A DNA stretch of 64,000 nucleotides from positions 158,203 to 222,202 of the forward strand of contig JAAOMT010000727.1 of assembly GCA_016748015.1 (NCBI GenBank), read 5' to 3'. The translations under genes and the position numbers were made by a program. Below the pieces are notes generated by a model. The model was given only the letters and a program-made list of their open reading frames with translations. It did not search any database and was not told the DNA's origin. Origin of the DNA: Geosiphon pyriformis uo1. Lineage: Eukaryota; Fungi; Glomeromycota. The first letter of the stretch is position 1. The number at the start of each line of letters is the position of its first letter. Positions 1 to 64,000 of the stretch are shown piece by piece.

Positions 1-1089
1 TACTTGTTAAAAATAATAAAAATGGTTGTCAAATATTTTGGAAAATATATTGGTGTTATCCAAGTAGACTACTATTGATTTCTATAGTAGTCTAATGTAA
101 ATAATTTTCATAAGCCATTAAAAAATGGCTGATATATTTATTAAGCTAAATGGTATAATATTAAATTCAAAATTTTTTTTTTGTGTAGTAAATGCTGTTT
201 TCTTTTTGTTGGCTGAATTCATGACTACTTGTCAGTAATTACTATCCAAATCTAATATGGAAAACCATTTTTTTCCTTCAAAAGCATCAAATAATTTTTA
301 GATTTGTAAAGTTAGATAGCTATTTTTATGAGTAATACTATTGAGTTTTCTGTAATTCACACAAAAATAAATCTTTTCATTCTTCTTCTGGACTAGTACT
401 ACTGATAATAATTATAGATTCATTGATAATTGAATTAATCTGTTGTCCAATATTCTGTTAATTTCTTGTTAGATGATCTTATGGCTTGCTAGTAGTACTT
501 AGTATGCTCATTGTTTAATTGGCATAACATCTTCAGTTTTGATCTGGTATTGGATAATATCAGTTCTGCCAAATTTATTTTTATTCACAAAGATATTGGT
601 AAAATTATTGAGTAACATTTTAAGCTATATGTGTTGAAATGAGTTTAAGTTTTCCAAATTCATTTGGTTTAATTGTTTTGATTGAAACAAATAACATTTC
701 TCTTATTTGTATATAGTTTGTAATATGATATCTACATATTTGCACAGTTGTAAAAAATTTGAAATGATGTTTGGTGGTTGGTTTTTAACTTCAATGCTTA
801 AGTATTTGATAATAATTTCATTTGGTATTTTAATAATGTCTCCAGTTATGTTGTAAATGGAAATTTTAATGTGTTTATAGTTCTTGGCTAATATGTAAAG
901 ATTGGTAATTCCAATCTTTCTTGATTCACAAATTGTAAGTTCTGCTTCAAAAATCTGAGACTAATTTCTTACTTTTTTTTCTATTATTAACATGTATTGG
1001 TTATATGGCAGAATAGAAACTGATTGATAGGTAAAGATAATTTTTCTCTTATCAATGGTTTTTTTTTTGCCATATTAACTGATATATCT

Positions 1090-1500
1090 ATTCTACTCAT
1101 TGATCTAAATTTATTTTTCTTTTTGGTTGTGATCCCTAATTTTTTTCTTGTTTTTACTGGCACTAAAGAAGCTATTTTTATCAAAGGTAAAAATATTTTC
1201 TATGTTATTTTTTTATTTGGTTTAATTATTTATGGTTTTTTTGATTTATTTTGTAGTATTACAATAATATTTTTTATGTATTCTGTGTTAATTATTCTTC
1301 TTCTAATGTTGATTTTTTTCTTTGTTAAACTAGATCTAGATATTAATTGAACCATTGTTGTTGCTAGAATTTCCAGTACTATTTTTAGATTAATGCTAAT
1401 ATGTAAATATGGTTCCAATTTGATTGCTATTTTTGATATTTGAAATCAAACTCTGTATTAGTATTATGTATACATTCTGACATAATATTTTTCTTATTAT
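1090..1500 (-). pseudogene. dUTPase domain inside the Gypsy A1 pol
   Basis: ORF fragments 'HNTNTEFDFKY' (motif 1, AGFDL-like), 'VQLISRSSL' (motif 2), 'IRRRIINTEYIKNI' (motif 3, GIIDxGY-like), an 'EKIAQ'-like motif 4 and 'TTKKKNKFRSMS' (motif 5, RGxxGFGSTG-like). Confidence 0.85.
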
Positions 1501-4500
1501 TACTAAACCATTTTAGTTTTTGCTTCATCAACAAATCTAAGAGTGCAATATATTTTTTGGGATTATAAACAGAATTTGAATTGTTATTGTTGTTGTCATA
1601 ATAAATAGAATTGGAATTATTATTGTTATTATTATCAAAGTCTGAATTGGGATTGAATTTTGATTCTGATTTCACTGTGTATTCACTGGTTGGTTTTTTC
1701 TCTTTGGAAATCAAATAGATTATATGTGGTAGTAGATTGTAAATAAGATTACAATTATCACAATATTTGAAGTCACTGAAAATTAAGCAATGTTTATACA
1801 GTCTTGTATTAAGCTGCTCCAAATACTGCTTTTGTTTTTCTCTAGTTAATGTTAGATTTTGATAATGTTTGTAGAATTGTTCTAAATTGTTTTTAATATC
1901 ATTAAAGACATTGAAAGTTAGAACATATTTGGGTTCAAAAAAAGATAGTGAGTTGTTTTTAATTTTCAGTAATTCACTAGATGTAGCATCTTCAACTTTG
2001 GTACTTACCATTTCTTAGATCTCATGTTTGTCATGTAAATAGTCTTCTAGATATCTTAATGCTTATTTTTAGATGTTGTTGATTGAAGTCTCTTTTTGCA
2101 TCCAATTATTAATTAAGATTATGTACTAACATGTTTTGTCACATGTTTTTTCTTGTCTAGAAATGTTGTTTTATATTCTTTTATCAGAAAGAATCATTCC
2201 ACATGTGAGACAAGGTTTATTGTCCTATTTTTTTTGTCTTTTTGGTTGTCTAAAATATTTTGTTGCTGTAAGTTATTTCTTATTATTACCACAACATATG
2301 CCCATTAATGACAATTTCCTGTCACAATTAATGCAAACTAGCTTTGGCTGACAATACTGTAAGTTGGCATAAGGAGTAGTATATAGAATATAAGTAGAAA
2401 TAGTTGTCTCAAGTTCTTTTTTTGCTTTTGTTTTTCCTTGTTTTTCTCAGTCTGAGATTGGTAGTAGTTTATTGTAATTTTTTTCAGTCTATAATACTTA
2501 ATACATTTCCCAGGTAGGTTTTTTCTCTTTTTTTTAAACTCAATTAGTGGTTGCTTGTTGGTAACAGTTTTGAAATAATTACAAGTAGTTAGTACTTGAA
2601 TGTTTTAGCTATTTTGGCTTAGTTGTAATTCCTAAGTGTTTTAGTCAAGTACTGTATTGATTTTGGACAACCAATTATTACCAATTAGAGCTTAGTACTG
2701 GGTGGCTTCCATAACAAAAATCTTGATTGGCATGATAATACTATTGACTTTGAATAGAAAGTCATTAATTTTGCAATTGGAGTTTTAATTACTTTATTGG
2801 CTGTAATAATCTTGGTGTTGGCAGCATAATTAACTTAGCAACTTAATTAGTTCATAAGTTGTCATGTAATAATATTGCCTGCTGAATCACTATCAAGAAT
2901 TAGTTTAATATGGTGACCATTAACTTTGACATCTGTGTACATTGGTATAATAAGTTTGGTGTTAAGAACAGTATCACTGAATAGAGATGTTGTTGTTGTT
3001 TTTTTTTCTATTTTAAAAGAAAATATTATTACAAGTAATTTGTTTTCAGTAATAATTGCAAATAGAATATTGTAGATAAATAGTTGGGCTTGGGTTTCTG
3101 TTTGTTAAATTAGGTGTCTTCTGAGTTGATTAGAAGACTTAAGTAATTCTGGAAATTCAGGTTTTGGCTATATCCCATGTCTGAACTCTATTGGCATAAT
3201 CTTAATGGTTAATTTGAGGAATTGGGGATTGGTTGGTATATTACTATTGCTAATTTTCAGTTTTGTCAGATATGCATAATTCTTGGTTTTTGATTTTCAG
3301 ATGTTATTTAAGCTGAGTTTAGTGATAGTATTTGAAGTTATTGCAGTTAATAGATAATTTGTAACTGTAGTTAATATATTATTAATATTAGAGACTGATA
3401 AATTGGTAGTAAGTATATTGCTTGTTGCATTATTGGGGTGTAATGAAGTTGATATAAGTTTTGATTTGGTTGATAATTTGGAGTTTGAAATTGCTGATTA
3501 GAGTTTTGATATTAATTTTCTGATTATTGATTATTTAACCAGATGTAATATTCAAATTGCAAATGTTTTTGTCTATCACAAATGTGATAACTACGTGTTT
3601 TTGTTACCACTGTTGATTGTTTGATGATGATAGATGCAGTTAATTTTGAAGATGATTTGAATTTCTTGAATTATTGCAATGTTGTAAAAGTTAATAAATA
3701 ACTTAATTGTTAGCTAAGTATTCTTCTAATTTTTAATTAATGGAATCATTAAATTATTTTAACTTAAAGTCTAATTCAGATAATTCATTTATTACTAGAT
3801 TAATGGCTTGGATGAGATTGGCTTTTAGCTTGGCTAATTTAAAATTTTAGGCATGTGTAATTGTGTCTTAAAATGTTTGTAAATATAATAAACATATATG
3901 TTATAAGATACTGCTGTGCAGACCATAAATAAACTGGTTCAAAATCTGTAGTACTGTAAAATAATTTGTGTCAATTGCTTGTATTTGATGCAGATTTTTA
4001 TGAAAACATTCTAGGTATGTAGTAATAATTTCAGTTTCTCTTTGTTTGATGATGGTAAAAACAATTGTAAAGTAATTAATACTGTTATTATTACTAAAAT
4101 ATCTCAAAAATTCAGTTTTAAAATTATTAAAATTTTGGGGCTTCTGGATTAAGCTTTAATACCATAAGTTAGCAATATTCTGAAAAAAATATAGGATGGC
4201 TTGGAAAGCTCTAGCATTATTCCAATTATTGGCAGTAATGGCTTTTGTGATATTATTTAACCAAACTTGGATATTGTTTTTCTTGCTATTGAATTTTTTT
4301 AATTTAGTGATTGGTACATATGCTATTGATAACAATTGTTGTGATAATTGTGGTTGAAGTGGTTATTATGACTGTTATTGGGATTTAAAAATTGGTGCAA
4401 CTAGTGGTAAATTGATTATAATTACTGAAAGTAAGTTTTGGGAAACAATAAAAGCTGAGTTTAGATTATTTAGGTTTTGCTGAATTAGAACAATTAAAGT

Positions 4501-5204
4501 TTGATAATTAAATTCCTGATTTTTATTTTCCTCAGTTCCAAAATTGGGTTGAGATAGTGGTAATTGAAATCTTGATGATGTTGGTAATTATGATTTAAAT
4601 TCTTTAAAGTAATTGCTATAAGTTCCCAATAAGTCAGCTTTTTTTTGTTGGGTTTGAAATGTGATTTTTGCTGATGGTGTTTTTACAGTTAATGTAAACA
4701 TGCCTGTTGATGTTATGTTGATAATACTTCTTGGTATATAATAGTATAATAAGTGAATGAGTAAAACTATTCTTAATTTCTTTTAAGTAAATAGTTATAT
4801 GTTTTTTAGTATTCCTATTGATGTTTGTAATTTTTTTTTGTTGTTGTCTGCAAAAGTAATAGAAATTTCTGTCTGGTATGTTTTTCAATTTCTCTATTGA
4901 TTTTTGTAATTATTGAAGTAAACAAATAATTTTGTGAAAGTGTAGTATTCTGAAGTAATTTACTATAAAAATTGGTGAGTACTGCTTTTGGATTTCCTTG
5001 GTTTTTTAGATAAGATTTAATTCTTCTATTGACATAAAAGTTGAAAATTGATTCTGCTGGCCAATGGTTACTTGTTAATCTTAAGTGAATTTGATAATGT
5101 CAAAATAAAGCTTTTATAAATTCCAAGTGGTTTGTTTTTAGTTTTTCTGATTCTGTCATTGTTTGAGATGATTGATATTAGTGTTGGTTCTCTGCTGAAT
5201 TATA

Positions 5205-5221
5205 TCTTACAGGAAGCACCA
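5205..5221 (-). other. Primer-binding site of Gypsy A1
   Basis: Minus strand reads TGGTGCTTCCTGTAAGA 2 nt inside the LTR end; complementary to a tRNA 3' end ...GGAAGCACCA. Confidence 0.75.
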
Positions 5222-5223
5222 AA

Positions 5224-6179
5224 TATTACAGATGATTATTTGGAGTGTTAATACAAATAACATACCAGTAATTTGGTGCTTAATAGCTAAATTATATTAG
5301 TAATCTCTAAAGATTTTCATATCTGAAGATTTTGGATTGAAGTTCTTTGTATAATAGACAAAGATTTAATGATTGTTTTTAGTAGTCTCCTGAAATATTG
5401 ACTTTGTCAAATTTTTTTTTCCAGCATAGTAGCTAGTTTATTCTGACAGTTGTGCCCTTTTGGTAAGCTCTCTATTAAGTTATAAATTTTATATCCTTAT
5501 TTTGAGTTTTTTACCAGGCTATTTTTGATGTCAATTATTTAGTGCTTAGTTCTTTAAATTAGTTAGTAAACAACAAACAACAAAAGAGATAAAAAAATTA
5601 AAAAAATTAAAAAAAATAAAAGAAAAAAAAAAATTAGTATTCTGTCAATAGTCATGTTCAAGAGTTATTGTTCTAGTGTAGTTAAGAGTTAGATTCTATT
5701 AACATAGAATATAAATAAAGTAGAAATAATTAATATTCTTTAATCAAGCAATAATAATATAGATTTAAGTAGTAATTGATAATTTATTGATATGTAATGT
5801 GAACTTTGAATTGTTTTTAACTGTGTTTCTTAACTGGATATTTTAATTGTGAGTTCTAGTTTTGAATTCTGTTTTTTTTGTTTCTAATACTCTCGCTATA
5901 TATACATAATTAATGTTTTATAAGATCTTATACATTCATAAGCAATGTGCTATAATTTCTTGAACAATGCTCACATTGCTGAGTAATATGTTCTAATCTA
6001 CTAATATTGCTTACATTGCTAAGCAATATGTCTTAATCTACTAATATTGCTCACATTGCTAAGCAATATGTCATTATTTATTAGCAATATATTAATATGC
6101 TCAATATTATTTTTTTATTGGTTTAATTTCTTATCTGTTTCTCTTATTATTTTTCTTGTACTTTTTTTTATGAGTAACA
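5224..6179 (-). repeat. 5' LTR of Gypsy A1 (U3 type R1, ~40-bp tandem repeats at ~5965-6072)
   Basis: Termini tattaca (decayed tgttaca) and gagtaaca. Homologous to 29639-30560 and 60366-61120. Confidence 0.88.
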
Positions 6180-9100
6180 TCATCCAGTAATCTTTGATGG
6201 TATTTTTTGGACTAAAATTGTTAATTGATTTTTCTTTTTTCTTTCTATATAAAATAATTCAGTTAACTTTAACTCCTCTTTAGAAATAAAGTTTCTCTTT
6301 CTAGTGTTTGTTGAAATAAATGATAGATTTGCAACTCTTAAACATAGTCTTACCAGCCTTGCAAAGCAAGTTGGTGAATTAGCTAAGAGATTAGATGCAC
6401 TTAGGCCAACAGTTTTTTAGCTTAGCCCTAGATTTTAGCTATTAGTAACTTCTTTGTCACAAAATTAAGGAGCAGATATAATAATAAATAAGAGTTTAAA
6501 TACAGCCACTAATAGTAAAACTGTTGTGAAAGTAGTAGTTTTTGATATGTTTATTGTGTCAAAACTAAAAAAAAACATTGATAATTTGTCAGCTACAATT
6601 ATGGGCCTAATGGCTAAAGTAGATAATTTTAATTTGAGTACAAAAGATCTCTATTCTCAATAACAAATCTGGTGTGAAAATTTGCTACTTGTAATGTTAG
6701 AAATATTAATGTTCCTGTCAAGCAAGAAGACATTGTTCATTGGCATGTAAATTCAGATACTATAGTTTTTTTTGTAACAGAAACAAAGTTGAGATCTAAT
6801 GTTAAGCCATGAATTGCAAATAAATTAAAGAGAGTATGGATCTTTATATTTGGTTTGAGAAAAGTTTTTTTAGTATTGGAGTTGTTATTATTATGAACAA
6901 TTTTATGGTTTGTTATATTTTTAAGATAAAAGAGATTTTTGGTTATATTGTTTTAGTACAGTTTTTTTTCAAAAACAAGCTCTTAGTCACAATTTTGGAT
7001 TTGTATACTGGTGTTTCTGCTAAAACTAGGTTTAATTCGGCTTTAGAAATCAATTTTCTTATTGCTAAAGCTGTTAACTCCAGTAATTTTGTGGTTTTGG
7101 ATGAGAATTTCAATGAAAATAAGTTTAAGAAAAGTGCAAGTTTCAAGTTTTGTTTGGATTTGGATTTGATTAACTTATTTGGTAGACATTTATTGGTCAA
7201 AGCTTTAACTTAGAGCAATTTGATAGGTGTCAATAAAGTTTTAGACTATATTTTTGTCAGTAAAAGCTTATCATTGGCAGTTGTTTATTATGTAGTTGAT
7301 TCAATAGTTACATTTTTTGACACTGATTACAAGGCTGTTTTAGTGTTAATTGGTTTGAGTAGACTCTTGAATGTTTATTTAAATGGCTTATGTAAACAAG
7401 TTCATTGAGATTAATAGAAGTTTAAAATCAAGAATGCAGATGATGTCAAGTAGATACAATTTAAGAAATGTTTTTTTACCAAGCTTTTGGTGGTAAGAAA
7501 TAGGTTTTTAAATGCTAAGACTTGTGATGATTTGAATATTATGTAAATGCTACTAAAAAAGATGATAGTGAAGTCAGCTGATAAAATATTTTTAAGACAT
7601 TAGTTCAGTAAATTTCAGTGTTCAAAAAACAGACTGTCTTCTAAGTTTTTTGGATTGGAATTGTTAATTGCCAAAATTGTTAAAAAGTTAGACTTAAATA
7701 ATATGCTTAGATTTGATTGTCTTATTAAAAAATAGTCAACTTTAAATAAGAATAAAGCTATTATAGTTGCAAACATAGTATAAAATAGTAAAAAACTTAT
7801 AGATATCATCAAACATTTTTTATTAATTTATAAAATGTACAGAAGATTCAAGATATATAAGCCAAAATTGACTGAAAAAATGTTTATTAAAAAAGCAATT
7901 AAGAAACACATAAAAAATTTTAGTTTTGATAAGAGTGATATGATTAAAAGCATTTTAGATCAGTCTTTTTAAAAAGTGGTTCTAAATTATTTGGTAGTAG
8001 ATAGTAAATTGGTTTTGGAACCAAAGAAGATAAAGTTTAGTGTCAATGTAATTATGAAGAGTTGGATGAGAAAGCAGATTGTGTTTGTGACATTGTTTGA
8101 TTTTTGGATTTACCAATATGTATTGTTAAATTATGTAAGAGATAAAGCTTTTTCTGACATAATGAAAAAGATTAGTATAGAGAAATTGCTTTTAATAATT
8201 AGTGGTTTATCTGATAGCAAAACTGCTAGTTTGTCTGCCATTTCTAATGAACTTTGAAAGCATAGTAGCAATAAGGTAGCAGGATGTCTTTTAAAATTAT
8301 TAAATGTGTATTTGTCTGTTAGTGATATGTCTGCTTTGTGGAAAAAAGTCTGGGTTTTAATTATTCTTAAACCTTATAATTGGAATAAGGTTCTTACAAA
8401 TACTCAATTTATTGCTCTAATCAAAACTGCCAGAAAAATTTTTCTAAGATTCTGTTTAATTGGATTTTGTCTGTATATAGCAAGTTTGGTTTTTTCATGG
8501 TAATAATTTTTTGGTTTTAAAGAGTACATCTATTCAGTTTCTTGTTTTTGCTGTTGGATCAGTGATTGAAAATGCTTTGGAAAAAAATAGGAAACTCTGG
8601 TTGGTTCTGCAGGATATGCACAAAGCATATAATTTAGTTAATTGGCACTATTTGAGAGCTAGCTTGTAGTAGATCAAAATATGTAGTAAATTTATCAGAT
8701 TTTTTGACAACATACATAAAAATAGGGTTAACAGAGTCATAACTGATTTTGGTCTTTCAGATAATTATAGAGTGCATAATAAATTAGATCAAAGTGAAGT
8801 CTTTTTACTCTTTTTTTAGAGAATTTTTAATGATCTATTCTTGTGTAAGGTTAAGAAACAAAAACATTTGTGCAAGTACTGAATTAATACTAAGTTTGTA
8901 ACAAAGACTGGCAGAATTGAAAACAGTAATAGAATGTCTTTTTTTTTACTGTTGATGTATTTTTTAATGATATTATTTGGGTTAAAAGCAGTCAGATGTC
9001 TATACAATACACTTTAAACATTGTCAGTAAGTTTTTTAGGATCAATAATATTTCGATTAACAATAAAAAAACAGTAGCTATTTTTATTAATTAGGATGTT

Positions 9101-11480
9101 AGAGTTGTTTTTTTAAGTATTAGTGATCAGCCAATTTTAATTGTCAAGAAAAGTAAAGTACATAGATATCTAGAGATTTTTTTGTTGACTGAAGGTTTAT
9201 TCAAGTCTAGTGTGATCAAGACTTATTTTGATATTCAGTTTTTTGTTAATGTGGTGTTTAGAAAGGCTATTATAAATAAGCAGTTTTCTTATTTGGTGTC
9301 AGCTGTTTTGCAGTGCATAATCAGTTATAGAATCTAGTTCAATTTTGTCTTATTAAGTATGTACTGCAAATAAGATGTTATGATTAAAAAGGACCTTAAA
9401 TCTAAAGTCTGTTTGTCCTGTAATTTCTCTAATAAGACTTTGTATTATCTTTCTTTATATGATCAAAAATTATTTAAGCAAGTGCAGTCCAAAGAAAAAG
9501 TAACTGCTTTGATTTTCTTTGCTAATACTTTAGACATTTTTAGGTGTCTGTTTAATTATAGATTTTTGGATTTGCAAATTATAAATTGGGCTTTTCTAAA
9601 TTTTTTGCAATTTTCTATCAAGTTGTATATTAGTCTAATAAACAATTTTTTGGCTAAAGTGGTAAAAAATTTTTTAGACAATGAACTGTCTTTAATAAAC
9701 AATTTTCTCAATGTTTTTTGTAGTTCTGATAATTTTTCTATGTCAATAATTTTGAGAAAAACTTTGTATTTTGGTTTTGTTTATTTCTTAAAGTGTTTTA
9801 GAATCACTTTTAATGATAGGTTTTTTGATAAAAAAGGTGTTGTAATGAACTAGATGACTTTTTGTTGATAGAAAAAATTGAATTTTAGAGGCCCTGTATT
9901 TTATTGGTTTGAGTTTATATCTAAATTTTTACATGATAAAATTTTTTTGTTAAGTAATTCTGTTGAGACCAATCAGTTATTAAACTTGAACATTTTGGAA
10001 TCCAAGAGATTTTTTAACATTTGGAGTGCTTTGCATGAAATTTGGTTTGGCTTATTTGATGTCTATACAGATAATTCATTAAAAAATACTGAATTTGCTA
10101 ATATAACTAGTAAACAACTGTGTATTTTTTTGCTATAGATATGAGTATTGAAATTGGAGCACATAAGCTTTTGTCATCTACTATAGCTGAATTACAGACT
10201 GTTGCTCTGTTCTTAAGGTGTATTCCATTTTCTTACATGGTAATTTTCCACTTTAACAGCCAAGCTGTAATTAATACATGTGTGTTTAATGTGTTGTTTG
10301 CTGTATCAGACTTTTGTAATTGTTGTTGGTTAGAAAAAAAACATATTGTTAATTTGATTAGGAATAAGAATTTTATAGTAAGCTAAGTAAAAGTTAAAAG
10401 TTATTCAGAAGTATCTAATAATATAAAGACTGATGCTATAGTGGATGAGACTGTTTATTTTTTTTTTCTTTGTTAGTGGAAATACGAAACTGTTTTTAGA
10501 TTGCTGAAAACACTGTTGTATCAGGCAATGCTCATTATTTTATTAGAAATTTGTTTAGGTCTATTTGTCACACTTATTAAGAAACTGGTCTTGGTTATAA
10601 TATGATTCTAAATGTATTAATCAAAAATATAGATTAAACTACTACTGCAAGAATATGACATTCTGATTTACATATGCTTTCTGAGTTTACCAGTTAAAAG
10701 TCTTCTAATCTGTATATGTATTTAATAAAAGCTGTATATAAATGACTACCAATGGTAGTTAAAAAAAAATTGTATGATAAGTGATATCTTGGTGTACTAT
10801 GTTTGCTGTGTAATGAGATAGAGTTCTCTGATCATGCTTTTATATGTGTTTGGGATGTTAATATTTAAGAAAAAATTTTGGTTGAAGTATTTGTGTATTG
10901 GATTGCTTTGGCAGGAGTTTGTAATCTGTCTTCTTTTATTATTTTGTGGACATTTTCTAAATGTTTTTTAGATATAAGTTTGTATACAGTAGTTTATAAG
11001 AGATTTGTGTTAAGGGATTAGTATACAGAAGTTATTGGAATTTTTGCTAAAAAAAAACTGTCTCTGCTGTTATTAATTACATAAAGCATTTGGTAGAGTT
11101 ACATTATGCTAAAGTATAGCTGATAAAATTCAAGTATAGAATAAATATAAAAAAGGCTGGTTTATTTAAGAATAGTGGTTTGGTATTAAAATTGTTTTGT
11201 AGTGTAATATTTATATTGTCAGATAATGTGATTAAGTTGCTTAGTATTGTTAAGTTTTTTGCTGTCAGTTTTGATTATCACAAACTGTGTCTGTTTTTTT
11301 TAAGATTATATAATAATATGTGTATTTATATAAGTGTGTAATATTATTTTGTTTGGTCTTAATGGCCAGTTATATGTAATAAGTTTATAAATTACATTTA
11401 GTTTAAACTACTTAGTTTGGTTTTATGTATTAGATAGTAATTGGATTTCACTTAATAAATACAATTAATAAAAAATAATA
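6180..11480 (+). mobile_element. L1-like LINE with APE, RT, RNase H and C-terminal Zn-knuckle; 5' end cut by the A1 LTR; decayed
   Basis: APE start 'KFATCNVRNIN..KQEDIVHWH' ~6680; RT 'LQDMHKAYNLV' ~8607 and 'LDQSEV' ~8785; RNase H 'DVYTDNSL' 10058, 'AELQ', 'NSQA', 'KVKSYSEV'; 'CLLCNEIEFSDHAFIC' ~10800; 3' tail and A-rich end ~11350-11480. Confidence 0.92.
10050..10450 (+). pseudogene. RNase H domain of LINE ORF2
   Basis: Decayed versions of the YTDGS, AELxA, DSQ and KxHSG...AD RNase HI motifs. Confidence 0.8.
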
Positions 11481-11549
11481 AAAAATTATTTTATATTTAT
11501 TAGCTTCTTAATAATATATAATTAAATTTTTATTAAGTTTAATAATTAT

Positions 11550-13823
11550 CTCTTTTTTTGTTTTCTTAATTTTATAATTATAATCAGAGTAAAGAATAAA
11601 AAAGCTGTACTTAATATTTTTTTTGAGATATTTAATAAAATTTTAACTAAAAAAGCTTTCTCTGTTGTAAAAACAGCTAGACAAAACGTTTTAGAAGTCT
11701 TTTTTTTACCCAGTAATTGTAAAAAGCTGCTTTTAGTAGTTGTTGAAGCATTTTCTTTATCTTTGGCTGGTTTTTTATTAGTCAAAGTTCTTTTAAAAAG
11801 ACATACTTAAGTTAGTTCCAGTGTTGTTTCTATCTCAATTAAGAGCTCAAAAGTTTTAATAATAGACTAGTCAACAAGCTGGTTTTTCTCTTTATAGCTT
11901 TTACATTTAGTGTTACTAATACCACCTCTTCAAAAAATATGATTAAAAAGACCAAAGATTCAAAAAAGTGAGAGTAGTCACTTGTCTTTGTTATTATTAC
12001 ACCAAACACTTTTGTGGTTTCTAATGAAATCTTAAATAAGATCTTTGTTGTATTATCTAGCATGTTATTCAAGATAGACCAAAATCAATTACTGGCTGTA
12101 TTGCCAAATATGATGTCTTTTAGCAGATTATTACTGGTTTTAGAAACAAAACAATTATCTTTTATAGTGTTATTTGTTCTTGAAAATTGGGCTGACCAAA
12201 TAGAAACTAAATCATCTCTTTTGTTAGTTTTTGGTGCTGCCACTAGTAATGTTTGGGAAACTATTTTTAGTTATTAAAAATTTACTGGGTGAATAGCCTC
12301 TATTTTAGTATCTAATACAACTTTTAAGATTAAGTTAGCTCATATTAAAGATGTTTTTTAGTTTGTACATGGTTTTTTGGGTGTAAAATCTGTTTCTAAG
12401 AACAATGTAAAACTTTTCTGTATAGAGTTTGCTTCTCAAAACTCCCTGAATACTGCATTTTTGGTTGAGCTTACAAGTTCTATTTATCTTATTATTCTTA
12501 AAATTGCCAAGTCTTTGGTAATTTCTGAGTCTGGTTTTTTTTTGCTGCTGTTATATTGTGTAATGTATTATTAGGTGTGTTTGCTGTTAATATTAAGACA
12601 GTTTTTGGTGTTTTTGGTAAAGTTCTTTGTATTGTGTTGAAGCCTATTGGTGTTTGGCAATATATAATTGTTTACTTTAAAAATTAAGTATTGCTGTATT
12701 TGTTCTTAGTTATTGATCAGTTTTGGTAAGTAAAAATAGTATTAGGATCTTTTTTTTAGTGAATCAAAATAAATCTATTATATTTTACAATAGGTTTAAG
12801 ACCAAGTTAATCAATTTTTTTTTTGGCTATACTGTTTTTAAAACCAGTAATATAATTTTTCAATTCAGTAATTGTACATGTTTTATTTTTCACTTTTCTG
12901 ATTTTGGTTATTATTCCCAGTTTGCTTTGGTTATATTTAAATCTTAGATCAATTTAAATACTGTTATTATTAAAATAATACACTAAAAAAGTGTTATATC
13001 TGGTGGGAAACTCTTGGTTGTTAATGCTGTTTTAGATGTCAAGAAATAGGCCATTTAACTATAGACTATAAAATTTTTTCACTTTTTTCTCTCAAAACTT
13101 CCAAAGTATTTGCTCTATATTTTGTAAATATGAAGTTTTATGTTAAGATGTCTGCTTTTTTGAACTTTTTTGAATTCTTTTTATTAGTAACTTTTTTTTT
13201 TTAAGATTAAAGATAATTTTTTGATTTTGTCTTGGCTGGTGTCTTTAAAATTTGATATGACCAAGTTGTCAACTTTAGTTAAATTAATTATTAAGCCTAT
13301 TAAATTTTTGGTTATTATTTTGAACAGTTTATTAAAGATAATTTGGTTTTAAGCAGTATTTTTAGCCTCAAGATTAATGAATTTATGATTTATTTGAGTT
13401 ATTTTAGCAAAGTTGTTGATAAGTTGGGAAGAGAAATAGTTTTACTAAAAAAAAGTGTTATATAGAGGATATTAACATGTCTGGTGACTTGAATTATCCA
13501 ATTAACATTAATGATAATACATTTTCTAGTTTGATGTTTTTCTAAACACATAAGTCTAATAGTAATAAGACTAATCTTTTAAAAACAACTGAGTAGTGAA
13601 TTGGATTAGTCTTTTGTAATATTTAATTATTTAATATAATTCAAAAAATGTCAGCTTTAAGTAAATTACTTTTATTGTAGCAATGTAATATAGTCTAAAC
13701 TGGTTTAAGTAACTGATTATATATAAAAAATATGTGAACTATATTTAGCACTAGAATATTTAGTTTGTTTTTAATTTCTAAATAGTGGTTGAACCATTCT
13801 TATTAAATTTTAATAAAAAAAAT
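11550..13823 (+). mobile_element. ORF1-only non-autonomous non-LTR element (HAL1-like), copy 1
   Basis: Colinear with 13931-16199 and the reverse complement of 53828-56095. Single decayed ORF with CCHC 'CFRCQEIGHLTIDY' ~13025, LINE-type 3' tail and poly(A). Candidate TSD aataattat at 11541-11549 and 13824-13832. Confidence 0.85.
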
Positions 13824-13930
13824 AATAATTATTAATTATACAATTAATAAAAAAATATAATGACTTTTTTATTTATAATTTTTAAAAAAAAAATTCTATT
13901 TTTTATTTGTAAAAATATAAACAAAATTAT

Positions 13931-16199
13931 TCTAAAAAACTTTTTGTCTCCTTAATTTTATAATCATGACCAAAGCAAAGAGTAAAAAAGCTGCATCTGA
14001 TATTTTTTCTAAGATATCTAATAAAATTTCAACCAAAAAAGTTTTTTCTGTTGTAAAAACAATCAGACAGAATGTTTAAGAGATCTTTCCCTTATTTAGT
14101 AATCATGAAAAGCTGTTTTTAGTAGCTGCTAAAGCATTTTTTTTATTTTTGACTGGTTTTTTACCAGTCAAAGTTCTTTCAAAAAGACACACTTGGATTA
14201 ATCTTAGTGTTGTCTTCACTTCAACTAAGAGCCCAAAAGTTTTTAATAATAAATTAGTTAACAAGCTGGTTTTTCCTTCTATAGCTTTAACACTTAATGC
14301 TGCTAACATTTTTTCTTTGAAAAAAATGGTCAAAAAGACCAAAAGTTCAAAAAAATAAAAGCAGTTACTTGTTTTTACTATTGTTATACTGAATTTTTTG
14401 CGATTTTCAATGAGATTTTAGATAAAATTTCTGTAGTATTATCTGGCACATTATCCAAGATGGGCCAAGATCAACTACTGGCTGTATTGCTAAATATGGT
14501 GTTCTCTAGCAGATCATAGCCAGTTTTAGAAACAAAGCAATTATTTTCTATAGTGTTATCTGTTCTTAAGAACTGGACTAATCAAATAAAAACTGATTTA
14601 TCCCCTTTTTTGGTTTTTGGTGCTGTTTTTAGTGGTGTTTGGAAAACTATTACTAGTCATTAAAGGTTTTTTGGATAAGTAGCCTCCATTCTGGTACTTG
14701 ATGCTACTTTTAAGATTAAATTGACTTATATTAGGGCTGTTTTTTAGTCTGTGCATGGTTTTTTGGGTGCAAAATCAGTATCAAAAGACAATAAAAATCT
14801 TTTCTATATGAAGTTTGCTTTTTATGTATCTTTGAAAGCTGTATTTTTAGTTGAGCTCACAAGCTTTGTTCATTTAACTACTCTTAAAATTGCCAAGTTT
14901 TTGGTGGTTTTTGAGTTTGGTTTCTCTTCTGCTGTTATTGTACTATGTGATGTGTCTTTGGATGTATTTGCTGTTAATATTAAGACAGCTCTTAATGTGT
15001 TTAGTAAAGTTGCTTGTGTTGTGTTAAAGTTTGCTGACATTTGGCAATATGTGATCATTTATTTTACAAAGCTGGACTCTATTGTATTAGCTTTAAATTA
15101 TTAGTCAGTTTTAGTAAATAAAAATAGTATTAGAATCTTTTTTTTGATAAATTAAAATAAGACTATTTTGTTTTTTAAGACCAAGTTAGTTAATTTTTTT
15201 TTTGGCTATATTACTTTTAAAATCAGTGATATAGTTTCTTAGATTGATGATTAGACATGTTTTATCTTCCATCTTCCTAATTCTGGTCATTATTTCCAGT
15301 TTGTTCTGATTACATTTGGTTTTTAAGAGGATTTAAATGCTGTTGTAGTCAAAACTGGTACATTGAAAAAATGCTATATCTGGTGAAAAACTTCTGGTTG
15401 TTGATACTGTTTTAAGTGTTAAGAAATTGGTGAGTTGTATGATGTCTCTATTTTCTTTTCTCAAAACTTCTAAGATCTTTACACTATATTTTGTTGGCTT
15501 TAGGTCTTATGTTAAGGCTTTTGCTCTTTTGAGCTTTTCTGAGTTTCTATCTCTGTTATCTTTTGCATCTTTTTTAGTTATTACTGGTAATTTTTTGGTG
15601 TTATCTTAGTTGTCTTCTCTGAAATCTGATTTGATTAAGCTTTCTGCATTAGTTGAGTTTATTGTTAAACCTGTTGGTAAATTGGTAATAGTTTTTGAAC
15701 AATTTATTAAGAGTGATTTTATATTAAACAACAAGTTTGAGAACAAATTTAATAAGCTTATAGTACATTTAGGTGCTTTTAGCAAGTCTGTTGGTAAGTT
15801 AAAAAAAGAGATTATTGTCTTAAAAACTGAGTATGACATGGAAAATATTAATTTATTTGGTAATCCTAAAGTTCTAGTTGAAATAAATAATAAAGTGTTT
15901 GGTAAGTTGATGGCATTCTGGAAATTTGAATCTCTTGAGATTAAGTCTAGTGTCATAAAAACAGCTAAGTGGCTTGTTAGATTGGTTTCTAGTAGTCTCA
16001 CTTTGTTTAATGTAATTCAAAAAATGTTTATCTTGAACAAGTTTTCTTGTAAGTTGCCAGCATTGTATAGTCTAAACTGGTTTAAATAGCTAGTTATATG
16101 TAAAAAGTGCATGAATCATGTTTAATACTGAAACACTTAGTTTATTCTGACTTACTAAATAATAATTGAGTCATACTTATTAAATCTTAATAAAAAAAA
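13931..16199 (+). mobile_element. ORF1-only non-autonomous non-LTR element (HAL1-like), copy 2
   Basis: ATG at 13966 (MTKAKSKKAA...). Decayed ~700-codon ORF to ~16089 with RRM-like segments, a knuckle remnant at ~15400 and a C-terminal coiled coil ('SSLKSDLIKLSALVE'), running directly into the 3' tail and poly(A). No APE or RT motifs. Confidence 0.85.
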
Positions 16200-16785
16200 T
16201 AAACAATTAAATAATTAGTTTATATTTTTATTAAACTTGATAATTTATAAATTTTAGTATAATTTTTAAGAAAATTTTTCACAACAATAGCAATAATTAT
16301 TTGTTTTTTATTATAACATTTGTTTTATATTATTATAAATACATAGTATTATATTTGTTATTAAGTAATTTTTACATTTTTTAAATAAATATAATTAATT
16401 TTTAAAATATTAACTAGTAGTTATTTTTTTATTATTCATTGTTTTTAGCTAAGTGATTAAAAATATATTTTGTTTAAATTTAAAAAGAACTTGAAATGTC
16501 TTATGCAATTCAGCAAATTTTTTTTCTTGGGATTTTTTTTGAACAATCACAATTGCAAAAAATGAATTGCTTTTTCATATTTGGTAAAACAGTTGTAATT
16601 ATTATTATTTATATATAGGTAATTTTATATATTAATTTTTATCATCTTGTAATTTTTTTACATCATATTTGACAAATTAAATGAGCTTTATTGATTTTAT
16701 TATTGCACAATTCAATAATAGTTTTTTGGCAGTAAGAAATTAAATCAGACCAATGACAACTATTGCTCCATTTTTATTGTACTGT

Positions 16786-19572
16786 TTATGCCCTTTTGCA
16801 TTTTTTTTTCTCGCCTTTTTAGCATAACAGGAGATTAGTAAATCTGACAAAAAAACAAACAATACATTGACATACCTTCATTATACTGTAAAGGCTCCAT
16901 ATTTTTCACAATTTCCTTGCACTGTTGGACCTACTTATTACTTGCATTATGTCCACCCCAAAGAATGCCATTTTTTTTTTCGACAGGATCAATATAAGAT
17001 ATTAACAACTTGTGCAATAGTGATTCTATTACATCACTATCTGCATCATTGAAACATGCATACATATTTTTTGAGAGTTCATAAATGCTCAAATGTCCCA
17101 TTCTGTCCTTGGCTTCTGCTCGTGTTTTCACTCCAATGTTTAAAATATTATTGTATTCAATACTTTCAGATGTCACTCCAAGACTCATGTAAATCCCAAA
17201 GTAAGATAAAGGAAAGAGTTTGCAGTCATCAATGCCAATATAACAAGTTGTTTATTTGAATATATTATCCATTTTTGGTTATTTAAATGATTGTTTGCTC
17301 TTTTTTTGCTGCTTTTTGTCACCAGTTAAACCATCAGCTTCACGATTCTTGACTTGGATACCAATGAATATCACGTTCTCTTCTGTGATTGGAGTTTCAT
17401 CATCTCAAACCATGGCAACTGGAATAATAATATCCCCTTTTTGATTTTGCTTACAAAAAACTGCTGCACCATAAAAAAAAAATTTGATAAAATCTAGTCT
17501 TGTAGGTGTAAACTCAATGTATACAAAATGATTAAACCTAATCTTGCTATCACGAAGTGTTATACTGTTGGCTTGAATAGTAAAAATCAAACTAAGCTTT
17601 TTCCAGGAGTCCCGACCAACAAGTATGTCAAAAAATTTTTGTATGGTAATGGTCTGTAAATACATGTTCCAGACTTTGGGTTTTAACTGAATTGCTTTGT
17701 CAATTGCTAAAAGATACAGAATTCTACTGACAAGTTCATCCTGATTATCTGTATTGACAATAATGTAATTCCTGATTGAGCTGACTAATTGGCCCAAAAC
17801 TTGCATGAGAATTTCAGATTGGTTTATTATATGGCTTGCAGCCTCAGCTAATACTGGTTCACTTGGACATGCAGTAACAAGAGATTCTCATGCCTTATCA
17901 ACATGACACAAGATTCTTATATGGCTACTGACTAACTTGGATGCTTGTTGTAAAAGATTCGAGATTTCCAAATAAAGCCGTGGTCCAAGAATTGCTAGTG
18001 CTTCTGTTACTTTTTTGATAATTACAATTTGCTCTGTTTTATATATGTTCCTGGCTTTCTTACTGTTGCAGAGAATTTTCTCTGTGGCAAATTCTACAAT
18101 GACTTGGTTGGCAACATCTGCCCAAAGAGGACGGCCCATGTAGCAAATTTGATTCATTGCTATTGAAACTGTAACAACTGCTAGTTTTTGTATGCAGCAG
18201 TCCAACACATCAAGTAAATAAAATGGTTTATACAGTCTTTGTCCTTCAGAGCTGATTCTGGTGGATGAATTGTGACAATTTGCAGGAGAGAAATTTAAAA
18301 CTTTTGATAGAGTGTCTGTGAAAAGCACCATAAAACCACCATCCAAGTCCAGAATGGCCTGTAGTACTCTCCACAGATTACAGAAATTATCATTTTTGGT
18401 GAGCACTCTGGCTTCATCAAAAGCCAACAATATTTTTAATAAATGTTTGTTTAGCTTCCTCAATGTAACTATAAGTTTTTTATATTAAACTGCTACCTTT
18501 TTTCGAATGTCCTCGATTTGAGGCTCTCTGATATCATTGAGCCTTGATTTCATCTCACCTCTTACATTGTCTCAAAGACTTTTCTGCAAGTTGAACATAT
18601 CATCACAAATGTCACTGATGAAAATATCAAATATGTGACCACATGTCTTCTCCAGTGTTTTCTCATAAAATTGAAGTTGCATATTCACAAACCCTGAACA
18701 CTTACAAAACAAAGCCACTAGAAAGATGAGATAATAAGCTTCCGAATATGCTTTTTCAGTGAGTTCAGTAACAATATCCGAACAATTTGGATAGTTTTTC
18801 GATTCAGAATCACATAAACAAATATAAATGACTAAAACATTTTTTTCAACTGCCAATTCTCGCAATAGTCTGGACTTTTTTGTCCCGCTGGCTTGTATTA
18901 GTGATGTGTAAGGAGCATAAAACTACTGCGACATCCAGCTCATTGCGCACTGTTCCAAATGGCGAAAGAAGACATCGACATAGTCCTCTTGAGGTTTCAT
19001 TAATGTACTTCTGAATGCAATTTTCAACATAGCATAATTTGGGTTAAATTTCTGTGTATTGACACTACTTTGTAGACCGGATGCTGAAGATTTTTCTGTG
19101 AAATCAGCGTTGAAATAAAAGGCAAATAAATAAGCCCAATTTAGCCAGCATTGCAAATAATATCTCAAGGTTTTATTCAAAAAAAGGCCTCCATTCCCAA
19201 TATCCAAATCACAAAGTTATTACCTGTCTTAGTTGTTTCTATCAATGTATTTTGTAAATTTTGCATTTGCATCTTCCATTCATTCTTTTCTACTTTTAGC
19301 TCCTTCACTTTTTTTTTTGGCTTTTTTTTTTGCTTTTCTAGTGCCTTTATATCTTCTATCTACCAATGCTTTTTGTTTTCATTCTTGTACTTCTTCTGTC
19401 TCAAATTCTTCTTCAATTCACATAACTCATCTTTTTTTTTAAACTCCTTTTCCTTCTTACCTTCCATTAACTTTTCTAGCTTCTTACCCTTCTTCTTCAG
19501 CTTCTCCACGCATCTTTCATACTGGGTTTTTATGTATTTTAATTCATATTTAATATCTTTAATGCTCGTCAT
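16786..19572 (-). pseudogene. Crinkler-like effector: coiled-coil header + P-loop NTPase + PD-(D/E)xK nuclease; inactivated by nonsense codons
   Basis: Exons 19572-19224, 19095-16876 and 16814-16786 with GT..AG phase-1 introns. Walker A 'YAPYTSLIQASGTKKSRL' (~18870-18920), Walker B 'LLAFDEAR', 'PSEPVLAEAA' (~17840-17867), 'KGDIIIP' and 'GIQVKN' (~17345-17360). All five exon-2 ORF-track fragments are in one frame, separated by stops. Confidence 0.85.
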
Positions 19573-20947
19573 GCTGTTTTGTGTGTTTGTTATGATTTGG
19601 AAAGATATAGCCTAATATATGTTTGGTTTGTGTCAATGACATTTCAGATCTTTGATTTATCAGTATAAATTTAACAAACTCTGTTATTGTTAAATTATAA
19701 CAATAATCAGAGTTTTTAACCCCTGCAGTATGCCTACATTATATATCTGTTATTTAATAATTATTGTATTGTGCAATATTTTATTAATATGTTTATTAAT
19801 ATTGAATAAAATTTGTTTTATTATTTTAAAATAAAAATAATTGTAAGTTTTAAAAATTAGAATTAATACTATTAAAATTGAAAAAAATCAAGCCAATATT
19901 AAAATATATTTTTATTTTAAACATTATATATTTAAGTTTTAATAACTTTATATTTTACAAAATTTTTAATTAGTTATTTTTATATTTATTATATAAATTT
20001 ATTTTAAAAAACAAATATTATAGATTTTATAAATTTTTAAACAATAAGACAATAATATTAATAATATTTTTAAAAAAGTAAAAAAACAGTTTTTTAAAAA
20101 AATTTCTGTTTTTATTATATTTTTATTAATATTTTACAAGACAATAATTTTTTTGTCTTAAACTTAATTGCTATTATTAATAATACTATAATTAAAAAAA
20201 GTCAATAAATAAAACTATTTATGGTTTTATAAATAATATTTTTACATAAAAATTTAAAGTTTTGGTTAAAAATATTAAAAACTTAGATAATAAAATAAAT
20301 TTAATTTTAAAAATACTTTTAGATAATATTTGTATTAAATAATTGAAAAATATAAAAACTAATTTTGCAAAAAAGATAAAAATTCTTTTAAATATTAATA
20401 TTAATTAAAAAACAAATAATAAAAGTAAGGCTTTTTTATATTTTTAATTAAATACTTTAAAACTAAAAAGATAAATACAAATAAAATAATAGTTTTTTTA
20501 TTTTTATATTTTATTGCTTTAAGATCTAAATATTAAATCTAAAAATTTTTATTAAAAAAATTTTATTTTAGATATTAATTTATTAATAATTGTCAAAAAT
20601 TATTTTTATAATAAATAATTTTAAAAGACTATTATTTTTTTAAAAATTTATATTTATCTTTAAAAATTTGCAAAAAATTAAAACATTATTTAAAAATAAA
20701 AAATCTAAATAAACAATAATCTTAAAAAACAAATTATATATTTAAATTAAATTATAATTTTTAAAAAAATTTTCATAAATATTTTTAAAAAAGTAATTAT
20801 ATTGGTTTATTTGAATTTAATAAGATTATATTAATTTAATTACAACTAATTAAACTATAAAAAAAGCTATAATAAAATTTGTTAAATTTAATTAAATTAA
20901 TTTATTAACTTCAAAATAATTTTTTTAATTAATAAAAATTTTATATA
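19573..20947 (-). promoter_or_regulatory. Promoter/upstream block shared with the gene at 48048-49946
   Basis: 19573-19670 is near-identical to 49947-50045. AT-rich homology continues to ~20947 versus ~52542, skipping the LINE insert in the second copy. Confidence 0.8.
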
Positions 20948-20949
20948 AA

Positions 20950-21154
20950 AATTTTTATGTGCTACTTTTTTTAAAATTCTGTTTTCTAATCTTAATTTAT
21001 AAGCTTTATTGTTTAAAACTTTGTGTATATAAAAGAGTCTATCCTATTTTGAATTAAATTTTCTACTTTACTGTTTTTTAGCTTTATATAATATAATAGT
21101 ACTTAATTTCTAATTTTGAATTTAATTAATTAGTTAAATAGACAATTATTATAT
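20950..21154 (-). mobile_element. Fragment of family A integrase C-terminus
   Basis: Homologous to ~22900-23100 ('ctattttgaattaaattttctactttactgtttt'). Confidence 0.65.
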
Positions 21155-22034
21155 TGTTACAAGTAATTATTTGAAGTGTTAAAACAAATAACAAATCTGT
21201 AACTTAGTGCTTAATAGTTGTTAATAATAATAGTTTCTGAAAGTTTTTAAGTCTGAAAATTTTAATTGACTCTTTTATATAATAGACAAAAATTCAATTA
21301 ATGGTTTTTTTTCATGAATTTTTTTTTCAACATAGTGACCAGTTTATTTTAGCAGTTGTGCTTTTCTGGTAAACTATTTTTAAGTTTTTTATTCTTATTT
21401 TTGGGTCTTTTATCAAGCTATCTTTGATATTAAATACTTAGTGTTTAATTCCTTAATTAATTAATAAACAACAAAAAAAATAAAATAAAATAAAATAAAA
21501 TAAAAAAAAATAAGAAAAAAAAAATAAAAAATTAGTATCCTGTTAATAGTCATAATTAAGAGCTATTAATCCAGTATAGTTAAGTATTGGCTTCTATCAA
21601 CATAAAGAATTAATAGTGTAAAATTGATTAATATTTCTTAATTAAGTGATGATAATATAGATTCAGATAATAATAGATGTTTTTATTAATATGAATATAA
21701 TTTTACTTCAAGTTATAGCAAACTATTTTTTGAAGAAAAAAATATTAGATAAATAATTGTTTTTAATTAAATTGTTTATTTTTCTTGTTTCTAATACTCT
21801 TATTATATATATATAAATTATGTTATACAAGATTCTTTAAAATCTTTCAATTTCTTTAAAAAGAATTCTAAAATTTTGGAATCTTGTAATTTTTCAAAAA
21901 AAATTCTAAAATTCTGGAATTTTAAAATCTTGCAATTTTTCAAAAAAAATTCTGAAATTTTTCTTTTTATTATGTTTATTTCTGATTGGTTATTTTATCT
22001 ATTTATTATAATTTCTAATTTTCTATAAGTAATA
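21155..22034 (-). repeat. 3' LTR of A2 (U3 type R2, GAATTC-rich short repeats at ~21830-21960)
   Basis: tgttaca ... aagtaata termini. U3 matches 34428-35232 and 58258-59133. Confidence 0.85.
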
Positions 22035-25000
22035 TTATTCTTTTTTTTTAATATTGAACTTTGTTAAGATCTCTTAAATCTTTTTTTTGGATTAGTTTTA
22101 TAACTTTTTTTTCAATAATTGCTTTTGTAATTCTGGTTTGCAATTCTTCAAATTGAATATTGTTTAATTTTTCCAGTTGGTTAATAATTAATATACATAT
22201 TTCTAAATATAGCAGTATTTTTGATCAGTTCTAAAATCCTATCTGTAATTAGTAAATGGTTTTTATATATGTAGATAAATTGTTTTTTCTCATAACTTGT
22301 TTGATTTGTTGTATTATTGTTGAATTAAATATTTTTTTAGTTTTATTTGTGTATAAGTTTTGAATATTTAATTTTTGTTTTAATTAATAGTAATAAAAAT
22401 TTTTGAGAATTTGTTGTATTTATTAGTTCCAATTTTCTAAGACAAATTCTTTATCTGGTATTAATATTTTTGGAGTTTTTAATGTTTTTTTCACTTTTTT
22501 TATTATTTTGTTTACTATATTTCTAAAAGTATACTATCTAAGATATTGTTTTTTATTTTAAAATCTTTAAGTTATTTTTTTGTCTTTATATTGTATTGTT
22601 TATTTATTAATAATAACTTTAAAACTTGATTTCTGATGTTAAATAAATTGTAAAAATTATTGTACAAATGAATGAATATTGTTAGTAATTTTTATTTTTA
22701 TTATTGCTTTCATTATGTATATTGATTTTTTATATACTGTTCTAATTAATTAATTTAATATATTTGTTTTAATAATTATAATTAGTTTCAGATTTTGTGG
22801 AATCTTATCTGGTTTGATTAGTATTTGTTGTACTTCCAATTATAAAATATTACTAGTAAATAATAATATTATATTGTAATATGGTTTTAGTTAATTATTA
22901 TATACTGTTTTGGCTAAAATTTTGTTGTTTTATCTTAATTTATATGCTTTATTTTTCAAAATTTCTTTAATGTAAAATAAACTGTACTATTTGGAATCAA
23001 ATTTTCTACTTTATTGTTTTTTTATTTTGTTACAATATAAAAGTACTTTGTCTTCAATCTTAAATTCAGCTGGTTTATTTGGTAACTGGTTATTATGTTG
23101 TTTTTTTTGTAATTTTTATATATAGCTACTGTTATATATTAGTTGTCTTTATTGATTATTGTTAATGGTCTGACTAAATCAATTTCAATTTAATTGAATA
23201 GTTGTTTTACTTTAATTGGTCTTAGTAATTCACTGAGTTTTATTTCTTTTTTTCTTTAATAAGCATTACAACTTTGAACATATTGAATAATATCTGGATA
23301 TATTAATAATTAATAATATCTTTTTCTGGTTCTTTTTATAATTGCTTTTTTATAAAAATATTTGGCAGTTGAATTTGAGTGTATATTAAATAATAATATT
23401 TTTTTTCTGGTTCTGTAATTACTTTGAGTAGTTAATTTGAATTTTTTCTGTTTTTTTAATATAATATATTTTGGTAAATAATAAAATATTTTGATTGTTG
23501 TTTTATGTAATTTTGTTCTTTTCAAGATAATTTTTTCTTAAATTATTAAGTATTAATATAATATTGAAATTGTGATATTTTTGTGTATTTATTTTTTGTT
23601 ATATTTTTGGATTAAAATGGTTTTAGATTTGTCTTATTTGTAATAATTTGTTAGCATTTTCATTTTTTATGATGTACTGTATATTTAAATAGTAATAATT
23701 TTATTTTCTATCTTATATGATAATTGTTTTTAAATTTTTGCTTTTAGATTAATGTTAATTTTTTGTAATAGTGTACATATTAAACTTTTGATTTAAGTAT
23801 TTTTTTTATTTTATAATGGCCCAATAAATAGCTAAATGTTTTAGTGTTAAAGTTTTATAATTTTTTTTAGCTGAACTTAAACTTCAGCTGGCATATGTTA
23901 TTGGATGTTTTCATTTATCTACTCTTTTTTGTAACAATACAGCTCTTAATGTTTGGTCTAATGCATTAATGATAATAATAAATAGTTTGCTGTAATTTAG
24001 ATAAATCAATACTAGAGCTTAAATAAGCTTTTTTTGCAGTATATTAAAAGCTTCTTGTTAATTTTTAGTCTATTTGTATTTAATATTCTTTGCTTAGAGC
24101 TAGTAAAGTAATTAAGCCAGTTTGGAAAAATTTTGGATAAAGTGGCAGTAATATTCAGCAAATTTTAAGAATGTTCTTAGTTCTATTAAGTTTATTTATA
24201 CTGAAAAGTTTTTAATTATTTTAATTTTGTTTGGATCTATTTTAATGCTGTTTTTGTTTATAATATGTTCCAAAAACTTGAATTCAGTTTTTCCAAAAAA
24301 CACTTATTAGTATTTAACTTAAGCTTTGTTTTTTTTTAACTTTTCAAATACATAATAAAGATGATAAAAATAATTATCAAATATTTTAGAAAACATGTTT
24401 GTATTATCCAAATAGATTATTACTGATTTTCATAATAATCTTGTATAAAAAATTTTTATTAATTATTAAAAAATAGTGGAAGTAATGGTTAAGCCAAAAG
24501 ACATAATGTTAAATTCAAAATTTATTTTTCTAGTAATAAATGCTGTCTTTTTTTTATTGGCTAAATTTATGGCTATTTGCTAGTAATTACTATTTAAGTC
24601 GAATATTAAGAACTATTTTTTCCTTCAAAAGCATTGAATAGCTCTTGAATTTGTAAAATTGAGTAGCTATTTTTATGAGTAATACTGTTAAGTTTTCAGT
24701 AGTCTACACAAAAGCAGATCTTTTAATTTTTTTTGGATAAATATTATTGATGATAACTATAAACTTATTGATAATTAACTTATTGTTTAACATTTAGTTA
24801 ATTTCTTGTCAGATAATTTCATAGTTAGTTGGTGGTATTTAGTATGTTTATTACTTAATTGATATTGTATCTCCAGTTTTAATCTAATGCTAAATAATAT
24901 TAGTTCTTCCAAATTTGTTTTTACTGGCAAAAATATTAATGAAATTGTTGAATAGTATTTTGAGCTGCATATATTGAAATAGGTCTAAGTTTTCCAAATT

Positions 25001-25439
25001 TATTTGTTCCAACTGTTTTGGTTGTAGCAAATAATATTTTTCTTATTCATATATTGTTTGTGATATAATATTTACATATCTATATAGTTGTAAAAAGTCT
25101 AAAATAGTGGTTGGTAGTTGGTTTTCAACTTTAGTACTTAAGTATCTGATAATAATTTCACTTGGTATTTTAATTAAGTCTCTAATTGTATTGTGTATTA
25201 AAATTTTAATGTATTTATAGTTCTTGGCTGGTATATAAAAATTGGTAATAGCAATCTCTTTTAATTTATAAATGATAGGTTTTAATTCAAATTTTGGAGT
25301 TAATTTTTTACTTTTCTCTCTATAATTAACATATATTGATTATATAATGGAATAGATATTGATTAATTGATAGAGATTATTTCTTTTTAATCAATGGTTT
25401 TTTTTTGTTATATTAACTGGTACTTCTATTCTACTTATT

Positions 25440-25830
25440 AATTCAAATCATTTTTTTTTTCTTGCTGTTATTCCTAACTCTTTCTTTGTTTTTATTAACA
25501 CTAATTGAACTATTTTTACCAAAGATAAAAATATTGTTTGTGTTATCTTTTTATTTGGTTTGATGATATATGTCTTTTCTGATTTATTTTGTAGTATTAC
25601 TATGATATTTTCTACATATTCTGCATCAATTATTTCTCCTTTGATATTAATTTCTTTTTTCATTAAACTAGATTTAGACACTAATTAAATTATTTTTATT
25701 GCCAAAATTTCCAGTGCTATTTTTAAATATATGTTAATATATAAATGAGATTCTAATCTAATGGCAGTTTTTTCTGAATATTTGAAATTAAATTTTGTAT
25801 CAATATTATATATGTATTCTGACATAATAT
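25440..25830 (-). pseudogene. dUTPase domain inside the Gypsy A2 pol
   Basis: 'SKSSLMKKEINIKGEIIDAEYVENIIVILQN..KKITQTIF..ITARKKK', i.e. dUTPase motifs 2-5. Confidence 0.87.
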
Positions 25831-28800
25831 TTTTATTATTATTACTGAATTATTTAAGTTCCTGTTTTATTGATAAATTTGAAAATACAATATATTGTTT
25901 ATAGTTGTAATTAAAATTTGAATTGTCATTATTATTGTTATCATAGTAAATGAAGTTAAAACTATTGTTGTTATTATTATTAAAGTCTGAATTATGATTG
26001 AATTTTGATTTTGATTTCTAAGTGCAATTGCTAATTAATTCTTTTTCTTTGAAAATTGAATAAATTATACATAATAGTAGATTGTAAATGAAATTACAAT
26101 TATTACAATATTTAAAATCACTGGAAATTAGACAATATTTACAGAATCTAGTATTTAATTGCTTTAAATACTGCTCTTGTTTTTCTTAAGTGAATATTAA
26201 ATCTTGATAGTATTTATAGAATTGTTTTAAATTGCTCAAAATATTAACAAAGCTGTCTGAATTTGAAATAAAAATAGGTTTAATGGGTTTTGGTGGGTTG
26301 TTTTTGATTGTAAATATTTTACTAAGTAAAGTACTTTCAACTTTGATATTTGTTATTTGTCAAATCTCATCTTTATCATGTGAATAACTGTCTAAGCATA
26401 AAAGTGCTTGGTTTTTTGCAATATTGAAAGGCATTCTTCTGCTTACCTAATTACTAATAAGAATTGTATATTGACATAAAACATTACATATTTCTCCTTA
26501 ACCAAAAATGTTATTTTACATTTTTTTGTTAAGTAATATTTATTACAAGTAAAAAATAATTCATTGTTCTATTTTTCTTGTTGTTTTGAATATCCAAAGT
26601 GTTTTTTATAATACAGTTTGCAATAATAGTAGATATGTGTCCAATAGTTCTTTTTTGGTAAGATTCAAGCTTCCATAAAAGAAAGCTTTTTTTTGTAATC
26701 AATATATCTAAGTAAAATATAGGATGGTTTTTTCTTTGTTTTTGCTAAGTAGAATCCATACTAGCTATTAGATGTTTTTTTTGTAATAGCAATATCTTAA
26801 GAATTGTCTTTCTCCTTTTTTTTTGTCTCAAAAGAAGATTAGTAATAGTTTGTTGTGCTCATCTTTAGTTTATAAGATTTAATAAGCTTTTCAGATAGAG
26901 TTTTTTTTTTTTTAATTTAATCAATAGTTGTTCTCTTAAAGAAGCTTTAAAATATCCACAAGTGACAAGCATTTAAGTATACTAACTATTAAATATTAGC
27001 TGAAGCTCTTGAGTGTTCTAGTCAAGTATAATATTGGTTTTAAATAACCAGTTATTACTAATAAAAGCTTAGTATTGTGTGACTTTTATTATTAATACTT
27101 TAATTAGCATAATGATATTGTTAACTTTAAAAAAAAAGTTGTCAATTTTGCCAATTGAAGTTTTTGTCATTTTATTAGCAGTAATAATTCTAACACTAAT
27201 AGCTCAATTAACTTGATAACCTAATTGGTTTATAAGTTGTTATGTAATAATATTGTCTGCTAATTTACTATTAAAAATTAGTTTGATAGATTGTCTATTG
27301 ATTTTGGCATCCATATACATGGCAGTAATTGGTTTAGCATTAAAAACAGCTCTACTGAATAGAAGTATTATGGCTGATTCTTCTAATTTGAAGGGAAAAA
27401 TAACTGTAAATAATTCATTTTCTGTAGTTATTACTAATAGAATATTGTTGGTAAGTAATTTTTTTGGATTTTCTAAGTTGTTGAATGAATTGTTTTCTGA
27501 AATAACCAAAAAACTTAAATAGTTCTAAGAATTTGGGTTTTAAATGTACCTATTTTCTGAATTTTTTGGATGTAATTCTAATAACTAACTTGATGAACTG
27601 GAGATTAGTTAATATATAACTATTACTGATCTTTAATTCTGCTAAGTGTGAGTAATTCTCAGTTTTGAATTTCCAGTTGATATTGGCACAGTAATTTGAA
27701 ATGATATTTAAATTTGTTAAAGTTAATAAATTATTGGTGGCTATAGGGCTTGATAAATTACTAGTATTAGAATTAAATAAATTAAAAGTGCATATATTAG
27801 TTACTGTATTATTGAAGTGTAATAAGACTAATATTGTTCCTGATTTTGGGTATAATTTGGAGTTTAAAACCAGCAATTAGGGTTTTTATATTGATTTTCT
27901 AATTATTGGTTATTTAACCTGATCTTATAGTTTATTTTTAAGTACTTTTGTTTATCACAGTAGTGGCAATTACATGTTTCTTATTGTTATGATTAATTTG
28001 TCAATAATAATAGTGTTAGATATCACTAATTCTAAAAACAATTAGAGTTTTCTTGATTTTTGTGATATTATAAAAACTAATAAATTGCTTGATTGTTAGC
28101 TAAGTATTCTTTAATCTTTTAATTAATAGAGTCATTAAATTATTTCAATTTAGAATCTAATTCAGATAATTTGTTTATAATTAGATTTACAATTTGGATG
28201 TAGTTGGTTTCAAATTCAGCCAATTCAAAATTTTTGGCATAGATAACTGCATTTTAGAGAGTATTTGAGTGTATTAAACATACTTATTATAACAAACTAC
28301 TGTATAATCCATAAATAAATTGGTTTAGAATTTGTGATACTATAAAGTAATCAGTATTGATTGCTTGAATTTGACACGGATTTCTGTAAAAATATTCTAA
28401 GTAAATAGTAACTGCTATAGTATTATCTTATTTGATAGTAATAAAACTAGTCAATAGGCAATTAATGCTATTATTATTACTAAAATACTGTAAAAATGTG
28501 GTTTTGAATATGTTAAAATTTTGAGATTTGTTTATAAAATTCTGATACTACAAGGTAACTGTGTCTTGTAAGAAATAAAAAATAACTTAAAAAGTTCTGG
28601 TATTGTCTCATCCATTGGCTGTAATAGCTTTTGTTATATTGTTTAATTATGCTTTAGTATTGTCTTTTTTGCCAGTAAATTTTTTAAGTTTGGTAATTAG
28701 TGTGTATATTATTTGTGTAAGTTGTTGTTGTTATTGATAAGTGACAATTAGTGCTATTGGCAATTGATTAATTGAAATAATTGAAGATAAGTTTTCTGAA

Positions 28801-29638
28801 AAAATAAGAGCTGGGTTTAAATTGTTCAGATTTTGCTAAGTTTGAACAATTAGAGTTTAGACTTCTGAGTTATTTGGGTTTGGGTTTTGACTATTGATTT
28901 TTTGATTACTGTCTTTTTTTTTTTCTAAATTGGTGTTTTTTCAATAACTGGTAAATTCGAAATTTGGTTGAAGAGGTGGTAATTGAAAGTCTAATAGTAT
29001 TGTTGGTAATTTAAATTCTTTAAAGAAATTACTGTAGGTTTTTAGTAATTTGGCTTTTTCTTGATTATTTTGGAATGATATTCTAGATAATAGTGTTTTT
29101 GTTGTTAACAATAATACAAATCTGAATAGTATGTAAATAGTACTTTCTGGTATATAATGATATGATAAATTAATAAGTAAAACAACTTTTAATTTCTTTT
29201 AAATAGACAGTTATATTTTCTTTAGAGTTCTTGCTGGAATTTATAACTTCTTTTTTATTTTTGTCGACAAAGATAATAAAAAATCTCTGTTCAATATAAT
29301 TTATAATTTCTTAATTTATCTTTGTAATTAGTGGATGAACCAATAATTTTGTAAAAAAGTAGTATTTTGAAGTAATTTACTATAGAAATTTTTTAAAACA
29401 GCTTCTAAACCTACTTGGTTTTCCAAGTAAAATGTAATTTTTTTATTAACATAGAAATTAAAAACTAATTCTGTTGATCAATAATTATTCATTAATTCTA
29501 AATAAGTTTAGTAATATTGGAATAAGAATTTTGCAAATTCTAAATAGCTTGTTTCTATTATTTTTGGTTCTGACACTTTTCTAGATGATAAATATTGGTG
29601 TTAATTCTATTAAATTATATTTTACAGAAAGCATTAAA

Positions 29639-30560
29639 TGTTACAAATAATTATTTAAAGTGTTAAAATAAATAATAAATCTGTAATTTAATGCTTAATA
29701 GTAATTGATATTAGTAATTTCTGAAAGTTTTGGAGTTTGAAGATTTTAGTTAAGTTTTTTATATAATAAACAGAAATTCAATTAATAGTTGTCTTTTGTG
29801 AATTTTTTTTTAGCATAATAATTGGTTTATTCTAATAGTTGTGCTTTTTTGGTAAGTTATTTTTAAGTTTTCTACTCTTTTTTCCAAGTTTTTTATTAGA
29901 TTATCCTTAACATTAAATACTTAATACTTAATTTTTTTTAATTAATTAATAAACAATAAAAAAAATAAAATAAAATAAAATAAAATAAAATAAAAAAATA
30001 AAAAAAAAATGAGAAAAAAAAATAAAAATTTAGTATTTTATTAAAAGTTATAATCAAGAACTATTAGTTTAATATAGTTAAAAATCAAATTTTATCAATA
30101 TAAAGTGTTGATAGTATGAAATTAATTAATATTTTTTAATCAAATAATACAAATATGGATTGAATAATAATAAATATTTTATTGATATAAGTATAATTCT
30201 ATTTTAAGTTATAAAAAACTATTTTTTGAAGAAAAAAATATTGAATAATTATTGATTTTTAATTATTGTTCTGAACTTTACTAATTCTCAAATCTGTTTT
30301 TTTTATTTTTAATACTTTTACTATATATATATAATTTGTATTATATGAGATTTTACATTTTCTTAAGCAATATGCCATAATTTTCTAACAATGTGCTTAT
30401 TGCTAAGCAATATGCCATAATTTTTTAACAATATATTTATTGCTAAGCAATATGTCTTACTTTTTTAATAATGTATTTACTTATTAAGTACTATTCTCCT
30501 ATTGGCCTATTTTTACTATCTGTTTTTCTATTTTTTTGTACTTATATTCTATAAATAACA
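29639..30560 (-). repeat. 5' LTR of A2 (U3 type R1, 40-bp repeats at ~30362-30460)
   Basis: tgttaca ... aaataaca termini; TAAAA microsatellite at ~29960-30030. Confidence 0.88.
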
Positions 30561-30959
30561 TTAAGAACAAAGATAAAAAAATAATTAATTTAGTTTTAAA
30601 CACAGAATTTGTGAATTATGTATGAGTAATTTTTAGTTTTAAATATTTTTTTATTTAAAATAATATAAATATATAGATAAGATAAATTTAAAAAATATGT
30701 ATAGAAAGATATTAAGTTTTTCTGTCTATTTTTTTTCTACTTTGCTAAAACTACTCATTTTTATACATATTTCTAGTTTTATAAGATTATTTTTGATTAT
30801 TTGTTATTACTAGCTATTATTTGCTATTTCTGTTTTTGTTTCATTTTTTTTATATTATAATTAGTTATTCTATATTATAATTAGTTATTTTATGTTATTG
30901 TGTATTATCTTGTATTATTTTGAATTATTACACATTATTTTGTATTATTTCATATTATC

Positions 30960-33900
30960 ACATTTTTTCTAAGTTATTATATTTTTAGTTATATTTTTCA
31001 ATATCTTTTGAATTGGTTTTTTTATTTGAGTAATACTGTTTCAAATAGTAGTATGTCTATAAAAAAAATGCTTAAAAAAGCTTTTTTTCTTAAAAAAAAG
31101 ATTGTTTTTGGTAATATTAAGCACTTTGGTAACAAAAAAAACATATTATTAATCAAGTTTGGTTCTGGTAGCATGTATTCAGATGTTAATAATAAATTTA
31201 GTAGTGGTAAAAATAATATTATTATGGATAATATTAATAATAAATCTTTCTTAAATTTAGTTACTACTACTTTTAAAGTCAAAAGATTTAATATTAAGAT
31301 AGTTTATGACTCCATTTTGGTTTTTTCAACTTTAATATAGAAAAAAAAATTAGATTTCTTTTATCTCCTTTTAATATTTCTTTGAATAAAAAATAGATTG
31401 ATCTAAAAATTATTAAGACTTAAATAGAAATAGCTATCAAAAAATTATTTGCTCTGAATATTAATCTTTTGGCAATAAAAAAAAAATTAACAACAGCAAA
31501 AACTTAAACAGTCAAAAAAATGTTTTTATTAATCAATAGTTTTGGGAAGGTCATTACTTTCTTAAAATTTAAAAAGATTATCAAATCTATATTTACTTCA
31601 AAAAAAAACATGATTAAAACTGCATTATTGACTAAAAAAAAGAAGTTAAAGTAAAGAGTAATCTTAAAAAACAAAAAATTAGATCAGATTAGACTGTAAT
31701 AATAATAAAAATTTTTATAAACTCACTAAAAAAAATAATTGTTACAGCTCTTTTTAAGTTTAATTAGATAATATCAATCCAATTACAATTAATTGAATTA
31801 TAACAAAAGACTATAGTAAAGTTTGCTGAATTAGGTTAGACCAATTAATTGGCCACTAAGTAGTTATTTTTTATTAGAAAAAATTCAATAAAAGTGGCCA
31901 AAGCTATGAATAATTATGATACATAAATGTTTAGAAATTATTTTAAAACACTTTTGTTCATCTTGTCTATAAGAATAATAGCTTATAATTTAAGTATTTT
32001 GTTGAAAAAAACTGGTAAAAAACTTAAATTATTAATTGATTAATCAAAACAGATAATAAAGTTTACTATACTATAATTGATTTTAAGTCAATTAAAGATT
32101 TGGAGTCTGTATTTCACACAGAACTAATATTTAATAACATAAAACATTCTTAAATTAGATTAGACTTAGTATATTGCAAAAAGTATGAACATTTTAGATA
32201 TTTCTTACTTAAATACAACTTTTTTGGCTTTTTTGTTCTATTTTATAATAAAGTTTATAAAAAATTTATTTTGGATTAAAATTATCTTTATTTTGTTCGC
32301 TTTTATGTAAAAAAAAATGTGTCTATTTCACAATTTGCAGCTTTTAATAGCAAGTTTTGGGCTTAAATAGTATTTCTAACAACTGTTTTTACCAATATTT
32401 ATTCTACTTCTGTCCATAAACTTTTTCTTTCTGATGTTTTATCCTCAGTAATAAGATCTCTATTTTTCAAGATATGTCTATAATTGGTAATTAGTTGGCT
32501 TTTTTAAAATGATTTTTGAAGTTCTTAACTAATCAGATATCTAGTTTTGTGTATAGACTCAGTAATATAAACTTAGTATTATTAGTTCTTTCTTTTTTTG
32601 CTTTTATCTTGGCAAATTATTTACTTTAAATTCAGATTTGGTTTTAAATAACTCACAAATATTATTCTTCCTTTTTTTTCTAGCAAATACTAAAGCTTTA
32701 GTGTTGAATCCAAGTAGTTTTAGAGTTTTGATCATTAAAAAATAAGTAGTCTAAAGTCAAAAATAATGGCTTTTAAGATTTTTATTGGCTTAATTTTAAA
32801 GAAGTTATATTAATTGTGTACTGATTCAAGTTTTTTGGTATATTTTTTGCCTCAATAAGCAAATTTATTTGAAAAATAGCTACATGTAATGTTAAAGATA
32901 TAAACAATTTGGCAAAACAAGAAAATATTGTTTAATGACACAAAAATAAAAGTAATTCTATATCTATTATTATAAAAACAAAGCTAAAGAATAAAATTTG
33001 TCCTTAAATAATAAGCAAATTTAATAAAGTTAAGATTTTTATCTTAAGTGTTAACTCTAATCATTTAGGTTTTGGTATTATTATAATAATCAACAATAAT
33101 ATTGTTAAGCATGTTTACAAAATTTCAAAAATAGCTAATTGGTTTTTGTCTATATGTTTGCTGTTCAAAAATTGTCTTTTGGTTTTTATTTTAGGTTTAT
33201 ATACTGAGACTACTTTGAAAAAAAAGTTAATTCAGTTTTGCAAAGTCAATTTTATAGTGACTGAGACTTTGAATAGTAATGCTTTTGTGGCTCTTAATGG
33301 TAACTTCAACAAAAATAATTTTAATTAAAATACAAATTTGAAAATATTTTTGAATAGAAGTTTATGTAACACTTTTAGTGGTTTTTTAGTGTATAAATTG
33401 CCTATATGATCTAATTTTAAGAGGATTAATAGGTATATAAACTTTATTTTGATTAGTAAAAATCTTTAAAATTTATTTTTTAATCAACAAATTTATGATC
33501 CAAATAAGTTTTTTAATACTAATTATATAGTTATTTTAGTAAATATTGGCTTAAAAAAACTTTTTAATTCTTAGCTTATTTTAGTGCACAAATAGACTGC
33601 TAAAAATAGGTGGAAATTTAAAGTCAGTGGAGTTAGTAAAGAAGTCTAAAAGAAATTTATAAATTTGTTATTGATTGCTGTTTTGGCTACTGCTAACAAT
33701 TTTGGAAATTGTAAAGAGAGATTTAATATTAATAGAATGTAAAAACTGCATAATTAAGTGGTTTGCTTTATTGTTAATGCTGTTTTCTCAAAGACATAGT
33801 ACTGGGATAATAATACAATCAAGTATGTTATATCTTCTAAGTTTTACAAGTTGGAATTGCTAATATTAAAGATCTTAAAAACATATAAGTTAAATAATTT

Positions 33901-34427
33901 AGAAGAGTTTCAAGCTTTGATTAATAAATAAATTGAATTAAATCTTGACCAGACAATTAAGTTTAAAAAATTTGCTAATAATAGTTATGTCAAAATCTTG
34001 ATTAAATAATTATTGGCTGAATTTAAGAAGTTTTATAGATTTTATAAAATACTAAAGTCTAAGATAGCTAAAAATTTTTATATTAAAGTTGCTATTATCA
34101 GATACATAAAAGTTTTTGCTAATAACAAGAATTGATGATAAAAAACATGCTAGAAAAATCTTTTAAAAAGATTATATTGGATTATTTGGTTGATAATAGT
34201 AATTTAATTTTGAAATCTAATTTGGTTAAATACAAAGTTAATTTGATTATAAAAAATTGGACCAGAAAATATGCTGTCAATAATACTGTTTTTTTATTGG
34301 CAAAAGCAATTTATGTTTCTTAAATATATTAAGAATAGAGTATTTTCTAATGTTATAAAGTCTATTAGCTTTGTTAAGTTTATATTGGTGGTTAAGAATT
34401 TTCTTAATAAAAATTCTGTCTAATTAG
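30960..34427 (+). mobile_element. Second L1-like LINE: ORF1 + APE + start of RT region, truncated by an LTR insertion
   Basis: ORF1 remnants ~31050-32850; APE start 'KFI*KIATCNVKDINNLAKQENIV' ~32860; 'ALNGNFNKN' (GDFN-like); 'KIILDYLVDNSNLILKSNLVK' parallels LINE ~7976. Ends abruptly at the LTR. The 5' boundary is uncertain. Confidence 0.82.
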
Positions 34428-37400
34428 TATTATTTATAGAAATAAAAATTATAATAGGTAGAAAATAGCCAATAAAAAAAGAGCATAATAAAAAAAAAAT
34501 TTTCAAAATTCTTCTTAAAGAATTGTAGAATTCCGAAATTCCAAAATTTCAGGATTTTTATTAAAAGAATTGAAAAATTTCAAAGAATTTTATATAATAC
34601 AAATTATGTATATATAGTAAAAATATTAAAAGCAAAAAAAGTATTCAGTATTCAGAATTCAGAACTCAGAATTCAGAACAAAAAACAATAGTTATTAAAA
34701 GATAGTTTTCTATAACTTGAAGAGTAGTTATATCTATATTAATAAACATATTAATTATTATTCAATCTATATTATTATTATTAAATTAAAAACTACAAAT
34801 TAATTTCATATTATTAACAATCCATGTTGATAGAAACTACTACTTAATTATACTAAACCAATAGCTCTTAATTATAATTATTAATAGAATACTAATTTCT
34901 TATTTTATTTTTATTTTTTAGTTTTGTTTTTTTGTTATTTACTAAGTAATTAAGAAATTAAGTACTGAGTTATTGACATTAAAGATAGCTTGGTAAAAAA
35001 TCTGTGAAACAAGAATAAAAAATTTAAGAATAGCTTATTAGAAAAACATAACTGTCAAAATAAATCAGTCATTATATTGAAGAAAAAAATTCACAAAAAA
35101 AAACTATTAATTAAACTCAATTCAAAACCTTCAAACTTTAAAATCTTTAAAATTTATTATTATCAATAGCTATTAAGTATTAAGTTATAAGTTTGTTATT
35201 TGTTTTAACACTTCAAATAATTACTTATAATATTTGGTGCTTTTTATAAAATATAATCTAACAAAAAACTAGCACTAACATTAATTATCTGGAAAAGTAG
35301 CAAAATCAGAAGTAATAGAAACAAACCATTTAGAATTCACAAAATTTTTATTCTAATATTACCAAAATTATTTAAGATTAACAAATAATTATTGGCCAAT
35401 AGAATTAGCCTTCAATTTCTACATAAACAAAAAAATTATATACTACTTACAAGGCCAAAAAGATCTAAAAACTACCATTAGAAATTTCTACAATAAATTA
35501 TTACAATATACCAGTTTTTCACAAAATAATAGTTTTGCCTTAATAATAACAGAAATAAATTGCAAGATTGAAAATTATACCAAACAGAAATTTTTCATTA
35601 TTTTTGCTAACAAAGAAAAAAAAAAGCTATAAACTTCAGTAGAAACACCAAAAAAAATACAATTGCCTACTTAAAAAAAACCAAGAATTGTTTTACTCAT
35701 TAATCTATTATATTATTATATATTTAGAAACACTATTCAAATAATATTAACAGTTATGTTCACATTAAAAACACTATTATCTAGAGTACTGTTCCAAAAT
35801 AATCAAGAAAAAGCCAAATTATTAAGAATTTATAGCAATTTTTTTAAAAGATTTAAATTATGACTAACAATTCTATTAAGACTTTGATTATTATCATCTT
35901 AACCAAATTTCAAATTGACCAGTAATTAGGCAAATACCAATTCAAAAAAAAAAGACAACAATCAAAAAAATAATAATCAAAACCCAATTTCAAATAACTT
36001 AGAAGTTTAAATTCTGATTGTTTAAATCTAGCAAAACTCAAACAATTCAAATTCTGTTTCTATTCTTCCATAAAACTTACCTTTAATTATTCTAATTAAT
36101 TAACTATTAGTAGTACCAATTGCTATCTAGCAATAATTACAACAACAATTATTCTTTATACTAATAGCATATATACTAATCACCAAACTTAAGAAATTTA
36201 TCAATAAAGAAAACAATATCTAAGCATAGTTAAACAATATAGCAAAAGTTATTGCAGCCAACAGTTAGAACAATGCCAGAATTTTTTAAACAATTTTCTA
36301 CTTTCTATAAAATACTGCTGACTTATAATATCAAAGCTTAATTAACAAACCACAAATCTTTAATGAATTCAAGATTGCATTTTTATAATACATCAATAAT
36401 TACAATAGCATTAATTAATTATTAACTGAATTTATCACTCTGAAACAAAATAATACTAAAACAATTACCATATATCTGAGATATTTCTATCAAAATTTGC
36501 ACTAAATTCAAGCAATTAAAACTGATTATTTTATAATACCACAAATTTTAAATTTATTTATTTATGAATTATATAGCAGTTTATTATAATGAGTATGTTT
36601 AATATACCCAAATACTTTTTAAGATATAGTTACTTATGTTAAAAATTTTAAATCAGTTAAACTTAAAGTCAATTATGTTCAAACTATAAATCTGGTAATA
36701 AACAGATCATCTAAATTGGATTTAAAGTTAAAGCAATTCAGTGATTTTATTAACCAGAAATTAAAGAAATACTTAAGTTATCTATTAGTTTCCACAATAT
36801 TGTAATAATTAAAAAAACTCTAATCAGTTTTAAAATTAGTTGTATTTATTATTATTATTATTTTTAGCAAATTGATTATGACAACAAAAAATATGTAATT
36901 GCTACTATTGTAATAAACACAGCTATTTAAAAGCAAATTGTTGCTTCAAATATAATAATCTACAATTGAGAAACCAATATAAAAACTCTGATTACAGATT
37001 TTAAATCTCCAAGTTATATTAACAACTCAACTAAACAATATTAATATTAGTTTTATTATACTCCAATGATACAACAATTAATATATACATCTCTAATCTA
37101 TTCAATTCTAACACTAGTAATTTATCAAGCTCTACAGTTATAAATAATTTATCAATTTCAACAAATTCAAACATTATTCCAAAATCTTATGCCAACATCA
37201 ATCAGAAATCTAAAACCAAAAATTACTTATATTTAACAGAATTGGAGATTGGTGATAGTAATATATTAACTAATCTCTAATTTATTAAACCAGTTATTAA
37301 AATTACATCAACAGAATTCAAAAAGTGAATACACCCAAAACTCGAATTTTTAAAGCTATTTAAGTCTCTTAGTTATCTTAGAAAATACTTAATTTAGCAA

Positions 37401-37890
37401 CCCAAAATCACTAACCCAACCATTAATCAATAATATTCTATTAACAACTGTTACAGAAAACAAATTATTAACCACTATCTTTCTATTTGAGTTGAAAAAT
37501 TAATTAGAAATCTTTTTATTTAGTAGAACCACTCTTAATACTAAACTTATTACTATTATGTATACTAATATTAAAGTTGATGGCCATCTATTAAACTAAT
37601 TCTTAATAACAGGTTAGCAAACAGTATTATTACATAATAATTTATAGACTAATTAAGTTACTGAGTTGATTATGCTGCTAGCACCAGAATTATTACAGTT
37701 AATAAAACAACCAAAACTTTTATTGGCAAAATAGACAACTTTTTTTTTAAAATTAATGATATTATTACATTTATTAAAGTTTTTATTATGGAAGCCACAC
37801 AATATTAAGCTTTTATTAATAATAATTGGCTGTTTAAGACCAATGCTATGTTCAACTGAAATACACAAAAGCTATAGTTTAGTTAAAATA
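34428..37890 (+). mobile_element. Gypsy family A, copy A3: 5' LTR (34428-35232, type R2), PBS, gag, protease; 3' truncated
   Basis: PBS tggtgctttttat at ~35235. The internal region is the reverse complement of ~26990-29640. Confidence 0.88.
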
Positions 37891-37973
37891 GTTAACATAT
37901 TTAAAATATCTTATATAATTTAACAAAATTTTTTTTAAACAACTTATTTTTAAAAAATACAAAATTTTTTTTA

Positions 37974-38640
37974 ATTTAATAAAATTATTATAATTATTTT
38001 TATATAAATAATTTTATTAATTAATTTTATTATGTTTAAATTTTTTTTAATTTTTTATTTAAGCTTAAATTTTATTTATTAATAAAAATTAACCTAATTA
38101 TAATAAATAACAAATATATATTTTATTTATAATATATATTTAACTAAGACTTAAAACTTTGTTTGTTATTTTCAAAATTAATTTTGTTAAACAATTTTAA
38201 ATAAAAATTTAAATTATATGTTTTAAAAATAATATTAATAAATATTAACATAATACACTAAAATAATTTGAACTTAATATTTTAATATTTTAATTTTACA
38301 AATATATATGTAATAATAAAATATTATTTATCTTTTTTTAAACAAATTTTTAATTATATATAATATTAATATAAATTTGTTTAAATAAATAGTTACTAAT
38401 TTTTATTATAAAACAATATACATAATTTCTATATAAATCAAAAAAAATTTCTATTTTTATTAAGCAAAAAATCTAAAACTGGCATATTTTTTTAAATATT
38501 CTATACTTTATCAATTTTAAATTTAGCCAGTCTTCTTACTTTTACAAAAAATTCTCAATAATATAATAAGACTACTTACTAATTAAAAATACAGAAAAGT
38601 TTTATTTACTTATATTTTATTTTTATTAATAATATTATAA
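37974..38640. repeat. AT-rich duplicate of the 3' flank of the kinase-effector gene (47368-47980)
   Basis: Shared runs such as 'actaagacttaaaactttg', 'aatttagccagtctt' and 'ctcaataat.taataagactactta'. Confidence 0.85.
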
Positions 38641-39378
38641 TGTTATGGGTTGGAGTAACAAGCTAACAGATAGCAAAGAAAAACATAATTATAGAGTAAT
38701 GAAAGGAATCAAAGAGAATTTAACTTTAAAGAGCAAATTGAATAAGTATGGATTCAATATATAAGATCAGTCTTATAAAATATTTTAGTTGCTATACTTT
38801 TTAAAAAATAACTGGAAATTTGAAAGTAGAGAAATAGTCCATATTGTTAACAAATAATTATATACTGATATAATTTTATGCTTTATGTTAGCATTTTTAG
38901 AATTCAATATTAAGTATCAGATGTATTTTTCAGTTATATTTTATTCAATAATCTTCAAATGCTACAATTACACATTTCAGAAAAAAAATAGGAAATAACC
39001 AACAAGTAATTTTTTATCTTAAGATGTTTAGATACTTGAAGATAAGAAAAAAAAATTAGTAATAAGAGAAGAATTAAGATGAAAGTTGTTATTTTATTTA
39101 TTTTATTTTCTTGATTTTTAACATGCTTTTTTACAGCTAAGAGATTTATTGCTTATATAGTTATTAAAAGTGGTCAATAATCAAGTCAATGACTAGATTA
39201 ATAATCAGGTCAATAATCAGATTAATAATTAGATCAATAATCAAATCAATAATCAGATTAATGATCAAGTTATTGATTAAGTCAATAATTATTATCTAAA
39301 AATAGAATAGCTAATTATATAATATCAGTGGCTAATACATATATTAACTAATAAAAAGTATGGGTTTTAACCATAACA
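38641..39378 (-). repeat. 3' LTR of B1, with 12-bp CAATAATCAGGT-like tandem array (~39174-39290)
   Basis: tgttatgg ... ccataaca; direct repeat of 45698-46371. Confidence 0.92.
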
Positions 39379-42300
39379 TTATCCTCTTCAAAGAGATTAA
39401 GTTTCAGTGAAATCAAGCTATTCATAGAATAATCTATTTGAAAGGTTTTGTCTAATTCAAAGCTAACTAGTTTATTAAAGTTTTTGGTAAATAAGATATA
39501 TAATATTTAAGACGAAATAAGTTTTGTATTCAAAAGACCAAATCTTTGTATTAGAGTTTTAACTTTTTTAGCAATAATTAAAACTCTTGAGATATTTAAT
39601 CATATAATGTCCAAAATTTTTGCTTGTATCTCTGAAGTTGTTTTTTTCATTAGTTTTATATCTTCTATAATTTTACCAAGATAACCATAAAGTTCTAATT
39701 GTCTTTTATATAACAAGTTTTTGTCTATGGGCAAAATTTTTTGGAGTGTTTTTCCAATTGTGCTGGAAAATAGAAGTATAGCTGCTATTATACTTTCTAA
39801 TAGATATTTATCTATTTTGCTACCAATTTTTTCTTTTTTAATAGTAGTTTTCTTGGGTCTAATAACAGTATGTGTTCTATTGTTATCAGTTATAGTGGTC
39901 TGTTTTCCAATAGTCAGAGTAGTATTTGAATAGTTTTTGATTCAATACTTATAGAAAGTATAAAAAACATTTTGAATGTTTTGATCCAGAAAATAATTAT
40001 TTATGTTGATTGAAGATATCTTTGTTTTAGGAATAGTGTATTTATTTATACTTAATTTTTGCTGATTATTTGAGTCGGTATTACCACAACAAGCAACCAA
40101 TTAGGTTATTTATAATATTTTTTGAGTTATATACTATGAACAAAATTATTATTAAAGATTGTTCTGGATTGATCTTGAAGAATATAAAAACCATTGTTTA
40201 AAACTTTGTTGACTAAAAAAGATCTTTTCTACCAGCTAAAGAATTTATCACCATAGATATTGTTTCTGTTTAAACAATATTTCAATATTAAATCATTAAC
40301 ACTTAAAAAAAGTGTTTTATATATTTTCTTTTTCTTAAGCTTTTTTTGAAACTGTTTTATCTTTTCAAAGACAATTATTTGTGCTTTTACTAAAGAGTCA
40401 AAAATAATACCAAGTTTTTTTTGCAAAATAGTTTTATAATTCTCTATTGTAATTTTTTCAAAGTATATTGTTTTAATGTTAGTTTCTATTAGTAGTATTG
40501 CCATACATCCATAAAACAGATAAAAACATTAATAACTTGTTATGTTATGTTCACAGTTCTATAAACAAACAAAGCTAAAGACACAGTACTTTGTCTTATA
40601 AGTTTGTTTCTTTACTGATTTTGGCTAAAGTTTCATATAGTATTCTATTAAAATATTTTACTAGACTATTTGTTTAAGAGTGGTAAGAAGAAAAAAGTTT
40701 ATGACATATTTCCATTTTTCTACAAAGTTTTTCAACCAGTGTACTAAAAAAAGCTCTTCTTTTATCAGATAAAAGTTTTTTGGAGCAGCCATAATAACAG
40801 ATAATATCTTTATAAATGAAGTTGGCTATTAAAACTGTTGTTTAGTCTGGAGTGACTCTTGTTTTTATTCATTTTGTAAGATAGTCAATAGCTGTAATAA
40901 TATATTTATTGCCATTAGAAGTTATTGTTAAGAATTTAACAATATTTATATTAATTCTGTCAAATAGTTGGCCAATAAAGATTTAATAAATATCTTCTTT
41001 ATGGTTGGATTTTCTTTTTTTTGACAGATGTTACAGGTTTTGATGTATTCAACAATGTTTTTTTTTAAGATAAGCCAATAATAGCAAGCTAAAGTTTTTT
41101 GAATTGTTTTTATTTTTCCAAAGTATCTAGCTAATAGATCAGTGTGCATGTTGTAAATCACAATTTTTTTTTCTTTAAATTTAATAACTCTTTAGGAGTG
41201 GTCAAGATCTTTTTTATTTCTTTTGTAAAGTTGGTTCTGGTGAATTAAATAGAAATTTAATTGTTTACACAAATGTTTTCTTTGCTGTCAAATATATTTT
41301 GATGGGTATTGTTCTTTATCCAAAAATTTTATTAAGGCAAAATAGTTGTCCAAATCTATTATTGTGTTTGTTTATGAGGGTATTACTAATAATTAAATTG
41401 ATTTGGTTAAGAGATTGTACTATTACTAAATAGTAAATCTAGAAAAAGCATTAATATTTTGATAATTTGCTCTTTTATGGTGTTGAATATTATAGTCAAA
41501 TTTATTCAGGTAGAGTATTTAGCAAGTTATTTATTTGTGTTCTAGCTTTTTTTTATTGTACAGTCAAACCAAGACTTGATAATCTGTTATTATTAGAAAT
41601 TTTACACCAAAAAAATATTAATTCCAGTAACTAGTAGTCCAAACTACTGTTAAATATTCTTGTTCAGTAATTGAATAGTTCTTTTTTGCTAGTGTAAGAG
41701 ATCTACTGGCATATGCTATAGTATGTTCTCTGCTATTTTCATTTTTTTGGAAGAGAACAGCACCAAGTTCATAGCCAAATACATTAGTCTATAGAATAAA
41801 AAATTGGTTCAGAGTCAGATTGTTTAAGAATTGGTTTAATAATAAGTTTTTCTTTTAAAGTTTCAAAAGCTTTTGGTTGATGAGTATTCCAATAATAATT
41901 GACATTTTTTTTAAGTAGCTAATTAAGAAGAATGGCGATTTTAGAGAAATTTTTGATAAATTTGTGGTAATAAAAAGCCAAACCAAGAAAAAAGTGTAGT
42001 TTAGAAACATTTATAAGTTGTCTAATGTTTTGAACTTTTTTAACTTTAACTAAATCAGGAAAAATTCCATCTTTTGTAATAAAATAACCAAGAAACTGAG
42101 TAGATTGTTATCCAAAAAAAGATTTGATTGAGTTTATTTTAAGATTAACATTTCTAAAGAGATCAAAAATTTTTTGTAAGTGTTTAAGATGTTCATTTCA
42201 GGTTTTTAAGTATATCATTATGTCATCTAAATAAACCAAAACAAAGTTTTTTTTTTACTGATTCAAACACTTTGTTCATTAGGTATTAAAAGGTGAGAGA

Positions 42301-45300
42301 AATATTAGTAAAACTAAAAGACATGACTGTAAATTTGTATGTATTATACTTGGTAATAAAAGCAGTTTTCTTTCTACTTTTTGGATCCATCTCTACTTGC
42401 TAGAATTCAGCAGTTAAGTTAATGGTTGAGAAAAAAGCAGCACTATTGAATTTGTTTAGCATTGCATCAATTTTAAGGAATGAGTACATGTCTTTTATAG
42501 TAATCACATTTAATTAGTGATAGTCAACACAAAAGTATAGAATTTCATCTTTCTTGGATACCATTACAACTAAAAAAGCTTATTCACTCTTGGTTTCTTG
42601 TATAAATCCAAGATTTTTCATTTGGGTTATTTTTTTTTTGATGAACTTATTATTGTGCCAATTGGATTAATAAGGCTTCAAATAGATGGGATGAGTTTCT
42701 CTAATAATAATAGTATGTTGTATCATATAAGTTTGTCTAGAGATGTTATCTTCTTTTAAAATAACTGAGCTATTTCTAGTCAACAGATTTTTAATGTCTA
42801 TTTTTTTTTCTTTAGGAAAGTGTTCTCTTTGTTCTACTGCAAGTAATTGGATTTTAAGTAATTTATTCTCAAAGGATTTTTGTACTTTTCTGGATATCAA
42901 ACTAATTAGCTCCCAATCTTTGTAATAAATCAGGCAAGATTTGTATTTATTATTAGGAGAATACAAAAGTTTATTGCACCTGCACTTAACACAAAGACTA
43001 TGCCATCAATAACTGTATTTGGCTTTCTTGCTAGATTTTTTGTTAAAAGTTCTTCTTAGTATATTATAGTAGGGCCAACAGATTAAGTTGTTATTTACAA
43101 TAATTCTTTTTCTGTTAGCTTTAACATTATTTAGCAGCTTGTCATTGCTAGTGAAGATAGTATAAGTGAGTTTAGCAGTTTTTTCTTGTTTTTCTTAATC
43201 TTCTTCTTCATTGTTCTTATTATTATCTGATTCATTTGATTGTTTTTCTTCTTGGTTTTGCTTGGGTGCTGGAAGAATTGTCTAATAATAGCACTTAACT
43301 ACAATAGATTTCTTACTACATTTAATAGTTAGTTCACAAAGTTTATAGTTAAGTAGTGTTTTGGTTTTCTTGAGTCACTTATTGTTAACAATTATGATAT
43401 ACTTTTTTGCTTCAAATACTTCTATGTCAGTTTTAATGCTGATGTCATTAATGCAAACAAAAACAGCTTTGGCTATGCCCAGACCTTTTTTTTATCACCA
43501 TATATATTGGTTATAGGCCAGGTAAAAAATTCATTAATCTTTCTTTCAATAGCTTCCAGAAAGTGTTTGGCAATTACATTAACAGATAATCTACTGTTTA
43601 AAATCAAGTTAATAAAATAACCAGCCACTTGGGCTTTGCAAATAAGGGAAGTAACATTGCTGTTGTCAGCAAGTCTAGCTTGATGAGAGTGCTTGTTAAT
43701 TTTTGGTGTTTTTTCTTTGGAATTAATGATTTGCAAAGATTTTTTCTGAACTGTGGATAAGTCATTAATTGGCCAAATGTAATGTGTACTAAGGTTTCCA
43801 TGAAATCTTTAACAACAGAATAGAATCCAGATTTTTGTACTATTTTTGGAGATTCTAACTTTGAAGAATTTTTAAAAACTTTAGCCTTTGGTGGCTCATT
43901 GTTATTAACAGTTAATGTGAATGCTTTGTTTGAGTCCAGAACGAAATTAATCTTGGCTTTTTTCTTCTTTTTTGTTAATTCAGAGGTATTGATTGCTAGT
44001 TCATTTATGTTATGATTATTATCAGTTAGATTAAAAGTATAAAAAAAGTTTTTTTCTGGTTAGCTTGTACTTTCACTCTTTGAAAATATATCTATTAGTT
44101 TAAAGACTAATAAACAGTGGCTTCAACTAAAAAATCCTCTTCAAAGAAATTAATGTTGGCATAATTGGGTCTTTGATTGAGGACATTATTGTTAATAGTT
44201 CTGTTGTTTTGATTGTTATTGTTTCTGGGAGCTAAAAAAAGCAAAAAAGGATTGTTGCAATCTCTGAAAAAATGTTCAGTTAATTCATAGTGATAACACA
44301 CAGGTGGGTCATAATTTTGTTGTCTTTGATAAAAAAGTTGCTGGGGCTAATAAAAATGGAATTCAAATCTGGGTCTTTGTAGTTGCTGATTATTTCTGAC
44401 TGCTTAGACTAAGAGTTCTAGTAACTGGACAAGATTGGCTGTAAGTCTATCTATCAACTGTTTATTTGGGTCTTGAGTTTGAGTAGCAAAGAAGATAGCA
44501 GTCATTTGGAGAGCAGAAATCATAACAGAAACAGAAGCAAAAACTGGAAGTATAGATTCTAAGTGCATTTTTTGATTATCTTCTATTCTCTGGACAAATT
44601 CAATAGCCATATTTATTGTGGAATTATTTTTTAGAGCCAGAAAAAGCCAAAGAGCATAGAAAAAATCAGTTCTTAATCTTTTTGTAAAAGAGTAAATTTT
44701 TTGCTTTTCTGTTTAGTTTCTTTCAAAGTTTGCCTGTTTGATTAACTTTCTGATTGTTTTGGCATATTCAGTTACAATTTCACCAGAACCTTGGGTTTTT
44801 TTTTCTAATTCTATGTGTTATTTGGATATTAAGATAAGAGTTCTAAATTTTATTTCAAACCAAGTAATAAAAAAAATGTTGTCTTCTTCAGTATTTGCTA
44901 ATGTTTATTTAATAATTTTTTGCTAAGCATTAATATTGGTTTTTTGTAAAAACCAAGTAGCAAAAGAGTCTTAAAGATAGCCACCAATGATTTGGAATTT
45001 GTATTCATTATTATATTGGTTGGCTGTGGCAGCTTTTTCAAAATCATCTAATCATTCAATTGAATCTTGTACATCATTTCTAAATAATGATAATGAGGTA
45101 TTGTTTTTTTGTTCTAAAGCAGTTTGTATGCCTTGGAGGATAACCAGAATGTTTTGTTGTATAGAGTCATTAGCCATTGGTTCAAGAGTAGCTGTTTGTG
45201 TAGAATGTTCTAATTTACTTAAAAAGAGATTAAAAACAAGAGCAGTTTAATAGTTTTTTACTTCTGTTTTAAAGAGTGTTTTAGTTAGTTAATAGGCAGC

Positions 45301-45697
45301 AATCTAAATGTGAACTTAGTGATTTAGGTATTCAGAATCAAAGGGCTGTTGTTCAAATATTGTGGAATATAAGAGCTAATTGATGTTGTTGTTTTTTTTT
45401 TCAAAGTTGTCTTTAAAATAAACTTGGTTAAAGTAATAAGTTGTATAGGCTGTATAAGTTTTAGCTGAATGTTTATTCAAAAACCAGTTCCAAAAGTCTT
45501 GAAATTGTCTATTAAATTGTTTTTCAATGGGAAAGCAAATCAAGTAGAAGGGCAAAGAAATGAGTTTAATAAAGTCTAGATTGTTTTTATTGTGTACTTT
45601 AAAGTATTCTTCTGATTGTTGTAACAAATATGAATAATTATCTATATAATAAGAAACAAAATAGATTTTGACAACCTTACAAGAAGCATTATTTTTA

Positions 45698-46371
45698 TAT
45701 TATAGATTGGAGTAACAAGCTAATAGATAGCAAAGGAGAACAAGATTATAGAGTGATAAAAGGAATCAAAAAGAATTCAACTTTAAAGAGCAAATTAAAT
45801 AAGTATGGATTCAATATGTAAGATTAGTTTCATAAAATATTTTAGTTGTTATATTTTTCAAAAAATAACTAAGAAATCTGAAGATAAAAGAATAGTCTAT
45901 ATTGTTAACAAATTATTACATATTGGTATAATTCTATGCCTTATATTGGTGCTTTTAGAATTCAATATTAGATATTAGATGTACTTTTTAATCATGTTTT
46001 ATTCAATTCAAATGCTACTATTACATGTTTTAGAAAAAGTTAAAAAATAACCAACAAGTAATCTTTTATCTCAAGATGTTTAGATACTTAAAAGTAAAGA
46101 AAGAAAAATTAATAATAAGAGAAGAATTAAGATAAAAGTTGTTATTTTATTTATTTAATTTCTTTGATTTCTAATATGTATTTCTATAGCTAAGAGATTT
46201 ATTGCTTATATAGCTATTAAAAGTAGTCAATAATCAGGTTAACAATTAAGTTAATAATCAGGTTATTAATTAAGTTAATGATCATTATCTAAAAATAGAG
46301 TGGCTAATTATATAATATTAGTAGCTAATATATATAATAACTAATAAAAAATATAAGTTTCAACTATAACA
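45698..46371 (-). repeat. 5' LTR of B1, with a shorter 12-bp array (~46227-46285)
   Basis: tattatag ... ctataaca; direct repeat of 38641-39378. Confidence 0.92.
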
Positions 46372-48047
46372 ATATAAATTTATTATAAATAAAAGATTAA
46401 TATGCTTAATTAAAAAACTATTTTAAAGTTTCAATAAAAAATTTACAAAATATTTAATTATAAATATTATATGTTTTTAAAAATATGATTAAAAAAATAA
46501 AATACAATAAAATATTAAATGTATTCAAATTTAATATAATTATAACATCTTTTTTTTCAAAATATTATATAATAAATCTTAACTTTAGATTTATTGTTTA
46601 AAGAAATAAATTAAACATATTAACTTTTTATATTATATTAACAAGAAACAATATGTACTTAATTATTTCAATTATATTTTTTGCAATTAAAAATTTTTTT
46701 ATTTAACAAAATTTATCTCAATTTTAAATTATTAAAAATATTTTTTTTAAATTTAAGTATATAAATATAAATTTTATAAAAAACAAAATCATAATATTCG
46801 AATTTGTTTACAATAAAATGTTTTTTAATTTTAAAATATTATAAATTACTTAAAATATAATAAAAAATTAAATATATAAATTAATTTTAATTTTATATAA
46901 AAAAAAGTTATTTTTTATTTTAATTAAACTAATATTATATTATATTATAACTGATAGTTTTTTTTACTTTTTTTATTATTGTTGTTTTGTTAATATGTTA
47001 ATAATAAAACTTTTAATAAGTTAATAAATTTTTTTAAAATATTCTTTATACTTTAAAAACTATTTATATTGTTGAACTTATAATATAGATTAATTTTATA
47101 CCAATTATTTTTTGTAATTACTTTGTATTAAAAGTTAATTTTTTTGGAAAAATTTTTTTATTACTGGTTTTTTTAATAATTATGTAATTATTTTGCTATA
47201 AAAGTCAATTTTTCTACAGTATTTTTTAACTATAAAATCTTAATAATTTATAAAAAAATAAAAAACATAATTTATAAAAAAATAAAAAACATAATTTTAA
47301 TAATAATTAAAAATAATTGTTGCATAAATTCTGTTCAAACTTAAATAAAAAACTAAATAAATTTTATATTTAATAAAATTATTATAATTATTTTTATATA
47401 AATAATTTTATATTTTAATTTTATTATGTTTAGATTTTTTATAATTTTTTATTTAAGCTTATATTTTATTTATAATATATATTTTACTAAGACTTAAAAC
47501 TTTGTTATTTTCAAAATTAATTTTATTAAACAATTTTAAATAAAAATTTAAATTATATAGTTTAAAAATAATATTAATAAATATTAACACAATACATTAA
47601 AATAAATAGAACTTAATATTTAAACATCTTAATTTTATAAATATACTTGTAAAAATAAAATATTATTTACTTTTTTCTAAACAAATTTTTAATTACATAT
47701 AATATTAATGTAAATTTGTTTAAATAAACAGTCACTAATTTCTATTATAAAACAATATGCATAATTTATATATAAACAAAAAAAAACTTCTATTTTTGTT
47801 AAGCAAAAAGTCTAAAACTGACATATTTTTTTAAACATTTCATACTTCATCAAATCTGAATTTAGCCAGTCTTTTTACTTTGTCAAAAAAATTCTCAATA
47901 ATGTAATAAGACTACTTATTAATCAAGAATAAAGAAAAGTTTCATTTGCTCACATTTTATTTTTATTAATAATATTGTAGCGTCCTAAAACTACATATAC
48001 ATACATTAACAAATAAAGATCAAGTCACCAAATACGTTACTTATAGC

Positions 48048-49946
48048 TCAAATTGAAACAATCCATGGGTGTTGTAGTGCTGCATCTGCTCCCAGCATCT
48101 TTTTTTTTAATTTACTTATAAAGTCCTTTCCATCATCAGAAGACACCGTATTAAGCCGTTCTAATAACTTGCCTAATTGATACATGTCCGAAAGAGTTGT
48201 GTAGGTATTATTCTCATCACACGTGCCATCATCCCAGTCTGTCAATAAGCTGTCAAATTTTTCGTTTATTTTACCTCCATGCTCGAAATCAATAAGAACA
48301 TATTCGTAGCCTTGAGAATTATTCGAATCGTAAATAATATTCGATGAACGAATGTCGCGATGGACGAAATCTTTTTCATGAAGTGTCTTCAATCCAGTTA
48401 GCAAACTGCGCGTCATCACTCGTGTTGTTTCCTCGTTTTCCGGTGAGCGTTCAAGGCCACGTGTCTTCAGTTTGACTGTATATCTCCCTGGACCTTTCCG
48501 ATTGGCTTTAAAGGATGGTGCTTTGAAGATCTGAACGAGTCCGTGATGACCTTTGGCAAGCTCGTACATGTCCTTTAATGTATCAACACGTTTGCAGTCC
48601 TTCTCTAAGCCATAGAGTTCACTCTCCGGAACAACTTTCTCGACATGGTCTTCAAAGAAAGTAATTGTAGAATGTCCGAAGGTCCAGTGACTTACCGAGA
48701 GGGATTACTTTAGCAGGGAAGGCATTCTTTGTGATCATGGTTTTAAGGATACGAACAATATTGATGCATATCTTGATAGATGTGTATCGAGCTTTGAGAT
48801 CATACAGGTAAAGTTCTGTGGACAGTGGAACCAACTAGTACATCTTTAACATATCCAAGAAGATCAGGTCTAGTATTTTTTATTGTCGCTGGAGTGCTTT
48901 TTGATTTCGTTGTATATCTCCTTAGAAAAAAAAGTGTAAAATTAATGTTAGACATGGAAACAAAAACTAATATACACCAAGAACAGCATACAAAATGAAA
49001 ACATACTTCTCTTTCGCGTTACGGGAAAATTCGATTTGAAAATCAGAGTTACTGCAAAGTAATCCCAGAGGAAATGTGGTTAATCTATCCACGGCCCCAG
49101 CCAGCTCTATTTCGGTTTTAATTTGGGTAAACCTCGTCTCAGAGAGGGCATTCTTGATAACTAATGCTAATTCACTCTCCCTATCTATTTCATCAAAATA
49201 GATAGAGTCACCAAGTTGTGCAAACTGGCAGTTGTCAAAATAAGATAATATTGTCAATTATGAATAGATTAAGAACAGCTAATATGAAATTCAACCTCAT
49301 ACTTTTCCCAAGTCCGAGTAATTAACCACGGGAAGCTTTGCAAGAAGAGGCGTATTAATGAGGTCCACCAACTGGCCAGCATGAGTTGGCAGAGTATCAA
49401 ATGGCTGAATGAGGTTTTCACATAGAAACTCAGTCTTGTCGGTCTCTATAGTTGAAATTGTTTAAAAACTGGGAGGCTATCAACATTAACGTTTAAATCT
49501 GTGTTAAAATGTACAATACCGTTGCGTGGTCTTTTTGGAGGACGCTCGAGTTCTGCAAGTGAAACAACATTCAAGAACGTTGAAGTTGCGAGTGCAACAC
49601 TCATGAGTCAGTCATTACCCAAAGTCATAAACTCTTTCCCAACGTTCAAGTCACAAGTCACGAAGTCGTTACCTATCAACGTATCTTGTAATTTTTCCAT
49701 CTGCAACTCCCATCTATCTTTGCTCGCCTCCAGCTTTTTTTCTTGCTTTTCCAGATCTTCCTTTTCTTCTATCCATGCCTCTTTTTCATCAGTATCCGTC
49801 CACTTTTTTACTCTCAGATTCCTCTTCAACTCTTCTAATCTATCTCCCTTCTCACCCTCCATAAACTTCTCTAGCTTCTCCACGCATCTCTCATAATGGG
49901 TCGTAGCCACCTCTAATTGACGTTTAATATCTTCAACAGCAGACAT
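48048..49946 (-). pseudogene. Crinkler-like effector: coiled-coil header + NLS micro-exon + nuclease-like segment + protein kinase; two frame breaks
   Basis: Exons 49946-49673, 49552-49520, 49445-49303, 49224-49007 and 48920-48048. All introns are GT..AG and splice in frame up to 'TRPDLLGYVKDVLV'. Frame breaks at ~48834 and ~48678. Kinase motifs 'HRDIRSSNI', 'LIDFE', 'SDMYQLG' and 'ALQHPW'. CpG-rich. Confidence 0.85.
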
Positions 49947-52542
49947 GGTGTTTTGCGTGTTTGTTATGGTTCGAGAAGATATGGCCTAATATATGTTTGG
50001 TTCGTGTCAATGACGTTTCAGATCTTTGATTTATCAGTATAAATTTACTATTTAGGTAACAAACCCGCCTTTGTTAAATTACAGGAGTTTTTACTCTATA
50101 ATATAATTGTTTTTTTAATAATTATTGTATTATGCAATATTCATTAAATTATTTTTTTTGGTTAAATTAAGACTATTATTGTTTTATATATTTTAATATT
50201 GAATAAAATTCGTTTTATTATTTTAAAATAAAAATAATTGTAAGTTTTAAAATTAAACCAGTATTAAATATATTTTTATTATTATTTTGCATATATATAT
50301 GTAACTTTATATTAATTTTTAACTTTTTAAATAAGTTTATATTTAATTTATAAATAAAACAGATTTAATAATGTTATTTTTAATTAAATATAATTTAATT
50401 AAAACTTAAAATATGTAACAAAAATATTACTTACATATTTTTTATATATAACCAATAATTTAAACTTATAATAAGCTATATAAATTAAAAAAACTATTTG
50501 TTTTTATTTTATTTATGTTTTTAGCAACTTTTATTTAAATACTAATTTAATTTTATTTTAAACATTATATATTTAAGTTTTAATACTTTATTATTACTTT
50601 TATATTATTATTTTATATTTTTACAAAATTATTAATTAATTATTTTTATTTTTATTAAATAAATTTATTATTTTTTATTATTTAAAAAACATATATTATA
50701 GTTTTTATAAATTTTTAAACAATAAAACAATAATATTAATAAAATTTTTAATTTAAAAAAATAAAAAAACAGTTTTTAAAAAAAAAATTCTGTTTTTGTT
50801 ATATTTCTATTACTATTTTACAAAATAATAATTTTTTTGACTTAAATTTAATAGCTATTATTAATAATTCTATATTGCTAATGCTGCTATTGGTTCTAGT
50901 TTTATTCTTTCTGTCAAAACATTACACCACTTTCTTAGCATAAAAGACAAACCCCTTTTTGGTAATACTCATCATATAGTCAAAAGACTTTATAAAACTG
51001 TTAATCTTCTTGGGTGGAAATTCAAGTACATGAATGACATAGTTGATAAATCATTCAGTGACCTGATAGACAAGCATTGTACTTTTGATATATGGCATGC
51101 AAATGGTCAGATTAGGTCTGGTTACACAAGTTCTGCTTCTGCAATGCTCTATTTGTACTTTATAAAGACTTTACACTATCAGCTGTCTGTGGCCAAGAGA
51201 AAAAGGTTATATAATTTGGGTTATCTTAGTGTATTGTGCATTCAATATAGACTTTTAGAAGATTCAGATTATATGTTTGTTTATATTTCTAATGTCAACA
51301 TTCATAAAGACTTAATTTTGAATACTATCAAGAATTGGACAAATTTGTTGGGTGTACATATTACTTGTAATATGGTGGTTCACTCATTTTGTGAGGCTAT
51401 GAGCTTGAATTGTCTGTATATGTTTTTGTTCAAAGACTTTGTGTTGAAAAACTGGGTGGCTGAGGCAAAGGATTTATTAAGGAATAATTCAAATAGTGAA
51501 TCTTTGGTCATTAATCTGGTTTGCCATTTTGCTGAGAGTCATAGATTTAGTGTATGGCTGCCAAGAGCCAAACTGAGAGCCTATTATGAGAAGCATGATC
51601 TTTTGCCACGTGATGGATTCATAATTTTGGCATTAAGCTAGATATACATGTATGTTTTAATCTTTATCTTCAATTAGATAGTGTGCAGTTTAGTTTTCTA
51701 CATGATTTTTTTATGACTGGTATTTTTAGTATGTAGTGTCATTTTGATTGGCTTAAATAGCTGGTTACATATGGAAAATGCATGAGCCATACTTAATATA
51801 AAATCTGTTTGGTTTTATGTAATTAGGTAGTAATTGGGCTGTATTCATTAAACTTAATAAAAAAAAATAATATAATTAAAAAAAGTCAATAAATAGAACT
51901 ATTTATGGTTTTATAAATAATATTTTTACACAAAAATTTAAAGTTTTGGTGAAAAATATTAAAAACTTAAATAATAAAATAATTTTAATTTTAAAAATAA
52001 TTTTAGATAATATTTGTATTAAATAATTTAAAAACTAATTTTGCAAAAAAGATATTTTTTTTTAAATATTAATATTAATTAAAAAACAAATAATAAAAGT
52101 AAGATTTTTTTATATTTTTAATCAAATATTTTAAACCTAAAAAAACAAATACAAATAAAATAATAGTTTTTTTATTTTATATTTTATTGCTTTAAATTTT
52201 AAATATTAATTTGTTAATAATTGTTAAAAAATTATTAGATTTATATTATCTTTAAAAAAAATTTGCAAAAAATTATAACATTAATTAAAAATAAAAAAAT
52301 CTAAATAAACAATAATCTTGAAAAACAAAAAATATATTTAAATTAAGTTATAATTTTCGAAAAAAATTCATAAATATTTTTAAAAAAATAATTATTTTAG
52401 TTTTATTTAAATTTAATAAAATTATATTAATCTAATAATAACTGATTAAACTATAATAAAAAGTTATAATAAAATTTGTTAAATTTAATCAGATTAATTT
52501 ATTGGTTTTAAAATATTTTTTTAATTAATAAAAATTTTATAT
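49947..52542 (-). promoter_or_regulatory. Promoter/upstream block shared with the gene at 16786-19572 (interrupted by a LINE fragment)
   Basis: Homology to 19573-20947. Retains TGACGT at 50011-50016. Confidence 0.78.
50875..51865 (+). mobile_element. 5'-truncated LINE (ORF2 C-terminus + 3' tail + poly(A)) with ~9-bp TSD
   Basis: 'YFIKTLHYQLSVAKRKRLYNLGYLSVLCIQYRLLEDSDYMFV' parallels LINE ~10715-10850. TSD aattctata (50866-50874) / aataatata (51866-51874); the empty paralogous site aatactata lies at ~20182-20190. Confidence 0.9.
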
Positions 52543-53827
52543 ATATAATTAAGACTAATAAAAATTAAACAATATAAAAACAAAAAATAAATTTAAAATT
52601 GTATTGTTTATTTTGTTTATGTATATTATTGTTTATAATAATCTTTTAAATAAATCTAAAAAAATTTACATTATAAATTATATATATTATTATAAAATAT
52701 AATATATAATTATTTATTTTAAGAATAAAAAAATTTGAAATTTATTATATTATTTGTGTTTTTAGTAAAAATTATATTTTAAATATTTTAAATTAAAATA
52801 TAATTTACTTAAAAGATTTTTTAATAAATTCTAAAAATATATGTTTTTTTAAATTAATTAGTCTTATTTTGTTAATTTTTATGTTAAAAAAAATGTTTTA
52901 TTTTTTATATAATTATTTATAATAATAAATTATAAATTTAAATAGTTGGTTTTGGCCAAATTTTTGGTTAAAATATATTTTATTTAATGTTTTTTTTAAT
53001 TTATTTTTTTATTTATAGATTTTAAATAAATATTTTAAAATATAATATTAGGTTTTTGTTTAATTAAATCTTATTAATATTTTTTAAATTAGATATCATA
53101 TTTTTATTTGCTGTTTTTTTTAGTTTATAGTTTTTTTTTAATATTAACTTTTAATTTTAATATGATTTTAGACAATATTTTTAAGAAAATTATTAATATA
53201 TTGTTTATAAACTTTGGTTTTCTGTTTTTTTAATATTTAAGTTAAAATATTTTAAAGCTAAATTGATAAAACTTTTATATTTTAATATTGTGTTATTAAA
53301 ACTTAATAAAATATTCTTAAAAATAAGTTATAAATAGTTTTTTTTTAATATTTAATTTAATTTAAAAAATATTTATATGTAATATTAAAAGTATAAAAAA
53401 TATTGTTAAGTAAATTAATATTAATAAATAATATAAAAATAATTAAAATTTAATTATTATATTTATTAAAACTAAATTAAATTTTAAATTATAATAAAAT
53501 TAAAATTTTGTTTTTAATTTTAATTTTAATTATTTGAAATTTGGTATTATAATTTTTGTAAACAATAATTTAGTTAGATATATATACAAAATTTTAAAAA
53601 TAAATTAATAATTATTATTATTTAACCTGTTTAAATATAAATGTTTTGTTATTTTTTAAGATTAAATATTAATATTTTTTTAAATATATAATTGGCTTAG
53701 ATAAATAAAATTAATTTATAACCAAACTGTAAATAAATTTTTTTTGTTATTTTAGATGACAATTTTAATAAAAATAAATTTAAAAAAATATTAGTTTTAA
53801 AAAATATTTTAATTTAGATTTGATTAA

Positions 53828-56095
53828 TTTTTTTTTTATTAGATTTAATGAACAAAATTCAACTACTATTTAAAAATTAAGAACAAACTAAGTGTTTTAG
53901 TGCTAAATATAGTTCATGTACTTTTTATATGTAACCAGTTATTTAAGCCAATTCAGACTATATTATATTGATATAATAAAAAAAAACTTATCTAAAAACA
54001 ACATTTTCTAAATAACTTTAAACAAAATAATACTACAAAAGACCAATTTAATCAGCCATTTGGCTGTCTTCAAAGAGTTAGTTTTAACACTAATAGATTC
54101 ATATGCTCAAAAAAACATCAAGTTAAAAAACATATTATTATTTATGTTAATTAAACACTCCAAATTACCAGACATATCAATATTATTTATGCAGCATTTT
54201 TTCTTCAAAGAAACCATTTTTCTTCCCAACTTACCAACAATTTTGTTAAAAAAACCCAAATAAACCAAACTTATTAATCTTTAAACTAAAAACACTGCTA
54301 AAAATAAGATTGCTTTTAATAAAATATTTAAATACAGTAATTAATACACCAATAAGTTTATTAATTGATTCAACTAAAGTTGACAACTTAACCAAATCAG
54401 ATTCTAGAGATACCAGCCAAAAAAAAAACAGAAAATTAACAACAATTACAGAAAAAGAAACAGAAGCTACCAAAAAAAAATTCAAAAGAATTTAAATAAA
54501 TAAAGATCTTAGCATAAAAAACATTACTCATAAAACATAATTTGAATATTTTAGGAGCCATAAAAAAGGAAGATAAGAAAACTGTATAGTTTGCAGTTAA
54601 ATGGCTCATCTCTTGGCATTTAAAGCAGCATTGACAATTAGAAGTTTTTTACTAAATACAGCATTTTTTTAATGTATCAGTCTTGACAACTAGAGAATTC
54701 AAATCAATTTAAGAGCCAAATATAACCAGAGCAAATTGGAAATGAGAACCAAAATCAGATAAATGAAAAATGAAACAAGTTTGACTACCAACTTGAAAAA
54801 TTATATTATTAATCTCAAAAGCAGTATAGCCAAAAGAAAGATTAACCAATTTAGTTCTAAACTTATTATAAGACACAATAATTTCTTTTTGATTCACAAA
54901 AGAAAAAATCCAAATACTATCTTTGTTTACTAATACTAACTAATAATTAAGAATAAATGCAACAGTTTTTAATTCATTAAAATAAGCAACTACATATTAC
55001 CAAATACCAATAGGCTTTTACTAAAAACACCAAAAGCTAATTTAATATTAACAACAGACATATTCAAGAGCATATTATGCAGTACAACAACAGCAAAAAA
55101 GAAACCAGACTTAGAAACCACTGAAGATTTGGCAATATTAAAAGTAACAAAACAAATAAAACTTGTAAGCTCAATCAGAAATACAGCATCCAAAGAACTT
55201 TGAAAAGCAAATTTCATATAAAAAAGCTTCAAATTGTTTTTTGTCACTAACTTTACATCCAAAAAACCATGTACAAACCAAAAAACAGCTTTAACATAAA
55301 CCAATTTGATCTTAAAAGTATTACCAAGTACTAGAATAAAGACTATCTACTTATTAAATCTTTGACAACTAGTAATAGTTTTACAAATATTACCAATAGC
55401 AGCACCAAAAACCAGAGAAAATAATTCAGTTTCTATTTGATCAGTCCAATTCTCAAAAACAGATGACTCAATAAAAAATGATTATTTTACTTTTAAAACT
55501 GCCAAAAATTTATTAGAAAGCATCACATTTGGCAATACAGCCAGTAATTAATCTTGGTCTATCTTAGATAACATACTAAATAATATAGTAAAGATTTTAC
55601 TTAAGATCTTAGTTAGAATCACAAAGAAGTTCAATATAACAATAGCAGAGACAAACAATTGCTTTCATTTTTTGAGATATTGGTTTTTTTGACTATTTTG
55701 TTTGAAAAAATAATACTAGTAACATCAAGTATAAAAGCAATAGTAAAAAAGACCAGTTTGTTAACTAGTCTGTTATTAAAAATCTTTGGACTCTTGAAAA
55801 GAATAAAAACAATATTGGAACTAATTTAAGTATGTTTTTTGAAAAAATTTTGATTAGTAAAAAACCAGCCAAAAATGAAAAAAATGTTTTAGCAATCATT
55901 AAAGACAGTTTTTCATTATTAATATCTAAGAAAAATATAGTCAAGACATTATGTTTAATTATTTTAATAACAAATAGACTTTTTTATATTGAAACTTTAT
56001 TAGTTACTATAAGAAAAGTAATAATTGCAGTTTTTTTACTCTTTGTTCTGATTGTAATCATAAAATTAAGAACACAAAGAGTTTTTCTGAGTTTT
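53828..56095 (-). mobile_element. ORF1-only non-autonomous non-LTR element (HAL1-like), copy 3
   Basis: Reverse complement of copies 1 and 2; poly(T) at ~53828-53837; 'LVSLESDLVKLSTLVESI' and 'KFRTKLVNLSFGYTAFEI'. Confidence 0.87.
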
Positions 56096-56839
56096 TTGAT
56101 TTTATAATAAATAATATTACTTATAAAATAATATAAAAAAAATAATATAATATTAAAATTTTAAAAAACCAAAAAAAATTTTAAAAATTTAAAAATATTA
56201 AAAATTTTAATAATTATTTAAAAATATATATTTTTGTATTATAAAAATTTATATAATAATAATAATTTTAAAAACAAAAAAAACATTAAATTATTAATTT
56301 ATTTAATTTAAAAGTTAATAAATTTAGTATTTAAAATAAAAATTTTTATTTAATAAAAACACAATTATTATATTAAATTAAATTAAAATATTTATTAAAA
56401 TTGTATATATATATAAATCATAATTTATTTTATTAATAATTATTTATTTTTAATATTAAACTTATTAAAACAATCAATATTAATAGTGCTTATTTAAAAA
56501 ATCTAATAATATTAAAACAATAATTTTTAATTATAATTATTAACAAAATATTAACTTTTTATTTATTTATTTTGTATTATTATTTAATTATTAATTAATT
56601 AAAAAAAATTTCAAAATTACAAGATTAAAAATTGTTTGATAAAAAATATAAAAACAAATATAAAATTAATTTATTAATAATTAAATTACTTATTAAAAAA
56701 ATATAAAATACTAGAATAAACCAATTATTATGCCAAAAAAATTCAATACCAAATATTTTTAATTATTATTACTTAAATCTTTGTTTATTATACAAAAAAC
56801 TTAATTACCAAAATTTTAAATTTAATAAAATTCTTAATT

Positions 56840-57370
56840 TTATTAATTAGTACTAACTTATAAATTATTTATTTATTTATCTATTTGTAATATTTGGTGT
56901 TTTTTGTAAAATATATTTTATAAAAAATAAAACATAATTAGTAATTATTTAACAAAAAAACAAAACTAAAATTTATAAGATTATTATGTAAATATTTTCA
57001 AAAAAATTTAAAATTAACAATTAGTTATTTTTTAAAAGAATTTAAATATAATTTTTACATAAACAAAAAAATAAAATATAGTTAAAAAAAATTTAATTCA
57101 AAATTTATAAAACAGACTTTTATAAAAAGCTTTATAAAATTATATAATTAATAATATTTAATATTTTGTTTAATATTTTAGCAAAAATTTATTTAAAAAT
57201 TAATAAATATTCAAAAAAAAATTTTATTAATTATAATTAATACAATATTTAAATTATTATTATAAATATTAGTAGCAACTTTTAAAAAAAAAATATCTTC
57301 ATAAAAAAATTTCAAAGATATTTTATTATTAAAATTATCTTATTATTATCTATTATAAAAACAAAAAAAA
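56840..57370 (+). mobile_element. Extremely eroded family A-related LTR end/PBS and gag 5' region
   Basis: 'tttgtaatatttggtgttttttgtaaaatata' (~56884-56915) matches the LTR/PBS junction at ~59125-59155; 'aatttttacataaacaaaaaaat' matches ~35415-35440. Confidence 0.55.
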
Positions 57371-57499
57371 ATACCTAAAAAAGAAAATTTCTTTCTTATC
57401 AATTCTTTGGTTATGACAAAAATAAAATTATTGAACAAATAGTTTTTTTTTCTTTTTTTTCTTTTTGTCTTTTTTAGTTATTTTTTCTAATTTTTCTTT

Positions 57500-58257
57500 T
57501 TTTATTATAATAAAACTAATAGGCTTTTTTGCTGATGGTTCTAATTTGAATTTAGCTGGTTTGGAAATATGCTTAAGCACCAAAAAAAAGTGAATAAAAA
57601 ATATATACTCCTGTAGTGTATTTTATAAAAAGCCAAAAAAGTCTAATATAGGTGTTAATATAATCAATTTGTCTGCTGGCTCTTTAAGCTTTAAAGATAT
57701 TGGTGTTTTAAGATAACAAAATTAGTAGCAAAGTTAGTAGTATTAACAGTCTATTGGATGTGAAAAATATAAGAAACATAGTTGCTAAAAAGACTAGTTA
57801 TGTGAATTTGGATACTTTGGTAATTAATAAAAATATAAACAATATTATATTGTAAAAAACTTGTACTTGAACATATGTGTTGAGTTAATTATTAAAAGCT
57901 CTTTTATTTGTGAATTTAAGTAATGATAAAAACATTTTAATATTTCTATAATTTAAGTTCAATGATTCCAAACAACTTTTATTAATTAGGTCATATGTTT
58001 TGAAAAAATAGAGTTTTAATTTGATAAACTTTTTTATATTGAATATTGAGCTTTTTGCTGTGCTTTGAAAATTTTCTGGTGATAAGTTAATAGCAATAAA
58101 AAAAATTTTCTATTGTGTTAATAATTTTGGGAGAGCATTAACTTCTTCAAAATTTTCTGGTATAATTAAATCATTTTTTATATTTAAATTTAGTTTAAAA
58201 AAGACTAGAAAGTTGGCAATTAGTAAAAAATTTTAGTCAATGATAATATTAGAATAA
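57500..58257 (+). mobile_element. 5' part of a LINE ORF1, truncated by an LTR insertion
   Basis: 'KLFILNIELFAV', 'KKIFYCVNNFGRALTSSKFSGIIKSFF' parallel the ORF1 at ~31440-31610. Confidence 0.72.
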
Positions 58258-60365
58258 TATTACTTATAAAAATTAGGAATTATAATAAGTAAATAAAATA
58301 GCCAATCAAAAATAGACATAGTAAAAAAATTACAGGATTTCAGAATTCCAAAATTCTAAGATTTTTCTCAAAAAATTACAGGATCTCAGAATCTCAGAAT
58401 TTCATAATTTTTTTTGAGGAATTACAAGATCTCAAAATCTCGCAATTTCAATTTTTTTTTAAAGAAATTAAAAAATTTTAAGAAATTTTATATAATACAA
58501 ATTATATATATAGTAAGAATATTAAAAGCAAAAAAATATTTGATACTATTTAACTTAAAAATAGCAAATTATTTTAGAACTTTTTCTTCAAAGGATAGTT
58601 TTCTATAATTTAAAATAGAATTACATTAATATCAATAAAATTATCTAATTATCATCTAAATTTATGTTTTTGTTATTTAATTAAAAAATATTAATCATTT
58701 TTTTCATCATTAACAGCTTATGTTTATAAACTTTAATACTTAATCACATTAAATTAATAGTTCTTGATCATAGTTATTGATAAGATACTAATTTTTTATT
58801 TTTATTTTTTTATTTTTTGTTGCTTATTAATTAATAAAAAAATTAAGTGCTAAATATTTAACATTAAGAATAGCCTGGTAAAAAACTTAAAAACAAGGAT
58901 AGAAATTTAAGAATAGCTTATCAGAAGGGCATAACTGCCAGAATAAATTGGCCATTATACTAAAAAAAATTCACAAAAAAAACCATTAATTAAATATCTG
59001 TTTATTATACAAAAAACTCAACCAAAACTTTCAGACTTCAAAACCTTTAGAAATTACCAAAATTTTTTAGCTATTAAGTACCAAGTTAGAAATTTGTTAT
59101 TTGTTTTAACACTTCAAATAATTATCTGTAATATTTGGTGCTTTTTGTAAAGTATAATCTAACAAAAAACTAGCATCAATATTAATTATCTGAAAAAATA
59201 ACAGACTAAAAATTATAGAAAAAAATCATTTAAAATTTGCCAAAATTTTTATTTCAATATTATTAAACTTATTTTAAATTGACAAGTAACTATTAGTTAA
59301 CTAAATTAGTTTCAATTTCTATGCCAACAAAAAAATTAAATTTTACTTAAGAAACCAAGAAGATCCAGAAACTGTCCTCAAAAATTTCTACAGTAAATTA
59401 CTCCAAAGCACCATACTTTCACAAAATTATTTGTTTGTCTTACTAATTATAAAAATAAATCAGAAAATTGAGAATTACATCCAGTAGAAATTTTTTATTA
59501 TCTTTGCAAACAAAGAGAAATTACAAACTTCAGCAGAAACACCAAAAAAAAAAACCATCTATTTGAAAGAAACCAAGAATTATTTCATGCATTTATTTGT
59601 TATACTATTATATACCAAAAAGTATTATCCATATACTATCAAAATTTATATTATTAATTGCAAAAACATTTTTATCCAAAGTACTATTCTAAAATAATCA
59701 AAAATAAGCCAAATTATTAAGAATCTATAGCAATTTTTTTGAAAAATTTAAATTGTGATTAACAATATTATTAAGATTTTAATCACAGAAAAAGAAGACA
59801 GTGATTAGAAAAATAATAATTAAAATCTGATTTTAAATAACTTGAAAGTACAAATTTTGATTGTTTAAGCTCTACAAAACTTAAACAATCTAAATTTGCT
59901 CCTATTATTTGCCAAAACTTATCTTCAATTATTGTGATTAATCTACCAGTTGCATTAATTACTGCACAATAACAGCCTTAATTACAATCTTAACAACAAC
60001 CACAATAATAATTACTACTAGCACTAATGGTTTATACACACATTATAAAACTTAAAAAGTTCACTAGCAAAAAAAACAATGTCTAAACATGGCTAAATAA
60101 TATAGTAAAAGCCATTGCAGTCAACAGATAGGATAACATTAGAGCCTTTTAAGCAATTTTTTATTTCTTACAAGACACTGCTAATTCATAATATCAAAAT
60201 TTTGTAAACAAATCTCAAGATTTTGATGCATTCAAAACTGTATTTCTTCAGTATTTTAGCAATAATAATAGCATTAATTATTTGTTAATTAGCTTTACTA
60301 TTATTAAGCAAAATAATATTAAAGTAATTACCACTTACTTAAGATGTTTCTATAGAAATCTGTGC
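58258..60365 (+). mobile_element. Gypsy family A, copy A4: 5' LTR (58258-59133, type R2), PBS, gag; cut by the A5 LTR
   Basis: PBS tggtgctttttgtaa at ~59136; gag ends at 'RCFYRNLC' immediately before the next LTR. Confidence 0.88.
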
Positions 60366-61982
60366 TATTATTTATAAAAAAAAGTACAAAAAAGAAAGTA
60401 AGAAAAACAGCCAGAAAAATAAACCAATAGAAAAATAGTATTTAATAAGTAAGCACAATATCAGTGAATTATATCACACTGCTTATTGTTATAAAATTAT
60501 AGCACATTGCTCAAAAATATGTAAGATCTTATATAATAAGAATTATATATATATAACAAAAGTGTTAAAAGCAGAAAAGTAAGAATTAATCCAGATAAGT
60601 TAATTGGAACTTATTAATTATCTAATATCTTTTTCTTTAAAAGATAGTTTTCTACAACTTGAAAAAGAATCAAAACAAGTTTTAATAAAAATATCAATTA
60701 TTATCTGAATTTATGCTATTATTATTTGATTAAAAAATATTAATTAATGCTTTACTATTAATACTTCATATTAATAGAAATTAATACTTAATTATATTGA
60801 ATTAATAGCTCTTAATTATAAATATTGACAGAATACTAATTTTTTATTTCTTTTTTTATTTTTTTTATTTTTATTTGTTTCATTTTTTTGTTGTTTATTA
60901 ATTAATTAAAGGAATTAAGTACTAAGTATTTAATATCAAAGATAATCTGATAAAAAACCTGAAAATAAGAGTAAAAATTTAAAAATAGCTTACCAAAAAG
61001 GCATAATTGTCAGAATAAACTAGCCAGTATACTGAGAAAAAAAATTCATGAAAAAAACCATTAATTAAATCTTTATTTATTATACAAAAAACTCAATTGA
61101 AACTTTTAGACTCTAAAATCTTTAACAAAGAACTAGCATTAATATCAACCATCTGGAAAAATAACAAACCAAAAAATCATAGAAAAAAATTATTTAGAAT
61201 TTGTAAAATTCTTATTTCAATATTACCAAATTTATTTTAAACTAACAAGTAATTATTGGCCAGCAAAATCAATTTTTAACTTCTATATCAATAAAAAAAT
61301 TAAATCATACTTGGGAAATTAAGGAAATCCAAAAGTTGCTCTTAAAAATTTCTATAGTAAATTATTACAAAGCACTATATCTTCACCAAAACTATCTGTT
61401 TGTATTACTAATTACAAAAATAAACAAAAAAATTGAGAATTATATTCAGCAAAGATTTTCTATTACTTTTGCAGACAAAAAAAAATTACAAACTTCAGTA
61501 AGAACATTAAAAAAAATATAACCATCTACTTGGAAGAAACCAAGAGCCATTTTATTTATTTATTTGTCATATTATTATATATTAAAAAGTACTATTCACA
61601 TATTATCAGAATTTATATCATTATCAACTGCAAAAACATTTTTATTTAAAGTATTATTCTAAAATAATCAAGAGAAAGCCAAGTTATTAAAAACTTATAA
61701 CAATTTTTTTGAAAGATTTAAATTGTAATTAACAACACTATTAAAACTTTAATTACTGCCATTTCAACCAAATTTTGGATCTACCAGTTATTGAAAAAAT
61801 ACCAAATTAGAAAAAAAAACAGTAATTAGGAAAATAATAATCAAAACCTAATCTTAAATAATCTAAAAGTACAAACTTTAATTGTTTAAGCTCCACAAAA
61901 CCCAAACAATTCAAATCTGCTTTTATTATTTACCAAAATTTATTTTTTATTATTGTGATCAATCCACCAGTTGCATCAATTA
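60366..61982 (+). mobile_element. Gypsy family A, copy A5: LTR type R1 (U5 end and PBS deleted at ~61122) + gag 5' region
   Basis: Starts tattatttataaaaaaaagtacaa (reverse complement of ~6155-6179). 'aaaatctttaacaaagaactagc' skips ~110 bp that are present in A3 and A4. Confidence 0.85.
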
Positions 61983-64000
61983 TTGTTTAGTATAACCAAA
62001 GCTATTTTTGTCTGTATCAATAGCATTAGCATTGAAGCTGACATAAAAATATTTGAAGCAAATGAGTACACCATAATTGTTGGCAATGAGTGGCTCAAAA
62101 AAACCAAAGCACTATTTGACTATAAACTTTGTAAACTAACCATCAAATGTGATAAAAAACTTATTATAGTTAAGTGCTATTATTGGACAACTCCTCCAAT
62201 AATTAAGCAGAATCAAGAAGAAGAACAATCAGATAAATCAGATAATAATAAAAGTAATGAAGAAAAAGATCAAAAAAAACAAAAAAAAATTGTTGAACTT
62301 ACTTATACTATTTTTACCAGCAATGGCAAGCCACTGGATAATATTAAAGCTGACAAAAAAGGAATTATGATAAATGGCAAGCTGATTTGTTAATTCTACT
62401 ATAATATTCTCAAAAGAACTTTCAATAAAAAACCTGGCAAAAAAGCAAAATACAGTTATTGATAACATGATTTTTATGCCAAGTGTTGGTGCAATAAATT
62501 TTTGTATTCTTCTAGCAATAAATACAAGTTCTGCCTAATCTATTACAAAAATTGGGAGCCAATTAGTTTAATACCCAAAGAAGAATTAAAAGAAGTACAG
62601 AAGTTCTTTGAAAATGAACCACTTAAAATCCAATCACTTGTAATAGAACAAAGAGAATTCTCCCTGAAGAAAAAAAAATAGACATTGAAAATCTGTTGGC
62701 TAGAAATAGCCCAGTTATCTCAAAAAAAAATAACATCTCTGAACGAATTCATGTGATATAACACACCATCACTATCAAAGAAACTTGTCTCATCTATTTG
62801 AAGCTTTATCAATCCAATTAATACAATGATGAATTCATCAAAAAAGAGATAACCTGAATAAAATATCTTGGATTTATACAAAAAACCAAGAGTAAATAGA
62901 CTTTTACAGTTGTAATAGTATTCAAAAAAAGTAGAACTCTATGCTATTGTGTTGACTACTGCCAATTAAATGCCATTACTATAAATAGTATGTACTTACT
63001 CTCCAAAATTGATGCAATACTAGACAAATTTAATGGTGCTACTTTCTTTTCACTATTGACTTAACTACTAGATTCTAATAAGTAGAGATAAATCCAGAAA
63101 GCAGAAAAAAAACTGTTTTTATCATTAAGTATGGTATTTATAAATTCACTGTTATGTTTTTTGGTCTTACCAATGCCCTTTCCACCTTTTAACATCTAAT
63201 GGACAAAGTGTTTGAATTAGTAAAAAAAAACTTTGTTCTAGTCTACTTAGATGATATAATAGTATACTCAAAAATCTTGGAATAAACACTTTGAACATTT
63301 ACAAAAGGTTTTTGACCTCCTTAGAAATGCTGACCTTAAGATCAACCCAATCAAATTTTTTTTTAGACATCAATCCACCCAGTTTTTTGGTTATTTTATT
63401 ACAAAAAATGGAATTTTTTCTGATCCAGCTAAAGTTGAAAAAGTTCAAAATATTAGACAATCAATAAATGTTCTTGAACTATGCTTTTTTCTTGGTTTGG
63501 CTTTTTACTATCGCAAATTCATTAAGAATTTTTCTAAAATTGTCTTTTCTCTCAATTAGCTACTTAGAAATGTCAACTATTACTAGGGCACTCATTAACA
63601 AAAAGCTTTTGAAACTCTGAAGAAAAAACTTGTTACTAAACCAATTTTTAAACAATCTGACCTGAACCAACTTTTTATCTTCTACACTAATATATCTGGC
63701 TATGAACTTAGTGTTGTTTTTTCACAAAAAAATGAAAATAGCAGAGAACATGCTATAACATATACCAGTAAAATTTTTATATCAGCAGAAAAAAATTATT
63801 CAATTATTGAACAAAAATACTTAACAGTAGTCTGAACTACTAGTTATTGGGATTAATATCTTTTTGGTGTAAAATTTCTAGTAGTAACAGACTATCAAGC
63901 CTTGGTTTGGCTGTGTAACAAAAAAAAGCTGGAACATAAATGGATAACTTACTGAATATTTCATCTGGATGAATTTAACTATGACATTTAACACCACAAA
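61983..64000 (+). mobile_element. Gypsy family B pol (protease end, RT, RNase H), copy B2, fused to A5
   Basis: Reverse complement of ~41490-43485; 'IIVGNEWLKK', 'LCVDYCQLN', 'VYLDD' at 63241, 'LYTNISGYELSVVF'. Confidence 0.9.

Follow-up and report, generated by a model that had tools for sequence, protein, structure and literature searches.

Three copies of a retroelement lie in the 64,000-nt stretch of Geosiphon pyriformis DNA that we analyzed (the window), and these are very probably dead members of a large family of elements composed of a LINE ORF1, a LINE 3' tail, and a poly(A), these elements likely having been copied in trans by a reverse transcriptase from the resident complete LINEs. 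The family kept only ORF1 and ends in a tail that is common to complete LINEs, and it is therefore likely to have spread on a borrowed copying enzyme. From the sequence, we infer that mobilization in trans proceeds via the tail.

Three decayed copies and their 3' tails

The copies, their parts, and the two LINEs of the window are as follows.

11550..13822, + strand: ORF1-only element copy 1, C-terminal type B, 5' end slightly short
11574..13688, + strand: decayed ORF1 of copy 1, mutated start codon, 10 stops and 7 frameshifts relative to P0047
13686..13822, + strand: stop codon, LINE-shared 3' tail, and poly(A) of copy 1
13925..16199, + strand: ORF1-only element copy 2, type B, head-to-tail after copy 1
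13966..16089, + strand: decayed ORF1 of copy 2, 12 stops and 2 frameshifts relative to P0047
16063..16199, + strand: 3' tail and poly(A) of copy 2
53828..56094, - strand: ORF1-only element copy 3, type B, in tracts of ~8% G+C
53963..56061, - strand: decayed ORF1 of copy 3, 10 stops and 5 frameshifts relative to P0047
53828..53965, - strand: stop codon, 3' tail, and poly(A) of copy 3
6181..11480, + strand: candidate partner, a decayed LINE with its own ORF1 3' end, an APE-RT-RNase H ORF2, a tail at 11339-11469, and a poly(A)
50868..51868, + strand: second LINE, 5'-truncated, ORF2 3' end, with the same tail at 51734-51866

A first-pass annotation of this DNA had described three ~2.2-kb copies without APE or RT, and indeed all three are present with one decayed ORF each, while no similarity to ORF2 was found inside any of them or in the downstream stretches tested. 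The near-identical 5' starts that it had reported are uniform, except that copy 1 is ~10 to 15 nt shorter at its 5' end. When aligned with the intact relative P0047 (671 aa), each copy covers 646-657 codons and shows between 10 and 12 stops and between 2 and 7 frameshifts. Copy 2 carries an altered family stop at 16063, such that its frame runs to 16089. Global identity among the copies is 73.5% (1 vs 2), 74.4% (1 vs 3), and 71.3% for the remaining pair over 2247-2264 aligned nt, the substitutions are mainly transitions, and the CpG observed/expected ratio is 0.14. At the 5' end of copy 2, contig depth rises from 342 to >60,000 between 13922 and 13940 and drops past the tail, which is a hint of the element boundary and not a measure of copy number. 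Contig depth over the element head is also several-fold above that of the tail, which is the opposite of the usual 5' truncation. The spacer between copies 1 and 2 is covered by one contig with a depth ~4-fold that of the other pieces listed, possibly a sign of local duplication.

The candidate partner LINE ends 70 nt upstream of copy 1. As had been proposed for a tail of ~120 nt, the ~125-nt element tail is homologous to the tails of both window LINEs, being 65-74% alike in 6/6 element-LINE pairs (z 5.6-10.3), with 0/500 shuffles reaching the alignment scores; this evidence comes from the three type B copies, types A and C being known here from proteins rather than DNA. The two LINE tails are themselves 72% alike, which is comparable to the element-LINE pairs. 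Homology starts where the stop codons of ORF1 and ORF2 align, and the 120 nt preceding them exhibited no element-LINE similarity (z -0.6 to 0.8). A tail profile search of the window returned those five tails only. RNase H is carried by all of the partner-type ORF2 models scanned (10/10), and the ORF2 in L001, which follows an ORF1 of the P0305 type (see below), scores nearly equally against the human L1 ORF2 (69 bits) and R2 (68 bits). Secondary structure of the tail was considered and set aside: a three-helix consensus was predicted, but its covariation was equalled by 124/500 shuffles, and single tails folded no better than their shuffles (5/5 with z -0.93 to 0.32).

An old LINE ORF1 lineage with no APE found directly behind it

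Among 23 family members scanned, Pfam RRM_1 and zf-CCHC were matched by intact ones. In P0005, the RRM (415-468) lies directly before the CCHC knuckle (486-501), which is the arrangement that defines type I ORF1 proteins, in which an RRM is immediately upstream of the CCHC, as found in Jockey (PMC4120745). The type II signature (Transposase_22) gave no Pfam match among the same 23 members. An initial structure prediction was poor (mean pLDDT 42.6) and yielded no structural match at E 0.001; the predicted structure that we used has three alpha/beta domains resembling tandem RRMs (pLDDT mostly 70-94), followed by the CCHC and then a coiled coil, and L1 ORF1p is absent among the PDB matches listed. 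The RRM-like, CCHC, and coiled-coil features previously assigned to the copies are accordingly seen in intact relatives and in the model, whereas the decayed core of copy 2 matches no Pfam family. A protein-atlas query returned unnamed and RRM clusters, with Mucoromycota the commonest source.

The family ORF had been reported not to align by eye with the local LINE ORF1s. It does align, at 23-25% identity across the RRM-CCHC core of 52 LINE ORF1s, and copy 3 matches a LINE ORF1 directly (24%, E 1e-9). Its closest outside relative among the matches listed is P0305 (32% identity), and because the P0305 type of ORF1 precedes an APE-RT ORF2 in L001, the family protein is, as judged from its sequence, a true LINE ORF1 with three predicted RRMs, a CCHC, and a coiled coil. 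In a tree of 22 family cores and 52 LINE cores, the two sets were separated by a branch of 1.63 with SH-aLRT 100. Since the family ORF1 aligns but sits by itself on a long branch, it represents an old lineage rather than a recent deletion; the earlier view that the family is no simple recent deletion product thus holds, although by virtue of this branch and not of a failure to align. By this tree, the lineage diverged long ago from every ORF1 sampled in the co-resident LINEs.

To survey the family, we used predicted proteins, taking the best 120 of 357 APE matches, 120 of 249 ORF1 matches, and 150 of 794 profile matches. The first 75/75 protein matches are G. pyriformis gene models, 58 of them ≤710 aa, and family models are spread over many different contigs. 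At least 215 models belong to the family; five hold an APE, each with a different ORF1 in between, and none of the ≥215 has an APE directly behind the family ORF, even with the L001 APE as probe. For comparison, 73 of the best 120 LINE-ORF1 models contain APE, and the locus-tag neighbor was an APE-first model for 9/47 of the remaining LINE-ORF1 models vs 0/58 family models. The first-pass annotation had suggested searching for a family ORF1 followed by ORF2, and these models gave no case with an APE directly behind. Viewed from the other side, among the best APE models 82 have ≥40 upstream residues, which comprise an ORF1 only 22-36% like that of the family in 74, no match in 7, and the tandem case in 1.

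These counts bear directly upon the strongest of the alternatives, namely that the ORF belongs, as ORF1, to an autonomous LINE lineage that we overlooked and that the ORF1-only copies are its deletion products, as TRE5-A.2 is of TRE5-A.1. Our searches took best matches only and started from a single APE lineage, P0284 shows that the models do include a LINE lineage of greater divergence, and P0196 carries a complete family ORF joined directly to an ORF2 that begins mid-RT. However, P0284 has an ORF1 of its own that is 24-30% like the family where alignable, and P0196, together with P0066 and P0336, in which parts of the family ORF are joined to later ORF2 parts, are best read, at the protein level, as probable truncated neighboring elements. 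Given the absence of APE directly behind the ORF in all of the ≥215 models, L001 probe included, we consider this alternative unlikely. A three-ORF element (family ORF, ORF1, and ORF2) was likewise rejected, because the window copies end in a tail and poly(A) and the gene models show both orders.

Possible selection, insertion, and proposed mobilization of the family

The reading frame exhibited possible signs of purifying selection on the source lineages. Transversions at third codon positions exceed expectation in two copy pairs (66 vs 44 and 75 vs 50; P 0.001, 0/1000), both of which include copy 2, and second-position transversions fall below expectation in the same pairs (P 0.003 and 0.016). 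Overall dN/dS (0.55 and 0.54) was not below neutral simulation (0.62 and 0.64; P 0.15 and 0.06). Protein-guided dN/dS values of 0.43-0.47 were discarded, since that method yields ~0.63 under neutrality with the same mutation spectrum. Such signs, along with the uniform 5' starts, are also what might be expected if the copies were retrocopies of a domesticated, ORF1-derived host gene for an RNA-binding protein rather than a self-propagating family, and co-option of a fungal LINE ORF1 has been reported in an account of the EKA family (PMC4641428). We regard this as quite improbable, because the family comprises at least three subfamilies (A, B, and C) with cores 52-79% alike, which imply several sources over time, the 3' end is a LINE tail, and no close orthologue occurs outside of G. 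pyriformis among 10 looked-up or 75 named matches. When metagenome and prokaryote contigs were scanned using the family alignment, relatives turned up in 0/113 and 0/72 stretches, respectively. Subfamilies A and B are 79% alike in the core and 23% in the C-terminus, and types A and C account for 79/120 models having a C-terminal module. Apart from the tandem case, modules A, B, and C had no match in the LINE ORF1 or ORF2 of the best 120 of 357 APE models.

Candidate target-site duplications (TSDs) flank the copies.

Left 11540..11549, right 13823-13832, + strand: copy 1, candidate TSD of 10 nt, positional P 0.015
Left 13917..13924, right 16199-16206, + strand: copy 2, weak candidate TSD of 8 nt, P 0.083
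56095-56101 and 53819-53825, - strand: copy 3, candidate TSD of 7 nt, P 0.288, not significant

The copy 1 candidate (TAATAATTAT) had been annotated as 9 bp and is actually 10 nt, while copies 2 and 3 have weaker candidates. Each copy finds its best match in its own flank (10, 8, and 7 nt) and the six cross pairs reach 4-6 nt, in a test where one of the three is significant alone and the windows were picked after the sequence was read. Flanks shared between copies, the stated hallmark of segmental duplication, were found in 0/6 flank pairs. That the copies are tandem or segmental duplicates of a single dead fragment is highly improbable despite the adjacency of copies 1 and 2, a 16-nt A-rich word common to both spacers (alignment P 0.051), and the ~fourfold depth of the spacer contig, as these neighbors (73.5%) are no closer than copies 1 and 3 (74.4%), homology ends at the element boundaries, and family models occur on many contigs.

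Returning to an ORF1-only family copied by resident LINEs, its propagation could proceed as follows. A source copy would be transcribed from a promoter within or close to the short 5' end, and its own ORF1 protein, with the three predicted RRMs, CCHC knuckle, and coiled coil, would coat its RNA in cis, which would account for the retained reading frame. The protein of an APE-RT-RNase H LINE ORF2 would then recognize the common ~125-nt tail and poly(A) and, through target-primed reverse transcription, insert the copy into DNA of very high A+T content, often directly behind or ahead of older elements in the same orientation, after which the copy would decay, likely through methylation-driven C-to-T change. 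The original proposal of an independently amplified non-autonomous family mobilized in trans is thus supported by the lack of APE directly behind the ORF in the sampled models and of common flanks between the copies, with the trans step itself still inferred. A more tentative reading, which we think somewhat less probable than its negation, is that the family is both the first fungal half-LINE to be described and a chimeric survivor, with an ORF1 from a lineage whose autonomous form was lost from this genome, a tail of the resident LINEs that is joined precisely at the stop codon and lets it persist, and a C-terminal coiled-coil module swapped between subfamilies, as expected from conflict with its helper LINEs or with the host. 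Among the matches listed, the family ORF1 resembles one from an environmental LINE more than it does those of the resident LINEs.

Comparison with known ORF1-only elements

A classification by Kojima groups HeT-A, HAL1, and the CR1-derived Ag-Sponge as "ORF1-present bipartite nonautonomous LINEs" (PMC5786205). The Geosiphon family fits this class, as it has a LINE ORF1 homologue, no ORF2, and a LINE-shared 3' end (in type B) with poly(A); the sources named in that classification are Jockey, L1, and CR1, with no fungal example. HAL1 of mammals is described as non-autonomous, LINE-derived, and encoding ORF1p only (PMC5753468), with an ORF1 frame kept for a long time, which was taken to reflect ORF1p in cis and ORF2p in trans (PMC3627910). 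The earlier label "HAL1-like" is apt as an analogy, both families being non-autonomous with a LINE ORF1 only, but not for the protein: HAL1 derives from L1, whose type II ORF1 has a coiled coil, one RRM, and a CTD (PMC4120745), whereas the Geosiphon ORF1 has three predicted RRMs, a CCHC, and the coiled coil last, and its partner LINE carries RNase H. In Drosophila, HeT-A and further telomeric Jockey elements with only an ORF1 are reported to rely on the ORF2 of another family and can form ORF1-only clades (PMC13534243). The Geosiphon family is similarly ORF1-only, head-to-tail with complete elements, and of the RRM-CCHC type I, yet its copies are interspersed in the window with Gypsy-like elements and genes rather than confined to chromosome ends, and its 3' tail is only ~125 nt.

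The first-pass annotation had described such elements as known mainly from animals, but TRE5-A.2 of Dictyostelium, as described in PMC3159450, also retains ORF1, has a large ORF2 deletion, is mobilized in trans, and requires a short 3' module. It therefore serves as a tested model for the mechanism proposed here, except that TRE5-A.2 derives from its own partner, TRE5-A.1, while the Geosiphon ORF1 shares only 23-25% identity with the ORF1 of any partner sampled. In fungi, the EKA family of Blumeria graminis is also multi-copy and derived from a LINE ORF1, but is described as made up of complete LINEs in degenerate or truncated pieces, with ORF2 within 3 kb in 1/34 full-length fragments, and that account of it does not discuss a half-LINE (PMC4641428); the Geosiphon copies are instead a unit with its own tail. 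No fungal ORF1-only LINE was found in the literature searched.

The Geosiphon family adds to a known type of element that includes HAL1, HeT-A, Ag-Sponge, and TRE5-A.2. At least 215 database proteins carry its sequence, the 80 that were looked up being "hypothetical proteins" of G. pyriformis, and these are transposon-derived rather than products of host RNA-binding genes. ORF1-only parasites of LINEs are documented in mammals, insects, and an amoeba, and a family both large and old in an early-branching fungus would show this strategy arising across kingdoms and ORF1 types. With an ORF1 that is only about one quarter identical to those of its helpers and a tail as similar to theirs as LINE tails are to each other (72%), the family separates two requirements, an ORF1 of its own in cis and a common 3' signal in trans, and makes both testable.

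Three decayed copies and their boundaries

Self-comparison of the window recovered three copies of the ORF1-only family, each an ORF followed by a tail of ~125 nt common to LINEs and by poly(A). The elements compared here are as follows.

11550..13822 (+), copy 1
13925..16199 (+), copy 2
53828..56094 (-), copy 3
6181..11480 (+), LINE with its tail at 11339-11469
50868..51868 (+), truncated LINE with its tail at 51734-51866

Pairwise global identities among the copies were 73.5%, 74.4%, and 71.3% over ~2.25 kb, with transitions predominating, and alignment to an intact 671-aa relative (P0047) covered 646-657 codons per copy, interrupted by 10-12 stops and 2-7 frameshifts. CpG loss is tied to methylation, and the CpG depletion of the window (observed/expected 0.14 at 22.7% G+C) fits methylation-driven decay. 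Two ORF2 queries detected no similarity within the copies or the downstream stretches tested, while locating LINEs at 6690-10856, 32885-34420, and 50874-51617. Besides the two LINEs compared here, LINE remnants at 31040-34420 (+) and 57465-58250 (+) each carry their own ORF1 type and are interrupted 3' by one common repeat family (from 34425 and 58251). One repeat end, probably the LTR of a Gypsy-like element, lies immediately upstream of the truncated LINE at 6181 (6020-6181) and recurs ~500 nt upstream of the LINE ORF1 at ~31040 (30364-30558); both are nested insertions.

In a positional test whose windows were picked after inspection of the sequence, the longest flank match of every copy was to its own flank, at 10 nt (P 0.015), 8 nt (P 0.083), and 7 nt (P 0.288), while the six cross-copy flank pairs gave matches of just 4-6 nt. 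None of six flank pairs exhibited flank homology, and G+C was 6-11% in the flanks versus 24-28% in the copies. Tracts of 8-12% G+C (46001-48000, 51880-53827, and 56101-57400) harbour LINE and half-LINE insertions and are possibly very old, wholly decayed repeats. At the 5' end of copy 2, the depth of contigs from sequencing run X1, matched at 80%, rose from 342 (13889-13922) to 10,630 (13923-13939) and >60,000 from 13940, and it dropped again 3' of the tail; these depths serve as a boundary hint only and give no copy number. Depth over the copy head was several-fold above that over the tail, which counts against a tidy reading. So does a single 138-nt contig with one difference that runs from the spacer into the copy 2 head (13824-13961); its depth of 342, against 81-97 in the other seven listed pieces, could reflect a local duplication or a collapsed repeat. 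Forty-one contigs track copy 2 as far as 14274 and then turn T-rich, possibly as a short derivative retaining only the 5' ~340 nt, or as chance matches; such a derivative, if real, would also account for the high depth over the head.

A tail held in common, and the search for an adjoining ORF2

From the stop codon on, the tails of the three copies are 75-83% identical to each other and 65-74% identical to the two LINE tails, which are themselves 72% identical. All six copy-LINE pairs beat each of 500 dinucleotide shuffles (z 5.6-10.3), and the family ORF1 stop is aligned with the LINE ORF2 stop. Across the 120 nt upstream of the stops, the copies align mutually (z 8.0-9.5) and have no similarity to the LINEs (z -0.6 to 0.8). 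A predicted three-helix tail fold failed its controls.

To survey from the ORF2 side, we took the best 120 of 357 predicted models bearing APE, 82 of which have at least 40 residues upstream. Of these upstream regions, 74 resembled the family at only 22-36%, seven had no match, and in the last (P0004) the family ORF precedes an ORF1 of another kind. From the family side, 75 first matches and the best 150 of 794 profile matches gave 220 distinct proteins, or 215 family models after exclusion of five non-members (P0305, P0328, P0330, P0334, and P0337). APE was present in five of the 215, always behind a different ORF1. As a gene-calling control, 73 of 120 LINE-ORF1 models (best 120 of 249) contained APE, and an APE-first model was the locus-tag neighbour for 9/47 of the remainder versus 0/58 family models. 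The exceptions are P0196, a complete family ORF fused to an ORF2 that begins mid-RT, and P0066 and P0336, family parts fused to later ORF2 parts. Merged models run family to LINE, LINE to family, and family to family, resembling the LINE-copy 1-copy 2 run of the window; their arrangement is biased because gene callers join same-strand neighbours only. In P0284, a type-C family fragment precedes a third, more divergent LINE lineage with its own ORF1 and an APE 26-28% like the others; a two-piece repeat (37954-39382, 45690-46375, and 47347-47979; 78-83% identity) matches its final 35 residues.

The ORF1 protein, its subfamilies and its relatives

With stops read as X, the core of copy 2 matched no Pfam family, and its protein search returned 75 proteins of 616-2000 aa (58 of them ≤710 aa), all annotated as hypothetical proteins of Geosiphon pyriformis, which makes this species or a near relation the probable source of the window. 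RRM_1 and zf-CCHC are present in intact members, the scan having covered 23 of the 75. A model predicted from a mixed alignment (mean pLDDT 58.7, pTM 0.35) has a disordered N-terminus, alpha/beta domains at 237-301, 326-395, and 410-480, then the knuckle, a coiled coil at 550-629, and, at the C-terminus, a small domain of helices; its top PDB matches are tandem-RRM proteins. The family protein is type I-like under the ORF1 definition quoted in PMC4120745.

Among the 120 models reaching the C-terminal module, 62 are type A, 41 type B, and 17 type C, the window copies all being type B. Identity between types A and B is 77% over the N-terminus and 79% over the core and drops to 23% over the C-terminus, and the two types intermingle in the core tree; this mixing, together with the dissimilar C-termini, suggests that the module was exchanged between subfamilies. 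Between window copies, dN/dS was 0.55 and 0.54 versus 0.62 and 0.64 in neutral simulation (P 0.15 and 0.06), and transversions were in excess at third codon positions and deficient at second, which we read as selection on source copies diluted through later decay.

Compared with 52 LINE ORF1s, which share 50% among themselves, the family's RRM-CCHC core shows 23-25% identity (range 17-32). In a quick-search, midpoint-rooted tree of 74 cores built without an outgroup, a branch 1.63 long (SH-aLRT 100) sets the 22 family rows apart from all others. The best-scoring non-member among the matches listed, P0305, resembles the family at 28-31% and LINE ORF1s at 24%. Support for its grouping with the family is 89/80, subject to a long-branch warning. 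On metagenome contig L001, a P0305-type ORF1, interrupted by a single in-frame stop, overlaps an ORF2 of 1397 codons bearing APE and RT; the family protein is therefore a true LINE ORF1. Its lineage diverged long ago from the sampled co-resident LINE ORF1s, with an uncertain sister group. Partner ORF2 models carried RNase H in 10 of 10 scanned and RT in 8 of 10. The L001 element (1-5972), with its open ORF2, belongs to the same LINE group, is nearly intact, and could be a source of active ORF2 for assays.

Elsewhere in the window, 48048-49985 (-), the only 2-kb block retaining CpG (observed/expected 0.85), holds an ORF for a kinase (Pkinase, E 3e-10) with a coiled-coil-like ORF upstream of it, and 49866-50514 is similar to 19492-20122. 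A long gene disrupted by stops at 16931-19216 (-) is CpG-depleted, yet CpG is not lost; it has what we take to be a P-loop-like motif near 18900, and two pieces of it matched no Pfam family.

Mobilisation and class

LINEs insert by target-primed reverse transcription. Most likely, the family's own ORF1p would act in cis and a partner LINE ORF2p in trans, with recognition of the 3' end and insertion into AT-rich DNA through target-primed reverse transcription. The elements' anatomy is observed; that they are transcribed, bound in cis, and mobilised in trans is extrapolated from tested systems, chiefly TRE5-A.2 (PMC3159450). Other literature was also drawn on (PMC5753468, PMC5786205, PMC13534243, PMC3956500, PMC13465315, PMC3627910, PMC5203782, and PMC4641428). 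G. pyriformis is marked by LTR expansion according to the sections of PMC11952901 consulted, in which no mention of 'non-autonomous' was found; its curated repeat library may already include the family under an automatic name. The literature searched, which lay outside subscription journals and Repbase, yielded no fungal ORF1-only family. The class is already known, with no earlier description found for the fungal kingdom. The three copies belong to a real ORF1-only non-autonomous LINE family, which would work like HAL1 yet falls outside HAL1 strictly defined.
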